The translations under genes and the position numbers were made by a program. 52,177 nt of DNA from a virus (Duplodnaviria > Heunggongvirae > Uroviricota > Caudoviricetes): the IMG/VR virus record IMGVR_UViG_2563366958_000018. One strand, written 5' to 3'. Positions 1-52,177 of the stretch are shown here, piece after piece. Positions within the stretch are counted from its first letter, which is position 1, and the number at the start of each line of letters is the position of its first letter. Below the pieces are notes generated by a model. The model was not told where the DNA came from. It worked only from the letters and a program-made list of their open reading frames with translations, and did no database searches.

Positions 1-3000
1 ATGCCTGTCGACTTTCTAACCTCTGACCAAAAACAGAATTACGGTTGTTATGCTGCAGAACCTAATGACGTGCAACTGGCGCGCTATTTTCATCTTGATG
101 AACGGGATCTGGCCTTCATTAACCAACGACGGGGCAAACATAATAGGCTGGGCATTGCGCTTCAGCTCACCACAGCCCGTTTTCTGGGAACATTTCTGAC
201 GGATTTAACTCAGGTTCTGCCTGGTGTTCAACATTTTGTCGCGGTACAGCTTAATATCCACCGTCCAGAAGTTCTCTCCCGCTATGCTGAACGGGACACT
301 ACCCTTAGAGAACATACTGCATTAATTAAGGAATATTACGGCTATCATGAATTTGGTGATTTTCCATGGTCTTTCCGCCTGAAGCGTCTGCTATATACCC
401 GGGCGTGGCTCAGTAATGAGCGACCGGGTCTGATGTTTGATTTTGCCACTGCATGGTTGCTTCAAAATAAGGTATTACTGCCCGGAGCAACCACACTAGT
501 ACGTCTCATCAGTGAAATTCGTGAAAGGGCAAATCAGCGGCTGTGGAAAAAGCTGGCCGCACTGCCGAACAAATGGCAGGCAGCTCAAGTGATGGAGCTT
601 CTGGTCATTCCGGAAGGTCAGCGTGTATCAGCACTGGAACAGTTGAAAAAAGGCCCTGTTACAGTCAGTGGACCTGCGTTTAATGAGGCGCTGGAACGAT
701 ATATCCGATTACGAAGTCTTGAGTTTTCCCGACTGAACTTTTCCGGTCTGCCTGCCATTCAACTGCGTAATCTGGCTCGTTATGCTGGCATGGCGTCGGT
801 AAAATATATCGCTCGAATGCCACAGCAGAGAAAGCTTGCTGCACTTACTGCATTCGTTAAAGCACAGGAAATAACGGCATTAGACGATGCCGTTGATGTG
901 CTTGATATGCTAATTCTGGACATTATCCGCGAAGCAAAGAAAACCGGGCAAAAAAAAAGACTCAGGACACTGAAAGATCTTGATCAGGCCGCATTGTTAC
1001 TGGCGCGGGCATGTGCATTGTTGCTGGATGATAATACAGATGTCCCAGATCTCAGGCAGGTTATCTTCAAGTGCGTACCCAAAAACAGACTGGCAGAATC
1101 TGTAAGCAAGGTTAATGAACTTGCTCGTCCACAGAACAATAATTTCCATGACGAAATGGTTGAGCAGTACGGTCGGGTTAAACGTTTTCTTCCGGCGGTG
1201 TTGCGGGACCTGCATTTCCGTGCGGCACCGGCAGGTGAACATGTACTGGCTGCGATTCATTATCTGGCAGAACTGAATGGTTCGAAAAAGCGCATCCTTG
1301 ATGATGCGCCTGAACATATTATCACCGGTCCCTGGAAACGCCTCGTATACGATGCGGAGGGACGGATACAGCGTGCAGGTTATTCACTATGTTTGCTGGA
1401 ACGCCTTCAGGATGCACTGCGCCGCCGGGACATCTGGCTTGAAAACAGTGATCGCTGGGGAGATCCTCGCGAGAAGTTGTTGCAAGGTGAAGAGTGGCAG
1501 ACTCAGCGTATTCCTGTCTGTCGGGCACTGGGACATCCTGTCGATGGACGTAAAGGTGTGCAACAACTGGCTATTCAGCTGGATGAGACCTGGAAAGCCG
1601 TGGCATCACGATTTGAAAAGAATGCGGAAGTTCATATCTGTAATGAAGGTAAATATCCATCCCTGACTATCAGTTGTCTGGAGAAACAGGAAGAGCCACC
1701 ATCATTGCTTCGTCTAAATAATCGGATCAAACAGCTACTCCCACCGGTAGATTTAACGGAACTGTTACTTGAGATAGATGCCCAGACAGGATTTACACAT
1801 GAGTTTGCGCATGTCAGTGAATCTGGTGCTCGAGCGCAAGATTTGCACATCAGTTTATGTGCGGTATTGATGGCTGAAGCCTGTAATATCGGACTGGAGC
1901 CGCTGATAAAGCACAATATACCAGCACTGACCCGCCATCGGCTCAGTTGGGTGAAACAGAATTACCTTCGTGCAGAAACGCTGGTCAGCGCCAATGCCCG
2001 CCTGGTTGATTTTCAGTCCACACTGGAGCTTGCTGGTCGTTGGGGAGGTGGAGAAGTGGCATCAGCTGACGGCATGCGCTTTGTCACACCAGTGAAGACC
2101 ATCAACTCAGGATCTAACAGAAAATATTTTGGTTCTGGACGAGGCATCACCTGGTATAACTTCGTATCTGATCAGTACTCTGGGTTCCATGGCATTGTGG
2201 TACCCGGTACATTACGGGATTCGATTTTTGTACTGGAAGGACTTCTTGAGCAGCAGACAGGGCTGAATCCAGTTGAAATCATGACAGACACTGCGGGTAG
2301 CAGCGATATTATTTTCGGTCTGTTCTGGCTACTGGGGTATCAGTTTTCCCCCCGGCTTGCCGATGCAGGTGAGGCGGTGTTCTGGCGGGTGAATAAATCG
2401 GCAAACTACGGAGTACTGGATAAGTTGGCCCGAGGATATGCAGATCTGTCAAAAGCGGAGAGTCAGTGGGATGAGATGATGCGAACCGCTGGTTCGCTGA
2501 AGTTGGGTACAATTCATGCGTCAGAACTCATTCGCTCTTTACTGAAAAGCTCGCGCCCATCAGGACTGGCACAGGCAATTATGGAAGTAGGGCGTGTAAA
2601 CAAAACGCTATATCTCCTCAATTATATTGATGATGAAGATTATCGTCGGCGGATCCTGACGCAGCTTAATCGAGGAGAAGGCCGCCACGCTGTGGCTCGT
2701 GCGATTTGTTACGGACAACGCGGAGAGATCAGAAAGCGTTATCGTGAAGGGCAGGAAGATCAACTGGGGGCGCTGGGCCTGGTTACTAATGCAGTGGTTC
2801 TGTGGAACACGCTCTATATGGAGGAAGCGTTGAGCTGGATGCGCCGTAATGGCGAAGAAATTATAGATGAAGATATCGCTCGGCTATCTCCCCTGATGCA
2901 CGGGCATATCAATATGTTGGGCCATTATACATTCACGTTGCCAGAGGATATTTTAAAAGGGGAACTGAGAGCTCTAAATTTAAATATAAACAACGAATTA

Positions 3001-3009
3001 TCTCCTTAA
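1..3009 (+). CDS. tnpA: Tn3-family transposase TnpA (Tn1000/gamma-delta-like), 1002 aa
   Basis: Full-length ORF starting MPVDFLT; conserved Tn3-family TnpA blocks (RPGLMFD, GGGEVASADGMRFV, LSPLMHGHINMLGHY); stop codon lies inside the terminal IR as in Tn3-family elements. Confidence 0.9.
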   Translation: MPVDFLTSDQKQNYGCYAAEPNDVQLARYFHLDERDLAFINQRRGKHNRLGIALQLTTARFLGTFLTDLTQVLPGVQHFVAVQLNIHRPEVLSRYAERDTTLREHTALIKEYYGYHEFGDFPWSFRLKRLLYTRAWLSNERPGLMFDFATAWLLQNKVLLPGATTLVRLISEIRERANQRLWKKLAALPNKWQAAQVMELLVIPEGQRVSALEQLKKGPVTVSGPAFNEALERYIRLRSLEFSRLNFSGLPAIQLRNLARYAGMASVKYIARMPQQRKLAALTAFVKAQEITALDDAVDVLDMLILDIIREAKKTGQKKRLRTLKDLDQAALLLARACALLLDDNTDVPDLRQVIFKCVPKNRLAESVSKVNELARPQNNNFHDEMVEQYGRVKRFLPAVLRDLHFRAAPAGEHVLAAIHYLAELNGSKKRILDDAPEHIITGPWKRLVYDAEGRIQRAGYSLCLLERLQDALRRRDIWLENSDRWGDPREKLLQGEEWQTQRIPVCRALGHPVDGRKGVQQLAIQLDETWKAVASRFEKNAEVHICNEGKYPSLTISCLEKQEEPPSLLRLNNRIKQLLPPVDLTELLLEIDAQTGFTHEFAHVSESGARAQDLHISLCAVLMAEACNIGLEPLIKHNIPALTRHRLSWVKQNYLRAETLVSANARLVDFQSTLELAGRWGGGEVASADGMRFVTPVKTINSGSNRKYFGSGRGITWYNFVSDQYSGFHGIVVPGTLRDSIFVLEGLLEQQTGLNPVEIMTDTAGSSDIIFGLFWLLGYQFSPRLADAGEAVFWRVNKSANYGVLDKLARGYADLSKAESQWDEMMRTAGSLKLGTIHASELIRSLLKSSRPSGLAQAIMEVGRVNKTLYLLNYIDDEDYRRRILTQLNRGEGRHAVARAICYGQRGEIRKRYREGQEDQLGALGLVTNAVVLWNTLYMEEALSWMRRNGEEIIDEDIARLSPLMHGHINMLGHYTFTLPEDILKGELRALNLNINNELSP

Positions 3010-3042
3010 CGTACGTTTTCGTTCCATTGGCCCTCAAACCCC
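3005..3042. repeat. 38-bp Tn3-family terminal inverted repeat (Tn1000-like)
   Basis: CTTAACGTACGTTTTCGTTCCATTGGCCCTCAAACCCC is the reverse complement of a GGGGTTTGAGGGCCAATGGAACGAAAACGTACGTTAAG-type IR; overlaps the tnpA stop. Confidence 0.85.
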
Positions 3043-3843
3043 GATCTTTACGAGGTTGACGTAATAGTCATGGGGTAAGTTTGTCATGGTGATAGTTCCC
3101 TTAAAGGTTAAGGATACTCACCACCGTCTGGTTCCAATCATTGGGTGGTGAGACGTACAGGGTTGGAACTACCGGTCACCATGGAATCCGGCGAGTCTTA
3201 CGACTCCCCCGCACGCCCCACCATAATTTGGGTGTAGCAGTGCTTTACGCATAAAAAAACCGCTAACGCGGTATGCGCCATGATGATTATCGGGGTTCCA
3301 ATCCCGACCGTAGATTTTGCTACGGCTCGGAAAGTGTCCACCAATGGCGCATTCATGTCAATACGGCGGGATTTTAACAGAGACAACCACATAGCGTGGG
3401 TTTATTGGTAGGCAGAAACAAAAAAACCGCCCTATTGAGGACGGTTCTTTCGTGCTGATCGGATTCGCGGTCCTTTCAGCATAACGTCGTTGTATAAACA
3501 ACCACGCAAGCACAAGCAGCAAGTTAATTTTACCCAAAAGGTAATAATAGTCCACTATTATGCTTCAAAAAATTGTGGTTCTTGTTGTGCCTGCAAACTC
3601 ACAGATTGTGGGTAGGTTACTGATTTTGTGAAAATAAACGAGTTTTTTCGTTTAATTTCTTTCCTATTACTAATCTTAAAATAATCGTAAAATACCTGTG
3701 GACCTTCCCGCCGATTCGCACCCGGGCACCGACTTTAGGGGAGGATTCTCCGTTGCCGTACATGCAAGCACAAGCAGCCGTGCTTGCTCTCGCGTTGTTT
3801 TCGTCGGTGGGGATGCCGTGAAACGGCCTGTAAGGGCCATACA

Positions 3844-3966
3844 ATGAAAAAATACTGTATGTGTATTTTTATCGTTGTTACTGGGGCTTTGTTTACGCCA
3901 CATGGGGAGGGTTGGAAGATTACTGATAACGCTCTGAATGTGACGATAAACATTAGCAGCAAGTAG
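3844..3966 (+). CDS. Small hydrophobic ORF (40 aa, MKKYCMCIFIVVTGALF...), hypothetical
   Basis: ATG with weak upstream purine tract; single hydrophobic segment; followed directly by a strong hairpin plus T-run. Confidence 0.2.
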   Translation: MKKYCMCIFIVVTGALFTPHGEGWKITDNALNVTINISSK

Positions 3967-3971
3967 CGATT

Positions 3972-3995
3972 AGGCCCCTTCGGGGGCCTTTTTTA
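3972..3995 (+). terminator. Rho-independent terminator
   Basis: AGGCCCC-TTCG-GGGGCCT stem followed by TTTTTT. Confidence 0.5.
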
Positions 3996-4004
3996 TGGTT
4001 GAAT

Positions 4005-4154
4005 TTAAACGCTGGAGCGCATTAAGCCTTTCAGAACTGCTTCACGTACCCATTCTGGCCTGGTGGATAGCAGGGCAAATAAGCGACCAGCTTTCAGCCG
4101 TTTGAGGTCGGTTAGACGAGTTTTCAGTAACCGTGTATATTGTTGCTCGGACAT
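4005..4154 (-). CDS. Small basic hypothetical protein (49 aa, MSEQQYTRLLKTRL...)
   Basis: ORF with strong RBS (AAGGGGA-N7-ATG) downstream of the partition operon. Confidence 0.35.
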   Translation of the reverse strand: MSEQQYTRLLKTRLTDLKRLKAGRLFALLSTRPEWVREAVLKGLMRSSV

Positions 4155-4216
4155 AACAAATTCCCCTTGTTGTGTCGCGACGGCCAACAGTTGGCGCTGG
4201 AGGCCGTCACCTTCTC

Positions 4217-4465
4217 TTACTTCTGGTTGTATTGAGCCTTGAGTAACTCAAAAGATTTTGTCAGCACTTCTTTCAATGACATATCCATTGAGCTGGCGAA
4301 CGTTTTGTACTCGCGTTTAAATTCAGGGTCGACGTTAAACGCCATTTGTGCCCCACCTGATTTGGTTCTGGTTGGCGTTTCAGTCGGGTCGAAAACCTGC
4401 GGTTGTTCGATCGATGGCGGTACGCCTTTGCTGTTCTTCTTTGGTGGTTTTGATGGTCCGGCCAT
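4217..4465 (-). CDS. ParG-like ribbon-helix-helix centromere-binding partition protein
   Basis: 82 aa, disordered basic N-terminus and C-terminal RHH-like segment (MAFNVDPEFKREYKTFASSMDMSLKEVLTKSFELLKAQ); directly downstream of ParA-like ATPase; strong RBS. Confidence 0.55.
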   Translation of the reverse strand: MAGPSKPPKKNSKGVPPSIEQPQVFDPTETPTRTKSGGAQMAFNVDPEFKREYKTFASSMDMSLKEVLTKSFELLKAQYNQK

Positions 4466-4477
4466 GTGTATCCCCTC

Positions 4478-4508
4478 TTATATAAATCTATAAAACTATA
4501 ATTATATA
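4478..4508. repeat. AT-rich palindromic repeat block (TATAAATCTATA / TATAATTATATA) between the two partition genes
   Basis: Same motif family as at 5187-5287 and five other intergenic sites. Confidence 0.5.
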
Positions 4509-5177
4509 TTACGCGGCAGTAGTCAGAGCCTCAAGCTGGTTGATAATCCCCTGAATAACGTCGTCTGCCTTTTTGCGTGGCGCAACGTATGAGCATTCAA
4601 TGAGGCTTAAGCCCTTATCCTGAGCTTTGCTCAGAGCTGGCTTGTGGGGAATGTACTTATCGACAACAAAGTATGGCGTATTAGCTAGGTACTCTTGGGC
4701 TTCAATGTAGTCGGCTTCGTTTTCAGCCGCGCCTGAGAACACCATGCAAATTTTCTTGATTGGCACACCCTTTTTAACGATGCCGTGAGCTGTGTTAACG
4801 GTGGTTTCTAGGTCATCGGTAGAGAATCTGGTTGGCAAAATAACCATATCCAGAAATTCAGAGAGCTTCGGTACTGATTCAGATGCGTAGGCACCGCCAT
4901 CGACGATAACCAGGTCGTATACTTCTGATTCGATGATTTTCTGGACTTGTGATGGCGTGCCGCACGGCTGCGCCGCGATTGCAGGTTCGATATTGTTGGC
5001 CATTCTGCGTTGTACCCAACGCGTTACCGTTCCGTTAAGCACATCCATATCGATCAGGCATACATTCCAGCCGGCCTTTGCATAAGCAACTGCTAAAGCA
5101 CGGGCAATTGTTGATTTGGTTACGCCGCCTTTTCCGTTGAAAATACCTACAGAGATAGTCATTTGTCGAGACTCCAT
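4509..5177 (-). CDS. ParA/ParF-type partition ATPase (small ParA)
   Basis: Deviant Walker A (GIFNGKGGVTKST) near N-terminus, 222 aa; alternative start at 5162 (MTISV...) has the better RBS. Confidence 0.85.
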   Translation of the reverse strand: MESRQMTISVGIFNGKGGVTKSTIARALAVAYAKAGWNVCLIDMDVLNGTVTRWVQRRMANNIEPAIAAQPCGTPSQVQKIIESEVYDLVIVDGGAYASESVPKLSEFLDMVILPTRFSTDDLETTVNTAHGIVKKGVPIKKICMVFSGAAENEADYIEAQEYLANTPYFVVDKYIPHKPALSKAQDKGLSLIECSYVAPRKKADDVIQGIINQLEALTTAA

Positions 5178-5186
5178 GTGTTTGGT

Positions 5187-5287
5187 TATATAATTCTATA
5201 AATCTATATTTATAGAACGAGGTAAGCATAACCAACTTTTTGGCGGATGAAAAGCGTTTTATATAATTATATAAATCTATAATCATG
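5187..5287. promoter_or_regulatory. Candidate centromere/operator region upstream of the partition operon (two AT-rich palindromic repeat blocks)
   Basis: TTATATAATTCTATAAATCTATATTTATAGA (5187-5217) and TTTATATAATTATATAAATCTATAATCATG (5258-5287) immediately upstream of the ParA start. Confidence 0.45.
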
Positions 5288-5312
5288 TAAGCGGGCGTTA
5301 GCCCGCTTTCAG

Positions 5313-5687
5313 TCAGAGGTCAGCTATCGTTGATATCAGTTGATTTGCTAGCTGTCGCTGTTTACGTGAGAGGGTGAGAGCAGCTTCTGAGCGGTCGCTA
5401 AGAGGGGTGTTTTCATCAAGAATCATGAGGCATACAGAAATAATAGCCCTGTTATATGCCATCAATGGCTGGCACAGCTTCGATATCGCTGGCACATCGT
5501 ATTGTAAGGCCGTTTTGAGGCAGACTTTTTGTTCTGATGCCAGATGAAGGATAGATTCTATCCAGTCGATATCTTTCTCATTATCAATGATTTGGCATAA
5601 CATACACTCAATCGCTATGTTCAACGCTTGGATTTCGATTCCAGCAGTGATCAGAGTTTCGTTTTTATTGGCTGTATGTAATTCCAT
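5313..5687 (-). CDS. Hypothetical protein (124 aa), first leftward gene downstream of cI
   Basis: ORF preceded by a CI-type operator palindrome at 5723-5737. Confidence 0.45.
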   Translation of the reverse strand: MELHTANKNETLITAGIEIQALNIAIECMLCQIIDNEKDIDWIESILHLASEQKVCLKTALQYDVPAISKLCQPLMAYNRAIISVCLMILDENTPLSDRSEAALTLSRKQRQLANQLISTIADL

Positions 5688-5722
5688 GCGTAGCCTCTTT
5701 TATACTTTTACATGTTGTCAAA

Positions 5723-5737
5723 ACCACAAAATGTGGT
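5723..5737. promoter_or_regulatory. CI-type operator (ACCAC-AAAAT-GTGGT), OL-like
   Basis: Perfect 5+5 inverted repeat matching the operator consensus seen in the cI-cro intergenic region. Confidence 0.5.
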
Positions 5738-5779
5738 TTTTTTGAGCGTAGAAATGCACGGCTTTCGCCGTGCTGTGTA

Positions 5780-6436
5780 TCATAACCAGTTGACAACACT
5801 AACTACGCGGCCAAGAACTTTATAACGCTTAAATTCCTCGTTATTCAGATGCTTAGTGTTCATTTCAGCATCCCTTTCGGTTGACAGCATAACAGCATTG
5901 TCACCCGGTATGACTCTACAGTGCCTCAAAACAACCAGGCCATTTCTGTCTTCAAGGGCATAGATCCCCTCATGAATCTCTGTATCGTCTGTATTAATCA
6001 GGACTTGGGAGCCTGGGGATATTGTTGGTGACATTAACTCATCGTTGCTCTGGAGAACTGACAGAGACGATGGGTTGATGTTCTTGCTTCGTAGAATCTC
6101 CTGTTCTATCGCCAGCACTGGCTTTTCTCCGGCGTGCGATGCTATGTCATTTTTTATAGCTACAAGCCCAGGAATAACAGGAGCGTTAGTATTCTGGGGT
6201 GGGAACGGGTTATCTGTTAAGCACGCGATATAAGGCGCTGATGCTTTCAGGGCGTGCGCGATTTTCTTGATGGCAGGTATAGATGGTTGTCTTAATCCGG
6301 CCTCATAGTTCTGCAAGGTGCTTAAGCCTATTCCAGTGACTTGCTGGAGATCTCCGGCAGTCATGCCGGATTGTTTCCGTAGAGTCTGAATGCGCAGACC
6401 TATTTCTTTCTTGATGTTCTCGTCGTTGCTTTTCAT
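5780..6436 (-). CDS. cI: CI-like phage repressor (XRE-type HTH + S24/LexA-like autopeptidase domain)
   Basis: N-terminal HTH (LRKQSGMTAGDLQQVTGIGLSTLQNYEAG), Ala-Gly cleavage-site candidate, Ser (LMSPT) and Lys (KVLGRV) of the S24 dyad; divergent from the Cro-like gene. Confidence 0.85.
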   Translation of the reverse strand: MKSNDENIKKEIGLRIQTLRKQSGMTAGDLQQVTGIGLSTLQNYEAGLRQPSIPAIKKIAHALKASAPYIACLTDNPFPPQNTNAPVIPGLVAIKNDIASHAGEKPVLAIEQEILRSKNINPSSLSVLQSNDELMSPTISPGSQVLINTDDTEIHEGIYALEDRNGLVVLRHCRVIPGDNAVMLSTERDAEMNTKHLNNEEFKRYKVLGRVVSVVNWL

Positions 6437-6473
6437 GTCTCATCAATCGTGAATGGTGGGTTATTTATACATT

Positions 6474-6591
6474 ACCACATTTAGTGGTTTTCACATGGTA
6501 AGACGAGAGGTGGACCACAAATAGAAGGTTATTTTTTGTTTCGCCCATTGAAAAACTCACGATATGTGGTTTTAATACCACATATCGTGGT
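6474..6591. promoter_or_regulatory. OR-like operator region: three ACCAC-N5-GTGGT palindromes between cI and the Cro-like gene
   Basis: ACCACATTTAGTGGT (6474-6488), CTCACGATATGTGGT (6556-6570), ACCACATATCGTGGT (6577-6591). Confidence 0.6.
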
Positions 6592-6610
6592 TTTAACTGG
6601 AGTTCGTTAA

Positions 6611-7105
6611 ATGACCTTTCAGGAGTGGGTTGACGAAAATGGAGGCCAAATTGGTGTTGCCAGAAAGTTTGGCTTTACGTCATCACTGATTGGTGCCTGG
6701 TATCGCTTCGAGAGATTCCCTCGTGCGGATAACCTGACGCTGCTGGTGGCGTATTCGGAAGGCCGGATTAACGTCCAGCAATGGGCGGCAGATTTTGCCG
6801 AACGTCAGCGCCAGCGTAGCGATGGCACATCGGTTCGGCAGAACAAGATCAAAGGGAATCTCCCTGTTAACTGCTTATCAAGGCTGAAAGCGGTTTTCTC
6901 TGAGCTGGGGATGCCTGCGGAGCGTTGCAATCTACGCGGTCCGCGATTCATTGCTCGCTGGAAACACTCACATGTAACCGTTTCAGAGGTTCGTGATGCG
7001 ATTACCGTGCTGGAGCTTAAGAATAAAGATTCCAGCGATATCGAGCTGATTCATAAGGAGATTAGCAACGCCCGGCGTTCAGCACTTGGGAGGCTTGAGG
7101 AATGA
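6611..7105 (+). CDS. Cro-like HTH regulator (N-terminal HTH, 164 aa)
   Basis: Divergent from cI across the operator region; HTH-like segment GGQIGVARKFGFTSSLIGAWY. Confidence 0.5.
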   Translation: MTFQEWVDENGGQIGVARKFGFTSSLIGAWYRFERFPRADNLTLLVAYSEGRINVQQWAADFAERQRQRSDGTSVRQNKIKGNLPVNCLSRLKAVFSELGMPAERCNLRGPRFIARWKHSHVTVSEVRDAITVLELKNKDSSDIELIHKEISNARRSALGRLEE

Positions 7106-7617
7106 TGATTCTGGCCTTCTTTGGTGATAATCACCAGATTCAATCGCAGGTGGTGCACTACCTTGATCAAACGATTAAAGGATTTGTTATCGATCATATT
7201 GATAACGATAGCAAACGTCTATCTGTAGAGCAGAAAATTGGAGGTGTGCAGCGACTGGTTGCCAGCCGTAACAGACGTGACACCGTAACAGTCGTTACGG
7301 GGATTACGGAGGTCATGGAGTACCAGATGTTGCTGCATCGTGGAGCTGTTTTCTGCGTTCTTCCTGGTATTCTGCCAGCAATTCTTGCTCGTGGTTTTGT
7401 CCCTATTGATGAGTCGTTCTTATATGTAACCCCAAGCCGTTCCCTTCTGGATACGGAGGCGAAGCGTCGCATTTATATGATGCCGGACGAGGCATTTTCT
7501 GAATGTTACCGCCGTGAAATGAGGTTGGGTAAACGAGAAGTGTCTGTTGTTCGTGATGGCAGGTTTTTAAGAAGCCGCACGGTGAAAAGCACCAGAAATG
7601 ACGGGGGCCATCAATGA
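7102..7617 (+). CDS. Hypothetical early protein (171 aa)
   Basis: Overlapping start/stop with neighbours, same operon as the Cro-like gene. Confidence 0.45.
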   Translation: MMILAFFGDNHQIQSQVVHYLDQTIKGFVIDHIDNDSKRLSVEQKIGGVQRLVASRNRRDTVTVVTGITEVMEYQMLLHRGAVFCVLPGILPAILARGFVPIDESFLYVTPSRSLLDTEAKRRIYMMPDEAFSECYRREMRLGKREVSVVRDGRFLRSRTVKSTRNDGGHQ

Positions 7618-7847
7618 GTAGTTATGTTCGCGGTGCTGCGATGCATTGCCAGAATCCCCAATTCTGGCGCTTTCTGGTCAGTAAAACAGGGAAGAACGTT
7701 TCAAACAGTTCTGAGGCCTCTGTGATTCTGCGTGAGTTTTGCGGGATCTCATCCCGTAAAGAGCTGGCAAAGAACTACGCGGCCAGAAGCATGTATGTCC
7801 AGTTAATCAACGAGTTCAACCTCTTTATCAATGGTAAGGGGCGCTGA
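7614..7847 (+). CDS. Hypothetical early protein (77 aa)
   Basis: Translationally coupled ORF. Confidence 0.4.
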   Translation: MSSYVRGAAMHCQNPQFWRFLVSKTGKNVSNSSEASVILREFCGISSRKELAKNYAARSMYVQLINEFNLFINGKGR

Positions 7848-8251
7848 TGAACGGACGTACACCAACGAAGAAAGAGAAACTTTATATACAAGCGGTGCTC
7901 ACTCACGTGGGTTGCATAGCTTGCATTATTGATGGCCGTGAAATTGAGAATCCAGAGCTGTGGACGGAGCTACATCACGATCCTGATTACGGCAGCGTTG
8001 ATGAGAATTGCCACTTCCATAGCTTTGGGTTGTGCGCACCACATCATCGCGGTGTTGTGCCTGGTGGTGGGCGTGTGCCTCCGCATATTGCCGTTCGTCA
8101 CCCTCCCCTGAGTAATTGTGCTCGCTTTGTTGAGCGTTATGGCACAGATGAATTTTTGTGTGCGCAGACGTGGGAGCTGTTGCCGCAGTCAGTTAAAGAC
8201 GAAATTGGGTTTGATCTTAGTCTTGGTGAAGTACCAGGGGATACCAAATGA
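7847..8251 (+). CDS. HNH-motif zinc-binding nuclease-like protein (nin-region type)
   Basis: CxxC ... HH ... N ... H ... C ... HH arrangement (CIAC, ELHHDPD, DENCHFH, CAPHH). Confidence 0.4.
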   Translation: MNGRTPTKKEKLYIQAVLTHVGCIACIIDGREIENPELWTELHHDPDYGSVDENCHFHSFGLCAPHHRGVVPGGGRVPPHIAVRHPPLSNCARFVERYGTDEFLCAQTWELLPQSVKDEIGFDLSLGEVPGDTK

Positions 8252-8580
8252 GATATACCGGCTTTCGCAAACCAGCGACAAGGAAAAGCAAATACGGCAA
8301 TAAAAAAACGGTTGTCGATGATATCGCTTTTGATAGCAAAAAAGAGGCTGATTACTACTGCGAACTGAAGCTACTGAGAAAAGCTGGCCGCGTTGTGACG
8401 TTTCTTATGCAGGTGCCTTTTCATCTGCCAGGTGGTGTCGTTTATAAACTTGATTTCATGGTGTTTTATGACGATGGGACGATTGATTGTGTCGACACTA
8501 AAGGTGTGCGAACAGACGTCTACATCATGAAGAAAAAGCAGGTAGAGGCGCTTTATCCCGTCACGATACGGGAGATCTGA
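8248..8580 (+). CDS. DUF1064-like phage protein
   Basis: YGNKKT and FDSKKEA motifs typical of DUF1064 as recalled. Confidence 0.55.
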   Translation: MRYTGFRKPATRKSKYGNKKTVVDDIAFDSKKEADYYCELKLLRKAGRVVTFLMQVPFHLPGGVVYKLDFMVFYDDGTIDCVDTKGVRTDVYIMKKKQVEALYPVTIREI

Positions 8581-8583
8581 ACA

Positions 8584-8961
8584 GTGAGACGCGATCTGGA
8601 TAGCTTGTTTGAGCTATGGGCGCTGTGGGTGCGCAATGGCTGCAACGCCCGTAGCGGTTTCGCGTCGATGTTAGAAATGATGATGGTTACGCGCTGCCAG
8701 TTTACCGGAGGGGGCGGCGCACCAAATGACTCACTGGAAACCAGTATAGAGGGAGCGGTGACGGCCCTCACGGTAGTTGATGAGACTGCGGCGCTGGTTG
8801 TCCGAATTGAATACGGGGCGTGGGAGATTCGGGGCCTCGACATAAATGCACCGCATATTGATAAAGCCCACGCCCTTTCTCTTAGCCTCAGACAGTATCG
8901 CCGGAAGCTGGCAAAAGCCAGGGCGTATGTTGTCGACTATTTGAAAAAGCGAAGAGAGTAA
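8584..8961 (+). CDS. Possible Q-like late antiterminator (short Q family)
   Basis: 125 aa, GTG start, position after nin-like genes and N-terminal pattern (LFELWALW) reminiscent of short Q proteins; weak. Confidence 0.35.
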   Translation: MRRDLDSLFELWALWVRNGCNARSGFASMLEMMMVTRCQFTGGGGAPNDSLETSIEGAVTALTVVDETAALVVRIEYGAWEIRGLDINAPHIDKAHALSLSLRQYRRKLAKARAYVVDYLKKRRE

Positions 8962-9010
8962 AAGTGTCATTTTGAGCTGTTTTGATGGTGTGTAGACATC
9001 GGGAACATCG

Positions 9011-9130
9011 AAAATCTATAAATATATAATTATAGATTTATATAAAAAGTGCTTTACAGGTGGGAAAAAATTTCCTATGGTTATACCCGAAACCGAGCGA
9101 TACCCGCCCTGGTTAAACCGGAGAAATCTG
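9011..9130 (+). promoter_or_regulatory. Conserved promoter/operator/leader cassette, copy 1
   Basis: AT-rich palindrome + TTTACA-N17-TATGGT + 50-nt leader ending GGAG-N8-ATG; near-identical copies at 15968-16081 and 48828-48941. Confidence 0.5.
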
Positions 9131-10198
9131 ATGAATAAACAAGTAATTATTTCTGACTGGATCAACAACCCTAACAGCCTGTTAAGCACTGATACTGGCT
9201 ACCTATTACGCCATGTTAATGGTCGTATGGTCAAAAGCGATGAGCACGAAACCTTTTTCTTTGTTGAAGACGATGGGCGTATCTATGAGGATGGTTACTC
9301 TTATGAAGCCCAAACTGGTTGTATCCCTGCGGAGCTGGTGGATGTAACAGAAGATCTGCGCAAAGCATGGCTTGAACAGCAGCAGCGCGGAGATGATTAC
9401 GTAAACACCTATCAGGAACGCCAGAACGCGCGTCTTGCCCGATATATTGCTCGTGCAGAAAAAGCCAGAAAAGAAGGTGCGGTAGCGCATAAGCGAGCGC
9501 ATGACCTGTTGGATGTGATCCCGTTAGGCCAGCCGATTTTAGTTGACCATTATAGCGCGAAAGGCCATCGCCGCCGTTTGTCTAAAGCTGATGCGTTATT
9601 CAGAAAAGCGTTTGTTGAATGCGAAAGTAAAGCATCACACTACGAGAGCAAAGCCGCAGGTGTTGGTCGTAATGGAATTTCGTCTGATGATCCTGATGCG
9701 CTATTTAAGTTGCTTCGTAAGCTGCAAGGCTGCATGAAGTCACACGTCAAAATGAAGGCCGCAAATAAGGCCATTCGCAAATACAAAAAAGACCAAATAC
9801 AGCAGCTTTCTGCATTAATCGATCTCAGGTTTACAGAAAGCGAAGCCAAAGAGTTACTGGCCGGAGATTTCTGTGGGCGCATCGGATTCCCTTCATACGC
9901 ACTGAGCAACAATAACGCCGAAATCAAACGACTACAGAGCCGTATTAAGGAGCTTGAATCGGTCAAGTCTGTAACAGGAGCACAGCGCGAAGAATACGAC
10001 GGCTTTTCTATGGAGATAGATCCAGAGGATAACCGCATCCTGTTTTATTTCCCTGGCAAACCAGAGGCAAACATTCGTTCGCTGCTTAAATCACGCGCCT
10101 TTAAGTGGAGTCCAACCCGTAATGCATGGGTTCGCAAGATTACTCCAAACGCCCTGGCTGATGCCCGATATCTGAAAGAATCGCTATTGAAAGCCTGA
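9131..10198 (+). CDS. DUF3560-like protein (355 aa)
   Basis: GQPILVDHYSAKGHRRR and C-terminal FKWSP...NAWVR segments resemble DUF3560; start taken at the ATG after the conserved leader rather than the in-frame ATG at 9077. Confidence 0.55.
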   Translation: MNKQVIISDWINNPNSLLSTDTGYLLRHVNGRMVKSDEHETFFFVEDDGRIYEDGYSYEAQTGCIPAELVDVTEDLRKAWLEQQQRGDDYVNTYQERQNARLARYIARAEKARKEGAVAHKRAHDLLDVIPLGQPILVDHYSAKGHRRRLSKADALFRKAFVECESKASHYESKAAGVGRNGISSDDPDALFKLLRKLQGCMKSHVKMKAANKAIRKYKKDQIQQLSALIDLRFTESEAKELLAGDFCGRIGFPSYALSNNNAEIKRLQSRIKELESVKSVTGAQREEYDGFSMEIDPEDNRILFYFPGKPEANIRSLLKSRAFKWSPTRNAWVRKITPNALADARYLKESLLKA

Positions 10199-10275
10199 CA
10201 GTAAGCCTACGGCGGGATGTCTCCCGCCGTATATAGAATTATATATTTATATAAATGTATAAGGACGCCTCGACA

Positions 10276-10557
10276 ATGAAACGCAAAATTATTAACCCCC
10301 AAGATGTGATTAATTTCCTGACCGATCACCCATGTTCAAAAGTGGACGTAATCGCGGAGCACATTGGTGTGTCGCAGAACTCTATGCGTTGCAGACTGAG
10401 AAGCATGGTTGCCGAAGGACAGATAACAACCAGGAAAATAAATGGTTGCCTGTACTACTCCGCTAAACCGGAATTGCCATTTGGCATGAATCCTAACTCC
10501 ATGTTGTTTAACACCTTATTAGCCAAAGTTAAGCCGTTGAGAGGGGCTGTGGCATGA
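10276..10557 (+). CDS. Winged-helix DNA-binding protein (93 aa)
   Basis: HTH-like segment VDVIAEHIGVSQNSMRCRLRSMVAEGQI; RBS AAGGA upstream. Confidence 0.45.
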   Translation: MKRKIINPQDVINFLTDHPCSKVDVIAEHIGVSQNSMRCRLRSMVAEGQITTRKINGCLYYSAKPELPFGMNPNSMLFNTLLAKVKPLRGAVA

Positions 10558-10919
10558 GCATCAAAACACATACCGGAATAATCATTACCAATGATGGTGA
10601 GAAAAAAGTGAAGTTGCGCGAGACGCCGACAACCTGGTGTGTTGGTCCGAAAGAAACATATCGCAAGGAAGATGGCCGTCGTTGTGGGGCACCACTTTCC
10701 CGCCGTCGCCTCCTTTTGAGCACGATAAAACCTATCGGGCAGGTTGAGCAACCAACGACTCCGGTAACGAAGATTTCAGACAAGAGTCTGGCAAACCTGA
10801 TCGCCGATGCGGACAAGGTGCTGGAGCGGAACACCCCCGTTGCAGATGAGGAATGGTGGCAGGATTTCCGAGCCGCAATGCTAGAGCTTCAGGAACGTCG
10901 TCGGGAGGAGTTGAAGTGA
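10554..10919 (+). CDS. Hypothetical protein (121 aa)
   Basis: ATGA overlap with upstream gene. Confidence 0.45.
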   Translation: MSIKTHTGIIITNDGEKKVKLRETPTTWCVGPKETYRKEDGRRCGAPLSRRRLLLSTIKPIGQVEQPTTPVTKISDKSLANLIADADKVLERNTPVADEEWWQDFRAAMLELQERRREELK

Positions 10920-11107
10920 GCAAGAAAAATGCCGGATGGGTCAGGCCAATGAAGGCGAATAAACATCATTATTTTAATGAAGGTGAAGTAACCAGCATTT
11001 GCGGCCGTTGGATGTATTTTGGTGATTACCGTGAGCCAGACACTTTTGAGAGTCCTGATGATTGCGTGTCTTGTCGCCGGAAATTGAACAAGGTGGCTTC
11101 TAAATGA
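10916..11107 (+). CDS. Small Cys-containing hypothetical protein (63 aa, GTG start)
   Basis: GTG with GGGAGGAG RBS; C-x2-C near C-terminus. Confidence 0.35.
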   Translation: MSKKNAGWVRPMKANKHHYFNEGEVTSICGRWMYFGDYREPDTFESPDDCVSCRRKLNKVASK

Positions 11108-11796
11108 AAGAACGTGGTGTTGTTTTTAATGACGATATGGTTAGGGCCATCCTCGAAGGAAGGAAGACGCAGACTCGCCGACCTGTAAAAAATGTCAGGG
11201 CCGATAACTGCCTGGTTATCCGTAAACCGACAAAGAAACGCAATGGTGTCTATACCCACGTTATGGATGCACCGGAACATGGTTTATGCCCGTTCGGTAA
11301 CGTTGGTGATCGCATATGGGTCCGTGAAGCGTGGGCGATATTAGGCAATGAGGATGGTTGCAGTGTGGACTGGAACGACAACCTTTGTCGTGGCGATGAG
11401 AAGAACGCAGCAAGGATTTATCGGGCCAGTTGTGAGCAAAAGTCTGGTGATTACGGTTTATGGTCGATACCCGATGATGCCGACTGGAAACCTCACACTG
11501 TGAATGAAAAGTTTGATGGCGGGTGGCGTCCATCAATTCACATGCCGCGCTGGGCTTCACGTATTTTGCTGGAAATTACCGACGTGCGTGTGGAACGGCT
11601 GCATGACATGAGCGAGGCAGATGCTAAAGCGGAAGGCGCATCTCCGGCGACGTACAAGATTACACCGCCGGAAGCTGTTTATCGCGTTGGCTTTGGTGAT
11701 ATCTGGCGCGGTATTTACGGGCAAGAGAACTGGCTATCTAACCCGTGGGTATGGGTAATTGAGTTTAAACGTATTCAGGGGGCAACCAGTGAGTAA
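11104..11796 (+). CDS. ASCH/PUA-like domain protein (230 aa)
   Basis: N-terminal AILEGRKTQTRRP matches the GxKxxExR-type ASCH signature. Confidence 0.45.
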   Translation: MKERGVVFNDDMVRAILEGRKTQTRRPVKNVRADNCLVIRKPTKKRNGVYTHVMDAPEHGLCPFGNVGDRIWVREAWAILGNEDGCSVDWNDNLCRGDEKNAARIYRASCEQKSGDYGLWSIPDDADWKPHTVNEKFDGGWRPSIHMPRWASRILLEITDVRVERLHDMSEADAKAEGASPATYKITPPEAVYRVGFGDIWRGIYGQENWLSNPWVWVIEFKRIQGATSE

Positions 11797-12046
11797 TTCC
11801 GCACGGCTACAGCTTGGTTTTTCACCGCTATCAAAAACCATCGTGTTGGCCAAAATGCGCGATTTAGGTGACGGAACAAAACGCCGTGTAGGCAATGATC
11901 GCGGTCGTGATGTAACCAACGAGGCCGCACAACTCGTTTGGCATCTTGTCATGGCAGAAGGCGGTGAAATCAATTGGGAGCTGGATGATGGTTCTCGCAT
12001 GGTGTTAAGGGCAGAAAAGCAGGGGGCAAACGATGAAAAACCGTAA
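11789..12046 (+). CDS. Hypothetical protein (GTG start; alternative TTG at 11759)
   Basis: ORF in operon context; start uncertain. Confidence 0.3.
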   Translation: MSNSARLQLGFSPLSKTIVLAKMRDLGDGTKRRVGNDRGRDVTNEAAQLVWHLVMAEGGEINWELDDGSRMVLRAEKQGANDEKP

Positions 12047-12225
12047 AGCAAAGATGCTTATTTCCCGTGTATACAGACTTTGCTACCCCAGCCAGTGGTT
12101 GAGAGTTAGCAATCGCCGTGTGGTGTTGTTTTCATTTTCTGGAATTGCCAGAGAGGGAGTCAAAGATAAGCGCAGCGCGGCGCAAAACCGCTGGAAAAAC
12201 CACTTGCGTACTAAAGGAGAGTGAT

Positions 12226-12435
12226 ATGGCTGTTGCCGCAAGTTACACCATGCATCTCTATTGTGACTGCCGCCAGTGTACGGAAGGTGTATATCCAGTA
12301 CCAGACTTCGGTGAATATATCGGTACGTCATGGGCTGGCTGTGCAAAAGAGGCACGTAAAGATGGGTGGCGAATAAGCGCCGACAAAACGCGTGCTTTTG
12401 CGCCCGGGCATAAAGTTTTGAGGATTAACAAATGA
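12226..12435 (+). CDS. Small Cys-rich hypothetical protein (69 aa, CDCRQC motif)
   Basis: ATG with AAGGAGA RBS 5 nt upstream. Confidence 0.35.
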   Translation: MAVAASYTMHLYCDCRQCTEGVYPVPDFGEYIGTSWAGCAKEARKDGWRISADKTRAFAPGHKVLRINK

Positions 12436-12839
12436 CCACTTTAACCGACAAAGAACTGATTAAAGAAATCAAAGAGCGCATAGGCAGCCTGGACGTCCGA
12501 GACAATATTGAGCGCCGTGCTTATGAAATTGCTCTGGCATCACTGGAAGCAGAGCCGGTAGCGTGGGAATGCGGTGAAAACATAATCCTGTTTAACCCTG
12601 ACACAGTTGAAGCATACGCAAAACGTGCGGAAATATCACCTAAACCTCTATTCTCCGCGCCGCCAACGGTGGTAGTGCCGGATGATGGGCGCGAAAAGTT
12701 CGAAGCACTTGTCAGGTTTCATGCGGGTGATAAAAACCATGAAACATTATTGATTCGTGCCAACGAAGGGATGAATTACCAGGACCCGAATGTTGATCTG
12801 GCGTGGATATTCTGGAAGTCCAGTCGTGAACATATATAA
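12432..12839 (+). CDS. Hypothetical protein (135 aa)
   Basis: ATGA overlap with upstream ORF. Confidence 0.45.
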   Translation: MTTLTDKELIKEIKERIGSLDVRDNIERRAYEIALASLEAEPVAWECGENIILFNPDTVEAYAKRAEISPKPLFSAPPTVVVPDDGREKFEALVRFHAGDKNHETLLIRANEGMNYQDPNVDLAWIFWKSSREHI

Positions 12840-13180
12840 GCTGTAGTGAGAATCCATGCGATTACGAGCAGTATTCAGATATTCAGAGCGGGTAATGAAG
12901 CACATACAACCGAAAACATGGCAGAAACTGGACTCTATGGGAGCTAAGTTGGAGAAGATTACTCAACTTAAGCAGTGGCATATCGGCGAATATTATGGAA
13001 GTCCTGGTCGGGATGTTCGGTTGGTAAAAAGTTGAACATTGTTTTTTTATTGATCGATTAACCACGATATGAAGGTTTTTTTATGGAAAAACCTTGTTTT
13101 AGATGGTAACTGGGTGTAGTGTTTCATTTAACGTAGTAAAACTGCGTTAAGCGATTACCGCGTAATTTGTTGCTTTATGA

Positions 13181-13211
13181 AGCCCTGCCTTTTTCGGCGG
13201 GGCTTTTTTTT
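13181..13211 (+). terminator. Rho-independent terminator immediately upstream of the lysis cassette
   Basis: AGCCCTGCC-TTTTTC-GGCGGGGCT stem then a run of eight T. Confidence 0.5.
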
Positions 13212-13224
13212 AACGAGGATTTCA

Positions 13225-13620
13225 ATGTCAGCAGAACCAATTTCCGGTACGGCCGTTGCTGCTGGTGGCCTGATGGGTGCCAGCGTTTTTGGTATTGCAA
13301 CTGGTATTGATTACGGCGTTGTATTCGGGGCATTTGCTGGCGCTGTTTTCTATGTTGCTACAGCGGTGAATATTAGCCGTCTCAAGCTGATTGGCTATTT
13401 CTTTACATCGTTCATTGTTGGAGTGATTGGAGCGCCGTTAGTTGGCTCATTTCTTGCCAAATGGACCAGCTACAACGATCGACCTCTTGATGCGCTTGGT
13501 GCGGTTATTGTGGCTGCATTGACAATTAAAATCCTCACGTTCGTAAACAGCCAGGATCTCGGTAGCATCTTTGGAATGCTTTCCCGCTTACGTGGAGGGG
13601 GTTCAAATGGTAAGCAGTGA
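13225..13620 (+). CDS. Putative holin (multi-pass membrane protein)
   Basis: Gly/Ala-rich hydrophobic helices; first gene of the lysis cassette; RBS GAGGA. Confidence 0.5.
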   Translation: MSAEPISGTAVAAGGLMGASVFGIATGIDYGVVFGAFAGAVFYVATAVNISRLKLIGYFFTSFIVGVIGAPLVGSFLAKWTSYNDRPLDALGAVIVAALTIKILTFVNSQDLGSIFGMLSRLRGGGSNGKQ

Positions 13621-13903
13621 CCCGTCAGCACTGATTAATGCGGTGCTTTGCACAGTAATAGTAATGGCGCTGATGCTTTATCAACGGAAAGACTCCAGGC
13701 ATCGTCCATTTGTTTCCTTTCTGGCTTATATCTACGTCATTGTATACGCCAATGTTCCCTTCCGTTATGTGTTCGGTCTTTATCAAGAATCCCACTGGCT
13801 GGTGGTTATTGGAAATCTGATTATCTGCATCGTTGTTCTGTATTTCAGGGGCAATCTGGCGCGGATAGTTGACGCATTAGGATTTAATCATGACCAAAGA
13901 TGA
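13607..13903 (+). CDS. Small membrane protein (holin/antiholin partner candidate)
   Basis: Two to three hydrophobic helices, between holin and endolysin. Confidence 0.4.
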   Translation: MVSSDPSALINAVLCTVIVMALMLYQRKDSRHRPFVSFLAYIYVIVYANVPFRYVFGLYQESHWLVVIGNLIICIVVLYFRGNLARIVDALGFNHDQR

Positions 13904-14432
13904 GATTTTTAACAGCATTCTTGGAAAAGAGGGCGGCTATGTGGATCACCCTGACGACAAGGGAGGCCCAACAAAGTGGGGCATTACTCAGAACACTGCC
14001 CGTGCTCATGGATACCGTGGCGATATGCGCGATTTAACCCGCGAACAGGCACTAGAAATCCTTGAGGCTGATTACTGGTACGGACCACGCTTTGATCAGG
14101 TGGCCGCATTATCCTCTGATATTGCCGCAGAGCTGTGTGATACCGGTGTGAATATGGGGCCAACAGTGGCGTCCAAAATGCTTCAACGCTGGCTGAATGT
14201 GTTCAATCTGCGTGGGAAGCTGTATCCCGATTTGGATGCAGATGGACGAATCGGTCCACGTACCATTAATGCGCTGCGTGCTTATCTTGGGAATCGGGGA
14301 AAAGACGGCGAACGGGTGATGCTGACGTCGCTGAACTGTACGCAGGGCGAACGCTATCTGGAGCTGGCGGAGAAGCGCGAGGCGAATGAGTCGTTTGTCT
14401 ACGGCTGGATGAAAGAGCGAGTGGTGGTATGA
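13890..14432 (+). CDS. Endolysin, GH108-type N-acetylmuramidase with peptidoglycan-binding domain
   Basis: N-terminal ILGKEGGYVDHPDDKGGPTKWGIT signature of GH108 lysozymes. Confidence 0.8.
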   Translation: MTKDEIFNSILGKEGGYVDHPDDKGGPTKWGITQNTARAHGYRGDMRDLTREQALEILEADYWYGPRFDQVAALSSDIAAELCDTGVNMGPTVASKMLQRWLNVFNLRGKLYPDLDADGRIGPRTINALRAYLGNRGKDGERVMLTSLNCTQGERYLELAEKREANESFVYGWMKERVVV

Positions 14433-14707
14433 CTGGTTTGAAGGCCGTTTTGTCATTTATTGGCACAATTATATTGGTTGCATTCGGCGCGTTTGGTTTT
14501 GGTCGTATGAAGGGGCGAGAAAAGGCCGAAGATGAAGCTGAAAAGCAGCGCATTAATGAGAATGCAGCCGCCGTAAAAGCCACTGCGGAGCGGCGTATAG
14601 AAGTGACAAAAGAGGCGGGGAATGTACAGCAGAGTGTTAACCATATGGCTGATGACGATGTTGATCGCGAGCTGCGGGAGTCGTGGAAGCGTCCCGGTGG
14701 TGGTTGA
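14429..14707 (+). CDS. i-spanin (Rz-like)
   Basis: N-terminal TM helix, charged coiled-coil region, directly after endolysin. Confidence 0.6.
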   Translation: MTGLKAVLSFIGTIILVAFGAFGFGRMKGREKAEDEAEKQRINENAAAVKATAERRIEVTKEAGNVQQSVNHMADDDVDRELRESWKRPGGG

Positions 14708-14831
14708 TACCGCCTGTGATTGGGTAAAGCCCATCTACCTGACTGATCACGACATCGATGTTATGGACCGCCAGACAAAGAAAGATATTCTGGCTCATAA
14801 CAGGGCATGGGAAATCAACTGCCGAAAGTAA
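14622..14831 (+). CDS. o-spanin (Rz1-like lipoprotein), overlapping the i-spanin 3' end in another frame
   Basis: Signal peptide with lipobox LIAS-C, Pro-rich mature part. Confidence 0.6.
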   Translation: MYSRVLTIWLMTMLIASCGSRGSVPVVVDTACDWVKPIYLTDHDIDVMDRQTKKDILAHNRAWEINCRK

Positions 14832-15000
14832 TATATATTTCTATAATTATATAAATATATAGTTACAACATTCTATGCGCTTTTCTCATGGGCGCACGCA
14901 TCAACCATGTTTGTCTGATATGCCGCCGCGCCCAAAAATCCTGAATTTATTGGCTGGGATTTTCGTGCGCGGCGCCACACCAGACAAACAAATCAAATAT

Positions 15001-15076
15001 GGCCCCTTAGCTTAGTGGTTAGAGCAGGCGACTCATAATCGCACGGTCATCGGTTCAAATCCGGTAGGGGCCACCA
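15001..15076 (+). tRNA. tRNA with CAU anticodon, most similar to tRNA-Ile2 (ileX-type, lysidine-dependent AUA decoder); could also be a Met tRNA
   Basis: Cloverleaf folds: acceptor GGCCCCT/AGGGGCC, anticodon loop CUCAUAA, T-loop TTCAAAT, 3' CCA encoded. Confidence 0.85.
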
Positions 15077-15383
15077 ATTCACCCTCACACATAAAGATAA
15101 GCGCGGTGGAGTTACTTCTTCGTGCTCATCTTTATGCGTGCCTGGTGCGCATTTCGGGCGAACGTGGGGCTAAGTTACAGGCAGGGCCTGTTATCCGCAA
15201 AGGGGTAAAAGCTGGAGCGGCACGGAACTGTAGCCGTGTTACCAAAACAGCGTTGTCGGGCGATATCCGGCACACAACAGGCAAGGGCATTAATCAGTCT
15301 GGTTAGTGCCCTTTTCGTTGTGTCTGCTGTAGAGCTGGTCAGCGTTATGACTGCCGGAGATAAGCGCCGGAGGCACAACTAAC

Positions 15384-15971
15384 ATGGAGGCAATTGCATT
15401 GTTTAATCTGATTTATGCAGATCCCCCCTGGGAATACAAAGATAAGTGTAAGGATGGGAATCGTGGAGCTGGTTTTAAGTATCCAACGATGAAAGCTGAG
15501 GATATTGCTCGTATTCCTGTCTGGCAGCTTGCTAATCCTGAATCGTGTTTGTTGGCCATGTGGTGGGTTCCGACTCAGCCAGAAGAAGCGTTGCTGGTGG
15601 TGAAAGCATGGGGATTCAGGCTTATGACCATGAAGGGCTTCACATGGAACAAATGTGGTAGCCGACAACCAGATAAGCTGGTGATGGGGATGGGGCATAT
15701 GACTCGTGCAAACAGTGAAGATTGCTTGTTTGCGGTAAAAGGCAAATTGCCGACCCGCCTTGATGCGGGGATCATTCAGTCGTTTACATCGCCTCGTCTG
15801 GAGCATTCTCGGAAGCCTGATGTGGTTCGTGACAAGCTGGTAAGGCTGTTAGGTGATGTTCCTCGTATTGAGCTGTTTGCTCGCGGTGATTTACCTGATG
15901 GTTGGCATGGCTGGGGCAACCAGTGCAATGGAGGTATCCAGTTGCATGATGCTCTCTGGCAAGTGGCATAG
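15384..15971 (+). CDS. MT-A70-family N6-adenine DNA methyltransferase (orphan)
   Basis: Catalytic DPPW motif (IYADPPWEY), 195 aa; no adjacent restriction endonuclease. Confidence 0.8.
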   Translation: MEAIALFNLIYADPPWEYKDKCKDGNRGAGFKYPTMKAEDIARIPVWQLANPESCLLAMWWVPTQPEEALLVVKAWGFRLMTMKGFTWNKCGSRQPDKLVMGMGHMTRANSEDCLFAVKGKLPTRLDAGIIQSFTSPRLEHSRKPDVVRDKLVRLLGDVPRIELFARGDLPDGWHGWGNQCNGGIQLHDALWQVA

Positions 15972-16081
15972 AATTATATAATTATAGATTTATATAAAAA
16001 GTGCTTTACAGGTGGGAAAAAATTTCCTATGGTTATACCCGAAACCGAGCGATACCCGCCCTGGTTAAACCGGAGAAATCT
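15968..16081 (+). promoter_or_regulatory. Conserved promoter/operator/leader cassette, copy 2
   Basis: Identical to copy 1 over ~100 bp. Confidence 0.5.
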
Positions 16082-16352
16082 GATGAAAGTACAAGACCGT
16101 GAAGTAGTAAAAAACCTCCTGCAATACCTGACCTCAAAAAACCTGACGGGCAGCGTTGAGTTCCGTGAAGCGTTAAAACATTTCAACGTCACTACGGTTT
16201 ATCGTTGGGAAAACAAACATTCTGAAAGACCGTATGTGGTGGATGTTTTTGCGCCTGATATTGAGTGCGGTTTTGAGCGTCATTCGTTCAAGGAGAAACA
16301 TTCTGCTGATTTTTTTTGTGAGGTTGTATGTGCGGCAGGAGATGATGAGTGA
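16082..16352 (+). CDS. Hypothetical protein (90 aa)
   Basis: First ORF after cassette copy 2. Confidence 0.45.
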
Positions 16353-16549
16353 TGCGTATTTCCTTCAAACGTGCGACTGAGCAGCAACGCAAAGAGTTCC
16401 TGGCTGATGATGTAGCGACCGTTTATGACCTCATGAAAGAGGTTGTGGAATCAGGGAACTACACGGCGGCAAAGATGCTTAAACTGCAATTCTTGCTGGG
16501 CGACCTGAAATACAAATCCGAAGTTGTCGCCGGACGACGCGAGCATTAA
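16349..16549 (+). CDS. Hypothetical protein (66 aa)
   Basis: Overlapping start with upstream ORF; terminator follows. Confidence 0.4.
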   Translation: MMRISFKRATEQQRKEFLADDVATVYDLMKEVVESGNYTAAKMLKLQFLLGDLKYKSEVVAGRREH

Positions 16550-16572
16550 ACCGTAACGATAACGAACAACGA

Positions 16573-16598
16573 GCCTCGGCAATTGCCGGGGCTTTTTT
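16573..16598 (+). terminator. Rho-independent terminator
   Basis: GCCTCGGC-AATT-GCCGGGGC then TTTTTT. Confidence 0.5.
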
Positions 16599-16623
16599 AC
16601 ATCCAGACAAAGGAGAACATGGG

Positions 16624-16923
16624 ATGCCTTCGACAAGCACCAAAAAAGAAATGGCGGTTAGTGATGTGCTTTACGCGCTTTCGACTATATGTGACGGAGC
16701 AATGATGAGGATGAAAGTCCTCCGTGAAGCATACGGAAAAAGTCACGATGAGGCAGCTAAAGAATGCCTGAATGAGATTGTGGACTTCATTGATAACCAT
16801 CGTTCAGTTATATCGCGTCAACCGACAGAGTCGTCCATCACGATTAGCGCACCGGTTATCAATATATCAGTAACTGCGGCGTGTAAATCAGCAGCGGAAG
16901 ATGATCGTGCTTATGCCGAGTGA
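16624..16923 (+). CDS. Hypothetical protein (99 aa)
   Basis: AGGAGA RBS 7 nt upstream. Confidence 0.45.
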   Translation: MPSTSTKKEMAVSDVLYALSTICDGAMMRMKVLREAYGKSHDEAAKECLNEIVDFIDNHRSVISRQPTESSITISAPVINISVTAACKSAAEDDRAYAE

Positions 16924-17113
16924 TTTGTTCTGGTTTCAGCTTCCAATAAGAGATTTGTTGGTATTTCTGGCTGGCGCTTACGTCTGGAGAAAAGCGAAAG
17001 ATACCTCGTTATCTTTGAGGTTTGTCTTAGCTATATCGGTAGGAACCGCGCTGGGTACGGCGTATCTCTTGATATTACTGGAGGTATTCATTGAAAAATG
17101 GATAGTTTCATGA
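16901..17113 (+). CDS. Small membrane protein (70 aa)
   Basis: Two hydrophobic helices. Confidence 0.3.
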   Translation: MIVLMPSDLFWFQLPIRDLLVFLAGAYVWRKAKDTSLSLRFVLAISVGTALGTAYLLILLEVFIEKWIVS

Positions 17114-17262
17114 ATGGTCTTGGCATTTTTCTGATGGTTGTGGCTGTGTGTTTTTGTATCTCGCTGGTGGTTATTGCTGGTGTCCTGTGGCGCATCTTAG
17201 TGGCGCAGAGAGCTTTTCGGCTTAAGCGGGAGCAAATGCGCCTTGATTTCTATCGAAAGTAA
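17110..17262 (+). CDS. Small single-TM protein (50 aa), below the ORF-track size cut-off
   Basis: ATGA overlap with upstream ORF; hydrophobic helix; terminator follows at about 17271-17300. Confidence 0.3.
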   Translation: MNGLGIFLMVVAVCFCISLVVIAGVLWRILVAQRAFRLKREQMRLDFYRK

Positions 17263-17309
17263 CTCTTACAGCCTCGCGTGTCGCGGGGCTTTTATTTTCA
17301 GGTGATGTT

Positions 17310-17720
17310 ATGGAAAAGAAAGAAGATAAACCGATTGCCATTGGTGCAGAGTCTGTTCCGTTTAAGTTTGAATTATCCCAACTGGTAACAATGCGTATCA
17401 GTGAAGAGTGGGGAGAAGTTCAAGCCCGTGCTCAGTATGCAAATGGCGAAAACCAGTATTTGATTCACTATCAGGCGGCTGATGGTCGTGCTACCACAGA
17501 GTGGTTCGGTGAATCGATGTTGATTGCGATGGAAGATGATCGTTATCCAGGCTGCCCTGTTTTTGCCTGTGTTGATTTGCCAGAAGGCGCGGTACTTGAA
17601 GACGACAAAGAAGAATGCTCGTCTGATGGCGAACTTGTCATTACTGGAATCGTTGATGGTAAGCCGGAATACTCTCGTATTGAGGTAAATAACGGCCGCA
17701 TCCGTTTGATCCCTGCGTAA
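17310..17720 (+). CDS. Hypothetical acidic protein (136 aa)
   Basis: ORF followed by a 10-bp stem hairpin plus T-run. Confidence 0.45.
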   Translation: MEKKEDKPIAIGAESVPFKFELSQLVTMRISEEWGEVQARAQYANGENQYLIHYQAADGRATTEWFGESMLIAMEDDRYPGCPVFACVDLPEGAVLEDDKEECSSDGELVITGIVDGKPEYSRIEVNNGRIRLIPA

Positions 17721-17954
17721 CGCATTACAGCAGCTCTTGTGCTTACCAGGGGCTGCGATAATGCGCAAACCAAAGCTGCCTCATTAACTCCAGCTCGCTG
17801 TGGAGTTAATGCTGGTGGCTTTTTTATTACTGGAAGGTGGGCGACCGCCGTCAGTTGCGACCTGACGACAGTCATTCATACCCACAGGGTGCCGTGGATA
17901 CAAACCGAGGCCCACTTGCTTGCACAAGCGAGGGGATTTTAGCGGATAAACGGC

Positions 17955-18578
17955 ATGACAAAACATCTTAATGTGGTTTCTTTACCACTTTCTGTGTTGA
18001 TTGGTTATGAAAAGAACGCTCGCACACACTCCGTGGAGCAGGTAGATCAGATTATTGCCAGCATACAGGAGTACGGATGGACTAATCCGATCCTGATAGA
18101 CGAGAACAACGTTGTAATTGCTGGTCATGGTCGAATTGCTGCGGCCACTCAGTTGGGGATGGATGATGTTCCCTGCATTGTTCTGGCTGGGCTAACGGAG
18201 AATCAGAAGAAGGCATATCGTCTGGCCGACAACCGTATTCCGCTGAATGCTGGTTGGGATGAAGAGTTGTTAAGCGCGGAGCTTGCAGATCTTGCGGCCG
18301 ATGATTTTGCTCTGGACTCAATTGGTTTTACTCAGCGCGAACTGGATAACTTATTGAGTGCGGCGGTCTACGATGACACAGAGGGTATGGATATCCCATT
18401 TGAGAAGGATGAGGCCAAATCAGGCGTAAAAGTTCAGTACCTGTCATTTGGAGGTCATAAAATCCCGGCAACGGATGAGGAAGCGGATCGTTTTGACTGC
18501 GCGGTGTCTCGTTATGTTGATGATAATGGCAGCTATATCGGATTTGTATCCGCATTGCTGGCTGGGGAGGTGTGCTGA
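17955..18578 (+). CDS. ParB/Srx-like nuclease-domain protein (207 aa)
   Basis: N-terminal ParB-type fold with GHGR arginine motif (VIAGHGRIAAA); paralogue of 21244-21834. Confidence 0.7.
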   Translation: MTKHLNVVSLPLSVLIGYEKNARTHSVEQVDQIIASIQEYGWTNPILIDENNVVIAGHGRIAAATQLGMDDVPCIVLAGLTENQKKAYRLADNRIPLNAGWDEELLSAELADLAADDFALDSIGFTQRELDNLLSAAVYDDTEGMDIPFEKDEAKSGVKVQYLSFGGHKIPATDEEADRFDCAVSRYVDDNGSYIGFVSALLAGEVC

Positions 18579-19951
18579 TGCTTCACCTCAATTACGACAT
18601 AACGCACCTACGCGGCGCGGAATATAACCCGCGTTTTATCGGTGAGGATGATCTTGCGAGGCTGGCGGAAAGCGTCAGGGAGCTGGGGCTTGTGAAGCCA
18701 TTGATAGTGCGCGGCGATTTGCTGGTGGCGGGACACCAAAGGACGAAGGCGCTACGTAAGTTGGGAATAACGCGTGCTGCGGTGTATGTGTTGCCCTGTG
18801 AAACGACGGTATACGACGAAGTACGGTTTAACCAACTGCATAACGGAACGGATTTTGATAGCGGAGATGAGCGTTGCAGGGTGTCCGGTCTGGAAGATAA
18901 GCATGGTTTTGTTCAGGTATCGGCAAGCCAGATCTCAGGCAATATGCGCGCGAAAATGGCATATGTTCGAAAGAACATAGCGGAACTGGTTATCAAGTAT
19001 GGTCCGTGGGGTGGTTGTGTTGCTACTCAGTCTGGTGAGGTTATTCACTGTGCTCAGTATGCATTAGCAGCGAAAATGACGCGCACACCGCTAACGGTGT
19101 TTGTGATCCCTGATGTTGAGAAGGAAAAATACCAAAGTTATCTGAATAAAACTTATGGTGTATTTGAGTATTCTCATCTGGAGAAAACAACATACATCCA
19201 GACGTATGCGCAGCTTATGCGGTTGCGTAATGGTGGCAGCCTGAAATCAAATCTGTATGAGTCGTTGATCCTCCCGATCGTTGCCAAGACGCCAAGAGGA
19301 ATTGATTTTGGTTCGGGGCAGGGAGACTACGCGCGAATGCTCAGGGCAAAGGGATATAACCTGCATGATCTTGAGCTTTTTCGCCGTAAGGGCGCTGGAA
19401 ACACTCTGGATAGGGCTGCAACAAACCGAATGATTGATACGCTGGTGGACGACTTAAAAACGCGAGGGCGTTACGACTACGTGATTTGCGATAGCGTTTT
19501 GAACTCGGTCGATAGTGTCGAGGCTGAATGGTCCGTTCTGACGGTTCTGAAAGGCCTGTGTAAAGCTGGTGGGTCAATATTCTTTTCTGGTCGTAGCCGT
19601 GGAGAGCTGGAAACAGTCCTGAAGCAAACACAAGCGGCGAGTTCCAAAAGCCGGCTTTATTTTATTGATCATAACGGTTTTACCGCGTTGTACCGGAAGG
19701 GGCACTGGTTTTACCAGAAGTTTCACTCTGATGATGAAGTGAAGCAGTTGTGTCGTGTACATGGTTTCAGGATTAAGCGGTCAATATTCAACTGTAATAG
19801 CTGGTATTTGCACGTCATTAACGATGATTCCCTTAGTTGGGCGAGTCTGGAGAAAGCTGTTCGTTTTGAGTTTGAGTTGCCGTTGCCTGGTGGTTCAACA
19901 ATCGGACGATCTGATGATGTGCTGGCGGCTTTCCGGCCGTTGATTAAGTAG
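18578..19951 (+). CDS. ParB/Srx-like N-terminal domain fused to a class I SAM-dependent methyltransferase domain
   Basis: N-terminal LVAGHQRTKA ParB motif; C-terminal motif I GIDFGSGQGDYA and acidic post-I motif (YVICDSVLN); no DPPY/NPPY motif seen. Confidence 0.6.
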   Translation: MLHLNYDITHLRGAEYNPRFIGEDDLARLAESVRELGLVKPLIVRGDLLVAGHQRTKALRKLGITRAAVYVLPCETTVYDEVRFNQLHNGTDFDSGDERCRVSGLEDKHGFVQVSASQISGNMRAKMAYVRKNIAELVIKYGPWGGCVATQSGEVIHCAQYALAAKMTRTPLTVFVIPDVEKEKYQSYLNKTYGVFEYSHLEKTTYIQTYAQLMRLRNGGSLKSNLYESLILPIVAKTPRGIDFGSGQGDYARMLRAKGYNLHDLELFRRKGAGNTLDRAATNRMIDTLVDDLKTRGRYDYVICDSVLNSVDSVEAEWSVLTVLKGLCKAGGSIFFSGRSRGELETVLKQTQAASSKSRLYFIDHNGFTALYRKGHWFYQKFHSDDEVKQLCRVHGFRIKRSIFNCNSWYLHVINDDSLSWASLEKAVRFEFELPLPGGSTIGRSDDVLAAFRPLIK

Positions 19952-19967
19952 TGTGTAGGAGGCGCTG

Positions 19968-20687
19968 GTGGCTGACAGAATTGAGATAAAGATGGATTTT
20001 TCTTCTCAGGATATTCAACGACAACTCCAGCGCCTTGAAGAACGCGAATTGCCGTTCGCAATGGCGCTTGCGGCAACCAGAACGGCAAAGGCTTCTCAGG
20101 CTGCGATTAAGAATGAAATTAATCGGGTATTTGACAGGCCCACGCCGTGGATTCAGAACTCTACTTACGTTTTGGCCGCAAAGAAGAGTGATCCTACAGC
20201 CATTGTGTATGCTCGTGAATGGGGAGGAACGCCAGCCCCTGTAACGTTGACTCCGCAAATCGAAGGTGGCCAACGACAGTACAAACGCTCAGAAGGGGCG
20301 CTAAGGGCTGGTGGATATTTGCCTAACGGCTGGCAGCTTGCTCCTGGTCCCGGCGCAAAGCTGGACAAATACGGGAATATTTCGCGGGGGCAATTACAGC
20401 AGGTCTTATCTGGCCTAAGAGTTCAGCGAGATGCGCATCAAAATCGCCGTCAGGGCAAGCCTACGGAGTTTTTTGTTGTTCGACCTGGTACAAGTAACCC
20501 GCTTCAACCAGGCGTCTGGCAGCGCGTTGGGCGGCGTCCTACGTTGATCCTTACGTTTATCCAGCAACCTAACTATTCGCAGCGTCTTGATTGGCATGGC
20601 GTGGCGCTGCGTGCTGGTGAGGATGCGTTTGCTGATGAAGTCACAAAGGCTATTGATGACATTCTTTCTAAGACCTTCTCTCGTTAA
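19968..20687 (+). CDS. Hypothetical protein (239 aa, GTG start)
   Basis: AGGAGG RBS upstream. Confidence 0.45.
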   Translation: MADRIEIKMDFSSQDIQRQLQRLEERELPFAMALAATRTAKASQAAIKNEINRVFDRPTPWIQNSTYVLAAKKSDPTAIVYAREWGGTPAPVTLTPQIEGGQRQYKRSEGALRAGGYLPNGWQLAPGPGAKLDKYGNISRGQLQQVLSGLRVQRDAHQNRRQGKPTEFFVVRPGTSNPLQPGVWQRVGRRPTLILTFIQQPNYSQRLDWHGVALRAGEDAFADEVTKAIDDILSKTFSR

Positions 20688-20879
20688 TCATCGTGTGGTT
20701 GATGGTGTTGTTATGCAGAGTGTATTCACTGTGTTCTGTAGCGTCGCTCGCTGGCTGTCTGTGGGGGAGCACGAGCATCGTTTCATCGTCCGGCAGAATT
20801 GGGTCCTTCTGGCCAAAAGCGTTGGATGCGGGTCATTCGAACCCCGATATTCGGCTAGCTAAACGTGAAAAAAGTTAGG

Positions 20880-21243
20880 TTAAAAGTTGCGGTAAAAGAA
20901 ATTTACTCATCTCATTGAAAAATATCGGGAAAACGTGATTTTTTCTGTATTTGTGCTGGTAAAAAGAAAGTGGAAAATTTTCTTTTAGATCATCAAGATA
21001 CGCGCAGATCTTTAACCAATGTGATGTTGTTCTGATAAAAATCGTTATAAATCATGCAAATACATCCAATCTTTTAACCAAAACACCATCGCAAGATCCT
21101 TTTTACTTATAAAAACTTAATAAAATCAGATAATTATGCTGGTTTGTGTGATTTTTCATGAGTAAAAAGATCGTCATTTTTCTCTTTTAGTATCAATAAG
21201 TTAAACAGTTTTCTTTAACCTGTTGTGTTATGGCGGTTAAAAA
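20880..21243. promoter_or_regulatory. AT-rich intergenic region upstream of the packaging genes; candidate cos/pac and late regulatory region
   Basis: Three TCTTTAACC-type repeats (about 21009, 21070, 21212) and four AGATC sites in about 200 bp. Confidence 0.3.
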
Positions 21244-21834
21244 ATGGCTCTAAAAATCGAATATTTACCAGTCGGTAAGTTGCTCAGATATGCCAAAAAT
21301 TCACGGACTCATTCAGATGAGCAAGTTGAACAGTTGGTGAACAGTATCCGTGAGTTCGGTTTCACTAATCCTGTGCTGATCGATGAAAAGAATGAACTGA
21401 TTGCGGGGCATGGGCGGCTTGCAGCAGCCGAAATTCTGGAAATGGATAAAGTTCCGGCGATTCGGTTGAGTAACCTTTCTGAAAAACAGAAGAAGGCTTA
21501 CAGGATTGCAGATAACAAGCTGGCCTTAAATGCTGGCTGGGATATGCAGCTTCTGGCCGAAGAAGTCAAAGAGTTAATGGATGATGATTTTGATATTGAT
21601 CTGCTTGGGTTTAATGATGCAGAGCTTGACGAAATGTTAAGCGATGAACAGCCGCAGGAAGAAGACGATAATTCTTCCCCTGTTGTTCAAATTAAGTACC
21701 TGGCTATTGATAAAGAACGTATTCCCGCGACGGATATGGAAATTGCATTGTTGCTGGATGTTTATCGTCAGTACCACGACGCGCATGAAACGCATGAGGG
21801 ATTTGTTCAGTATCTTGCTAATGGTTGCAAGTAA
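21244..21834 (+). CDS. ParB/Srx-like nuclease-domain protein immediately upstream of terminase small subunit
   Basis: LIAGHGRLAAA motif; clear paralogue of 17955-18578. Confidence 0.7.
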   Translation: MALKIEYLPVGKLLRYAKNSRTHSDEQVEQLVNSIREFGFTNPVLIDEKNELIAGHGRLAAAEILEMDKVPAIRLSNLSEKQKKAYRIADNKLALNAGWDMQLLAEEVKELMDDDFDIDLLGFNDAELDEMLSDEQPQEEDDNSSPVVQIKYLAIDKERIPATDMEIALLLDVYRQYHDAHETHEGFVQYLANGCK

Positions 21835-22385
21835 TGGCCATCGTCAGTAAGTCAGAGTTTGCCCGCCGGAAAGGTATTTCTCCGGCAATGGTTACGAAGC
21901 TCTGTTGTTCCGGTCGCATTCCAGTGCTGAAAAGCGGCAAGCTGGATTTTGATAAAGCCAGTGCGGCTTATGAAGCGAGCCGACAGGTTGGTCGTGAGGT
22001 ATCTGCTGAAAATGGAAAAAGAGGGCATGGGATATCTTCGGAACAACCAGAGTTACCCGCTGATGATGCCGGATTAGCTGGTGGTACTTCCGGTGTTGCG
22101 GTGCAATTCAACAAGGCTAAGACCGCAGAAAAAATTTATCAGGCAAAGCTGAAACGCCTTGAATTTGAAGAAAAGGAAGGCTCTCTCATCGCTAAAGATG
22201 CGGTCAGGGATGATGCATTTCTGGCAGCTAATGAATTGCGTAGCCGCTTATTTAGTATTGCTCCAAGAGCAGCTCCCCGTTGTGAAGGCAAAACAGCCAG
22301 GGAGATCGAGCGCATTATTGAAGACGAGATTAATTTTGCGCTTCAGGCGCTCCAGGAATCCCGATTTATTAAGCAGGAAGAATAA
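21834..22385 (+). CDS. Terminase small subunit (Nu1-like)
   Basis: N-terminal HTH (SKSEFARRKGISPAMVTKL) and position directly upstream of the large subunit; TAATG coupling. Confidence 0.6.
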   Translation: MAIVSKSEFARRKGISPAMVTKLCCSGRIPVLKSGKLDFDKASAAYEASRQVGREVSAENGKRGHGISSEQPELPADDAGLAGGTSGVAVQFNKAKTAEKIYQAKLKRLEFEEKEGSLIAKDAVRDDAFLAANELRSRLFSIAPRAAPRCEGKTAREIERIIEDEINFALQALQESRFIKQEE

Positions 22386-22390
22386 ACCTC

Positions 22391-24247
22391 ATGGGCGAAA
22401 CAGTATGGAGCACCGCTTTTTTCCGTGCGCTTCGCCCTAAATCACGGCTAACTGTTTCCGAATGGGCTGATAAGTATCGTCATGTAGCGCCGGGAACGTC
22501 TCCAGAGCCAGGGCCGTGGCGTACAAGCCGAGTGCCATATTTGCGTGAACCAATGGATGTTATTGGTGACGCTGATACAGAAACAGTAGTGATGCAATGT
22601 AGCTCGCAAATTGGTAAATCCGAATTACAGCTAAATGTTATGGGTTACTTTGCAGATCAGGAGCCATCTCCTCAGTTGATGATTTATCCAACGGTAGAGG
22701 CGGCTGAGGCTTTTTCAAAAGAGCGTATTGATCCGACGTTCAAATATTCCCCTGGTTTGAAACACAAGCTGCATGAAGGGAAAGAGGGGCGCGGTGCAGC
22801 CAAAAAGTCCAGCACGACTATACGTATGAAGCATTACGCTGGTGGATATATAGCACTTGTTGGTGCTAATTCCCCAGCAGGTCTTGCATCCAGGCCAATT
22901 CGAATACTGTTAGCTGATGAGATTGATCGTTACGGTGTGACGCAGGAGGGCGACCCACTAAAACTAGGTATTCAGCGTACTACCAACTTTCATAATCGTA
23001 AGAAAGTTTTTGTTTCTACTCCTGTTTTGGAGGAAACAAGCAAAATCCACAAGTGGTTTAAGCTCTCCGATCAGCGTTACTACCATGTTCCTTGCCCATG
23101 TTGTGGCACCATGCAGGTGATGAAATGGTCGCAAGTCAGATGGGATAAGAGCGATTCAGGTGAGGCGTTACCGGAAACGGCCAGATATGAGTGCTGTGAG
23201 TGCGGCGGGATTATGCGCGGATCTGGTAAACCAGACGTTGATTGGTTGGCGAAGGGGGTATGGATAGCTGAACATACTGGAGTTAAAGGTATTGTTGGTT
23301 TTCATATTAACAGTCTTTACTCCCCGTGGGTTGCATTGTCAGAGCTGGTTGAAGAATTTACGGAAGCAACCAGAAACCGCGATAAAAATGGATTAATGGA
23401 GTTTATTAACCTTAAGCTGGGTGAGCCATGGAAAGAGGATGCTAAAGACGATATCGATCCTGAATACTTGTTGCAACGCAGAATAAGGTTTGAAGAGTTT
23501 TTACCAGATGATGTTTTATTGTTAAGTGCTGGTGTTGACGTACAGGACACGTATTTAGTTTGTGAATTGGTCGGTTGGGGAAAAGGTAAGGAGTCATGGG
23601 GGATAGAATATAAAATATTCCCAGGTGATCCCGCACAAGATGTTGTCTGGAAACAACTTGATGAATACTTACTCCGTAGCTGGTCATTCCGTGACGGTCG
23701 AAAATTACAGATTTCTTCCGTTTGTATTGACTCTGGTGGGCATTTTACGACAGAGGTATATCGCTTTACTAAGCCGAGAGAATCAAGGCGAATATACTCT
23801 ATCAGGGGGCGTGGTGGGGTAGGTTTACCATTTATAGGAAAGCCAAGTAATAATAACCGTGTGGGTGCTATGTTGTTTAATTTGGGGGTTGATGATGGTA
23901 AAGGGACCATCATGGCAAGAATTAAACTACATGATCCTGGTCCTGGTTATATGCATTTCCCATTAGATTCTGACAGAGGATATGATACCGAATACTTTAA
24001 AGGATTATTATCAGAGAAAAAAATATTTGAATATAAAAATGGGCAGACAAAAGAAAAGTGGGTGAAAGTCTACGAGCGTAACGAGCCTCTTGATTGCCGT
24101 AACTATGCAACTGCCGCGATGGAAATTCTGAACCCTAATTTTAACTGGCTTGCCGAACAGGAAATGCGAGGTAATGTGTATGTGCAGAACTCGTCAGGTA
24201 TACGTAGAAGACGCCGTAGAGTTATAAGTAAAGGCGTAACCATATAG
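22391..24247 (+). CDS. Terminase large subunit (lambda gpA family)
   Basis: 618 aa; gpA-like layout with PCPCCG zinc motif and C-terminal nuclease domain. Confidence 0.9.
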   Translation: MGETVWSTAFFRALRPKSRLTVSEWADKYRHVAPGTSPEPGPWRTSRVPYLREPMDVIGDADTETVVMQCSSQIGKSELQLNVMGYFADQEPSPQLMIYPTVEAAEAFSKERIDPTFKYSPGLKHKLHEGKEGRGAAKKSSTTIRMKHYAGGYIALVGANSPAGLASRPIRILLADEIDRYGVTQEGDPLKLGIQRTTNFHNRKKVFVSTPVLEETSKIHKWFKLSDQRYYHVPCPCCGTMQVMKWSQVRWDKSDSGEALPETARYECCECGGIMRGSGKPDVDWLAKGVWIAEHTGVKGIVGFHINSLYSPWVALSELVEEFTEATRNRDKNGLMEFINLKLGEPWKEDAKDDIDPEYLLQRRIRFEEFLPDDVLLLSAGVDVQDTYLVCELVGWGKGKESWGIEYKIFPGDPAQDVVWKQLDEYLLRSWSFRDGRKLQISSVCIDSGGHFTTEVYRFTKPRESRRIYSIRGRGGVGLPFIGKPSNNNRVGAMLFNLGVDDGKGTIMARIKLHDPGPGYMHFPLDSDRGYDTEYFKGLLSEKKIFEYKNGQTKEKWVKVYERNEPLDCRNYATAAMEILNPNFNWLAEQEMRGNVYVQNSSGIRRRRRRVISKGVTI

Positions 24248-24258
24248 AGGAAATATAA

Positions 24259-24498
24259 ATGAACAATGAAGCATTTTCTCTGACTGAAGCCAGAGAGATG
24301 TTATCTGTCTGGCGGGAAGCATATCGCGCTATTGCTATTGGCGGTCAGTCATATAAATTTGGTACGCGGCAGTTAACTCGTGCGGATTTATCAGAAGTCA
24401 GAAAAGAGATGGATTACTGGCGTAATGAAGTAGAAAGATTATCAGCAGGTGTACGCCGAGGCCCACGAATTAAACGAGTGGTGATAAGAGATTTATGA
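24259..24498 (+). CDS. Head-tail joining protein (gpW-like)
   Basis: 79 aa ORF between terminase and portal, the position of lambda W. Confidence 0.5.
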   Translation: MNNEAFSLTEAREMLSVWREAYRAIAIGGQSYKFGTRQLTRADLSEVRKEMDYWRNEVERLSAGVRRGPRIKRVVIRDL

Positions 24499-26069
24499 AT
24501 ATTCTTGATCGAGTTATTGCGCCGTTTTCACCTCAGAGGGCATTAAATCGAGCTTTGGCAAGAAAACGGTTAGAAGCACTTGAAGGTATTAATAACCTTG
24601 GATATTCACGTCATGGTGCAAGCACTCATAAAAAATCATTAAGGGGTTGGTTTAGTAAAGCTGGTTCTCCTGATGATGATGTTGTTAAAAATATAGATAA
24701 ATTGCGTGAGCGTTCTCGTGATCTCTTCATGGGAAACCCGCTATCTGTTGGCGCAATAAAAACTATCAGGACAAACGTTGTTGGTTCCGGTTTAAAACTA
24801 AATGCGAACATTGATGCCGATTTCTTGGGGATGACGCAGGAAGAAGCGCGAGCATGGGAAAAGCATGTTGAGCGTGAGTTTAGATTATGGGCTGATTCTC
24901 CAAATTGTGATGCATCAAGAATGTGTACTTTTGGACAATTGCAATCATTGGTCCAAATATCTGCGTTAACATCTGGCGATATATTTGCTGCGCTACCAGT
25001 TATTAAGCGTAAGGGTGTTATATATGATTTGTGCGTCTATTTAATTGAAGGTGATCGTGTTTGCAATCCAGAGGATCGTTTTATACCAAATCTTTACGGT
25101 GGCGTAGAGGTTGGTGAATTTAGCGAGCCTGTGGCGTACTGGGTTGCAAAACATCACCCAGCCGGGACTTCTGGTTTTGTAACCCGCAAGTGGGAACGTA
25201 TTCCCGCATATGGGAGTAAAACAGGAAGAAGAAATATTCTGCATGTCATGCAGGATTTTGAAAGGCCTGGGCAACGCCGTGGCGTTCCTGTCCTTGCTCC
25301 TGTAATTGAAGCATTGAAGCAGTTAGGACGATACACCGATGCTGAATTGGTTGCTGCGGTTGTGTCAGGGATGTTTACTGTCTTTATTAAAACAGACGCT
25401 CCTGATGGGCCAGTCGGTGAATCGGGTATCCCTCAGTACGAGCAGATCGATAACCATGATAATAACACCCAAGAAATGGGGAATGGCTCCATAGTAAGTT
25501 TGGGTGAAGGTGAGTCGATAGATACAGCAAATCCCGGGCGACCAAATACGGCATTTGATGGTTTTGTTGTCGCCATATGCCGTCAAATTGGGGCTGCTTT
25601 AGAACTCCCTTACGAACTCTTGGTAAAGCATTTTACAGCAAGTTATAGCGCAAGCAGGGCCGCATTACTTGAAGCCTGGAAAATGTTCCGTATGCGACGT
25701 GACTGGATGGTTCAGTCATTTTGCCAACCGATCTATGAGGAATGGTTGGCCGAAGCCGTTGCTAAAGGTCGTGTTATTGCCCCTGGTTTTTTTTATGGGC
25801 CTGAATATCGCGCTGCATGGAGTGGCGCTCAATGGTATGGCCCATCACAAGGCCAATTAGATCCCCTTAAAGAAGTCAAAGCTGCAAAACTGCGTGTTGA
25901 GGAAACATTCTCTACCCGTGAAAAAGAAGCGGCTGAAATGTCAGGTCTTAACTGGGAAGAAACCGCACAAATCTGTGGCAGAGAAGAGAATGCTCGCCGT
26001 GAGTTGGGGCTTATTACACCTCCTGTTTCTGAGGTAAATGAACAAAATATGGAGACTGATGATGCCTAA
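24495..26069 (+). CDS. Portal protein (lambda gpB family)
   Basis: 524 aa, position and size. Confidence 0.85.
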   Translation: MNILDRVIAPFSPQRALNRALARKRLEALEGINNLGYSRHGASTHKKSLRGWFSKAGSPDDDVVKNIDKLRERSRDLFMGNPLSVGAIKTIRTNVVGSGLKLNANIDADFLGMTQEEARAWEKHVEREFRLWADSPNCDASRMCTFGQLQSLVQISALTSGDIFAALPVIKRKGVIYDLCVYLIEGDRVCNPEDRFIPNLYGGVEVGEFSEPVAYWVAKHHPAGTSGFVTRKWERIPAYGSKTGRRNILHVMQDFERPGQRRGVPVLAPVIEALKQLGRYTDAELVAAVVSGMFTVFIKTDAPDGPVGESGIPQYEQIDNHDNNTQEMGNGSIVSLGEGESIDTANPGRPNTAFDGFVVAICRQIGAALELPYELLVKHFTASYSASRAALLEAWKMFRMRRDWMVQSFCQPIYEEWLAEAVAKGRVIAPGFFYGPEYRAAWSGAQWYGPSQGQLDPLKEVKAAKLRVEETFSTREKEAAEMSGLNWEETAQICGREENARRELGLITPPVSEVNEQNMETDDA

Positions 26070-27126
26070 TTGGTGGGAAATAAAAAATAGCACGGGTGAA
26101 GATGACTCTCCGGCTGAACTTTTAATTTACGGGTATATTGGTGAATTTGATGAGGTTTCTTCTTCTGACATAGTTAATAAATTAAAGGATATTTCATCAA
26201 ATACTATCAACGTAAAAATTAATAGTTATGGTGGTTCTGTTTTTACTGCTCAAGCTATTCTTTCATCATTAAAGCGTCATAAGGCGAATATTACGGTTTA
26301 TATCGACGGGATTGCTGCATCGGCTGCAACTATTATTGCAATGGCGGGTGATAAAATTATTATCCCATCTAATGCTATGATGATGATCCATAATCCGTGG
26401 ATATTTGCTGCTGGCGATGCGGATGAATTGCGTGATATTGCTGAGATGATGGATAAGATACGCAATAGTATTTTATCTGCATATAAGGAGAAAACAGGGC
26501 TTTCTGAGGATAAATTAATTGAACTAATGGATCAGGAAACATGGCTAAATGCAGAAGAGGCTGTAGAGCTTGGATTTGCTGACGAAGTTGAAAAACCAAT
26601 ACGCTTATCCGCTTCTATAAAGGAAGGGATGCTTTCGCTTAATGGAATAACTTTTGAAGCATCAAGGTTTTCAAAATTACCTGATTCACTCGCAAAGTTG
26701 CCGCAAAATAAAAATGAGTTATCTACTGAATCAAATGAACAAAATGAGGACGATATTGTGACTCTTGATGAATTAAAAAATAAATATCCAGAATTATACA
26801 ATCAGGTTTTTAATGCTGGTAAAGACGAGGGCGTTAAATCAGAACGCGAGCGCATTGAAACAATCGAGAATAGCGTGATTCCTGGTCATGACGACCTGGT
26901 TAAGAATGCAAAATTCAAAACAGGAGTTTCTGCGGCTGAACTTGCTTTGGAAATTATGAATGCAGAGCGAGCGCGTAACAAAAACTTTCTTAATCAACGG
27001 CAAGAAGACGCAAGTGAGGTGAATGATTCAGTTGATGTTAATCAACCAGAAAACAACGGCAACAAACAGGCTGAAGCAGTAAAAAATGTTATTGGGTCAG
27101 TATTTAAAAACCGCGATAAAAATTAA
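26059..27126 (+). CDS. Prohead protease (ClpP/S49-like) with C-terminal scaffold-like domain
   Basis: Ser-His-Asp region (DGIAASAATIIAMAGDK, MMIHNPW) plus coiled-coil acidic C-terminus. Confidence 0.8.
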   Translation: MMPNWWEIKNSTGEDDSPAELLIYGYIGEFDEVSSSDIVNKLKDISSNTINVKINSYGGSVFTAQAILSSLKRHKANITVYIDGIAASAATIIAMAGDKIIIPSNAMMMIHNPWIFAAGDADELRDIAEMMDKIRNSILSAYKEKTGLSEDKLIELMDQETWLNAEEAVELGFADEVEKPIRLSASIKEGMLSLNGITFEASRFSKLPDSLAKLPQNKNELSTESNEQNEDDIVTLDELKNKYPELYNQVFNAGKDEGVKSERERIETIENSVIPGHDDLVKNAKFKTGVSAAELALEIMNAERARNKNFLNQRQEDASEVNDSVDVNQPENNGNKQAEAVKNVIGSVFKNRDKN

Positions 27127-27135
27127 GGTGAGTTT

Positions 27136-27519
27136 ATGCGAGAGTCTTTTTCATTTGAACCAGATAATCTGATTATTTCTGGTGGTATGCCAGCAATTCC
27201 AGCAAGTATTAAACTTGCCAGCGGTAAAGTAAAACGGGGTGAGTTACTTGCTTTTGTCAGTATTGATCAGACAACAAATGTTGTCACTGTGGCGCCAATA
27301 AATCTCTCTGGTGAAGGGGAGGCAAAAGAACCGTATTGTATCGCTCAACACAATATTGATGCGACTGATTCAGCGCAAGTCGGAACAGCATGGCTGACCG
27401 GAATGTTCAATGCACATGCGGTTATCCTTCCTGAATCAGCAAAAGTTGCCGATGTATATCTGGCTTGCCGGAAGGTTGGAATATTCCTTAATACCGCACA
27501 ACAAAATCCATCTGCATAA
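27136..27519 (+). CDS. Head decoration protein (gpD-like)
   Basis: 127 aa ORF directly upstream of the major capsid gene. Confidence 0.5.
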   Translation: MRESFSFEPDNLIISGGMPAIPASIKLASGKVKRGELLAFVSIDQTTNVVTVAPINLSGEGEAKEPYCIAQHNIDATDSAQVGTAWLTGMFNAHAVILPESAKVADVYLACRKVGIFLNTAQQNPSA

Positions 27520-27539
27520 TATAAAGAGGTCGTATTTTT

Positions 27540-28583
27540 ATGCCGAATATTGATATTTTTGAACGACGTACGATGCTTGAGCCTGTTATTCAGAATTTCA
27601 AGGCTCGTCGTTTTCTTCTTCGTACCTTTTTTCCTGGTGTTCAGACCTTTAATACAAAGAAAGTTGATCTGGATTTTGTTCGCGGTGGCCGTACTATGGC
27701 TCCGTTTGTTGGTAAAGGTTTTGGCTCAAAAACCGTTGAGCGACGCGGCTTTGTAACGAGAACTCTGGAGCCACCACTTGTTGCACCTGATTTGGTAACA
27801 ACAGCCGAGCTGCTTTTAAACAGGCTTCCGGGTGAGAATATTTACAACGCAAAATCGCCAGCAGAACGAGCCGCCGAGCAATTAGGTAAAGATTTGCTTG
27901 AGCTTGATGAAATGGTTAACCGCCGTGAAGAATGGATGTGTGCACAAGTCTTGTTTACGGGGCAGGTTGATATTGTTGGTGAAGGAGTGGATGACACAGT
28001 TTATTTTTGGCCTGAAGAGGAAGGAGATAAACCATATCTTGAACTGACAGGTGATGATTTATGGAGTGCAGCAAAATCAGATCCGTTAGTCAATGTTCGC
28101 AACTGGAAACGTCGGGTATCACTAACTTCAGGTTTTACACCTCGTGTTGCCGTAATGGGCGCAAAAGTTGTTGATGCCTTCGTTAAAAATGAAGCAGTAA
28201 CTAAATATCTTGATAATCGCCGAAAAGAGCTTGGGTATATTGAGCCTAAAGAGTTAGAAGAAGGCGTAACTCATTATGGCAATCTTGAAGGTGTCGATTT
28301 TTATGGTTACGACGAACTTATTCGCAATGATAAAACAGGAAAACCTGAACCATTAGTACCGGAAGATAAGATCCTCTTTGGCTCTCCTGGTCGAGGAACG
28401 ATGCTGTATGGTGCTGTAGAGCTTGTAGATGACGCCGAAAAGACTCTAACGATTGTTGAGTCACCACGAGTTCCAGACACTTGGGTAACTCGTAAGCCGG
28501 CTGGCCGTTATGTTGCCATGAAGTCATCTCCACTGCCTAATCCTGGTGTGGCTGATGCCTATCTGGTGGCTAAGGTGGTTTAA
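27540..28583 (+). CDS. Major capsid protein (lambda gpE family)
   Basis: 347 aa; position after protease and decoration genes. Confidence 0.8.
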   Translation: MPNIDIFERRTMLEPVIQNFKARRFLLRTFFPGVQTFNTKKVDLDFVRGGRTMAPFVGKGFGSKTVERRGFVTRTLEPPLVAPDLVTTAELLLNRLPGENIYNAKSPAERAAEQLGKDLLELDEMVNRREEWMCAQVLFTGQVDIVGEGVDDTVYFWPEEEGDKPYLELTGDDLWSAAKSDPLVNVRNWKRRVSLTSGFTPRVAVMGAKVVDAFVKNEAVTKYLDNRRKELGYIEPKELEEGVTHYGNLEGVDFYGYDELIRNDKTGKPEPLVPEDKILFGSPGRGTMLYGAVELVDDAEKTLTIVESPRVPDTWVTRKPAGRYVAMKSSPLPNPGVADAYLVAKVV

Positions 28584-28976
28584 ATGGCCAGACTGATTAA
28601 AAACATTGATACGATAAGCCACGGCTCGCTAAAAGCGGGCCGTTTGCTTAATGGGCTAATGGATAACTCCAGAATTGCCGAACTGATTGCGTCAGGACAT
28701 GCTATTGCCACCGAAGAGGATGGTGATTTGGCATCGGCTGGGGGCTATGATGCTGCTAAGTTAGCTTTTGAGCATGGATACGCATCTGCTGTTAATGATG
28801 CTGTGGACGCGGGGTTGATTACGCGAACGGAGGCGGGTAGCTGTGTATTCGAGGTTGAGTTTGAGGATGATGGCGGCAATGAGGAAATGGTTGCTGATGA
28901 TTCATCTGAATCTGTAGCTACTTCTGATACCAGTAATGCGAAAAAATCAACGCAAAAAAAAGGTAATAAGAAGTAA
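28584..28976 (+). CDS. Hypothetical head-associated protein (acidic C-terminus)
   Basis: Position only. Confidence 0.35.
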   Translation: MARLIKNIDTISHGSLKAGRLLNGLMDNSRIAELIASGHAIATEEDGDLASAGGYDAAKLAFEHGYASAVNDAVDAGLITRTEAGSCVFEVEFEDDGGNEEMVADDSSESVATSDTSNAKKSTQKKGNKK

Positions 28977-29320
28977 TGAACTCCTTCAAAGAGGTTATAG
29001 CGCAAGATATTTCTGCAATATTCCTCAATGAAAAAGAGTTTGCCGATACATATAACATAGACGGCAAGGATATCCTTGCCGTTATTGATACAGACCTTAT
29101 TCATGAGCGGAATAAACGCTCATATGCTGAGTTTGCAGAGGGAATAAATCAGGGGCAAATAATATTATTTGTTTCAAGAAAAGATTTTCCTGTTCTCCCT
29201 GTCAAAGACCAGTCAATGAAAATCAACGGTAAAAATTATATTGTTGATGAAGTATCAGATAATGTTGGTGTATTGGAAATAACTCTCACTGTTAATACTA
29301 ACAGAGGAATGCCGATTTGA
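28976..29320 (+). CDS. Putative head-tail connector/adaptor protein
   Basis: Position and size only. Confidence 0.4.
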   Translation: MNSFKEVIAQDISAIFLNEKEFADTYNIDGKDILAVIDTDLIHERNKRSYAEFAEGINQGQIILFVSRKDFPVLPVKDQSMKINGKNYIVDEVSDNVGVLEITLTVNTNRGMPI

Positions 29321-29802
29321 TTAATCTTTTGATAGATGCAATAAAAAATCGGTTGGAACATGAGGTTTTCCATGATTTATTAGTGCAGGGGCCTCCTTAT
29401 GATGAAACAGACAGCGATATTAAATTGTTTGTTCCAACAATATTTAAAGGGTACTTGCCTCCTAAATCACAACCATCTCCAGATAAACCGCCAGAATTTC
29501 CTCATGTGATTATCAGGCCCACGGAAGGAGGAATGCAGCCTGAAACGGATGAAGTTAAGGTTAAGTTTCTTCTAGGTGGTTTTTGTGAGGACCATACTGG
29601 ATATGAATGGGTAATGGCTCTTCTTGAAAGGATGATGTTTCATTTTCAGGAGAAGCCTTTACTTGAAGAGAAATTTCTCTTTCAGGGTGATATCAGATGG
29701 CGAATGTTTGATGATCAACCATATCCATATTGGATAACGGAAGCAACTGGAACGTGGCTAGTATTAAAGCCTCAGAATATTCAGTCTCAGGAGTTTATCT
29801 AA
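29317..29802 (+). CDS. Putative neck/tail completion protein
   Basis: Position and size only. Confidence 0.4.
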   Translation: MINLLIDAIKNRLEHEVFHDLLVQGPPYDETDSDIKLFVPTIFKGYLPPKSQPSPDKPPEFPHVIIRPTEGGMQPETDEVKVKFLLGGFCEDHTGYEWVMALLERMMFHFQEKPLLEEKFLFQGDIRWRMFDDQPYPYWITEATGTWLVLKPQNIQSQEFI

Positions 29803-30093
29803 ATGGCTAATAAGAAAAGTAGTAAAGAAGATATAGAAAAGAAGGAAGATGTTGCTCAAACATTTGTATATATAGGGCCAACAATCCCTCAACTCTCAAT
29901 TTTGAAGCATAAACTATTTAAGAATGGCTTATCTCCAGAGTGTGAAAAATTAATATCACATATTCCTGGTGCAAAGTGTTTGTTTGTGGCAACCAGTGAT
30001 TTTTCAGATGCAGAAAAAAGACTTTCTGATAAAACCAGTGTCGAGTATGTAATGTACTCTAGAGTTTCTTCTTCTATCATGGAGATTAAATAA
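29803..30093 (+). CDS. Hypothetical protein (96 aa)
   Basis: Position only. Confidence 0.35.
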   Translation: MANKKSSKEDIEKKEDVAQTFVYIGPTIPQLSILKHKLFKNGLSPECEKLISHIPGAKCLFVATSDFSDAEKRLSDKTSVEYVMYSRVSSSIMEIK

Positions 30094-31556
30094 TGGGAAA
30101 TCGCCACGGTATTTATATATCTGAGCTGGCTACATCTATAACTCCTCCAGTACAAGTTAGTGCTGGGTTGATTGTCGCATTTGGTACAACTCCTGTTAAT
30201 CAGTTAGAAGATCCAGCCTCAGCGGTAAATAAACCTATCATTGCTTATACATACGCAGAGGCCGTATCTAAAATAGGATATAGCACAAACTTCGAGAAAT
30301 ATACTTTAAGCGAAGTAATTAAAGTCGCATTTGGAATATATGGTGTTGCGCCAGTTGTATTTATCAATGTGCTTGATCCAGCAAAGCATAAGAAAGACGT
30401 AACTGATGAGGTAGTAAAACTTTCTGGCGGGAAAGGTACGCTCTCTAACGATGGTGTCTTATATAAATCTGTTGTTGTGAAAAAAGCAGATGGTGATTCT
30501 CCAGGGTTAACGGTTGATACAGATTATGTACTGGCGCTGGATGATAATGGCTATACGGTCATTACCGCTATTAGCGGAGGAAAAATTACTGAAAAAGACG
30601 CCACTCTTAAGGTTAGTTATACGCATCTTGATCCCGGGGCTGTAACTAAAAACGATATTATTGGTGGTGTGGATTCCAACACTAAAGCGAATACGGGGCT
30701 TGAGTTACTGTCGGATGTTTATCCCCGCTTCAAACTAGTTCCAGGACAAGTGATTGCGCCTGGATTTAGTTCTGATAGTGAAGTTGGCCAGCTAATGGCG
30801 GCTAAAGCTGCGCTGATTAGTGAATTGTTCAAAGCAGAAGCTATCACCGATGCGCCGACTGATAAATCTACTATCAGTGATTATTCTGCTGTTCCTGAAT
30901 GGAAGCAGAACAATAATCATATGGCAGCTAACCAGACAGTGTGCTGGCCGATGGTGAAACTTGGTGACAATATTTACCATCACTCAACCCATTTAGCGGC
31001 AGCAACATGCTTGCTGGATAGTCAGTATGGTGATATTCCATCACGTTCTCCGTCAAATATAAAACTACAGATGGACGGTGCTGTACGTAAAGATGGCAGT
31101 GAGGTATGGCTTAACATTAGCCAGGCAAACTACTTAAATGGACAGGGGATTGTAACAAGCCTTAATTTTGATGGTTGGAAATCATGGGGAAACCGTAATG
31201 CTATTTATCCAACATCTACAGACCCCAAAGACGCATTTCGTGTTTGCCGACGTATGTTTAACTGGGTGGGTAATACGTTAATTCTTTCGCATTGGTCAAA
31301 AATAGACAATCCTGCAAACCGTCGATTAATTGAATCGATTGTTACTAGTGCGAATATTTGGCTTAACGGCCTCACTGGTAATCAGGATATTGCAGGTGGT
31401 GTTGTTACCTTTGATCAGTCTGAAAACACGATTACGTCATTGATGGACGGGATTGTTAAATTCCATGTAAAAATGACACCATTCTCACCTGCCAGAGATA
31501 TAGAGTTCGTCATGGAATATAATCCTGATTATCTGCTGAACTTGTTTTCTGAATAA
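30093..31556 (+). CDS. Contractile tail sheath protein
   Basis: 487 aa; followed by tube, chaperone and tape-measure genes. Confidence 0.8.
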   Translation: MGNRHGIYISELATSITPPVQVSAGLIVAFGTTPVNQLEDPASAVNKPIIAYTYAEAVSKIGYSTNFEKYTLSEVIKVAFGIYGVAPVVFINVLDPAKHKKDVTDEVVKLSGGKGTLSNDGVLYKSVVVKKADGDSPGLTVDTDYVLALDDNGYTVITAISGGKITEKDATLKVSYTHLDPGAVTKNDIIGGVDSNTKANTGLELLSDVYPRFKLVPGQVIAPGFSSDSEVGQLMAAKAALISELFKAEAITDAPTDKSTISDYSAVPEWKQNNNHMAANQTVCWPMVKLGDNIYHHSTHLAAATCLLDSQYGDIPSRSPSNIKLQMDGAVRKDGSEVWLNISQANYLNGQGIVTSLNFDGWKSWGNRNAIYPTSTDPKDAFRVCRRMFNWVGNTLILSHWSKIDNPANRRLIESIVTSANIWLNGLTGNQDIAGGVVTFDQSENTITSLMDGIVKFHVKMTPFSPARDIEFVMEYNPDYLLNLFSE

Positions 31557-31572
31557 ATAATAGGAGGTTGCT

Positions 31573-32094
31573 TTGAGCAATCAAATTCCTGAGAGACTTA
31601 TTAACTTTACAGTATACGGTGAAGGAAACCGTATTATCGGTGTTGCTGACGCAAAGCTGCCATCAATTGAGATGATGACAGAAACTGTTAGTGGTGCAGG
31701 TATCGCTGGAGAGCTTGAGAGCGGAACGCTGGGGCATTTCAAACCAATGACTGTCTCTCTTAAATGGCGAACTCTGACCTCTGCTGGTACAAAATTATTT
31801 CTATCCTCATCGCATCAGGTAGATTTTCGCGGTAGCCAGCAGGTTTATGATGCAGGAACAGGAAAATATAAAACGGTTCCTATTCGGGCTTCAATGAAGC
31901 TAAACCCTAAAAAACTGGATTTAGGTTCGCTACAGGTGGCAAAGGCTACTGATTCAGAGAATGAATTTGAAGTTCTCTATATCAAATTATTTATTGATGG
32001 AAAAGAAGTCCTGGAAATTGATAAGTTGAACTTTATTTGTATCTTTGATGGTGAAGATATATTAAAAAGCGTTCGTGATGATTTAGGTTTATAA
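31573..32094 (+). CDS. Tail tube protein
   Basis: 173 aa directly after sheath; TTG start with AGGAGG RBS. Confidence 0.75.
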   Translation: MSNQIPERLINFTVYGEGNRIIGVADAKLPSIEMMTETVSGAGIAGELESGTLGHFKPMTVSLKWRTLTSAGTKLFLSSSHQVDFRGSQQVYDAGTGKYKTVPIRASMKLNPKKLDLGSLQVAKATDSENEFEVLYIKLFIDGKEVLEIDKLNFICIFDGEDILKSVRDDLGL

Positions 32095-32103
32095 GGTGAC
32101 AAA

Positions 32104-32385
32104 ATGGAAACCGTTAAATTAAGTAAAGAATATAGTTTTGAAGACTTTGAGCCGGTGACTGAACTCAACCTTGATTTAGACAACCTAAAAGGCAGTGATA
32201 TTTTAGAGGTATCGGACTTACTGCAATCTCAAGGGCATGTTTCAGTTCAAACATCACTTGATAATAAAGTCCATGCAGCCTTGGCTGCTCGCTGTATTGG
32301 TCGTCCAATAGAGTATCTGAATGGATTACCAGCGAAAGACTTTGTTAAAGTTTGTCAAAAGGTACAGAATTTTTTGCTCTCGTAG
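32104..32385 (+). CDS. Tail assembly chaperone (G/E-like)
   Basis: Small acidic protein between tube and tape measure. Confidence 0.55.
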   Translation: METVKLSKEYSFEDFEPVTELNLDLDNLKGSDILEVSDLLQSQGHVSVQTSLDNKVHAALAARCIGRPIEYLNGLPAKDFVKVCQKVQNFLLS

Positions 32386-32534
32386 GTTTTGATGAGCAAA
32401 AACCTATTGATAAGCAAATAATGAGGGCCGCGAGTTCTCTATCTCAATCATCTCAATCAACACCTATATCCTACTGGCTTTCGCTTCGGTTGAGGCGAAT
32501 CGTCGCATGGATTGACGTGTTTAATGAGGATTAA
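32352..32534 (+). CDS. Putative -1 frameshift extension of the tail assembly chaperone (GT/E+E'-like)
   Basis: Overlapping -1 frame ORF; slippery heptamer T_TTT_TTG at 32370-32376 just before the 0-frame stop. Confidence 0.45.
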   Translation: MSKGTEFFALVGFDEQKPIDKQIMRAASSLSQSSQSTPISYWLSLRLRRIVAWIDVFNED

Positions 32535-32539
32535 TACTA

Positions 32540-35332
32540 ATGGCCAGCAATAAGAACTTTAAGCTGGCTTTTGAAATTGGCGGCAAAGTTGCCGCCTCTC
32601 TCCCCAAAAGTTTTACTACAGCTAATCAGGCTGTTGCTAAATTAAATGCAGAGCTTGCTGGATTAACGAAAGAACATGGGGAAATTCAAAAGCTACAATC
32701 TGTAAAAGTAAAGGTTGGACAGACTGCCCTCGAATATCATAAAGCTGCCGCTCGCGTTGAAGAGTTACAGAAGCAAATAAAAAACACGGCCAATCCAACC
32801 AGAGCGATGCTTCGTGACTTTGAGAAGGCAAAAACACATTCATCAAATTTACGAGCATCACTACGTTCTCAGCGTGAAGAACTGGCCGCTTTAAAGTCTG
32901 CCTATCAGGGAGCTGATACATCTGCCAGAGCTTTGGCCTCAAGAGAGAAAGAGCTTAAAGCCAGCATTGATCGTAATCGTGAGGCTCAGGCCCGTAGCGT
33001 TGAGCAGGTTAACCGCTACAGAACGGCTTTGGCTTTAGCCAGAGCAAATGTTCAGCAAGTGAAAAAACAGCAGGAGGAACTTAACCGGGCATTAGAAAAA
33101 CAACGTATTGATAAAATTAACAGCTATAAAAATGCGTTGGCTGAAGCACGGAAAAATGTTCTTGCAGTAAAACGTGCTCAGGAGGAGTTAAACCGCGCGT
33201 TGGAAAGGCAGCGTGAATTGAAGCGAGAGCATCTTGGTGAGGCAAAGAGTCAACTTGTAAGGTCAGGATTACAAACTGGTGCTGTAGCGGCTGGTGCATT
33301 TGCTGCTGCTAACAATGCAGCAAATTTCAATCGTGAAAACAAAATGATTGGTCTTACGGCAGATATGAAGCCGGAAGAAGTTCAGGCGATGGGGCAGGCG
33401 ATGCTTGTTACCGGAACGGCTACCAACCAGTTTGCATCTGATATTCAGGCCGCTCAGGGTTTTCTCGTCGCTGCTGGGCAGGATTATAAAGAGGCTCAGG
33501 CGAATCTACTAACTATTGGGCGAACAGCTACAGCTACTGGCTCTGATATCCTCGATGTCTCGAAAGCATCATTTACATTAAGTGACTCATTGAAGATTGA
33601 TCCATCTCAAATGAAGTCTGCAATGGGGATTCTGGTTCAGGCAGGGAAAGAGGGGAACTTTGAATTTAAAGATATGGCCAAAAATCTTCCTGTGCTTGGT
33701 GCTCAGTTCCAGGCATTAAAAATGGGAGGTAAAGAAGCAGCCGCGACGATGGGTGCAGCTTTGCAGATAGCTCGCAAGGGGGCTGCAACTTCGGATGAGG
33801 CTGCTAATAATATGAACAACTTTTTGGCAAAAATACTTTCCCCTGAAACACTAAAAAAAGCAAAGAAAAATTTCGGTGTAGATTTATATAAAATTGTTAC
33901 AACAGCGCAGAAAAAAGGGAAGAATCCATTCGAAGCTGCAATGCATTCTGTCATGAAAATGACTAAGAACGGAGATCAGAAGTTACTTGGTGAACTATTT
34001 GGCGATATGCAGGTTCAGAACTTTGTTCGTCCGATGATTCAAAACTGGAAGGAATACCAGAGAATCAAAGCAACATCTCTTGGAGCTGGAAGTGCTGTTA
34101 TTGACCGCGATTTTGCCAACATAACGAAAGATAATGCGGAGCGATTGAAACAATTACGTATTCAGGCTAGCAATGCATCATTAAGTTTTGGTCAGGCCTT
34201 GCAACCTGCTTTGAATGCCGCGCTTAGTGTTTTGGTTCCGCTGATTACAAAAATTAGTGAATTTGTAGCTAACAACCCCAATTTTGTGTCTCAGATAGTG
34301 ATGGCGGCAGGTGCGTTTCTAACCATGAAAAGTGTGGTTATAGCGTGTAGGGTAGCTATGCTGGCTTTATCTGTAGCGACAAAGCTAACACCCTTCGGGT
34401 GGATTCAGATGGCTATATCTGCGCTGGTTGCCGCAGGAATATTGCTCTATCAGAATTGGGATAAGATCAGAGATTATGCTGTCAGAGTTTGGCCTTCTGT
34501 TAAGGAATATACAGTTAAATCATTTGAGGCTATAAAAAACTTTATCTTAAACTTTGACCTCAATGGATGGATTATATCTATGTTTGGTAAAGCATGGGAT
34601 TATCTTTCCAACATAAACTGGAGTTCGGCAGGAGTAAGAATTTACAGTACATTAATTAGTGCTTTTAAATGGATGTCTCCGCTTCCGTTCTTAATTAAAG
34701 CATTTAAAATTACAACAAATTACCTTTCTGGCATTAACTGGAGCGAAACAGGAAAGAAAATCATAGATACACTGGTATCTGTTTTTATGCGTTTTTCACC
34801 AGTTGGACTCTTTATAAGAGCATTCCAATCTGTAACGACTTATTTATCTGGAATAAACTGGAGTGAGTCAGGCGCAAAAATAATTGAGACGTTAATCACT
34901 GGGATAAAATCAAAAGCAAATGCTTTAATTAATGAAGTGAAAGGCGTTTTTTCTTCTGTACGTGAGTATTTACCGTTCTCTGACGCGAAAAAAGGTCCAT
35001 TCTCACAGCTAACAAAGTCAGGTGGTGCAATAATGACTACTCTGGCATCAGGTGTTAGCAGGAATAACAGCTTACAGAATGCAATAGCAAGCAAGTTCGG
35101 GCAATCAAATTTATCACCTCACGGGATATCTGCCGCTGGGACTTCTGGACCTCGCCAGAACGTTAACGCTGTGACTGGTGGAATAACCTATTCACCTGTA
35201 ATCAATCTTCCGGCTGGTTCACCAAAGGAAACTGAGGCGGCAGCTAAAAGAGCATTAGATGCGGGATATTCTGATTTTGAGAAGAAATTGAGTGCTCATA
35301 TGTTCCAACAACGGAGATTAAGTTTTGGATGA
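32540..35332 (+). CDS. Tail tape measure protein
   Basis: 930 aa, coiled-coil N-terminal half, hydrophobic central segment. Confidence 0.85.
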   Translation: MASNKNFKLAFEIGGKVAASLPKSFTTANQAVAKLNAELAGLTKEHGEIQKLQSVKVKVGQTALEYHKAAARVEELQKQIKNTANPTRAMLRDFEKAKTHSSNLRASLRSQREELAALKSAYQGADTSARALASREKELKASIDRNREAQARSVEQVNRYRTALALARANVQQVKKQQEELNRALEKQRIDKINSYKNALAEARKNVLAVKRAQEELNRALERQRELKREHLGEAKSQLVRSGLQTGAVAAGAFAAANNAANFNRENKMIGLTADMKPEEVQAMGQAMLVTGTATNQFASDIQAAQGFLVAAGQDYKEAQANLLTIGRTATATGSDILDVSKASFTLSDSLKIDPSQMKSAMGILVQAGKEGNFEFKDMAKNLPVLGAQFQALKMGGKEAAATMGAALQIARKGAATSDEAANNMNNFLAKILSPETLKKAKKNFGVDLYKIVTTAQKKGKNPFEAAMHSVMKMTKNGDQKLLGELFGDMQVQNFVRPMIQNWKEYQRIKATSLGAGSAVIDRDFANITKDNAERLKQLRIQASNASLSFGQALQPALNAALSVLVPLITKISEFVANNPNFVSQIVMAAGAFLTMKSVVIACRVAMLALSVATKLTPFGWIQMAISALVAAGILLYQNWDKIRDYAVRVWPSVKEYTVKSFEAIKNFILNFDLNGWIISMFGKAWDYLSNINWSSAGVRIYSTLISAFKWMSPLPFLIKAFKITTNYLSGINWSETGKKIIDTLVSVFMRFSPVGLFIRAFQSVTTYLSGINWSESGAKIIETLITGIKSKANALINEVKGVFSSVREYLPFSDAKKGPFSQLTKSGGAIMTTLASGVSRNNSLQNAIASKFGQSNLSPHGISAAGTSGPRQNVNAVTGGITYSPVINLPAGSPKETEAAAKRALDAGYSDFEKKLSAHMFQQRRLSFG

Positions 35333-35543
35333 TTATAGAACGGTTCAAGGGGACTCATGGGATAGTATCGCTTTAAAGTTGTATGGTAATGAGTACCTGT
35401 CTTATCTTCTTATTGATGCTAATACTGAGCACCGCTTTACGGTGCTTTTTTCTGCGGGAATTATTCTTAAAGTTCCTGATGCTCCGGTTATGCCAATATC
35501 AGTAAACAATTTTCCTCCGTGGAGACGCAATAGTGTTACGTAA
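35325..35543 (+). CDS. Tail protein X-like (LysM-like, P2 gpX family)
   Basis: 72 aa with QGDSWDSIALKLYG motif; TTG start. Confidence 0.55.
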   Translation: MDDYRTVQGDSWDSIALKLYGNEYLSYLLIDANTEHRFTVLFSAGIILKVPDAPVMPISVNNFPPWRRNSVT

Positions 35544-36534
35544 AACGCTTTTTGATGTTATATATCAGAATGTAAATATTACCGCTCATATGTCACCTGA
35601 TGTTTTGTCAATGTCTTATACAGATAATGAAGATGGTCAGGTCGATGATATTTCTATTATATTAAAAAATGATGATGGGAAATGGTCTGGAGACTGGACA
35701 CCTAAAAAGGGTGATTTTATTGATTTGAGCTTTAAGCCTATAAATCAAATCGTCCTTGAGTGCGGGAAATTCCAGGTAGATGGCATAACTTGCTCTGGAC
35801 CACCTTCTGTGGTTGAGGTAACTGCTGTTTCTGTTCCTGTTTCATCAGGCATTAGACGTGATTTAAAAAGTAATGCATGGGAAAAAACAACTCTTAAAGA
35901 TATAGCAACTTCTATAGCTAAATTAGCTAACCTTGAACTGTTGTTTCTTATTGATGGTGATAGTAATCCATATTATGCGCGTGAAGATCAAATGGAGGAA
36001 AGCGATTTAAAATTTCTCCATCGACTTTGCCAGGATGAAGGGTTGTCGTTAAAGGTCACTGATAGCCAATTAATAATATTTGCTCAAGAGATGTTTGAGC
36101 AAAAAGATCCTATCGCTACGCTTACGTTAGGTATTGATGAGATAATCAGATATAGCTTTAGCACACAATCTACAGATTTGTATAAAAGTTGCACGTGCAA
36201 ATATCGCGTACCTAAAAAAAGAAAGTCGCTTTCGTATACTTGGGTAGATCCATCCGTAGAAGAAGGGTCGAATCTTAAGATAAGAAAACTGGTAGCTAAT
36301 TTAGATGAAGCAAAACGTAAGGCAAAGGCTGCTTTGCGGCTTAAAAATAGATATCAAAATACCGGATCTTTAGTATTGGTTGGAGACACCAGATTGGTAG
36401 CTGGTGTAACTATAAATCTGGAGGGATTCGGTTCATTTTCTGGAAAATATCTTATATCGAAAGCTGTGCATTCAATTGGGACTAGTGGTTATACCACCTC
36501 GATTGATGTCCGAAGAGTAATTAATGGGTATTAA
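35533..36534 (+). CDS. Baseplate hub/late control gpD-like protein
   Basis: 333 aa, position after tape measure and X; GTG start. Confidence 0.55.
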   Translation: MLRKTLFDVIYQNVNITAHMSPDVLSMSYTDNEDGQVDDISIILKNDDGKWSGDWTPKKGDFIDLSFKPINQIVLECGKFQVDGITCSGPPSVVEVTAVSVPVSSGIRRDLKSNAWEKTTLKDIATSIAKLANLELLFLIDGDSNPYYAREDQMEESDLKFLHRLCQDEGLSLKVTDSQLIIFAQEMFEQKDPIATLTLGIDEIIRYSFSTQSTDLYKSCTCKYRVPKKRKSLSYTWVDPSVEEGSNLKIRKLVANLDEAKRKAKAALRLKNRYQNTGSLVLVGDTRLVAGVTINLEGFGSFSGKYLISKAVHSIGTSGYTTSIDVRRVINGY

Positions 36535-36536
36535 TT

Positions 36537-37157
36537 ATGAATGATTTAGAAACATTATTACGTCAGACTATAAGAGTTGGCGTTGTTTCTGATATTGATG
36601 ATGGTGATGTTACAGCAAGAGTTACTTTCGATGATCAGGATAACGTCACTTCGGCAAAGTTATCAGTTATTGTGAAAAATACAGATAAGAATGCTGATTA
36701 CTGGATGCCAGATATTGGTGAGCAAGTTTTGTGTATCTTTCATCCCGCGGGGCCGCAACAAGGTTTTATTCTTGGTAGTTTTTATGATGAAACACAGAAG
36801 CCGCCATCTAATACTGTTAATAAACGCGTCATTAGATTTAATAACGGAACTCGTATTGAGATAGACAGAGAATCTAATTTACTCCTTGTTGATGCTGTCG
36901 GAGATGTAACCATTAAGGCTACAGGAACCGTAACTATTGATGCTCCAGAAACCATCATTACCGGAAATGCTACAGTTGAAGGATTACTAACCTTCAAAGG
37001 TGGAATGAAAGGATCTTCTGCTGGAGGTGTTGCAGCTACAATTTCTGGGAATGTTAAGGTTGTTGGTGGTGATATAGATGTTGATGGGATTAAATCTAAA
37101 GGCCACCATCACACAGCTCAGGGGGAATACGCTCCGACAACGGAGGCTCAGGCATGA
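36537..37157 (+). CDS. Baseplate spike protein (gpV-like)
   Basis: 206 aa with Gly-rich C-terminal repeat region. Confidence 0.55.
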   Translation: MNDLETLLRQTIRVGVVSDIDDGDVTARVTFDDQDNVTSAKLSVIVKNTDKNADYWMPDIGEQVLCIFHPAGPQQGFILGSFYDETQKPPSNTVNKRVIRFNNGTRIEIDRESNLLLVDAVGDVTIKATGTVTIDAPETIITGNATVEGLLTFKGGMKGSSAGGVAATISGNVKVVGGDIDVDGIKSKGHHHTAQGEYAPTTEAQA

Positions 37158-37621
37158 TTGTGGGTATGCTTGGTACAATGCCTTTTGTTGCCTCATCAAT
37201 AGTGGTGAATACGTTCAACAATTTTAAAAGGACGTCAAAGCGTCGTGTAGCGCGCCATGATGTTATTGGGCTTAAACCTGTTCTGGAGGATATAGGTCCA
37301 GATCTGGATGAAGTTAGTTTTAATATGCGGTTGGATACAACACTTGGCATTGTTCCATTGGCTGCGCTTTCATTACTTAGGACAATGCAATCAATTCAGG
37401 AAGTAAATCCTGTTGTAATTGGTATTCAGTATTTTGGTAATTTTATAATTACAGATATAGAGGAATCATGGACTTATTTCGGTCCAACTGGGAATCCACG
37501 AGTGATTATCGTCGGCATTAAATTACAGGAAGTCGGACAGACCTCTCTGAAAGAAGCATTAGTTGATATTGCTGGCAATATAGAGTCAAAAACTAGAAGT
37601 GCGTTAGGTAAATTATTATGA
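37154..37621 (+). CDS. Hypothetical baseplate protein (155 aa)
   Basis: Position within baseplate module. Confidence 0.4.
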   Translation: MIVGMLGTMPFVASSIVVNTFNNFKRTSKRRVARHDVIGLKPVLEDIGPDLDEVSFNMRLDTTLGIVPLAALSLLRTMQSIQEVNPVVIGIQYFGNFIITDIEESWTYFGPTGNPRVIIVGIKLQEVGQTSLKEALVDIAGNIESKTRSALGKLL

Positions 37622-37938
37622 ATAATACGTTTACCATATCATCACCTTCTTACTCGATTGATTGGTCGCCCAAAACAGTTGTAGAAGAAGTTTTGCAAAA
37701 TGTCTCTACTATTATTAATACTCAAATTGGCACTGTACCATATGCCAGAAAATTAGGAATTAATTCAAGTCTTGTTGATAGCCCTAGTCCAATTTTTATT
37801 GCTACAGCAACACGAGAAATAATTCAAAAAATTAGTGAGTTTGAGCCTAGAGCGATTATCCATTCTGTTACTTTTGAAAGAACGGACGTTTCTGATGGTT
37901 TTATTAGGCCAAAACTTGTGATAGGAGTTAGAGAATGA
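37618..37938 (+). CDS. Baseplate wedge protein (gpW/gp25-like)
   Basis: 106 aa with EPR motif (EFEPRAIIHSVTF). Confidence 0.65.
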   Translation: MNNTFTISSPSYSIDWSPKTVVEEVLQNVSTIINTQIGTVPYARKLGINSSLVDSPSPIFIATATREIIQKISEFEPRAIIHSVTFERTDVSDGFIRPKLVIGVRE

Positions 37939-39059
37939 CGTTGCCGCGTGGTGGTTTGCCAGATATTACTTTCGCAGATTCTAACCCGACTGATATAACA
38001 ACTCGTTCAATCAGGGCTTTTGAGAGTATAACAGGTGAAACATTAGCACCTGCTGATCCACGTAGATTATTCATCTTATCATTGTGTGAGATTATTATAC
38101 AGCAAAGAAAAGCTATCGATTTTTCTGCAAAACAAAACCTTCTTACATATGGTGAAGGTGAATATCTCGACCATATAGGCTATCTGACGGATACGCCTAG
38201 GCTGGAAGCTCAATCTGCCTTGACTACATTTGAGTTTAATCTGTCAACAAAATTATCGGGGATATATACAATACCTGCTGGCACTCAAGTTTCAACTGGA
38301 AATGGTGTTATTTTCCAAACAGATATTTTGTTGGAAATACCTGCTGGGAAAACAGTTGGTACAGTCTCAGGATATGCTGTTATACCTGGTTTATCTGGGA
38401 ATGGCTTTTTACCAGGGCAAATAAATGAGTTGGTGACTCCGTTGCCGTATGTTTCCAGAGTAAGGAATGTAACAACATCTAATTCTGGTGCTGATACGGA
38501 GTCAGATGATAATTATGCTGAAAGAATAAAACTGTCGCCGGAAAAACTGTCTACAGCAGGGCCGGAGGATTCTTATAAATATTGGACAAGAACAGCCAAT
38601 CAGAATATAAAAGATGTGAATGTATATACACCATCGCCCGGAATTGTAGAAATCCGTTCTTTGTTAGAGAACGGAGATATACCTTCTGATGAACTATTAG
38701 AGCAGATAAATAGCGTTCTCTCTGCAACTAATATTCGACCATTCACAGATAAAGTTCTTGTTAAGAAACCAGAGAGCATTGAATACGATATAATAATTAA
38801 ATACTGGATTAACTCATCGGACAAAAACAGAACAACTTTAATTCAAAGTGAGGTTGAGAAAGCTATTGATGAGTATAAACAATGGCAACGTTCGGTTATG
38901 GGAAGAGATATAAATCCAGATGAAATTATTCAACGTTTAAAAAATGCTGGGGCTAAAAGATTAGAAATATCAAGTCCTGTTTTTAATGTGGTTGGAGAGA
39001 CACAGGTCGCCAGAGAGAGAAATATAAATTGCCAGTATGCGGGGTTAGAGGATGGCTGA
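37935..39059 (+). CDS. Baseplate J-like protein
   Basis: 374 aa following the gp25-like gene. Confidence 0.7.
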   Translation: MTLPRGGLPDITFADSNPTDITTRSIRAFESITGETLAPADPRRLFILSLCEIIIQQRKAIDFSAKQNLLTYGEGEYLDHIGYLTDTPRLEAQSALTTFEFNLSTKLSGIYTIPAGTQVSTGNGVIFQTDILLEIPAGKTVGTVSGYAVIPGLSGNGFLPGQINELVTPLPYVSRVRNVTTSNSGADTESDDNYAERIKLSPEKLSTAGPEDSYKYWTRTANQNIKDVNVYTPSPGIVEIRSLLENGDIPSDELLEQINSVLSATNIRPFTDKVLVKKPESIEYDIIIKYWINSSDKNRTTLIQSEVEKAIDEYKQWQRSVMGRDINPDEIIQRLKNAGAKRLEISSPVFNVVGETQVARERNINCQYAGLEDG

Positions 39060-39633
39060 TATCTTTAATGTTAGCTTGTTGGATGTTTTACCTCCTAACT
39101 TAGCTAGCGATCCCAACGTGATAGCTATGTCGAAAGCTATTGATGATGAACTACAAGCAATTAACAATTTAATATATAAGACAGAAATATATAGCGTTGT
39201 TGATAACCTGGACTCAGTTGTTCTCGATCATTTAGCTTGGCAATGGAATGCTGATACATGGAGGGATAGTTGGCCTGTATCGTTAAAGCGTTCTGTTTTT
39301 AAATCAATAATACGAACAAAGCGAATAAAGGGTACAAGGGCAGCGGTTGAAGATGTAGTAAATAGCTTGGGTGGAGAGGTAAACATAACAGAATGGTTTG
39401 AAACATCACCACCTGGCGAACCATATACAGCCTCAATTGTTGCTTCGATTAACTCTTTTGATGGTGCTGTTCCTTCGAAAGAGATGTTGGAGGATACGTT
39501 AAGAAGTATCAAGAGTGCAAAGTCGGCAAGAACACTATTTACATTTTCGCAAGCAACCAATGTTTCAGGTGGTGTTGGTATTGTCGGTGCTTTCCAGCCT
39601 GTGTCTTATGTACGATTAATTGGTGAGTGCTAA
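39052..39633 (+). CDS. Tail protein I-like (baseplate)
   Basis: 193 aa between J-like gene and tail fibre gene. Confidence 0.6.
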   Translation: MADIFNVSLLDVLPPNLASDPNVIAMSKAIDDELQAINNLIYKTEIYSVVDNLDSVVLDHLAWQWNADTWRDSWPVSLKRSVFKSIIRTKRIKGTRAAVEDVVNSLGGEVNITEWFETSPPGEPYTASIVASINSFDGAVPSKEMLEDTLRSIKSAKSARTLFTFSQATNVSGGVGIVGAFQPVSYVRLIGEC

Positions 39634-39663
39634 TTTGCGATTTGTTAATCCAAGGAATTAAGC

Positions 39664-42510
39664 GTGAGTAAATTATTATTTACGATGACTGACGCCGGGC
39701 GTAAGGCGCTGGTTAATGCCAACAAGACTGGAACAAATAAAGTTGAGATCGTTTCTGTTGGTTTAGGTAGTAGATATTATGCCACATCAACCACACAAAC
39801 AAAAATAACAGATGAAATAAAGCGACTTACCACAATAGGAGGCAAAGTCGTTTCTCCTGATACCATTCATGTAACTGCGAAGGATGATAGTAAAGATGAG
39901 TATGTTGTCCATACAATAGGTTTGTATACAAATAAAGGAACATTGTTTGCTGTATACTCGCAAGAACAAGTAATAATAAATAAAGCATCTTCTACAATTG
40001 CTTTAATATCAAGTGATATAGCAATTAAAAATCTTGATACTAAAAACATTACATTTGGTGATGTTGAGTTTATTAACCCTCCCGCAACCGAAACTGTTGT
40101 TGGAGTAGCAAGATTTGCTAATGAACAAGAAATTGATGCAGGTACAGATGATTCCCTGGCTGTTTCAGCAAAGCGGCTTAAGCAAGCTATTGTAAAACAT
40201 GAGCAATCACGTAATCATCCTGATGCAACTTTAACATCAAAAGGCATTGTTCAACTCAGTAATGCCACCAATAGCACGTCTGAAAAGCTCGCAGCGACGC
40301 CTAAGGCTGTTAAGGCTGCATATGACCTGGCTAACGCTAAATACACCGCACAGGACGCTACCACGGCGCGAAAAGGGATTGTTCAGCTCAGTAGTGCCAC
40401 TAACAGTACGTCTGAAACGCAGGCGGCAACGCCAAAAGCGGTCAAGGCAGCAAATGACAACGCAAATTCACGTCTGGCGAAAAATCAGAACGGTGCAGAT
40501 ATCCAGGATAAATCAGCTTTTCTGGACAATGTTGGCGTTACCAGCCTGACGTTTATGAAAAACAATGGCGAAATGCCGCTTGATGCTGATCTGAATACGT
40601 TTGGTCCTGTTAAGGCTTATTCAGGTATCTGGTCTAAAGCAACATCCACCAACGCAACACTGGAGAAAAATTTCCCGGAAGATAATGCTGTCGGTGTGCT
40701 TGAGGTTTTTGCTGCCGGCAATTTTGCAGGTACGCAACGCTTTACCACGAGAGACGGCAATGTATACATGCGTAAACTCGCCAATAAGTGGAATGGCACT
40801 GATGGTCCGTGGGGCGTATGGCGTCACACTCAATCTGCTACCCGCCCTTTGAGTACGACTATAGACCTGAATACGCTTGGAGCCGCCGAGCATCTTGGTT
40901 TATGGCGTAACAGTAGCTCAGCTATAGCTTCATATGAACGCAATTATCCAGAGGAAGGCGGCTTTGCTCAGGGGATGCTTGAGATCCTCGAAGGCGGAAA
41001 TTATGGAAGAACGCAACGTTATACCACTCGCCGTGGAAATATGTATGTCCGCTGTCTTGCGGCAAGCTGGGATGCATCAAATCCGCAGTGGGAACCGTGG
41101 TTAAGAGTCGGTCATCAGTCAGAGAGTCGTTATTACGACGGTGATTTGAATGATGTAACCTCACCAGGTATTTACAGCGTTACAGGTAAAGCGACCAACG
41201 GTCCAATACTGGACGGAAACGGCGTGACAGTCCTCGGTATTCTGGAGGTGTTGAGGCGCTTTGATGGTGTTAATGTATGGCAGCGTTATACAACTGCCGG
41301 AACAGGTACAACCCTTAAAGGCCGCACCTTTGAGCGCGTCTTTACCGGCAGCTCATGGAGCGAATGGCGGGAAGTCTACACCTCGTATTCACTTCCCCTG
41401 AATCTGGGTATCGGCGGTGCTGTGGCAAAGCTCACCAGCCTGGACTGGCAGACCTACGATTTTGTGCCGGGCAGTCTGATAACCGTTCGGCTTGATAACA
41501 TGACCAATATTCCCGACGGTATGGACTGGGGCGTCATTGATGGCAACCTGATAAACATCTCAGTCGGTCCGAGTGATGATTCTGGTTCGGGACGCTCAAT
41601 GCATGTATGGCGCAGCACTGTAAGTAAAGCCAACTACCGCTTTTTTATGGTTCGCATTTCAGGAAATCCGGGAAGCCGCACGATCACGACAAGACGTGTG
41701 CCAATTATCGACGAAGCTCAGACATGGATGGCGAAACAGACATTCAGCGGTGGTCTTTCAGGCGAACTATCCGGCAATGCTGCTACAGCAACAAAGCTGA
41801 AAACGGCAAGGACAATTAACGGCGTAAAATTTGACGGCTCGGCAAATATTGAAGCGTTTCCGCCAGGTGTTCCGCTGCCGTGGCCATCAGATACGCCACC
41901 TGCAGGTTATGCAATCATGCTGGGGCAGACGTTTGATAAGGCAGCATATCCGAAACTGGCTATTGCCTATCCTTCTGGTGTTATTCCAGATATGCGCGGC
42001 TGGACAATCAAGGGCAAACCCGCCAGTGGTCGGGCCGTATTGTCTCAGGAACAGGATGGCATTAAATCGCACACCCACAGTGCCAGCGCATCCAATACGG
42101 ATTTGGGTACGAAAACCACATCGTCGTTTGATTACGGTACTAAATCAACGAATAACACAGGTGCACATACCCATAATGTATCTGGTACTGCAAATAGTGC
42201 TGGCGCACATACTCATACCGTTCCATTAAGGAGACCAAACAGTGGCGGTATGAATTTCGACTGGCTGGATGGTTCATCAAGTGGCACGGTGGTGGGGAAT
42301 GGAACTGTGCCTTCTTCTGGCGCACATACCCACTCAGTATCAGGTACCGCTACAAGTGCTGGGGCACATGCACACACTGTTGGTATTGGCGCTCATACGC
42401 ACTCTGTTGCGATTGGTTCACATGGACACACCATCACCGTTAACGCTGCTGGTAACGCGGAAAACACCGTTAAAAACATCGCATTTAATTATATTGTGAG
42501 GCTTGCATAA
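39664..42510 (+). CDS. Tail fibre protein (P2 gpH-like N-terminal domain, His-box C-terminal repeats)
   Basis: [30 protein letters not shown]...[29 protein letters not shown] block closely resembles P2 gpH as recalled; C-terminal GAHTHxVSGTA repeats. Confidence 0.85.
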
Positions 42511-43127
42511 TGGCATTCAGAATGAGTGAACAATCACGTACCGTAAAAATTTATAACCTGCTGGCCGGAACTAATGAGTTTATTGGTGAAGGTGACGCAT
42601 ATATTCCACCTCATACAGGGCTGCCAGCTAATTCTACAGATATCGCCCCACCGGAAATTCCTGCTGGCTTTGTGGCAGTTTTTAACAGTGAAAATGAATC
42701 GTGGAATATTGTTGAAGACCATCGTGGTAAAACGGTCTATGACGTGGCGTCGGGGGACGCATTGTTTATTTCTGAACTCGGACCGCTACCAGAGAATGTC
42801 ACCTGGTTGTCGCCAGCAGGGGAGTATCAGAAGTGGGACGGCGTATCCTGGGTGAATGATGAGGAAGCAGAAAAACTGTTTCGGATACGGGAAGCGGAAG
42901 AGAAAAAGGCAAGGTTGATCCAGGAAGCAACAGATAACATCGCAATTCTGCAGGATGCAGTTAATCTTGAAATAGCAACAAACGAGGAAAATTCACAACT
43001 GGATTCCTGGAGAAAATACAGAGTATTAGTGAGTAGAATTGACACCAGTACAGCTCCGGATATCGTATGGCCAGAGCTGATGAATCAGGGTTATGTTCGG
43101 GAGGACGAGCAGATAACTTCAGACTGA
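42510..43127 (+). CDS. Tail fibre assembly protein (Tfa/gpG-like)
   Basis: 205 aa ORF coupled to the fibre gene stop (ATAATG). Confidence 0.7.
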
Positions 43128-43446
43128 AATTTAGTGATGAATGTTGAATCATCAGGAATATCATGCAATACCAATGCATGAGCACCTATTGTGACATTGT
43201 TTCCTATACGCACTTTGCCACCAAGAATGGTGGCATTACAACCAATGGTCACATTATGCCCTATAACAATATCCATATCATTAAATTCCCCGCGAAGTCC
43301 AATAGTTACTCCGGGCTTAATTGAACAATTTTCACCGATTGTTACTTTGTGACCGATAACAACACTGTTGAGATAAGAAATATCAAAGCCTTTCCCTATA
43401 TTTACAGTTAAAGGGACTGTTACATTATATTTATCAAGAATGAAAC
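43091..43446 (-). pseudogene. 3' portion of a hexapeptide-repeat (LbH) acetyltransferase gene interrupted by the Tn3 remnant
   Basis: Frame encodes repeated [LIV]-G-x-x-x-x hexapeptides (VIGHKVTIGENCSI, IVIGHNVTIGCNATILGGKVRIGNNVTIGAHALV); reading frame joins in-frame with 45016-45222 when the insertion and one TTCTA copy are removed. Confidence 0.6.
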
Positions 43447-43451
43447 GTTCT

Positions 43452-43489
43452 AGGGGTCTGACGCTCAGTGGAACGAAAACTCACGTTAA
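43452..43489. repeat. Tn3 38-bp terminal inverted repeat (bla-proximal end)
   Basis: GGGGTCTGACGCTCAGTGGAACGAAAACTCACGTTAAG. Confidence 0.9.
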
Positions 43490-43599
43490 GGGATTTTGGT
43501 CATGAGATTATCAAAAAGGATCTTCACCTAGATCCTTTTAAATTAAAAATGAAGTTTTAAATCAATCTAAAGTATATATGAGTAAACTTGGTCTGACAG

Positions 43600-44472
<873 letters not shown>

Positions 44473-44642
44473 TCAATATTATTGAAGCATTTATCAGGGT
44501 TATTGTCTCATGAGCGGATACATATTTGAATGTATTTAGAAAAATAAACAAATAGGGGTTCCGCGCACATTTCCCCGAAAAGTGCCACCTGACGTCTAAG
44601 AAACCATTATTATCATGACATTAACCTATAAAAATAGGCGTA

Positions 44643-45222
<580 letters not shown>

Positions 45223-45637
45223 AAGATAATCATGTGACCAATTATTGTAATAATTTTAATGGTATGTTTCTACTGGCTATCCAGCGTGTCTGATATCCAG
45301 TAACAAATCGTCAACACGGGTGCAATCAAATAGTGAGTGTTAAGACTGACCACTTATTACCAGGTATGAGTGGCCAGCATTAAATCAGAACAGCCCTTTA
45401 ACTGAACTGGCCGCGCTGTTAAGGGATGATGTCACCTTATCTTTGAAGCCGGACAGCATATTGCTGAACGATGAGTTTACCGCAGGTTTCTGGCTGGGAA
45501 TCATTGACTGGAGTTAGGCCAGTAGTATGATGCTCGCAAAACGAGATCCAATTTAGATCCTTTTACTGGTGGATTATCGTTCGATCAGTGAGAGACTTCG
45601 TGCATGACCGAAAGTGTTGTGGTAGAGTTCTCTTAAA

Positions 45638-45652
45638 ACCACGTAACGTGGT
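45638..45652. promoter_or_regulatory. CI-type operator palindrome (ACCAC-GTAAC-GTGGT) in the repA promoter region
   Basis: Perfect match to the ACCAC-N5-GTGGT consensus (extended AACCAC/GTGGTT), about 40 bp upstream of the repA leader, overlapping a TATGAT -10 candidate. Confidence 0.4.
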
Positions 45653-45688
45653 TATGATTGTGGGTGTCTGGTTGGAAAGTGACCAGAT

Positions 45689-46669
45689 ATGGAAACAAAA
45701 AGCCCGCAGATAAATCTGCGGGCTTCTTGCGACATCCACGGAAAACCAACAACAACAATCCATGGGCGCCTCGACAACTCCCATTATACGTTGGTTTTCC
45801 GTGGACGCAAGAGCGAACATATGGATAGACCAATGCCGTCTCTACGTTCAGCTTACGTTTGTAATTTGTCGCCGGAGTTCCAGCCTCCAAAGCACCATAC
45901 GCACAAGCTGCCGCTGGTGTTATCTGATGCTTTACAGCGCATTAATGGGCGTGATCTTACGTGTGAGGTTGCGTTCTACGTTAATCAACCGTCAGAGCGG
46001 AAGCGCCGGATAAACGAGCATCGTCGTCGGGCGATTAATGCTGTGATCGCTGCGATTTTGCACCATGTAAACATCATTTCTAAGCGGGTTCTGGCTAGTG
46101 CTGAGGCGTTGGCTGATTTTTGCGGCCTGTCTACCGTATCCGAAGCTGGGAACAAGTCTATAACGCGCTGTACAAGGGCGTTGTCGCAACTGAAAGCGTT
46201 AGGTTTTATTGATTATGAACGTCGCTGGGATCGGGTGAATAAACAGTATTGGCCAGCGAAAATAGAGATTCGTGATCAACTGCTGGAAACCGTTGGTATT
46301 ACTGAACAAGCATGGAGACGTGCGGTTAGCCAGAAACTTAATTACTTCAATGCGAAGAATAGCGAACGGCTTAAAAAAGCGATAACGGAGGCTGATTATA
46401 AGCGTATTGTTATTCAGGAGCAGATGGAGAATGTATGGCGTCAGAGGAAGACGGCCAGAGAGATAAAGGCAAAACAGAAAGCAGCGGAGAGAGCTGCGCG
46501 TCTTGTTCGGGAAAAGGGAGAGGCCGAACTTCGTCATCAAATCACCAGAGAGGTTAGTCAGGAATTTGCTGATGGCATGTATCCTGGTGCTGACCTTGCA
46601 TATTTACGATCCCTCGTTGAGCAGCGTTATAACAGGTTAAGAAAGACCTGGAAATCACTCCAACATTAA
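45689..46669 (+). CDS. repA: Plasmid replication initiator RepA (IncFII RepA1 / I-complex RepZ family)
   Basis: Conserved RRRAINAVIAAILHH and CGLSTVSEAGNKSITRCTRALSQLKALGFIDY blocks align with IncFII RepA1 as recalled; likely true start at ATG 45821 (282 aa), with 45689-45820 being leader. Confidence 0.85.
   Translation: METKSPQINLRASCDIHGKPTTTIHGRLDNSHYTLVFRGRKSEHMDRPMPSLRSAYVCNLSPEFQPPKHHTHKLPLVLSDALQRINGRDLTCEVAFYVNQPSERKRRINEHRRRAINAVIAAILHHVNIISKRVLASAEALADFCGLSTVSEAGNKSITRCTRALSQLKALGFIDYERRWDRVNKQYWPAKIEIRDQLLETVGITEQAWRRAVSQKLNYFNAKNSERLKKAITEADYKRIVIQEQMENVWRQRKTAREIKAKQKAAERAARLVREKGEAELRHQITREVSQEFADGMYPGADLAYLRSLVEQRYNRLRKTWKSLQH
45699..45810 (+). promoter_or_regulatory. repA leader with two strong hairpins (candidate antisense-RNA target / translational control region)
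   Basis: AGCCCGCAG-ATAAAT-CTGCGGGCT (45701-45723) and CCACGGAAAACCAAC...GTTGGTTTTCCGTGG (15-bp stem, 45736-45804). Confidence 0.35.
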
Positions 46670-47300
46670 CCCACCTGAATGATGAATCCGGTTTTACCGG
46701 AGGATTATCTACGTCGCAATAAAATATCTGTTCAAAAAACAATCTAAATTAATTTTCTCTAAACCTGAACACAGCAAAAATATCGCCTTTACAGGCATCG
46801 GCTAATAAAGTTATCCACAGTTCTGATATGTATATGCAAATGGTTTTTTATAATAGATGCACTAAACAAATAAATGCAAAATCACTTTCTTTTATTAAGA
46901 CTTTCTTTATTTAACTTACGCAGGCTTTGCCTGTGAATATGTTCGCCCTTGCAGCGAGCTAAAGCTCGCGCCGGTTCGAGTCGCTACGCTCAAATATACC
47001 TCCTCCGGCACTTGCCGGAGGCATGGAGCAGCCTGATCATCCTTTTCGAAACGGCACGTTTCGAACTATACAAAATCAATTTATATAAGGCCGAAATAAG
47101 GCCTACGGCCGGGCTTTGCAGGAGGAAGGGGCGAGCCTTATCAATAAACGTCGATAAATACGCACACAGTAGCCATCAGAACGCGATAAAATGTAAGAAA
47201 CATCATTTCCTATTAGACATAGAAAACTTGTCTTATACGCAATGTAGTAAATTTCTATTGCCACATAGGAAAAGATTTCCTACCATCGTAGATATAATAA
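46670..47300. other. Probable replication origin region downstream of repA (AT-rich, DnaA box)
   Basis: TTATCCACA at 46811-46819; AT-rich tracts and GC-rich hairpins (for example CGAAACGGCACGTTTCG). Confidence 0.4.
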
Positions 47301-47312
47301 ATGGAGATGGTT

Positions 47313-47600
47313 ATGGATAAAGATACTGTTTTAAAAATGTTGAATCCGGCTTGTTTAAAAAAAGCGGATGAATGGGAATCTCCTACATGTGGAGAAGTTC
47401 GGGCAGTCATTGGCCTGACCGGAATGAGCGGCTCGCAGTTAGCCAAAAAACTAGGCTTAAAAGATAGTCGCAATGTTCGCAACTGGCAGATGTTAAAGGA
47501 GTCCACATCCAGATCCAGCATTCCGTATGCAGCCTGGGCGCTGCTGTGTTACTTCGCTGGGTTAGGGTTAATCTTCATTGATAACAAAACAGATGTTTGA
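47313..47600 (+). CDS. Hypothetical HTH-like protein (95 aa)
   Basis: GGAG RBS; segment GEVRAVIGLTGMSGSQLAKKLGL resembles an HTH. Confidence 0.4.
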   Translation: MDKDTVLKMLNPACLKKADEWESPTCGEVRAVIGLTGMSGSQLAKKLGLKDSRNVRNWQMLKESTSRSSIPYAAWALLCYFAGLGLIFIDNKTDV

Positions 47601-47623
47601 AACATGCAAATATGAGGTTTGTT

Positions 47624-47887
47624 ATGGAACTTGTACGCAAAACACGCAAAGAGTTCTTGGACCTGTATCGCATGGGAGCTTTCACTTGTGTTGTGGCTAC
47701 CCAGGACGAAGTGACAAAAAGCTGGCGGCTTTTTGCTCTCAATAAAAAAGGGATTGCCGTTTTCATTGAAAAAGCCCGTGGTGGTATCCGCGAATGGGCG
47801 GGATTGAATTATGTGGCTGATTTTTGCGCAGCTATGGGGATTCGTCGCTGGGAAGTCCATATGCCAGGAGTAAAGTCACAAAAATAG
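47624..47887 (+). CDS. Hypothetical protein (87 aa)
   Basis: GAGG RBS 6 nt upstream. Confidence 0.4.
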   Translation: MELVRKTRKEFLDLYRMGAFTCVVATQDEVTKSWRLFALNKKGIAVFIEKARGGIREWAGLNYVADFCAAMGIRRWEVHMPGVKSQK

Positions 47888-48131
47888 GGCTTTCGCGTCG
47901 AAAATGAGGCGAAACTGAAAACGAGATTTCATTAACAAATAAGCAACATAAAAAACGGTGGAAAACGCCCAGGAAAACATGATCTTTTGAGCGGATTTTT
48001 TAGATCCGACAATGAACGGTGATCCGGTGGTGCCGATAACGTCCATTATGTTAAATAGCCCCGTTTTTCTTGAAATTATAACTCACAGGTTATATAGTTA
48101 GTGATATAAACTACAGGTTATAGGATTGAGC

Positions 48132-48479
48132 ATGTGGACGGTACTTTTTAGCCAGCGATTTGACGACTGGCTAAATGAGCAAGAAGACGCTCTTCAGGAA
48201 AAGGTTTTGGCTGATTTGAAAAAGCTACAGGTTTACGGACCTGAGTTACCCAGGCCATATGCCGATACCGTAAAAGGTTCTCGGTACAAAAATATGAAAG
48301 AGCTTCGCGTTCAGTTTTCTGGCCGTCCGATAAGAGCCTTTTATGCGTTCGATCCGATTCGCCGGGCCATCGTTCTTTGTGCAGGAGACAAAAGTAACGA
48401 TAAGCGGTTTTATGAAAAACTGGTGCGTATAGCTGAGGATGAGTTTGCAGCACATCTGAACACACTGGAGAGCAAGTAA
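48132..48479 (+). CDS. RelE/ParE-superfamily toxin (HigB / Gp49-like)
   Basis: 115 aa, toxin-first gene order, TAATG coupling to a downstream HTH antitoxin. Confidence 0.6.
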   Translation: MWTVLFSQRFDDWLNEQEDALQEKVLADLKKLQVYGPELPRPYADTVKGSRYKNMKELRVQFSGRPIRAFYAFDPIRRAIVLCAGDKSNDKRFYEKLVRIAEDEFAAHLNTLESK

Positions 48480-48778
48480 TGAGAACATTAGATGAGGCGA
48501 TTGCCAGCCGTTCACCTGAAAGCCAGGCGCGAATTAAAGAAATGGCAGATGAGATGATTCTTGAGGTCGGCTTGCAGATGATGCGTGAAGAACTCCAGTT
48601 ATCACAAAAACAGGTTGCTGAGGCGATGGGTATAAGCCAGCCAGCAGTAACAAAGCTGGAGCAGCGCGGAAATGATTTAAAGCTGGCGACATTAAAGCGT
48701 TACGTTGAAGCTATGGGAGGCAAATTAAGCCTGGATGTTGAGCTTCCCACAGGAAAACGAATAGCGTTTAACATCTGA
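48479..48778 (+). CDS. HigA-like XRE-family HTH antitoxin
   Basis: HTH (LQLSQKQVAEAMGISQPAVTKLE) in C-terminal half; coupled to upstream toxin. Confidence 0.6.
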   Translation: MRTLDEAIASRSPESQARIKEMADEMILEVGLQMMREELQLSQKQVAEAMGISQPAVTKLEQRGNDLKLATLKRYVEAMGGKLSLDVELPTGKRIAFNI

Positions 48779-48793
48779 TCAGAACGAATGATA

Positions 48794-48820
48794 AGCCCCT
48801 GTTGCAAAGGGGCTTTTTTG
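48794..48820 (+). terminator. Rho-independent terminator
   Basis: AGCCCCT-GTTGCAA-AGGGGCT then TTTTTT. Confidence 0.45.
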
Positions 48821-48827
48821 CGCTCAT

Positions 48828-48941
48828 AGAATTATATAATTATAGATTTATATAAAAAGTGCTTTACAGGTGGGAAAAAATTTCCTAAGGTTATACCCGA
48901 AACCGAGCGATACCCGCCCTGGTTAAACCGGAGATAACCCG
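48828..48941 (+). promoter_or_regulatory. Conserved promoter/operator/leader cassette, copy 3
   Basis: Identical to copies 1 and 2 except a T-to-A change (TAAGG vs TATGG) and a divergent last 10 nt. Confidence 0.5.
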
Positions 48942-49322
48942 ATGAGCATGATTAAAATCCGCAAAAACGCTTTCCTTAAAATTCAAACTATCCTGGCTGG
49001 TTCTGTTGGCGTGATTTGCCGTTCTTCTTCAAGCCGCATCGATGACGGCTACGATGATGAGTATCGTTTGTCCTCGTGCGATGAGGCTTTAACCTGGCTG
49101 AAGGAGAATCAGGAACGTGCCCAGGTATATCTGGAAACAGAGAACGGCAATCAGATGCTCCGTATTAGCGGTCGTTATGGATTTGAAACCACATTCATGG
49201 CCTATTTTAATCAGGCTTACTTTGACAAGGAGTTGGCCTGGTACACTGATCGCATGAGCAAAAGCGAGCCAGCCCCGATTACACCGCCGAACGATAAACC
49301 ATTTTTATTCCTCGTTAAGTAA
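48942..49322 (+). CDS. Hypothetical protein (126 aa)
   Basis: First ORF after cassette copy 3. Confidence 0.45.
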   Translation: MSMIKIRKNAFLKIQTILAGSVGVICRSSSSRIDDGYDDEYRLSSCDEALTWLKENQERAQVYLETENGNQMLRISGRYGFETTFMAYFNQAYFDKELAWYTDRMSKSEPAPITPPNDKPFLFLVK

Positions 49323-49425
49323 ACACAATGCGCAAAGTGTCAAAATGACACTTTGCGAGTGTTAATATAGGGGGCGTTTGAAGATAGATAACTTATTGTG
49401 GGGCAAGCCGATAACTTACATTGGG

Positions 49426-49851
49426 TTAGCTTGAATAGGTAGTTGGTATTTTGAGCATATGGCCAATCTCTTCGAGATGCTTAGATGGATTCTCCCCAGT
49501 CTTACCTTCATGTATTGACGCTATATAGTTCAAATTTTGAGCTGCCCCAAGAATCTCGGTGGCTGATGGAACAAGACGAAAGCCGATATGTAACTTTTTG
49601 ATATAGAAAGGTAAAGTGGAATATTTCGCCATTAACTGTGCTGCGGAATCTTTTAGATCATGAATGATTTCTGGCTTTAAGTTCGAGCCAGGATTCACTA
49701 TTTTTGCTTGGTTACACAATAACAGATTGGATATTTTCCCTAGCTGTTCCCTGAATGAAATGTAAGGCTCAATAGCTCCTTTGACGATGAGTTGGCCTAG
49801 AACAAAAACACTTACACCAGTGACCACGGTGACAAAAGCAGATGAACTCAT
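49426..49851 (-). CDS. Single-pass membrane protein (141 aa), hypothetical
   Basis: N-terminal hydrophobic helix AFVTVVTGVSVFVLGQLIV; divergent from an HTH gene. Confidence 0.45.
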   Translation of the reverse strand: MSSSAFVTVVTGVSVFVLGQLIVKGAIEPYISFREQLGKISNLLLCNQAKIVNPGSNLKPEIIHDLKDSAAQLMAKYSTLPFYIKKLHIGFRLVPSATEILGAAQNLNYIASIHEGKTGENPSKHLEEIGHMLKIPTTYSS

Positions 49852-49952
49852 TTTTTACCTAAAGCCTAAAGATTGGATTGTTAATACATCTTATTTTGTC
49901 GTGAGTGGCTATGTCTAATTTATTGAATATCTAGGGAAAGGTAGAGGATGTA

Positions 49953-50213
49953 ATGACGGGTTACGAATTGAAATTATGGCGTCGTGGGATGAACTGGACG
50001 CAGGAGCGAGCCGCCGAAGAGTTTGGGATATCGTTGGCTACATATAAGCGATATGAGAAGGGTGAGCCGCCGAGGGTCATTGAGATGGCCATTCGCGTTC
50101 TGTCGTTTGACGATATGGTTAAGGATCTTTCACACCTTGATAAAGATGTGATTCTGTTAAGGCTGCAAACCCTTGTATGGGAAAAGGTTAAAGTGTCGTC
50201 AGAATTGGAATAA
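49953..50213 (+). CDS. XRE-family HTH transcriptional regulator (86 aa)
   Basis: HTH (MNWTQERAAEEFGISLATYKRYEKG); GAGGA RBS. Confidence 0.55.
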   Translation: MTGYELKLWRRGMNWTQERAAEEFGISLATYKRYEKGEPPRVIEMAIRVLSFDDMVKDLSHLDKDVILLRLQTLVWEKVKVSSELE

Positions 50214-50275
50214 GGGATCAAATGATCCTTTACGGATCGTTTTATGGTGGTGTAATGTAAGCGCCAGAAAGACAA

Positions 50276-50300
50276 AAACCGCCTTGCCGGGCGGTTTTCA
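50276..50300 (+). terminator. Rho-independent terminator
   Basis: CCGCC-TTGCCG-GGCGG then TTTTCAG. Confidence 0.45.
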
Positions 50301-51010
50301 GTCTGAAATTTAAATCTTGCTTGGTAGGCTGGATTTAAAAAGACACCTCTTGATTGGGGCGGCTTTCTTGCGTCTAAAGATAATCAAATCTTTTTGCGCC
50401 TGCAACCCCTTTTTTACTGGTGCCCATTTCAGACTCACGCTCGCGTCGTTGTCTTTGCCACTTCGTTGGGTTCGGTGTTTTTGGGCGAAGTGGCGCGCGG
50501 GTATGCGTACAAGGGGAAAGTGTGCTGACGCAAGCCAGGAACAGCGATCTAAACTAAGTCGAGTCTGAGAAAGGCAGGAGTGCGACAACTCGCCTGTGCT
50601 CTATGAGCAGAAGAAGGTATATCAGACGACCAATGGCATGATTGTGGGCCACAGGGCGCACACGGCGGCGAAGCATTGGAAACAATGTGGAGCTATCTGG
50701 TGGCATGAGTTCCGGTACTCGATCTCGAGCTTTTTTTGATGCTTTTGAGAAGGGGCCGGAACTCCGGTAAAGGGCACCCTGTATGGGGGGAGGGGGGGTT
50801 GTGTCTGAAGGGTGGTTATCGGTTATGGTGGAATTATGATGCGTAGAAAAGCGAGTTTGCTGCAAGCTATTGGGTCCATTATTTCTTTGTTTCCGGCAGT
50901 TGATCATTTTCGTCATATGGCGACGCGTTCCAGTATGGGCTTGGCGCGTGATGCTGACGCTATTCGAAAGGATTTTCAGAAAGTCTCTGGCGTTGATAAG
51001 AGAGAAAAGA

Positions 51011-51032
51011 GTAAGGGGCCGTAGCCCCTTGT
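51011..51032 (-). terminator. Hairpin terminator downstream of the antirepressor gene
   Basis: AAGGGGC-CGTA-GCCCCTT, T-rich tract on the minus strand. Confidence 0.4.
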
Positions 51033-51034
51033 AG

Positions 51035-52177
51035 TTATGGTCTGCTTTTCTGTGCCAGCTTATCAGCACATGTTTTTATCAGATCCTGTAGTGTCTTGGC
51101 TGGCAGGTTTGCATCCAGTACGCTGAGTATGCTGTTGTGATCAGCTTGGTCGACTACTTTGCCTGTCGGTGGTAGTAGCTTGAGCTGAGGATTCAGGTTT
51201 TCGTCAAAGCTGATAAGTGCTCTGGCGTTTCTGAGCAGATCAAGAAGTAAGGCTGATATCACATTTTCCTGAGTCATTGCTGGCAGATTTAGCGCCGCTT
51301 TGGTTTTCCCTGTTGCCTTGTCAAACGCCTTGATTAGTTCCTTCCTGTAGTTCGGTTCCGTTAATAGCCGATTATGCTCTGTTGCCGCGCGGATAATCGT
51401 TTTTTCCTGGTACAGTCGTTTAGCCAGATCACGCTCGTACTGTGTTTTTAACACGCTGCTGATAGCGTTAAAGGCTTCAATGTAGGCCAGCTTGATATCT
51501 TTCACGCTTGGACCGTCGATGCTCTCCATGAGCAAGGTAAATCCGTCTTTTGTCATGCGATAGATTGTTATTTCGCGGTCGCTTCCTTCCAGCGGTCGTT
51601 GCTCTTTAAAGAAGTGACGCGCCGCAGCCGTGCGAGGAATGCGTAGCGCATCGATGGCCATAACGATGGAATTGTTTGTGGTGCTGAATGCTTGGGCAAC
51701 ATCGGCTGAGGTTGTGAGTGGCTCGTTGTTGCACACTTTAATGTAAAACATCGGTTTGGCGTTGAGCGTATCGACAACCTCACGAGCATTGTTTGGCGAG
51801 ACGGTTACGGTCGCGGCCGTTTGCGCGTTCTGGCTGAAATAGCAGTCTTCCAGCCGTTCGAATACATCCCACGCCTGATCGGTTTCGAGCATTTTGGCGT
51901 GACGTGCAGCCCCGCGTTCTGTCCAGAGAATGAGGGAGCGGGCATTTTTACCAACTAACCCGATTGTTTCAGGTCTGTTCTTGAACTCGCGTAATTCGTT
52001 TTTTTCAATTTTAAAGTAATGCTTTCCGGCTATGAATCGCGTCGTGTTGTTCAGAAAGTTATCAGAAATGTTTTTGATTTTTGTTCCGTATAACTGCGCC
52101 AGAAGTTCAGTTGTAATAACGGGGATCTGGTTATGCAAGATAGGCTGTAGGGTGTTAACGGTCGGAAGCGTTTTCAT
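51035..52177 (-). CDS. Phage antirepressor (AntA/ORF6N-type N-terminal domain, Rha-like central region)
   Basis: 380 aa; N-terminal ITTELLAQLYGTKIKNISDNFLNN...RFIAGKHYF; start codon is the last three bases of the window so the true start may lie beyond it. Confidence 0.7.
   Translation of the reverse strand: MKTLPTVNTLQPILHNQIPVITTELLAQLYGTKIKNISDNFLNNTTRFIAGKHYFKIEKNELREFKNRPETIGLVGKNARSLILWTERGAARHAKMLETDQAWDVFERLEDCYFSQNAQTAATVTVSPNNAREVVDTLNAKPMFYIKVCNNEPLTTSADVAQAFSTTNNSIVMAIDALRIPRTAAARHFFKEQRPLEGSDREITIYRMTKDGFTLLMESIDGPSVKDIKLAYIEAFNAISSVLKTQYERDLAKRLYQEKTIIRAATEHNRLLTEPNYRKELIKAFDKATGKTKAALNLPAMTQENVISALLLDLLRNARALISFDENLNPQLKLLPPTGKVVDQADHNSILSVLDANLPAKTLQDLIKTCADKLAQKSRP

Follow-up and report, generated by a model that had tools for sequence, protein, structure and literature searches.

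A predicted antisense RNA in the probably untranslated repA leader of a phage-plasmid suggests a variant of I-complex/IncFII copy control

In IncFII plasmids (R1, R100), replication is governed by the CopA/CopT/tap/CopB system, in which an antisense RNA of ~85-90 nt with two stem-loops is encoded in the leader of repA, and RepA belongs to the Pfam family PF02387. The recognition loop of CopA (CGCCAA) is carried on a long, terminator-proximal stem-loop, and variation of the loop sequence defines incompatibility variants. The I-complex plasmids (IncI-alpha ColIb-P9, with Inc RNA, repY and repZ; IncB pMU720, with RNAI, repB and repA; IncL/M) encode initiators of the same Pfam family, have their antisense promoter inside the rep leader and exert control at the level of translation. 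In the classical mechanism of both groups, the antisense RNA sterically blocks the ribosome-binding site (RBS) of a leader peptide to which repA is coupled, with a pseudoknot as an optional element. In staphylococcal pSK41 (RNAI), and in pT181 and pIP501, antisense-induced refolding of the mRNA occludes the rep start or forms a terminator. Here we analyze the repA leader of a phage-plasmid, for which the best overall explanation, and one we consider probable, is an untranslated leader with a minus-strand antisense RNA that limits RepA in a variant form of copy control.

Within the window, by which we mean the whole 52,177-nt stretch of DNA analyzed, a 326-aa reading frame is open from an ATG at 45689 up to the stop of repA at 46669, as a first-pass annotation had described; that annotation regarded the first 44 codons as a non-coding extension and placed the beginning of RepA homology at about the ATG at 45821. 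The frame comprises the following parts:

45689..45820 (plus strand): the flagged 44 in-frame codons, most likely open by accident and not coding
45821..45823 (plus strand): first ATG after hairpin 2, preceded by AAGAG (45809-13) and in frame with repA in the window
45833..46669 (plus strand): repA core ORF, 278 aa from M49, IncFII_repA family

The Pfam model IncFII_repA (PF02387) matched residues 53-319 only (1.3e-43), and a protein alignment of 10 homologues starts at M49, encoded at 45833, so that the homology does begin inside the long ORF but at 45833 and not at the ATG at 45821. Most clusters of homologous RepA proteins (23 of 27) are 274-296 aa in length; 326 aa is seen in the E. coli cluster only, and the three others are partial forms. 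Outside the E. coli cluster, the homologues that align from M49 measure 274-284 aa. The ATG at 45689 is absent from all Salmonella, Klebsiella, and metagenome relatives, its equivalent is out of frame with repA in the E. coli-type variants L008, L047, L048, and L050, and in L016 the first ATG comes 3 nt after an in-frame stop. Indels of 1, 2, and 7 nt fall inside 45689-45820 in relatives, and the equivalent of the ATG at 45821 is out of frame in L002 and L003 (a 46-aa ORF) and in L011, L022, and L023 (a 13-aa ORF). Translation of RepA from ATG 45689 as a 326-aa protein, as in the RefSeq annotation, with hairpins that are incidental or merely slow translation, is a reading to which we give very little credence: the frame is open, the 981-nt ORF is annotated both by PGAP and in the phage record, and the ATG has a weak GGAAAG 8 nt ahead of it and is kept in frame in 6 of 10 other E. 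coli-type variants examined, but besides the missing, frame-shifted, or stop-preceded ATGs described above, the extension occurs in no homologue, and what is conserved in the stretch is its nucleotide sequence, with changes that are compensatory rather than codon-like. By sequence comparison, 45689-45820 is most likely an untranslated control region and not the N-terminus of RepA; the non-coding extension proposed at first is upheld by the absent or out-of-frame ATG and by RepA lengths. The 326-aa RepA in RefSeq (WP_224158527.1), which falls in a 90%-identity cluster of 525 sequences in the protein collection, most likely bears a spurious N-terminal extension of 44-48 residues.

Upstream of the core ORF, a promoter and leader were delineated as follows:

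45504..45531 (plus strand): promoter-like site for the repA mRNA, TTGACT-16-TATGAT, with the transcript start expected near 45538
45538..45820 (plus strand): predicted untranslated, highly structured repA leader, its start placed by inference

The promoter-like site matches the consensus at 10 of 12 positions, and its TTGACT and TAT(G/C)AT elements are retained in the Salmonella, Klebsiella, and metagenome relatives. Folding of the plus-strand leader (45538-45850) gave a z-score of -6.8, with 0 of 100 shuffles as good, and three further conserved hairpins lie in 45538-45690. The structures nearest repA are these:

45691..45725 (minus strand): hairpin 1 and U-tail, predicted intrinsic terminator (SL-II), stem 45700-09 / 45716-25
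45724..45731 (plus strand): UUCUUGCG, complementary to CGCAAGAG at 45806-45813, which includes the Shine-Dalgarno (SD)-like AAGAG
45735..45805 (plus strand): hairpin 2 of the mRNA, its 39-nt loop being the predicted antisense target
45751..45759 (no strand assigned): hypervariable segment, the 5' part of the hairpin 2 loop and the apical loop of antisense SL-I

An inverted-repeat search placed the arms of hairpin 2 at 45735-45750 and 45790-45805 (16 nt, 100% complementary, 39 nt between), in agreement with the 15-bp hairpin with a 39-nt loop noted earlier at 45736-45804. The arms of hairpin 1 were found at 45696-45711 and 45714-45729; the hairpin reported earlier at 45701-45723 is real, but its end was one base short, as the G+C core pairs AGCCCGCAG (45701-09) with CTGCGGGCT (45716-24). 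The minus strand of 45690-45830 folded to -68 kcal/mol (z -9.0), whereas shuffled sequences gave -37.3 ± 3.4 kcal/mol and none of the 200 folded as well. Related leaders were compared in a set of 30 distinct sequences, 19 in group 1 and 11 in group 2. Across the 19, 98.5% of cells in the mRNA hairpins are paired, with both-side changes in 4 pairs (17 cells) and a covariation score reached by 0 of 500 shuffles. In hairpin 2, CCACGG/CCGTGG is replaced by CCACAG/CTGTGG and by CCACCGG/CCGGTGG, and in hairpin 1 an A-U pair becomes G-C in 4 of the 19 leaders. Group 2, whose RepA is ~60% identical, keeps both hairpins with different sequences, hairpin 2 at the same place with wholly different arms and hairpin 1 in the same shape with a different stem; no variation was seen in the helices among the group-2 leaders themselves. 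Both hairpins are thus real, far stronger than chance, and conserved with compensatory changes. The pairing of UUCUUGCG with CGCAAGAG is present in the MFE fold of every group-1 leader, and the helix 62-67 / 148-153 on A2 is 100% paired but nearly invariant. E. coli-type leaders are near-identical over the rest of the aligned stretch, unlike the hypervariable loop, which differs among them by substitutions and by net length changes of -3, -1, and +2 nt. Long perfect inverted repeats overlapping a promoter-like element might also be read not as RNA structures but as sites that act in the DNA, whether as part of an origin or as an operator through which RepA regulates itself, yet this is scarcely credible: the arms vary freely if pairing is kept, including by G-U-type changes, and are wholly different in group 2, the 39-nt spacing is atypical for an operator, and a DnaA box is found on the downstream side of repA, the expected place of an IncFII-type origin.

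The minus strand of the same segment contains the elements of an antisense RNA gene:

45783..45810 (minus strand): predicted antisense promoter, -35 TTGCGT (45810->45805), 16-nt spacer, -10 TATAAT (45788->45783)
45693..45776 (minus strand): predicted antisense (counter-transcript) RNA of ~83 nt, with 5' tail, SL-I, spacer, and SL-II/terminator
45731..45770 (minus strand): antisense SL-I, GGCG.CCCAUGGA ... UCCGUGG.AUGUC

The -10 element lies in the loop of hairpin 2, the 16-nt spacer coincides with the 3' arm of hairpin 2, and the -35 element lies in its 3' flank. TATAAT and TTGCGT are invariant in the 19 group-1 leaders, TATAAT and TTGCAT occur in the 11 group-2 leaders, and an I-complex-type relative, L015, has the same -10 (ATTATA on the plus strand) at the same place. 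A generic promoter scan missed this promoter, as its -35 shares just 3 of 6 positions with TTGACA, and the motif alone is not significant, being found once in the window versus 0.75 times expected by chance. Transcription would start ~7 nt past TATAAT, near 45776, and end at the hairpin 1 terminator, near 45693, both ends being placed from the geometry of promoter and terminator. The two-stem-loop fold of the predicted RNA is the same in all 30 distinct relatives. In SL-I, 98.2% of cells are paired, one pair is seen as GC, GU, AU, and UG, and the covariation score is reached by 0 of 500 shuffles; three invariant G-U pairs would be A-C mismatches if the stem were on the plus strand. The U-tail of SL-II, UUUGUUUCC, is the complement of 45699-45691, and hairpin 1, read on the minus strand, is matched by the Rfam models Thr_leader and CsrC in their terminator hairpins. 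The locus is thus predicted to specify a structured small RNA with covarying stem-loops and full complementarity to the rep leader, as for a counter-transcript, its promoter lying within the leader and its terminator hairpin at the far end, as in the I-complex. The antisense control suggested by the first-pass annotation gains support from these minus-strand elements (conserved promoter, terminator, and covarying stem-loop), and an antisense copy-control RNA is very probably encoded in this leader.

Hairpin 1 could instead act as a plus-strand terminator of repA transcripts, modulated by the antisense RNA as in the transcription attenuation of pT181 or pIP501. It is G+C-rich and followed by UUCUU on the plus strand, which also gives a weak Thr_leader-like match (21.5 bits, E 0.54), but we regard attenuation as highly improbable, as the plus-strand U tract is short and interrupted in group 1 and reads UCUGCGG in group 2, leaving a U-rich tail on the minus strand only, hairpin 1 lies upstream and not downstream of the variable recognition region, and no competing anti-terminator structure is conserved.

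We return to the minus-strand antisense RNA and its kinship with the described systems. RepA falls in PF02387 as in both groups, the antisense promoter lies inside the rep leader, and control at the translation level is predicted, as in the I-complex; the predicted two-stem-loop antisense RNA and a loop that varies between close relatives recall IncFII. L015, whose RepA is 63% identical, has a similar terminator stem base (AAACAAA(A)AGCCC(C)G ... CGGG(G)CU) and a full I-complex layout, its leader matching PK-repBA at 49.3 bits versus a gathering score of 45, and an I-complex pseudoknot model was also matched in L060 (56.7 bits). Relatives also carry the I-complex hallmark of a regulated upstream ORF, with ORFs of 13, 33, 63, and 158-162 aa running from the regulated ATG and stops that overlap the repA start. 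In spite of these likenesses, we consider it quite unlikely that the classical mechanism operates here. The Rfam models CopA (RF00042), PK-repBA (RF01089), and PK-repZ (RF01087) gave no match in 44900-47400 on either strand, even at E<=10, while a true IncFII/FIC replicon, L061, scored 99.9 bits with CopA as the positive control; the I-complex pseudoknot models likewise gave no match in L003 or L020. Neither CGCCAA nor TTGGCG occurs in 45690-45820, and inspection by eye of groups 1 and 2 revealed no conserved pseudoknot partner near the start for the GGGCGCC within the hairpin 2 loop. Two candidate partners were rejected as not conserved, a GGCG in the SD region, seen in the L011 type only, and UUGUCG/GGAGUU at 45856-69, seen in the E. 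coli type only. The absence of the hexanucleotide and the failure of the Rfam models bear out the earlier remark that a UUGGCG-type loop is lacking and that the circuit may be a variant.

The regulated ATG of the window shares the frame of repA, and no tap-type separate leader peptide, with its RBS abutting the target and its stop over the repA start, is present there; that no separate out-of-frame leader peptide is evident, as remarked earlier, holds for the window but not for relatives, in which an out-of-frame or upstream ORF starts at the 45821 equivalent. A leader peptide from the loop ATG at 45762, which is conserved in group 1, was rejected (no SD, an ORF of 32-83 aa, absent in group 2), as was a frame-1 ORF at 45658-45828 with its TAG over the ATG at 45821, which lacks an ATG and an SD and runs across the loop, where indels are frequent. 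No CopB-type gene is annotated between the acetyltransferase/invertase gene and repA in annotated relatives, whereas a true IncFII replicon has one. In a true IncFII replicon, 18 nt separate the CopA 5' end from the tap ATG; here the antisense target ends 45 nt before the first start codon, and any SD or start codon is more than ~30 nt away from the antisense 5' end predicted at 45776. As this 5' end is 45 nt upstream of the first start codon, the direct steric block known from IncFII and the I-complex does not apply. The locus further differs from the I-complex in that its recognition loop lies in a separate stem-loop and not in the terminator hairpin (CopA, too, carries its loop near the terminator), in having an extra mRNA hairpin of 15-16 bp whose loop and 3' arm accommodate the antisense promoter, and in a leader ORF that is fused to repA in the window. 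The control system is predicted to be a derived, undescribed variant of I-complex/IncFII antisense control, and it looks as if the circuit arose from one of the I-complex type, with RNAI, stem-loop I, a leader peptide, and a pseudoknot: the UUGGCG loop and pseudoknot of such an ancestor would have been lost, and the short regulated ORF would, in the window, have been joined to repA in the same frame.

How a distant antisense RNA might limit RepA is suggested by a further structure:

45789..45835 (plus strand): predicted alternative hairpin H3, in which 45789-45803 pairs with 45820-45835, over the ATGs at 45821 and 45833

We hypothesize an arm exchange, a mechanism that we put forward as plausible but tentative. 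In mRNA free of antisense RNA, hairpin 2 (15-16 bp) would form and its large loop would display complements of the antisense 5' tail and of the SL-I loop. The antisense RNA, with a single-stranded 5' tail followed by SL-I with its hypervariable apical loop and then the SL-II terminator, would nucleate at this loop and invade the 5' arm of hairpin 2, setting free the 3' arm (45789-45803), which would then pair with 45820-45835 and bury both candidate RepA start codons. More plasmid copies would yield more antisense RNA and less RepA. Such binding upstream, with a distant alternative hairpin as its outcome and burial of the start region, resembles pSK41, pT181, and pIP501, although the Rep proteins and hosts are unrelated and the mechanism here is a thermodynamic and comparative prediction.

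Masking of the antisense target caused H3 to appear in every relative (dG -16 to -21 kcal/mol with z -1.8 to -3.7; overall range of dG -16 to -27 kcal/mol), and the duplex between the 3' arm and the start region was better than with a shuffled start region in five lineages (p 0.003-0.055). Upon masking, the unpaired probability of AUG 45833 in the window fell from 0.90 to 0.04, that of the segment from the first to the second AUG in group 1 from 0.57 to 0.22, and that of the SD in group 2 from 0.50 to 0.17. The SD-like AAGAG of group 1 is paired in the free mRNA (unpaired 0.13) and looser with the target masked (0.49), such that the antisense RNA would seem activator-like if judged by the group-1 SD alone. 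SD accessibility, being ambiguous in group 1, was dropped as a read-out of the switch, as start-codon accessibility gives a consistent signal, and the modelled arm exchange rests on predicted start-codon burial. Cognate pairs of arm and start region formed no better duplexes than non-cognate pairs (not diagonal-dominant), and H3 is thus supported by recurrence and not by clean compensation. Complementarities of 45656-67 and 45615-23 to the variable loop were taken as chance, with no covariation in L002.

The antisense RNA may act mainly by RNase III cleavage and decay of the duplexed leader, or by interference from convergent transcription, with no exchange of arms. An 83-bp perfect duplex would suit RNase III, as established for CopA-CopT, the antisense promoter faces the repA promoter, and the accessibility change in group 1 is mixed. 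We consider this unlikely, as it leaves unexplained both the covariation of hairpin 2 and the fact that five lineages differing in the sequence of their start region all have a 3' arm complementary to it.

If arms are indeed exchanged, the leader may, more tentatively still, represent a distinct, uncatalogued class of riboregulator of I-complex origin, with a promoter within a hairpin, a strand-displacing antisense RNA, ORF switching, and a barrier loop. Its antisense RNA would free an anti-start-codon arm instead of blocking a ribosome site or a pseudoknot, control would have gone back and forth repeatedly between coupling through an upstream ORF of 13 to 162 aa and an ORF fused directly to rep, and the hypervariable loop may also set up a barrier (to superinfection, or by incompatibility) between phage-plasmids that circulate together. 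The leader lies outside every Rfam family and documents the rebuilding of an I-complex circuit, and its hypervariable loop offers a marker for plasmid typing and incompatibility prediction. A protein-pattern scan of genome contigs returned no relatives, and four Actinomycetota matches from a DNA motif scan of genomes were discarded as chance, having a 21-mer alone in common. A pSLy3-like label for the element was dropped, as the literature places pSLy3 in the SSU5 supergroup.

The replicon is that of a ~48-kb phage-plasmid and here adjoins an acquired blaTEM-1. Mutations raising copy number, and with it resistance, would have an obvious target in the copy-control element. A preprint from 2026, which deals with blaTEM-1 heteroresistance mediated by phage-plasmids, reportedly names repA and copA repeatedly. 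In E. coli ATCC 25922, plasmid NZ_CP009073 bears a leader (around 12880-13280) with 99.5% identity to the one analyzed here. Phage-plasmids of this ~48-kb family are common in E. coli, including ATCC 25922.

An inverted-repeat search located both hairpins that the first-pass annotation had described in the repA leader; these are listed with the other leader elements.

Elements of the repA leader (window coordinates)
45637-45653: conserved leader hairpin, AACCACG-TAA-CGTGGTT
45669-45687: conserved leader hairpin, with compensatory changes
45696-45711 and 45714-45729: arms of hairpin 1
45735-45750 and 45790-45805: arms of hairpin 2, 16 nt, perfectly complementary, 39 nt between them
45788 to 45783, minus strand: predicted antisense -10 element TATAAT, in the hairpin 2 loop
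45810 to 45805, minus strand: predicted antisense -35 element TTGCGT, 16 nt upstream of TATAAT
45776 to ~45693, minus strand: predicted antisense RNA, ~83 nt

Against dinucleotide shuffles, the minus-strand fold of 45690-45830 was better by 9 standard deviations and the plus-strand leader fold by 6.8. Relatives were collected through protein look-ups and by scanning for a DNA motif of 21 nt, yielding 19 distinct group-1 leaders (window included) and 11 distinct group-2 leaders, the latter with RepA ~60% identical. Across group 1, hairpin 1, a 6-bp extension and hairpin 2 were 98.5% paired, with changes on both sides in four pairs (17 cells) and a covariation score reached by none of 500 shuffles. 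In group 2 the two hairpins occupy the same positions, with stems wholly unlike those of group 1 in sequence and invariant within the group. Judged by this sequence comparison, the leader structures are selected. The other two conserved hairpins listed above lie in 45634-45688. Complementarity of 83-89% between 45656-45667 plus 45615-45623 and the variable loop segment 45749-45760 showed no covariation in the relative L002 (one relative, by eye) and is probably due to chance.

On the minus strand only, hairpin 1 is followed by UUUUUGUUU, and in that orientation two Rfam models align to it with their terminator portions. The TATAAT and TTGCGT elements are invariant throughout group 1, and group 2 reads TATAAT/TTGCAT. 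Taken alone, the promoter motif lacks significance (one match found in the window, 0.75 expected), and a generic promoter scan passed over it because the -35 element matches at only three of six positions; conservation and geometry are therefore the basis for calling a promoter here. In all 30 relatives the predicted fold of the RNA comprises a 5' tail followed by stem-loop I and terminator stem-loop II. Stem-loop I is 98.2% paired, with GC, GU, AU and UG found at one pair, and contains three invariant G-U pairs. The plus-strand counterparts of these pairs would be A-C mismatches, which points to the minus-strand RNA as the target of selection. No other part of the locus varies as much as the apical loop of stem-loop I, which has accumulated substitutions and small indels among E. 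coli-type variants otherwise near-identical across the aligned stretch, a pattern that would be expected of diversifying selection on incompatibility specificity. The segment 45751-45759 and its equivalents in L008, L044, L047, L048, L050, L053 and L055 (9-12 nt) hold most leader differences, small indels included. Taken together, the conserved minus-strand elements (predicted promoter, terminator and stem-loops), found without a match to Rfam's CopA or pseudoknot models, support the earlier reading of a variant antisense-RNA control, and we consider it likely that the repA leader encodes an antisense copy-control RNA.

We compared this arrangement with known replicon controls. A true IncFII/FIC replicon was matched by Rfam CopA at 99.9 bits, the CopA 5' end lying 18 nt before the tap ATG, and a Klebsiella plasmid (RepA 37% identical) matched PK-repBA. 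The I-complex-type replicon L015, whose RepA is 63% identical to that of the window, matched PK-repBA at 49.3 bits (L015 1360-1505); its leader combines a UUGGCG loop, the pseudoknot partner CCGCCA and a leader ORF of 15 aa ending in a UGA that overlaps the repA GUG, and its -10 element, ATTATA, is that of the window. As L015 has a canonical leader despite this identity, closely related initiators use different control architectures. The CopA and PK-repBA models gave no match in the window, L003 or L020 (group 2). We conclude that the circuit predicted in the window operates in the manner of the I-complex/IncFII type, from which it probably descends; it falls outside the RNA families catalogued in Rfam. 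No description of the window's repA leader was found in the literature. A preprint dated 2026-08-19 (10.64898/2026.08.19.745698), whose subject is blaTEM-1 heteroresistance mediated by phage-plasmids in E. coli, uses 'repA' 41 times and 'copA' 11 times; an antisense element of this plasmid or of a relative may already be named there, and any claim of novelty is tempered accordingly.

The frame is open from ATG 45689, and both PGAP and the Yersinia phage records start RepA there, giving a 326-aa protein (45689-46669); the RepA of Salmonella relatives is annotated at 277 aa. The Pfam IncFII_repA match is confined to residues 53-319, a 10-protein alignment begins at M49 (45833), and 23 of 27 homologous protein clusters are 274-296 aa, the 326-aa form occurring only in the E. 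coli cluster and the other three being partial forms. Salmonella relatives (DNA 74-76% identical) have CAGCATCA in place of ATG 45689 and 2- and 7-nt indels inside the hairpin 2 loop; in four E. coli-type variants (L008, L047, L048 and L050) this ATG and repA are in different frames, and L016 has a stop 3 nt ahead of the first ATG. The protein limits, homologue lengths and lost or out-of-frame ATG bear out the earlier view that, as far as sequence can tell, the 44 codons 45689-45820 are not coding. The 326-aa RepA (RefSeq WP_224158527.1), whose 90%-identity cluster has 525 member sequences, appears to be a systematic over-extension.

An SD-like AAGAG lies 7 nt upstream of ATG 45821, and only ATG 45833 stays in frame across all relatives. 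The role of the first ATG (equivalent to 45821) varies.

What the first ATG starts, by relative
Window and L016: in frame with repA
L002 and L003: 46-aa out-of-frame ORF
L011, L022 and L023: 13-aa out-of-frame ORF
Group 2, L017, L019, L026, L031 and L056: 158-162-aa ORF, stop overlapping the repA ATG (ATGA)
Group 2, L021: 63-aa ORF, stop just past the repA ATG
Group 2, L020: 33-aa ORF, stop overlapping the repA ATG (ATGA)
Group 2, L028, L029, L032 and L041: 274-aa Rep directly

Across the family, then, the upstream ORF is in some members coupled to rep and in others fused with it; the window is a fused case. Among the long ORFs (L017, about 1016-1504), the 162-aa product weakly matches IncFII_repA and may represent a Rep domain that was duplicated and has degenerated.

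The spacer of the predicted antisense promoter is the hairpin 2 3' arm, and the antisense target includes the 5' arm; both the antisense RNA and the 3' arm could therefore pair with the 5' arm, in competition. By taking the 5' arm the antisense RNA would free the 3' arm, which could then re-pair with the translation start region. With the target masked, folding placed the freed arm on this region in every relative.

Predicted alternative pairings in the window (plus strand)
45798-45803 with 45820-45825: the latter contains ATG 45821
45789-45797 with 45827-45835: the latter contains ATG 45833

The alternative hairpin has a dG of -16 to -21 kcal/mol in group 1 (z -1.8 to -3.7) and -20 to -27 kcal/mol in group 2, and the arm/start-region duplex was better than with shuffled start regions (p 0.003-0.055; five lineages with differing start regions). 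On masking, the predicted unpaired probability fell from 0.90 to 0.04 for AUG 45833, from 0.57 to 0.22 for the segment between the two AUGs (group-1 mean) and from 0.50 to 0.17 for the group-2 SD. In free group-1 mRNA the AAGAG is paired with UUCUUGCG (45724-45731), and becomes looser once the target is masked; cognate arm/start-region combinations were no better than non-cognate ones. We propose this specific arm exchange tentatively, as a possible mechanism suggested by the folding models.

The window corresponds to a ~48-kb phage-plasmid. In 60-70 E. coli records there are near-identical plasmids, non-mobilizable and with tail-fibre genes adjoining repA, and three isolated Yersinia myophages carry RepA 99.6% identical to the window's. 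A 1.55-kb fragment within 43446-45016, with blaTEM-1 (43600-44460, minus strand) and truncated tnpR (44643-44975), is inserted into an acetyltransferase (LbetaH) gene and ends near 45016, ~0.5 kb upstream of the repA promoter; its junction was found in 0 records of PLSDB or RefSeq complete E. coli genomes. Two GATC (Dam) sites (45545-45548 and 45556-45559) form the stems of a small hairpin shortly after the predicted start of repA transcription; both are kept in most relatives examined, the second reading GCTC in L016, and through them repA expression may be tied to methylation or SeqA. At 46811-46819, in an A+T-rich stretch ~140 nt past the repA stop, where an IncFII-type oriR would be expected, the sequence TTATCCACA forms a consensus DnaA box.

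Follow-up and report, generated by a model that had tools for sequence, protein, structure and literature searches.

Layout of the operon and its promoter

The window (the whole stretch of DNA that was analysed, 52,177 bp long and circular-looking) carries an IncFII-type repA gene and, beyond it, a pair of short genes on the plus strand, which resemble a toxin and an antitoxin of the HigBA type. The pair forms an operon with one promoter and one terminator, and the toxin gene lies upstream. The features are the following:

45689-46669, IncFII-type repA gene, identified by profile matches
48043-48768, plus strand, cassette shared by horizontal transfer, made up of the two genes with their promoter and operators; over this stretch alone the identity to Y. 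pestis pPCP1 is 95%
48070-48075, plus strand, -35 box TTGAAA of the higBA promoter (sigma-70-like, 10 of 12 matches, 17-nt spacer)
48077-48094, plus strand, predicted operator O1, 18-bp imperfect palindrome TATAACTCACAGGTTATA, which holds the first ACAGGTTATA
48093-48098, plus strand, -10 box TATAGT, from the promoter scan
48105-48122, plus strand, predicted operator O2, 18-bp imperfect palindrome TATAAACTACAGGTTATA, which holds the second ACAGGTTATA
48122-48125, plus strand, Shine-Dalgarno sequence AGGA of the toxin gene, 6 nt 5' of the ATG, read from the sequence
48132-48479, plus strand, higB-like toxin gene (ATG 48132, TAA 48477-48479, 115 aa), Gp49 branch of the RelE/ParE superfamily
48467-48472, plus strand, Shine-Dalgarno sequence GGAGAG of the antitoxin gene, within the toxin 3' end and 6 nt 5' of the ATG, read from the sequence
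48479-48778, plus strand, higA-like antitoxin gene (ATG 48479, TGA 48776-48778, 99 aa), XRE-type HTH
48793-48819, plus strand, intrinsic terminator (8-bp stem with 5 G-C pairs, 7-nt loop, six T)

The toxin stop codon and the antitoxin start codon share one base in the sequence TAATG (48477-48481). Both this coupling and the toxin-first order had been claimed in the earlier note, and both were borne out: the 115-aa toxin ORF precedes the 99-aa antitoxin ORF here, and the same order was found in all 80 homologous loci described below. A mechanical alternative start (TTG) of the toxin ORF lies at 48126; the toxin start in RefSeq records is ATG. The Shine-Dalgarno sequence of the antitoxin appears stronger than that of the toxin, which would be compatible with surplus antitoxin synthesis in a toxin-first operon. 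RNA folding of the terminator gave -15.2 kcal/mol (z = -2.3).

Scanning of positions 47600-49100 revealed TTGAAA-17-TATAGT as the sole sigma-70-like site, and a search of the same region for an internal antitoxin promoter, as in A. baumannii higBA2, yielded no consensus-like site, though a weak promoter may be present there. O1 occupies the spacer of this promoter and reaches 2 nt into the -10 box. O2 lies 3' of the -10 box, over the leader and the predicted site of transcription initiation (near 48104-48106), and extends up to the Shine-Dalgarno sequence, which it abuts. The two operators start 28 nt apart, and the left half-site of O2 is the weaker one (TATAAAC). Two direct repeats had previously been proposed in this promoter, and ACAGGTTATA was indeed present as exact copies at 48085-48094 and 48113-48122, and at no other place on either strand of the 52-kb window. 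According to the repeat finder, these decamers are the right (3') halves of the O1 and O2 palindromes. The coordinates and the promoter location of the repeats thus stand, but the description as a simple direct repeat does not: since the decamers sit inside two 18-bp palindromes, the repeat unit is a putative dyad operator. Further sites with the O1/O2 half-sites were not found in the window. O1 and O2 are most likely the paired sites by which the antitoxin turns the cassette off.

The two proteins and their characterised relatives

In a Pfam scan at E <= 0.01 the toxin matched Gp49 (PF05973) alone, with 81.3 bits against a cut-off of 23.9 and over profile positions 1-89 of 90; PF05015, PF09907 and PF06296 gave no match. 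The toxin reached 18.9 bits with NCBIfam TIGR02683 (upstrm_HI1419 RelE/ParE toxin), below the cut-off of 62.85, and matched phrog_3445 'toxin' at 2e-33. An AlphaFold (AF2) model built from 22 homologues (pLDDT 91) predicted the order strand, helix, helix, four strands and a long C-terminal helix (residues 91-114). The best Foldseek match of this model was S. pneumoniae HigB (TM about 0.7); RelE proteins and V. cholerae HigB2 ranked next. The predicted fold is that of RelE/HigB, with the long C-terminal helix that is the hallmark of Gp49-like toxins (PMC9098466). In the Gp49-like HigB-TAC, which cleaves mRNA at the ribosomal A site, this helix touches P-site tRNA and the ribosomal protein uS13 (PMC9098466). 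Searches of PDB sequences for relatives of the toxin, with the single sequence and with the 22-member profile, found none. The link from the toxin to solved structures therefore goes through the predicted fold, and the conserved E57, R59, R68, K87 and K91 were assigned as putative catalytic residues by motif spacing only. Ribosome-dependent A-site mRNA cleavage through these residues, whose spacing is as in HigB-TAC and IncC HigB, may be proposed by analogy and is the weakest step of the interpretation.

By its Pfam family the cassette is assigned to the Gp49 branch and not to the families of classical HigB of Rts1/P. vulgaris (PF05015/PF09907) or of V. cholerae HigB2 (PF06296) (PMC11980606). 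The likeness to Rts1/P. vulgaris HigBA and V. cholerae HigBA2 consists in the toxin-first order, the RelE-fold toxin (predicted here, and presumably ribosome-dependent as in those systems) and the HTH antitoxin.

The HTH of the antitoxin (Pfam HTH_3, 3.9e-10, 40.1 bits against a cut-off of 23) comprises residues 32-83 of 99, and HTH_37 matched as well. The HTH is flanked by about 30 N-terminal residues on one side and by a conserved strand segment at the C terminus on the other. An XRE-HTH had been expected in the C-terminal half of the protein; the domain type was correct, but its location is central to C-terminal. The antitoxin matched phrog_2339 at 6e-31, and its PDB sequence matches were M. 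tuberculosis HigA3 (4.8e-5), M. tuberculosis HigA2 (2.5e-4) and S. pneumoniae HigA (4.6e-3).

Among characterised systems, IncC HigB shares 54% identity with the toxin and the Acinetobacter pAB120-type HigB 57%; for the antitoxin, identity to the corresponding HigA proteins is 46% and 62%, respectively. The IncC HigBA system (formerly tad-ata-like) is toxic in E. coli and rescued by HigA, and it lifts retention of pACYC184 to 99-100%; ribosome-dependent mRNA cleavage was reported for its toxin, which is inactivated by the substitution G64V, and a putative non-canonical SOS box was proposed by the authors in the higBA promoter region (Qi et al. 2021, PMC8265657). G64 of the toxin described here aligns without gaps to G64 of IncC HigB and is invariant in the 22 homologues, and all 29 family-invariant residues, G64 among them, are kept. 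The IncC (IncA/C2) system also shares the Gp49 toxin, the XRE antitoxin, the toxin-first order, a low-copy plasmid as carrier and a pair of 18-bp dyads, which overlie its predicted -35 and -10 boxes. Its half-sites are, however, ATAG..CTAT in dyads that overlap by 4 nt, whereas those described here are ATAA..TTAT, 28 nt apart; its genes are 4 nt apart on a conjugative plasmid, whereas the genes here overlap and belong to a phage-plasmid. The IncC plasmid pSH111_166 (locus L084, 1145-1185) showed the overlapping 18-bp TATAG-N8-CTATA dyads TATAGGTTTGAATCTATA and TATAGGATTGCACCTATA in its higBA promoter region, an architecture that matches the predicted HigA operators of the whole family.

HigBA2 of A. 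baumannii pAB120 belongs to the same clade as the cassette. Its toxin HigB2 is an RNase whose toxicity is neutralised by the antitoxin, the system maintains unstable plasmids, and the higBA2 promoter is repressed by HigA2 and more so by the HigBA2 complex (Armalyte et al. 2018, PMC5906591). It differs from the cassette in having a single upstream ATAG..CTAT dyad, small plasmids as carriers and an additional internal higA2 promoter, whereas the cassette showed no second promoter-like site. The dyads are described in neither the IncC paper (PMC8265657) nor the A. baumannii paper (PMC5906591). By analogy with these relatives, at 54-57% identity, the toxin of the present pair would be expected to be toxic and the antitoxin to rescue.

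M. tuberculosis HigBA3 (Rv3182-Rv3183) and HigBA2 (Rv2022c-Rv2021c) likewise have Gp49-type toxins in toxin-first order, and their antitoxins are the best solved relatives; both are far more distant (antitoxin about E 1e-4) and chromosomal, and their toxins HigB3 and HigB2 were reported to be non-toxic in M. smegmatis (PMC9098466, PMC11205783). The higBA3 promoter contains TATAACCTAGAGGTTATA at the -10 box, and HigA3 has been crystallised on operator DNA (PMC7340258). This palindrome, TATAACC-N4-GGTTATA, shares the half-sites of O1 and O2 as well as the location at the -10 box. HigA3 bound a probe spanning the left part of TATAACCTAGAGGTTATA with a Kd of 11 nM; in EMSA, the left-part probe alone was shifted and the full-palindrome probe was not (PMC7340258). 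The HigA2 operator is different (ATATCAC-N6-GTGATAT), and HigA2 regulates several further genes (PMC11205783). The M. tuberculosis systems could thus be taken as precedents for a cassette with a weak or inactive toxin and an antitoxin acting chiefly as a transcription factor, i.e. for a regulatory remnant instead of an addiction module. We regard such a remnant as very improbable, as the toxin retains 29 of 29 family-invariant residues, the gene pair is constant among the homologous loci, the far closer relatives at 54-57% identity are toxic in E. coli, and the O1/O2 half-sites recur at no other place in the window.

Putative operator dyads in homologous loci

The pair is already present in RefSeq as a RelE/ParE-family toxin and an HTH-domain protein; the family is well studied and the locus adds no new principle. 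The small incremental point is the operator architecture of the family. A search of the literature found no paper on the family-wide operator architecture or on this HigBA orthologue.

Homologous loci were collected from one genome per species, which gave 80 loci with toxin relatives at 54-98% identity, mostly from Enterobacterales, Pasteurellaceae and Acinetobacter. A homologue of the antitoxin was located directly 3' of the toxin homologue in every one of them. Apart from dyads, the 110 nt 5' of the toxin gene could not be aligned among the loci; nearly all contained 16-18-bp (T)ATAA-N8-TTAT(A) dyads, typically TATAAGCTnnAGCTTATA. Exact matches to ATAA-N8-TTAT or ATAG-N8-CTAT were counted in these 110 nt of 75 non-redundant loci and in 441 kb of flanking sequence. 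At least one dyad was present upstream of the toxin gene in 75/75 loci and at least two in 44/75, with a start-to-start spacing of 18-29 nt. The density was 14.5 dyads per kb upstream versus 0.045 per kb in the flanks (about 320-fold), which indicates that the repeats are non-random by conservation as well as by counting. Most homologous loci had TTGAAA or TTGACA at the equivalent position relative to the first dyad, and the -10 box (TATAAT or TATATT) was often formed by the right half of that dyad. The earlier assignment to the HigBA type agrees with these conserved dyads as well as with the Gp49 match, the predicted RelE/HigB fold, the HigA-related antitoxin and the pairing in 80/80 loci. 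Judged from these sequence data, an intact, autoregulated type II toxin-antitoxin operon of the Gp49/HigBA type, with O1 and O2 as putative antitoxin operators, is a likely description of the locus.

The half-site variant ATAG..CTAT was observed in Acinetobacter, in IncC plasmids and in a few other clades. Residue 56 of the antitoxin was Ala in 64/66 loci of the ATAA type and Ser or Thr in 12/12 loci of the ATAG type; kinship inflates these counts, but the ATAG class nevertheless spans several separate lineages. This residue falls in the HTH region, at the expected location of the recognition helix.

A promoter-plus-leader cassette of about 115 nt was observed in three near-identical copies elsewhere in the window (9019-9134, 15971-16086 and 48829-48944), the last of which begins 10 nt past the terminator of the toxin-antitoxin operon. 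Each copy ends at the ATG of a different gene and reads ATAGAATTATATAATTATAGATTTATATAAAAAGTGCTTTACAGGTGGGAAAAAATTTCCTAWGGTTATACCCGAAACCGAGCGATACCCGCCCTGGTTAAACCGGAGA..ATG; within it, TTTACA-17-TAWGGT comes after the AT-rich dyad TATAATTATAGATTTATA. Motifs of a related kind (TATAAATCTATAA) occur at 4481 and 5270, and TATAA-N8-TTATA gave 8 matches in the window versus 0.12 expected. The three copies are candidates for repressor-controlled phage promoters that share a 5' leader. It would be a long shot to propose that the operator grammar of the family (two 18-bp dyads, with position 4 of the half-site, A or G, tracking Ala or Ser/Thr at residue 56) is a specificity code and that the antitoxin in addition touches the TATAA-N8-TTATA dyads of the three promoter-leader copies. 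If true, antitoxin at these dyads would make the expression of phage genes responsive to the state of the module.

Carrier, spread and proposed function of the cassette

The window was collinear at 99.6-100% with the 47.7-kb E. coli plasmid pMB9698_3 save for two extra segments. The genes of pMB9698_3 include terminase, portal, tail sheath-type tail genes, baseplate, tail fibres and holins as well as an IncFII-type RepA and ParA, and the toxin-antitoxin region was 99.3-99.4% identical in the Yersinia phages vB_YpM_39, 41 and 44. The combination of phage and RepA/ParA genes in pMB9698_3, together with the Yersinia phage matches, makes the reading as a phage-plasmid sound. The toxin is labelled 'HigB2' by Prokka in the Yersinia phage records, presumably after the Swiss-Prot name of M. 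tuberculosis Rv2022c and not after V. cholerae HigB2. As a possible carrier family, the pSLy3 phage-plasmid group was discarded because pSLy3 belongs to the SSU5 supergroup, and the paper on vB_YpM_HQ103 contained nothing relevant to the toxin-antitoxin module.

The two segments absent from pMB9698_3 lie at 43453-45015 and 1-3042. The former has a Tn3-type inverted repeat (43453-43480) and a flanking 5-bp duplication of the backbone; it contains blaTEM on the minus strand (43600-44460), which scored 665 bits with the NCBIfam blaTEM model (cut-off 625), and a resolvase truncated at its N terminus (44643-44975). The latter encodes a 1002-aa Tn3-family transposase (1-3009). On the circular map the two segments bracket a 7.2-kb segment with repA, the origin and the toxin-antitoxin genes.

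An exact DnaA box, TTATCCACA, was found at 46811-46819, 142 nt 3' of the repA stop codon. It is the sole one in the window and lies in the non-coding stretch 46670-47300, the place expected for an oriR of the IncFII type. The placement of the module beside the replicon, as asserted in the earlier note, is roughly right: the toxin-antitoxin promoter lies about 1.25 kb past the DnaA box, and two small ORFs (47301-47600 and 47597-47887, overlapping by 4 nt) separate it from the origin region. Both ORFs fall in PHROGs of unknown function (phrog_8351 and phrog_4595), and the ORF at 47301-47600 gave a weak HTH signal (TIGR02612, phrog_7950); they could be a second small regulatory or toxin-antitoxin-like pair.

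The order from repA to the toxin-antitoxin genes was syntenic in 53 plasmid records, and at least one related Salmonella plasmid matched the repA part of the query alone. Outside this phage-plasmid family, proximity to repA is not conserved. At the DNA level the cassette was found in 143 plasmids; relatives of the toxin were found in 1982 plasmids. The stretch 48043-48768 also occurs on unrelated 24-30-kb E. coli plasmids (76-97% identity) and, at 95% nucleotide identity, on the 9.6-kb Y. pestis plasmid pPCP1 (52 Yersinia records). Its occurrence without linkage to repA, as in pPCP1, indicates that the cassette is an autonomous mobile unit. For this reason its place next to repA counts as weak evidence of function and not as an independent line of it.

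The same distribution bears on the question of whether the ACAGGTTATA repeats, which are direct repeats about 1.4 kb downstream of repA, could be part of the replicon, as iterons or as a site for RepA or a host factor. The repeats accompany the toxin-antitoxin genes onto backbones without this repA (pPCP1 and chromosomal loci), and they belong to dyads that sit over the toxin-antitoxin promoter and co-vary with the HTH region of the antitoxin. IncFII-type replicons are not known to use iterons. A replicon function of the repeats was rejected on these grounds, its probability being close to nil.

The pPCP1 copy has a degenerate left half in O2 (GGGTAAGC). One Y. pestis protein cluster (P0010) had the scrambled sequence ESDSSGYRS in place of DPIRRAIVL at residues 74-82, which looks like the product of a local double frameshift. 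The literature search yielded no paper that characterises the pPCP1 module. Scaffold15 of Amphibacillus jilinensis Y1 (L003, 9.6 kb) carried the toxin-antitoxin cassette and upstream sequence identical to those of Y. pestis (L004), and is probably a pPCP1 contamination of this Bacillota assembly.

As a full explanation, we propose with high confidence a bicistronic, toxin-first type II toxin-antitoxin operon, which would act in post-segregational killing. A dimer of the antitoxin would bind O1 and O2, and would do so better when complexed with the toxin; with the -10 box and the start site covered in this way, the promoter would be repressed. The N-terminal approximately 30 residues of the antitoxin may neutralise the toxin. 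Free toxin would enter the ribosomal A site and cleave mRNA, leading to growth arrest, and with an antitoxin that decays faster than the toxin, loss of the phage-plasmid would leave the cell poisoned.

P1 Phd-Doc is a type II addiction module on a prophage that is kept as a low-copy plasmid. It may be regarded as a functional analogue of the cassette, but its proteins show no relationship to those of the cassette, Doc being a Fic-fold kinase; the antitoxin gene comes first and the operator logic is another one. Post-segregational killing by the cassette would, as Phd-Doc does for P1, add to RepA and ParA in stabilising the low-copy prophage-plasmid. Its occurrence in the phage-plasmid is suggested by the characterised relatives and by the prevalence of the family on plasmids, and on this basis post-segregational stabilisation is probably the main role of the cassette.

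A different main role, anti-phage defence or superinfection exclusion with plasmid stabilisation as a side effect, would have the infecting phage stop host transcription, so that the toxin, freed as the antitoxin decays, aborts the infection. The carrier, being itself a phage, would gain from the exclusion of competitors, toxins of the RelE/ParE superfamily recur in defence loci (PMC11980606), and the toxin matched the C-terminal part of the PADLOC model NsnC weakly and at the level of a domain (6e-7). PADLOC gave no match at the level of a system, however, but just the partial NsnC and generic HTH models. Both closest characterised relatives were tested for plasmid stabilisation and showed it (PMC8265657, PMC5906591), and the family is overwhelmingly plasmid-borne (1982 records). 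The two roles can coexist, but defence as the main one appears unlikely to us, and post-segregational stabilisation remains the preferred interpretation.

With blaTEM in one of the extra segments, the phage-plasmid carries a beta-lactamase gene. The cassette would in part explain why a widespread Escherichia/Yersinia phage-plasmid of about 48-52 kb is stably carried; the practical value is modest. For the toxin-antitoxin family, which is very common on IncC and Acinetobacter resistance plasmids, comparison of the dyads yields predicted binding sites and a candidate specificity residue.

Follow-up and report, generated by a model that had tools for sequence, protein, structure and literature searches.

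A probable KorC-type promoter cassette present in three copies on a tailed phage-plasmid, with putative partition-protein arrays where IncP-1 plasmids have the KorA operator

Three cassettes and the genes behind them

The window, a stretch of 52,177 nucleotides to which all positions below refer unless another record is named, is the genome of a tailed phage-plasmid. It encodes a CI-type repressor, a parA gene followed by a gene for an 82-aa protein, RNAs resembling C4, isrK and ryfA, and a set of head and contractile-tail genes. Toward its right end lies an IncFII-type repA (45689-46669), followed by two small ORFs and by a HigB/HigA-like pair (48126-48479 and 48479-48778), whose operon ends in a terminator hairpin with a T-run at about 48795..48819 (+). 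Directly 3' of this terminator is the sequence considered here, a cassette (48827..48941, +) that runs from an array of short repeats up to the base before the ATG of orf126 (48942..49322, +), which encodes a 126-aa protein assigned to phrog_8090. The region is 98% identical to that of the Yersinia phages vB_YpM_39/41/44.

The same cassette occurs at two other places. A repeat search of the window returned a single long direct-repeat family with three members (9017-9143, 15969-16095 and 48827-48953), and the three copies, when aligned, share a core of some 115 nt that does not vary, between flanks that are unrelated. Copy 1 (9017..9130, +) precedes a DUF3560 gene (9131-10198, +), with its ATG at 9131, and copy 2 (15969..16082, +) precedes orf88 (16083-16352, +), a gene of 88/89 aa with its ATG at 16083, so that each cassette, including copy 3 in front of orf126, ends at the start codon of a different gene. 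The sole internal difference is TATGG in copies 1 and 2 versus TAAGG in copy 3 (A at 48888). The 3' ends differ as well, being GGAGAAATCTGATG in copies 1 and 2 and GGAGATAACCCGATG in copy 3, so that copy 3 has another spacer from the ribosome binding site to the ATG. A preliminary description had noted these near-identical copies, the single-base change, the distinct pre-ATG end of copy 3 and its location beyond the replicon and toxin-antitoxin module and the HigBA terminator, and the repeat search, the alignment and the gene order bear it out on all of these points. The cassette is widespread: 67 plasmid records contain it, in 63 of these at least one copy is near full length, and nearly all have three copies. 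A scan of a genome collection with the leader pattern gave no matches.

What are the cassettes for? The preliminary description saw them as marks of module boundaries. This is not the best reading of their position, since promoter/operator units that serve separate short transcription units will naturally come after terminators. The arrangement recalls that of prophage morons, which are likewise short, independent transcription units with a terminator before and after each; unlike morons, however, all the units here share one standard regulatory cassette and are apparently repressed, not constitutive, in the resident state. It is likely that each cassette consists of a strong promoter, repressor sites and a conserved mRNA leader, and that it is akin by descent to the KorC-controlled klcA and kleA promoters of IncP-1 plasmids. 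On this reading, the cassette is a KorC-type promoter cassette of the kil-kor kind, residing in a phage-plasmid. A literature search for papers dealing with the closest phages, or with KorC in a phage-plasmid, found none.

Promoter, putative operator and leader

The cassette has the pattern of a sigma-70 promoter, TTTACA-17-TA(T/A)GGT. In copy 3, the -35 hexamer TTTACA lies at 48863..48868 (+) and the -10 hexamer TAAGGT at 48886..48891 (+), with the polymorphic base, 48888, at its third position; copies 1 and 2 have TATGGT instead. A promoter scan called the copy 1 equivalent (-35 at 9053-9058) with 9 of 12 matches, and copy 3 fell one match under the threshold. The position of the hexamer is conserved across lineages. 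When 15 homologous cassettes from six lineages were aligned, every one had TAnnnT at the -10, and 14 had a -35-like hexamer 17 bp upstream of it (TTTACA, TTGCAG, TTGCTA, TTGTCA or TTGCAA in the homologues from Salmonella, K. aerogenes, Serratia and Vibrio; TTGACA and TTGCGC in two cassettes of the IncP-1 plasmid pYKAM033). In the fifteenth, in front of klcA of an IncP-1 plasmid (L027), the -35 position is taken by a KorA operator. The -10 itself appears as TATGGT, TAAGGT, TAGTAT, TAATAT, TAAATT, TAAAAT or TATAAT, with T1, A2 and T6 invariant and position 3 being T, A or G.

These natural variants support the earlier proposal that TATGGT is the -10, which it very probably is. They do not support the companion claim that the T-to-A change removes the -10 candidate, for TAAGGT retains T1, A2 and T6, and position 3 is the variable one. 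Judged against its homologues, TAAGGT appears to be an acceptable version of the -10, and the change a tolerated polymorphism. Nor is the change peculiar to copy 3: in a census of 17 related viral contigs and the phage record, TATGGT and TAAGGT were found in four and three copies at locus 1, in four and two at locus 2, and in two and five at locus 3. The ending of copy 3, GGAGATAACCCGATG, is likewise the commoner one at locus 2 of the relatives, and one Serratia cassette has the identical ending. The polymorphic base is the least constrained position of the -10 and lies one base beyond the operator described below, and it moves among the copies by recombination; by itself, the change is of little consequence.

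The T-to-A change also removes an upstream ATG. Copies 1 and 2 have it within TATGG, in frame with the downstream ORF, because of which the listed ORFs begin at 9077 and 16029, as opposed to 48942 in copy 3. The true starts are 9131, 16083 and 48942, each 7-8 nt past GGAG. It would be most improbable that the upstream ATG is used, either for an extended protein or for a regulatory leader peptide, making copy 3 a loss-of-function variant. Such a reading has in its favor the in-frame translation of copies 1 and 2, which yields MVIPETERYPPWLNRRNLM, but this ATG lies within the -10 and has no ribosome binding site, while the conserved GGAG stands in front of the downstream ATG. At all three loci, there are many relatives that have lost it. 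A 1-nt length difference shifts it out of frame in Salmonella and K. aerogenes, to end at a TGA (in K. aerogenes, as read by eye from the sequence), and the homologues of Serratia, Vibrio and IncP-1 do not have it. Hence the 19 codons are no feature of the proteins, which agrees with the view of the preliminary description that they are not a required N-terminal extension.

Between the two promoter hexamers lies a 17-bp palindrome, TGGGAA-AAAAT-TTCCTA in copy 3 (48871..48887, +), which occupies the promoter spacer and overlaps the first two bases of the -10; its counterparts are at 9061-9077 in copy 1 and 16013-16029 in copy 2 (both +). The type sequence is TAGGAA-N5-TTCCTA, which in Salmonella forms the perfect palindrome TAGGAA-AATAT-TTCCTA and in Vibrio becomes TAGGAC-GAAAA-GTCCTA. 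Across the 15 cassettes, 97.8% of the cells are paired, symmetry is kept by double changes and two positions covary, figures that represent few independent events, since the sequences are related and copies within a genome are homogenized. There are four sites matching GGAA-N5-TTCCTA in the window, compared to 0.16 expected by chance: the three cassettes and the promoter of an ORF at 47301..47600 (+). This promoter (47258..47286, +; TTGCCA, 17 bp, TACCAT) carries its operator, TAGGAAAAGATTTCCTA, at 47266-47282 in the spacer, an arrangement that is repeated in Salmonella, Serratia, Enterobacter and K. aerogenes.

The 99-aa product of that ORF is a homologue of KorC and the candidate repressor for the palindrome. 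It has 52% identity to a protein of IncP-1 contigs, P0084 (E 1e-25 in the pairwise comparison and 1e-14 in the database search), which occupies the korC position, the gene order there being klcA, klcB, P0084, kleE, korA, incC, korB. In Vibrio, the homologous gene is located inside the operon of the first cassette. On the IncP-1 contigs that carry P0084, klcA is preceded by TAGGGCATTATGCCCTA, and the IncP-1 counterparts of the cassette operator are TAGGGCATTATGCCCTA and TAGGGCATTTTGCCCTA, which, going by these contigs, would represent the KorC operator of RK2. The 17-bp palindrome is most likely bound by the KorC homologue. Here, as for the arrays discussed below, proteins are assigned to sites on the basis of homology, position and co-variation.

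The kinship with IncP-1 extends well beyond the operator. The cassette aligns with the upstream regions of kleA and klcA from AAAGTGCTTGACA through the operator and a hairpin to ACCGGAGA..CCGATG, with 27 invariant columns between the -35 and the ATG and an identity of 48-69% to the IncP-1 copies. The kleA upstream region of pYKAM033, AAAGTGCTTGACAGGCTAGGGCATTTTGCCCTAATATAGCACTTGAAGGCCGGGCATTCCGCCCAGGTCGATACCGGAGAAAGTCCGATG, aligns over a stretch that begins ahead of the -35 and runs up to the ATG. BLAST with the IncP-1 klcA region matches the upstream regions of both klcA and kleA across IncP-1 plasmids, which therefore have their own multi-copy version. Both systems have a strong sigma-70 promoter, in IncP-1 those of klcA, kleA and kleC of the RK2/RP4 kil-kor regulon, with a 17-bp TAGG-N9-CCTA palindrome that lies in the spacer and overlaps the -10; a homologous leader with the hairpin and ACCGGAGA..CCGATG; several copies per replicon, placed before small accessory genes; and a KorC homologue on the same replicon. 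On the other hand, the cassettes here reside on a tailed phage-plasmid, whose RepA is of the IncFII type, and not on a conjugative IncP-1 plasmid; their operator arms are TAGGAA/TTCCTA instead of TAGGGC/GCCCTA, and the genes that they drive are not related to klcA or kle. The KorA operator GTTTAGCTAAAC, which in the IncP-1 copies stands beside the promoter and adjoins the -35 (for its consensus, see PMC2665229), is absent from the cassettes of the window, where four 8-bp units of the type found at the par operon take its place.

KorC-type repressors are found in other settings as well. KorC of the IncU plasmid RA3 is a small repressor that acts at several promoters of one plasmid (PMC7414963), and on the IncL plasmid pOXA-48 the promoter of the korC operon has a KorC site in the stretch that separates its -35 from its -10 (PMC12365149). 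The present system resembles the first in its multiple promoters and the second in the position of the operator, but RA3 and pOXA-48 are conjugative, and their target genes and co-regulators differ.

Downstream of the -10 comes the leader, which consists of a conserved GAA, a bulged hairpin and AAACCGGAG, followed by the ATG. The GAA, about 7 nt past the -10, is the likely start site. From there, the hairpin would begin a few bases into a leader of about 50 nt, with the GGAG and the ATG after it. In copy 3, the hairpin, AACCGAGCGATACCCGCCCTGGTT, lies at 48901..48924 (+), with an outer stem AACC/GGTT and an inner stem GCG/CGC, and the GGAG, read from the sequence and invariant in the alignment, at 48930..48933 (+). 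The outer stem alternates among the homologues between GGCC/GGCC and AACC/GGTT. About 85-90.5% of the cells in the 15 cassettes are paired, versus 32-44% once the partners have been displaced by 1-3 columns, and 25 cells are changed on both sides, compared to 10.7 +/- 2.4 in shuffles, none of 500 of which reached 25, the cassettes again being related sequences. The hairpin is predicted in every lineage that was folded, and the individual folds are only modestly better than those of shuffled sequences (z -1.1 to -2.4). Stem-loops at the 5' end are known in general to protect mRNA from that end. The hairpin here would start 2-4 nt from the predicted 5' end, which suggests such a protective role, and a role in protein binding is no less plausible.

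Two other ways in which the leader might be regulated were considered and discarded. The C4 antisense RNA (3141-3228) has no convincing complementarity to it by eye. Pairing of the leader's 5' end with the ribosome binding site was seen in one Serratia cassette (S2, L025 29413-29527) and one Vibrio cassette (V2, L020 35580-35660), in which the bases just past the -10 can pair over 6-8 bp with the ribosome-binding region; it is not conserved among copies, and these bases are probably upstream of the start.

Since palindrome and hairpin can both be folded as RNA, and both show compensatory changes, one might instead suppose that transcription starts upstream, in the A+T-rich region, where TATAAT-like hexamers occur within the E. 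coli arrays, and that the two elements are stem-loops of a cis-regulatory leader acting by antitermination or protein binding. This is improbable. The -35-like hexamer stands at exactly 17 bp before TAnnnT in all but one of the aligned cassettes, the arrays of Serratia and Vibrio are poor as promoter material, and the palindrome belongs to the family of the IncP-1 KorC operator, with a KorC homologue encoded in the window. No Rfam family matched in the cassette, either at the gathering threshold or at E up to 1.

The repeat arrays and a putative partition protein

In front of the promoter, copy 3 begins with four 8-bp units, TAGAATTA TATAATTA TAGATTTA TATAAAAA (48827..48858, +). Runs of at least three such units are found at only eight sites in the window, all of them intergenic, and at none in 20 shuffles. 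Three of the sites are in the cassettes. Two lie on both sides of the parA promoter (5186..5289, -; TTTTCA, 17 bp, TATGCT), at 5186-5216 and 5258-5289, and one (4478..4508, -) directly precedes the ribosome binding site of the gene for the 82-aa protein. The remaining two are directly before a MarR-like gene (10232..10260, +; gene at 10276-10557) and upstream of a gene for tRNA-Met (CAT) at 15001-15076, about 140 nt from the array at 14830..14865. The relatives L021 and L022, as well as those of Serratia and Vibrio, have the arrays in the same places and with other unit sequences: whereas the window has TAGATTTA, the unit of L021 and Serratia is TTAAAGAA, that of L022 is TACATAAA and that of Vibrio is GAAATAAA. 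At 4700-4812 of L022, a umuD-like gene is preceded by an array, a promoter and then TACTGTATATATAACCAGTA, which resembles a LexA box, and the array is there paired with a different second operator.

The protein that would bind these arrays is presumably the 82-aa product (4217..4465, -) encoded directly after the gene for a ParA-type ATPase with ParA domains (4509..5177, -). Its AF2 model has a disordered N-terminal tail followed by a strand-helix-helix (pLDDT about 90), and the top PDB fold matches are all ribbon-helix-helix proteins (CopG, CdbA, StnY, ParG and Arc), albeit with poor E-values because the domain is small. RHH_10 matches 18 of the 49 family members; the protein itself has no Pfam match and is not in the Pfam ParG family (PF09274), while ParG is weakly touched by one of the 49 relatives and the family profile gives an E of 0.29 against PDB chain 1p94. 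The combination of weak sequence matches and a fold match points to a ribbon-helix-helix protein that may be called ParG-like. Its predicted DNA-reading strand varies by lineage (MAFNVD, MNFNVD, LTFNID, LNFKVS), and the array units vary likewise. A distant ParG-like match on Y. pestis pTP33 was set aside, as it comes with neither arrays nor cassette.

At both its operator and the centromere, ParG of TP228 recognizes tetramer boxes that are set 4 bp apart, thus with an 8-bp period, one dimer per box (PMC3130281). Like this ParG (which acts at the OF operator and the parH centromere), the present protein is small, has a ribbon-helix-helix fold and a disordered tail at its N terminus, and its gene comes after that of a ParA-type ATPase; the par promoter likewise has short boxes arrayed with a period of 8 bp (PMC3130281). 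It differs in falling outside the Pfam ParG family and in the sequence of the boxes. By this analogy, the arrays would be sites for the ParG-like protein.

A further parallel is omega of pSM19035, a regulator and centromere binder that has repeat arrays at several unrelated promoters. Unlike in ParG and omega, the arrays are here distributed over eight sites on a 52-kb genome and combined with a KorC-type operator, and the binding to them is a prediction.

Could the arrays simply be UP elements, curved DNA, or sites of the H-NS or IHF type that strengthen or silence the promoters, with the KorC-type operator as the sole specific control? In E. coli they are 100% A+T, and their location at about -37 to -68 is in the range of UP elements. 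However, this is unlikely given their strict 8-bp period and the lineage-specific units (TAGATTTA, TTAAAGAA, GAAATAAA and TACATAAA). In every lineage examined, moreover, the arrays flank the parA promoter and directly precede the parG-like gene, and their geometry fits that of the ParG operator and centromere arrays (PMC3130281). The preferred reading thus remains that of arrays coated by the ParG-like protein, which by analogy would suggest that a partition protein took over the co-repressor role that KorA has in IncP-1.

The spacer of the E. coli-type parA promoter holds a palindrome, CCAAAAAGTTGG (5220-5250, -), that is unlike the cassette operator, and control of par by the KorC-like protein is therefore not obvious here. 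In Vibrio, the parA promoter does carry the KorC-type operator of the cassette (L020 30920-30934).

A proposed entry circuit and its evolutionary setting

Copies within one genome are 93-99% identical in E. coli and 95% in Salmonella; the values for Serratia and Vibrio are 83-94% and 84-88%, compared to 50-70% between lineages. As the copies that share a genome are in every case closer to one another than are the equivalent copies of different lineages, they must have been homogenized by recombination. This, together with the finding that in relatives both the TATGG/TAAGG variants and those of the ending are shuffled between the three loci, could mean that the 115-nt stretches are mainly a sequence for recombination and module exchange, serving as crossover points, and that any promoter activity is incidental. 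One relative, L010, has a different gene immediately past its locus-2 cassette (1842-2010), starting MKEQDRKVMRISF instead of MKVQDREVVKNLL, a change of gene content right at the cassette edge that fits recombination within cassettes. Nevertheless, such a primary role is improbable: what has been conserved across lineages at about 50% identity are the -35, the symmetric operator, TAnnnT, the compensated hairpin and the spacing of GGAG and ATG, and the core of the cassette is homologous to IncP-1 promoters that have been studied experimentally (PMC7314908). Recombination among the copies is best seen as a consequence of repetition, not as the cause of conservation.

How, then, would the cassettes operate? 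In RP4, KorA and KorC both repress klcA, which is the gene most strongly induced upon entry into a new cell, by about 120-220-fold, a case of zygotic induction (PMC7314908). By extension, the KorC homologue would occupy the spacer and the -10 and so shut the three cassette promoters, and the ParG-like protein (4465..4217, -), coating the arrays just upstream of the -35, would add to the repression. In an established plasmid-prophage, both proteins would hold the three promoters low. On newly entered DNA, neither would be present, and the promoters would fire briefly, in the manner of the zygotic induction of RP4 klcA, producing transcripts with the hairpin leader of about 50 nt. This model, of a sigma-70 promoter under a KorC-type operator and ParG-coated arrays that is repressed when the element is established and bursts upon entry, is probably correct as a whole. 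If the promoters do fire on entry, the three downstream genes are, it is proposed, entry or establishment genes, which makes DUF3560, orf88 and orf126 candidates for such functions. The product of orf126 gave a good model (pLDDT 83), with no PDB fold match (TM about 0.25) and no match in Pfam or NCBIfam.

The circuit appears to be separate from the lysis-lysogeny switch. Several CCACA-N-TGTGG palindromes lie at about 6450-6600, between the gene for the CI-type repressor (5780-6436, -) and the rightward operon, and one more lies at about 5735, before an ORF at 5687..5313; these are probably the CI operators. They are absent from the cassettes, for which reason control of the cassettes by the CI-type repressor was rejected.

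What this would mean is that the logic of a conjugative broad-host-range plasmid, with its KorC operators, steady-state repression and burst upon entry, is linked to a widespread family of phage-plasmids of about 48 kb in E. coli, Salmonella, Klebsiella and Yersinia, some of which, including the window, carry a beta-lactamase gene. Within the family, the -10, the operator and the hairpin also vary naturally, and these variants lend themselves to testing. A broader proposal, made tentatively and perhaps somewhat more likely to fail than to hold in full, is that the tailed phage-plasmids of Enterobacterales and Vibrio possess a kil-kor-like entry switch through common descent with IncP-1. In them, the ParG-like arrays would have replaced the KorA operator, and the protein would act as a global regulator through dispersed sites, about eight in number, which may double as centromeres. 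The 5' hairpin shared with klcA and kleA would be an undescribed post-transcriptional or stabilizing element, and the whole would deliver a timed burst of establishment or anti-defense genes after infection.

Some other features of the window may be mentioned. Three RNAs score above the Rfam gathering threshold: C4 antisense RNA (3141-3228, -), isrK (3253-3326, -) and ryfA (3698-3994, +). They suggest a P1-like control region of the immI type and a possible small toxin RNA beside the par operon. A Tn3-family transposase is encoded at 1-3009 (+; DDE_Tnp_Tn3, E 3e-149), and a class A beta-lactamase and a truncated resolvase at 43600-44460 (-) and 44643-44975 (-). If the window is circular, the transposase gene lies between the C4 and isrK RNAs and an ORF6N/Rha antirepressor-like gene (51035-52177, -), which it may separate from its control region. 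Lastly, three 42-nt repeats with a spacing of 120 nt (34600-34881, +) lie inside a 930-aa tail ORF (32540-35332) and probably represent a repeated protein motif.

Follow-up and report, generated by a model that had tools for sequence, protein, structure and literature searches.

The window (the whole stretch of DNA that was analysed, 52,177 nucleotides) represents a ~48-kb circular phage-plasmid of E. coli with an IncFII-type RepA, HigB/HigA and myovirus tail genes; over 5.2 kb its sequence is 100% identical with that of the E. coli plasmid pMB9698_3. It is not an integrated prophage, which corrects the context of a preliminary description of this DNA. The locus of interest comprises two divergently oriented open reading frames, each with an ATG start codon and separated by 101 bp: a gene for a 141-aa single-pass membrane protein with one N-terminal hydrophobic helix (49426..49851, minus strand) and a gene for an 86-aa XRE-family HTH protein (49953..50213, plus strand). 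Both were found as described previously, and the same holds true for their neighbours, an unannotated 126-aa gene on the left (48942-49322) and an ORF6N/Rha antirepressor gene on the right (51035-52177, minus strand). The membrane gene lies here among toxin-antitoxin and regulatory genes, outside any lysis cassette. No paralogue of its product was found within the window, and an Rfam scan of positions 45000-52177 detected no family at its gathering score.

Comparison with close relatives showed that the membrane gene resides on a discrete insert. BLAST homology to the Yersinia phage vB_YpM_39 stops at position 49368 and restarts at 49944, and the 575 bp in between (49369..49943) consist of the membrane gene with a 3' flank of 57 bp and a 5' flank of 92 bp. 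This insert is present in 12 of 62 related plasmids and missing from about 47, which together with three phages are 97-98% identical in the regions flanking it. In the plasmids lacking the insert, the XRE gene directly follows the 126-aa gene; the site was either filled with this insert or empty in the related plasmids, and no other cargo variant was seen. Among 5426 complete E. coli genomes the insert was found in 13, each time on a ~48-kb plasmid. Its GC content is 39.0%, compared to 45.7% for the 126-aa gene, 46.4% for the XRE gene and 46.2% for higBA. Additional DNA relative to close relatives and a deviating base composition are features of morons in the sense of Juhala and Hendrix (PMC3594210). 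Neither target-site duplications nor terminal inverted repeats were seen at the insert junctions; the 3' flank of the insert carries the direct repeats GATAACTTATTGTGGG and GATAACTTACATTGGG with a spacing of 23 bp (49387..49425, plus strand; repeat family D2). DNA-level matches to 333 other plasmids are limited to the membrane open reading frame, and no other replicon with the same flanks, which could have served as donor of the insert, was found.

The XRE gene, on the other hand, belongs to the backbone of the element. Its product matches the Pfam models HTH_3 (E 5.8e-07; 29.9 bits at a cutoff of 23) and HTH_31 as well as PHROG 6962, and its homologues are confined to contigs of ~46-48 kb that represent this phage-plasmid family. 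The gene occurs without the membrane gene in about 47 of the 62 related plasmids, and the same is true of Salmonella plasmids and three Yersinia phages; both genes are found together in only 12 of the 62 plasmids. Conversely, no homologous XRE gene is located beside homologues of the membrane protein in about 20 independent genomic contexts. As it is retained without the membrane gene and does not accompany the homologues in these contexts, the XRE gene is not a dedicated regulator, and the earlier proposal that the membrane gene is controlled by a regulator of its own is not supported. Moreover, the intergenic DNA upstream of position 49944 is part of the insert and does not represent the ancestral upstream region of the XRE gene. 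The divergent arrangement is therefore a product of the insertion and not a conserved two-gene architecture.

Several putative expression signals are present at the locus. A consensus scan revealed a sigma-70-like promoter candidate for the membrane gene inside the insert (TAGACA-18-TAAGAT; 49888..49917, minus strand; 9 of 12 matches). As the number of promoter-like sites in this region (two) does not exceed that in shuffled sequences (3.6), this site is regarded as a candidate only. A Shine-Dalgarno-like AGGT (49857-49860, minus strand) can be read from the sequence 5 nt before the ATG, and the only inverted repeats in the intergenic region (49852-49952) are short and imperfect. About 70 nt past the membrane gene's stop codon, in backbone DNA, a perfect 12+12 palindrome (inverted repeat I1; 49331..49357) can form a hairpin, which is probably the minus-strand terminator of the membrane gene; promoter and terminator were both assigned from consensus matches only. 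The hairpin is conserved in insert-free plasmids and, imperfectly, in a Salmonella relative, and in relatives lacking the insert it is located just upstream of the XRE gene. Its 3-nt loop reads AAA in the element studied here and TTT in insert-free plasmids; this difference was considered as a mark of the recombination event that brought in the insert and was dismissed because the insert-bearing viral contig L036 also has TTT. Immediately adjacent to the insert, which starts at the next base, we noted an extended -10-type element, TGTTAATAT (49360..49368, plus strand), with TGATAAAAT at the equivalent position in the Salmonella relative. This element, which was not detected by the -35/-10 scan, is a candidate for the ancestral promoter of the XRE gene; if so, this promoter is now directed antisense through the membrane gene.

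The membrane protein matches PHROG 7512 end to end (residues 1-141 of 141, E 2.8e-74), a group listed as of unknown function. Comparison with five homologues yielded dN/dS values of 0.09-0.46, and this purifying selection demonstrates that the open reading frame is a real coding gene. Hydrophobicity peaks at 2.23 at residues 5-23 (Kyte-Doolittle, 19-residue window), and the same analysis revealed no second hydrophobic segment. All of 56 family members carry more lysine and arginine directly C-terminal to the helix than in the N-terminal tail, and the protein is predicted to be inserted into the inner membrane by this one helix (residues ~5-23) in an N-out/C-in orientation. An AlphaFold2 model (pLDDT 80.3, pTM 0.72) contains helices at residues 4-46, 60-78, 97-114 and 123-133, in which the membrane helix is predicted to run on into a cytoplasmic four-helix bundle of ~115 residues. 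The top structural neighbours of this model include generic four-helix bundles and the four-helix-bundle sensor domains of Tar (4HB_MCP) and QseE, which have in common with it a membrane helix leading straight into an antiparallel four-helix bundle. A profile search against solved structures gave only matches at chance level (Mediator Med9, E 0.008). In the family alignment, the most conserved block comprises residues 11-30, and the membrane helix is the best conserved part of the protein, whose motifs are F.T...GV.VFV.GQ..LK...EP, LN and L.I.T.Y. None of the conserved positions is an invariant residue of a catalytic type, and no nuclease or other enzymatic signature was found in the protein.

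Profile searches, which the preliminary description had suggested as a check, placed the protein in a large unannotated family (PHROG 7512). The family comprises 700 cluster representatives at E<=1e-3 and 124 at E<=1e-10; its members are usually ~140-150 aa long, are all named 'hypothetical protein' in the databases, and occur in Gammaproteobacteria, Dehalococcoidia, Nitrospirae, Acidobacteria and Firmicutes (the latter with an hhalign probability of 98%). None of the Pfam, NCBIfam and PADLOC models assigned the membrane protein or 56 of its relatives to a family. In PADLOC-DB v2 the membrane protein itself had no match at E<=1, and its 56 relatives gave a single marginal match to LmuC (E 0.0055). 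A literature search for the membrane protein, PHROG 7512 or the Yersinia phages retrieved nothing.

Members of this family always travel as solo genes, be it on plasmids, phage-plasmids, ICEs or prophages, and in many cases are the only gene on the strand opposite to their surroundings; their neighbours differ in every context, and no conserved partner gene was found across the contexts. Homologues are repeatedly located within or next to restriction-modification (R-M) and abortive infection (Abi) loci. In two Firmicutes genomes a homologue is part of a Type I R-M operon with the gene order hsdS-integrase-hsdS-185aa-homologue-hsdR; the 185-aa gene upstream was considered as a partner of the family and rejected as unrelated. 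Other homologues follow an MmeI-type enzyme, are flanked by an Eco57I-type methylase and a Schlafen/AlbA_2 protein, adjoin an Mrr_cat nuclease, are located straight after an Abi_2 gene and near AbiD, or are preceded by a GmrSD_N-HEPN-methylase group. In P2-like prophages, homologues are found after gpA together with an EcoRII R-M system, or on the opposite strand between the tail-fibre assembly and sheath genes; in lambdoid prophages they are lone opposite-strand genes in the replication and nin regions. However, in about half of the contexts sampled none of the neighbours could be recognised as a defence gene, and since such genes are in any case abundant in the accessory regions of mobile elements, guilt by association is a weak argument here.

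Taken together, we are confident, at a probability of about 90%, that the membrane gene was acquired horizontally as a single-gene moron located in a 575-bp low-GC insert between backbone genes, that it is not partnered with the XRE gene, and that it belongs to a large unannotated family of solo genes of mobile elements which are found inside or beside R-M and Abi loci. Of the original idea of an exclusion or Abi moron equipped with its own XRE regulator, the moron part is supported by the presence and absence of the insert, its lower GC content, the promoter-like site and the occurrence of homologues in accessory regions and defence hotspots, and exclusion or Abi is a reasonable candidate function; the regulator part is not supported, given the retention of the XRE gene in the ~47 plasmids without the membrane gene.

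With respect to function, our tentative proposal is that the gene acts as an autonomous moron. Carrier cells would produce the membrane protein constitutively from its own promoter and would be shielded by it, at the level of the inner membrane, from incoming phages and other DNA of foreign origin. We slightly prefer a one-protein sensor-effector, in which the variable cytoplasmic bundle would sense an infection cue and the conserved membrane helix (T8, G12, G19, Q20) would self-associate, a step that its conserved small and polar residues suggest. The self-associated helices might then make the membrane permeable or abolish its potential, in the manner of abortive infection. Superinfection exclusion, that is a non-lethal block of genome entry, is nearly as likely.

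Similar arrangements are known from characterised systems, although no similarity to known exclusion proteins (gp15/YebO, SieA, Imm, Cor) was found, PHROG 7512 being the sole PHROG match next to the lack of any Pfam or NCBIfam match. The moron product gp15 of phage HK97 mediates superinfection exclusion (Cumby et al. 2012, reviewed in PMC3594210). Like the gene studied here it is a single small added gene with deviating GC content and its own expression signals (candidates in our case). HK97 gp15 is an inner-membrane protein made in the lysogen which protects against incoming phages; here, the membrane location is predicted and the function is proposed. gp15 belongs to the YebO family, which is restricted to Enterobacteriaceae (PMC3594210), whereas the present family, to which it has no sequence relationship, spans several phyla and has, in the member studied here, a predicted cytoplasmic four-helix bundle of ~115 residues. 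SieA of phage P22, an inner-membrane protein of 162-164 aa, is expressed by the prophage and blocks DNA injection without the help of any other protein. It is specific to P22-like phages, strongly diverged between types, and characterised by three predicted membrane helices and the conserved motif FxRYPxEAxxFNK (PMC10883804). The membrane protein is of similar size and predicted location, but it has one helix and other motifs, and the PHROG scan shows no relationship between the two.

Among the cargo genes of P2-like phages, Z/fun are located between the tail-fibre and sheath genes. The gpA-gpQ interval of P2-like prophages is a defence hotspot (PMC9122126), with old and tin as cargo (PMC9122126, PMC13586616). 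Homologues of the membrane protein are found in exactly these two places (see above), but the protein is unrelated in sequence to Old, Tin and Fun, and the copy analysed here resides on a phage-plasmid, at a site where no other cargo variant was seen. Abi transmembrane effectors are likewise inserted into the membrane (a prediction for the protein studied here) and encoded in defence hotspots; they are, however, paired with a separate sensor or signal-generating partner such as a cyclase, a TIR protein or a reverse transcriptase (PMC9122126), whereas the present family is represented by solo genes in the contexts examined. Finally, SNIPE is a defence nuclease that is constitutively anchored in the inner membrane and acts where the genome is injected (PMC13190303). 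It shares the anchoring, which is predicted for the membrane protein, and differs by its nuclease domain, as no enzymatic signature was recognised in the latter.

The strongest alternative, although we regard it as unlikely, is that the gene represents non-defence cargo which aids the plasmid or its host, for example by envelope-stress tolerance, plasmid maintenance or host colonisation. Plasmids, mostly large conjugative IncF plasmids of the ColV type, indeed carry 336 of the 340 family copies found in complete genomes of E. coli; many neighbours of homologues are partition, toxin-antitoxin, resolvase or function-unknown genes, those on IncF, IncX1 and MOBP plasmids mostly lack a Pfam or PADLOC match, and the membrane protein matches no defence model. 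Such a role would, however, hardly explain why homologues recur in R-M operons and at the moron positions of P2-like and lambdoid prophages across distant phyla, and the patchy presence on near-identical backbones is typical of conflict genes. Less plausible still is an accessory factor that tunes restriction or counters host defence, for instance by holding a restriction enzyme at the membrane. This would fit the homologue between hsdS and hsdR in the two Firmicutes genomes and those next to MmeI-, Eco57I- and EcoRII-type systems, and the carriers (conjugative plasmids, ICEs, phage-plasmids) must enter new hosts. Yet most copies, including the one analysed here, have no restriction system nearby, and the associated R-M types are unrelated to each other, so that no common enzyme partner is evident. 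In addition, plasmid anti-defence genes are usually located in the leading region and encode soluble products.

XRE proteins commonly control adjacent genes, and the promoter-like site of the membrane gene falls in the 101-bp intergenic region between the divergent genes. It is nevertheless very improbable that the two form a dedicated module in which the XRE protein represses an exclusion or Abi gene from this shared region. Incidental regulation by the XRE protein may have arisen after the insertion, and the candidate ancestral XRE promoter now pointing antisense through the membrane gene would offer a further connection between the two. But a conserved module is largely refuted by the distribution of the XRE gene, which follows the phage-plasmid backbone in plasmids, Yersinia phages and Salmonella relatives irrespective of the membrane gene and is missing from the ~20 other homologue contexts, and by the intergenic DNA having arrived with the insert. 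It is hardly conceivable that the protein is the membrane toxin of a toxin-antitoxin-like pair, with the XRE protein as antitoxin, or that it acts as a stand-alone membrane toxin or as a lysis protein of the holin type: it is small with a hydrophobic N-terminus, XRE domains are known in antitoxins (MqsA/HipB-type matches were weak and far below the cutoff) and toxin-antitoxin genes are frequent beside homologues, but the two genes are divergent and neither co-transcribed nor co-inherited, the membrane gene stands by itself on hundreds of plasmids, a distribution that is incompatible with a constitutive toxin, it lies outside a lysis cassette with homologues on non-phage conjugative plasmids, on ICEs and in R-M operons, and a folded cytoplasmic domain of 115 residues, as predicted, is unlike type I toxins or holins.

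A protective role at the inner membrane could be extended to the family as a whole. It is conceivable, though doubtful, that its members constitute an unrecognised pan-bacterial single-protein immune module with a variable bundle as sensor and a deeply conserved helix as effector, which is spread by mobile elements and R-M operons and which in the element studied here is additionally coupled in antisense to the ancestral XRE promoter. The locus also illustrates a pitfall of genome annotation, as a divergent HTH neighbour that resembles a dedicated regulator may merely adjoin an insertion site. Near-identical phage-plasmids, some with the 575-bp insert (pMB9698_3 type) and some lacking it (such as the 48.5-kb plasmid of ATCC 25922), form natural isogenic pairs for testing the function of the gene. 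The family is absent from Pfam, NCBIfam and PADLOC, and yet the membrane gene stands alone in 333 of 5426 complete E. coli genomes (~6%), mostly on virulence plasmids of the ColV type, and relatives are found in several phyla. Should the family confer protection from phages or from rival mobile DNA, it would represent a very small, single-gene addition to the catalogue of bacterial defence systems.

The 141-aa membrane gene (49426-49851, minus strand) is an autonomous insert that travels alone, and its family is broad, under selection and recurrent in defence-type sites. In the ORF list it is divergent from the 86-aa XRE gene (49953-50213, plus strand) with a gap of 101 bp, and both ORFs are as the preliminary description had them. 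The membrane protein has one hydrophobic segment at residues 5-23 (maximum 2.23, Kyte-Doolittle, 19-residue window) and no second comparable segment in the rest of the protein, and the XRE protein matches Pfam HTH_3 with 29.9 bits (cutoff 23) and also HTH_31. PHROG 7512 covers the membrane protein end to end (E 2.8e-74) and the XRE protein falls into PHROG 6962, both of unknown function. Pairwise dN/dS values of 0.09-0.46 against five homologues show that purifying selection acts on the membrane gene, which is therefore real.

The region 47000-52177 is identical (100%) to pMB9698_3, a circular E. coli plasmid of 47.7 kb, and shows 97-99% identity to about 100 further non-mobilizable Escherichia plasmids of ~48 kb and to the three Yersinia pestis phages vB_YpM_39, vB_YpM_41 and vB_YpM_44. 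Together with an IncFII-type RepA (45689-46669), a HigB/Gp49-type toxin and HTH antitoxin (48126-48778) and a long run of myovirus-type structural ORFs, these matches identify the element as a phage-plasmid and not an integrated prophage. Opposite to the 5' end of repA (45693-45806, minus strand), the expected place of a CopA-like antisense control RNA, there are sub-threshold Rfam matches (Thr_leader 31 bits, CsrC 23 bits). The ~820 bp between the XRE gene and an ORF6N/Rha antirepressor (51035-52177), at 50214-51034, contain no long ORF and no Rfam family at threshold; they include a GC-rich, bidirectional terminator-like hairpin (50273-50300), and RefSeq has a 62-aa ORF at the position equivalent to window ~50836-51024.

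Searching 1.84 billion representatives with a profile recovered 700 family members at E<=1e-3, of which 124 reach E<=1e-10; almost all are 135-155 aa long. In the genome scan, members came from Citrobacter, Pantoea, Chromohalobacter, Dehalococcoidia, Desulfatiglandales, Nitrospirae, Pyrinomonadaceae, Lachnospiraceae and Oscillospiraceae, and Firmicutes members aligned over the full length with an hhalign probability of 98%. The family is large, old and without annotation: among 56 relatives scanned there were no Pfam matches and nothing in PADLOC except one marginal LmuC match, the membrane protein itself has no NCBIfam match, all members are called 'hypothetical protein' in their source databases, and a literature search by protein accession found nothing on the family. 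No family had been assignable by eye, and apart from PHROG 7512 the profile searches name none either.

The structure prediction called for earlier was run with AlphaFold2 (22 homologues; pLDDT 80.3, pTM 0.72) and gave a long helix (residues 4-46), which holds the N-terminal hydrophobic stretch and runs on into a bundle that also comprises helices 60-78, 97-114 and 123-133. In a 56-sequence family alignment the tail ahead of the hydrophobic segment is 2 residues long in the median and has a mean of 0.16 K/R, the 15 residues past the helix have a mean of 2.75 K/R, and the C-flank is more positive in 56/56 sequences, which predicts an N-out/C-in topology with a cytoplasmic four-helix bundle, consistent with the occurrence of the family in diderm and monoderm bacteria. 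Conservation peaks in the helix and junction (residues 11-30; motif F.T...GV.VFV.GQ..LK...EP) and is lowest at residues 111-130 of the bundle; L45, Q48, I51, P95, N108, L133 and Y139 are also conserved. No conserved histidine, cysteine, aspartate or serine of the catalysis type is present in the alignment, and the protein is predicted to be single-pass and without enzymatic signature.

Several distant members adjoin restriction genes. In two Firmicutes genomes the homologue sits within a Type I R-M operon (hsdS, integrase, hsdS, 185-aa gene, homologue, hsdR); on the Firmicutes MAG contigs L033 (38-7683) and L034 (16-7746) the two hsdS genes are split by a tyrosine recombinase, forming a specificity shufflon, and an unannotated 185/154-aa gene and the homologue are embedded immediately before hsdR. 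On metagenome contigs L011-L013 (e.g. L012 1-4429) it is preceded, head to tail, by an MmeI-type enzyme and an ISL3-type transposase-domain protein, with ORFs that overlap or lie 1 nt apart and look like one operon. Elsewhere it is flanked by an Eco57I-type methylase and a Schlafen/AlbA_2 protein, adjoins an Mrr_cat nuclease, or is located downstream of a GmrSD_N, HEPN and C5-methylase group. P2-like prophages carry it as a lone opposite-strand gene in the tail-fibre assembly/sheath interval, the position of Z/fun in P2 itself. Others have it after gpA with an EcoRII R-M system; this gpA-gpQ interval is a known defence hotspot (PMC9122126, PMC13586616). In lambdoid prophages it is the sole opposite-strand gene of the replication/nin region (neighbours: P-like loader, DnaB, NinB, RusA or HolE-theta), a Lachnospiraceae genome has it between integrase and terminase genes, and in one element it stands among ICE transfer genes. 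On two viral contigs (L056/L057, 3998-4465) a distant homologue (31-32% identity) has a primase-helicase gene on one side and a fused head-protease/major-capsid gene on the other; with only 16.9 kb, one contig may be a small phage or satellite-like element. A restriction or Abi gene nearby, or a place in a defined hotspot, marks ~10 of the ~22 independent contexts; this distribution supports a conflict-related role, by guilt by association in regions that are defence-rich anyway. Other contexts have no defence-like neighbour (group II intron; UvrA paralogue and IS200; SRAP gene). A fitness role outside defence is the first of four rival explanations, and modulation of restriction the second.

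Homologues were detected by tblastn in 347 PLSDB plasmids (264 conjugative) and in phage-plasmid D6, and by blastn in 333 of 5426 complete E. coli genomes, where 336 of 340 places are plasmid-borne. DNA similarity with these plasmids ends at the ORF limits, and the neighbours change from element to element: humD and phd-doc on D6, unknown genes on ColV plasmid pECOS88 and on an IncX1 plasmid, an AbiD gene ~1.5 kb upstream on a MOBP plasmid, and Phd/ParE or Abi_2 directly upstream on Salmonella plasmids. On none of these five is there an XRE neighbour. In Yersinia phage vB_YpM_39 the 126-aa gene is followed directly by the XRE gene (90-aa product, nearly identical) and the membrane gene is missing; BLAST homology breaks at window 49368/49944, with 8 bp in place of the 575-bp insert 49369-49943. 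Among 62 plasmids matching 48942-50600, the insert is present in 12, while ~47 have both flanks and the XRE gene without it, the remainder being record-end cuts or diverged Salmonella relatives. The insert-free order is repA, higB, HTH antitoxin, 126-aa gene, XRE, antirepressor (ATCC 25922 plasmid; Salmonella Weltevreden plasmid, 82% identity). The exact insert occurs in 13 of the 5426 E. coli genomes, every time on ~48-kb plasmids, and has a GC content of 39.0% against 45.7-46.4% in the flanking genes. XRE homologues form a narrow set whose contigs, of ~46-48 kb, come from E. coli, Klebsiella aerogenes, Salmonella, Citrobacter and Yokenella, and they track the phage-plasmid backbone. The membrane gene is an insertion, its XRE neighbour belongs to the backbone, and it was the insertion that produced the divergent layout. 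The third rival, the previously proposed pair of membrane gene and "its own XRE regulator", is largely contradicted by the plasmids and the Yersinia phage that keep XRE alone and the five elements with homologues but without XRE. The 126-aa gene (48942-49322, plus strand), which falls into PHROG 8090 (function unknown) and matches nothing in Pfam, NCBIfam or PADLOC, keeps a constant place between the HigB/HigA pair and XRE across the phage-plasmid family.

The insert contains a candidate sigma-70-like promoter (TAGACA-18-TAAGAT, 49917-49888, minus strand; consensus match only), and AGGT lies 5 nt ahead of the membrane-gene ATG. A backbone palindrome (49331-49357) with a minus-strand terminator score, likewise a consensus match only, follows ~70 nt beyond the stop; promoter-like sites in the region are fewer than in shuffles in the consensus scan. 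Two 16-nt direct repeats with 23-bp spacing, GATAACTTATTGTGGG and GATAACTTACATTGGG (49387-49425), occupy the 3' flank of the insert between stop and backbone hairpin. In insert-free relatives an extended -10-type element, TGTTAATAT (E. coli) or TGATAAAAT (Salmonella), comes within 2-4 nt after the palindrome and ~20 nt upstream of the XRE ribosome-binding site; the insert of the window starts at the base directly after this element (49331-49368 / 49369-49952). Judged from this layout, a transcript from the candidate XRE promoter would cross the whole membrane gene antisense and then reach XRE, and the palindrome may be an XRE operator beyond its probable terminator role. In a comparison with L002, L018 and L036, its loop (49343-49345) is AAA in the window, pMB9698_3 and L055, and TTT in insert-free plasmids and one insert-bearing viral contig, L036; the latter indicates that the orientation of the loop is not tied to the insert, in keeping with inversion inside a palindrome.

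We infer that carrier cells make the membrane protein and that it would counter incoming phage or foreign DNA at the inner membrane. An abortive-infection-type sub-mechanism is slightly favoured, in which the conserved helix would act on something universal, itself or the bilayer, and the variable bundle, with the least conserved residues, would be the sensing part. Nearly as likely is exclusion, in which genome entry would be blocked non-lethally at the membrane's cytoplasmic face. The exclusion proteins gp15/YebO (PMC3594210) and SieA (PMC10883804) belong to narrow families that target phage-specific entry machinery, whereas the same membrane-helix motif is kept here from E. coli to Oscillospiraceae, which argues for a universal target and thereby for the abortive-infection type. 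A toxin-antitoxin or lysis role ranks last among the rivals.

Of the original proposal of an exclusion or abortive-infection moron, the moron part stands, with an insert of deviating GC that is absent from most relatives, and the defence part is suggested by defence-type locations. The protein would work like prophage moron-encoded inner-membrane exclusion proteins but is no member of them; sequence membership in these and in every PADLOC family failed throughout. The most fitting class for it is a new, so far uncharacterised family of single-gene membrane-protein morons of mobile elements, candidates for defence. Nothing mechanistically surprising has emerged so far, and with near-identical phage-plasmids with and without the insert as natural isogenic controls the family is a good experimental candidate.
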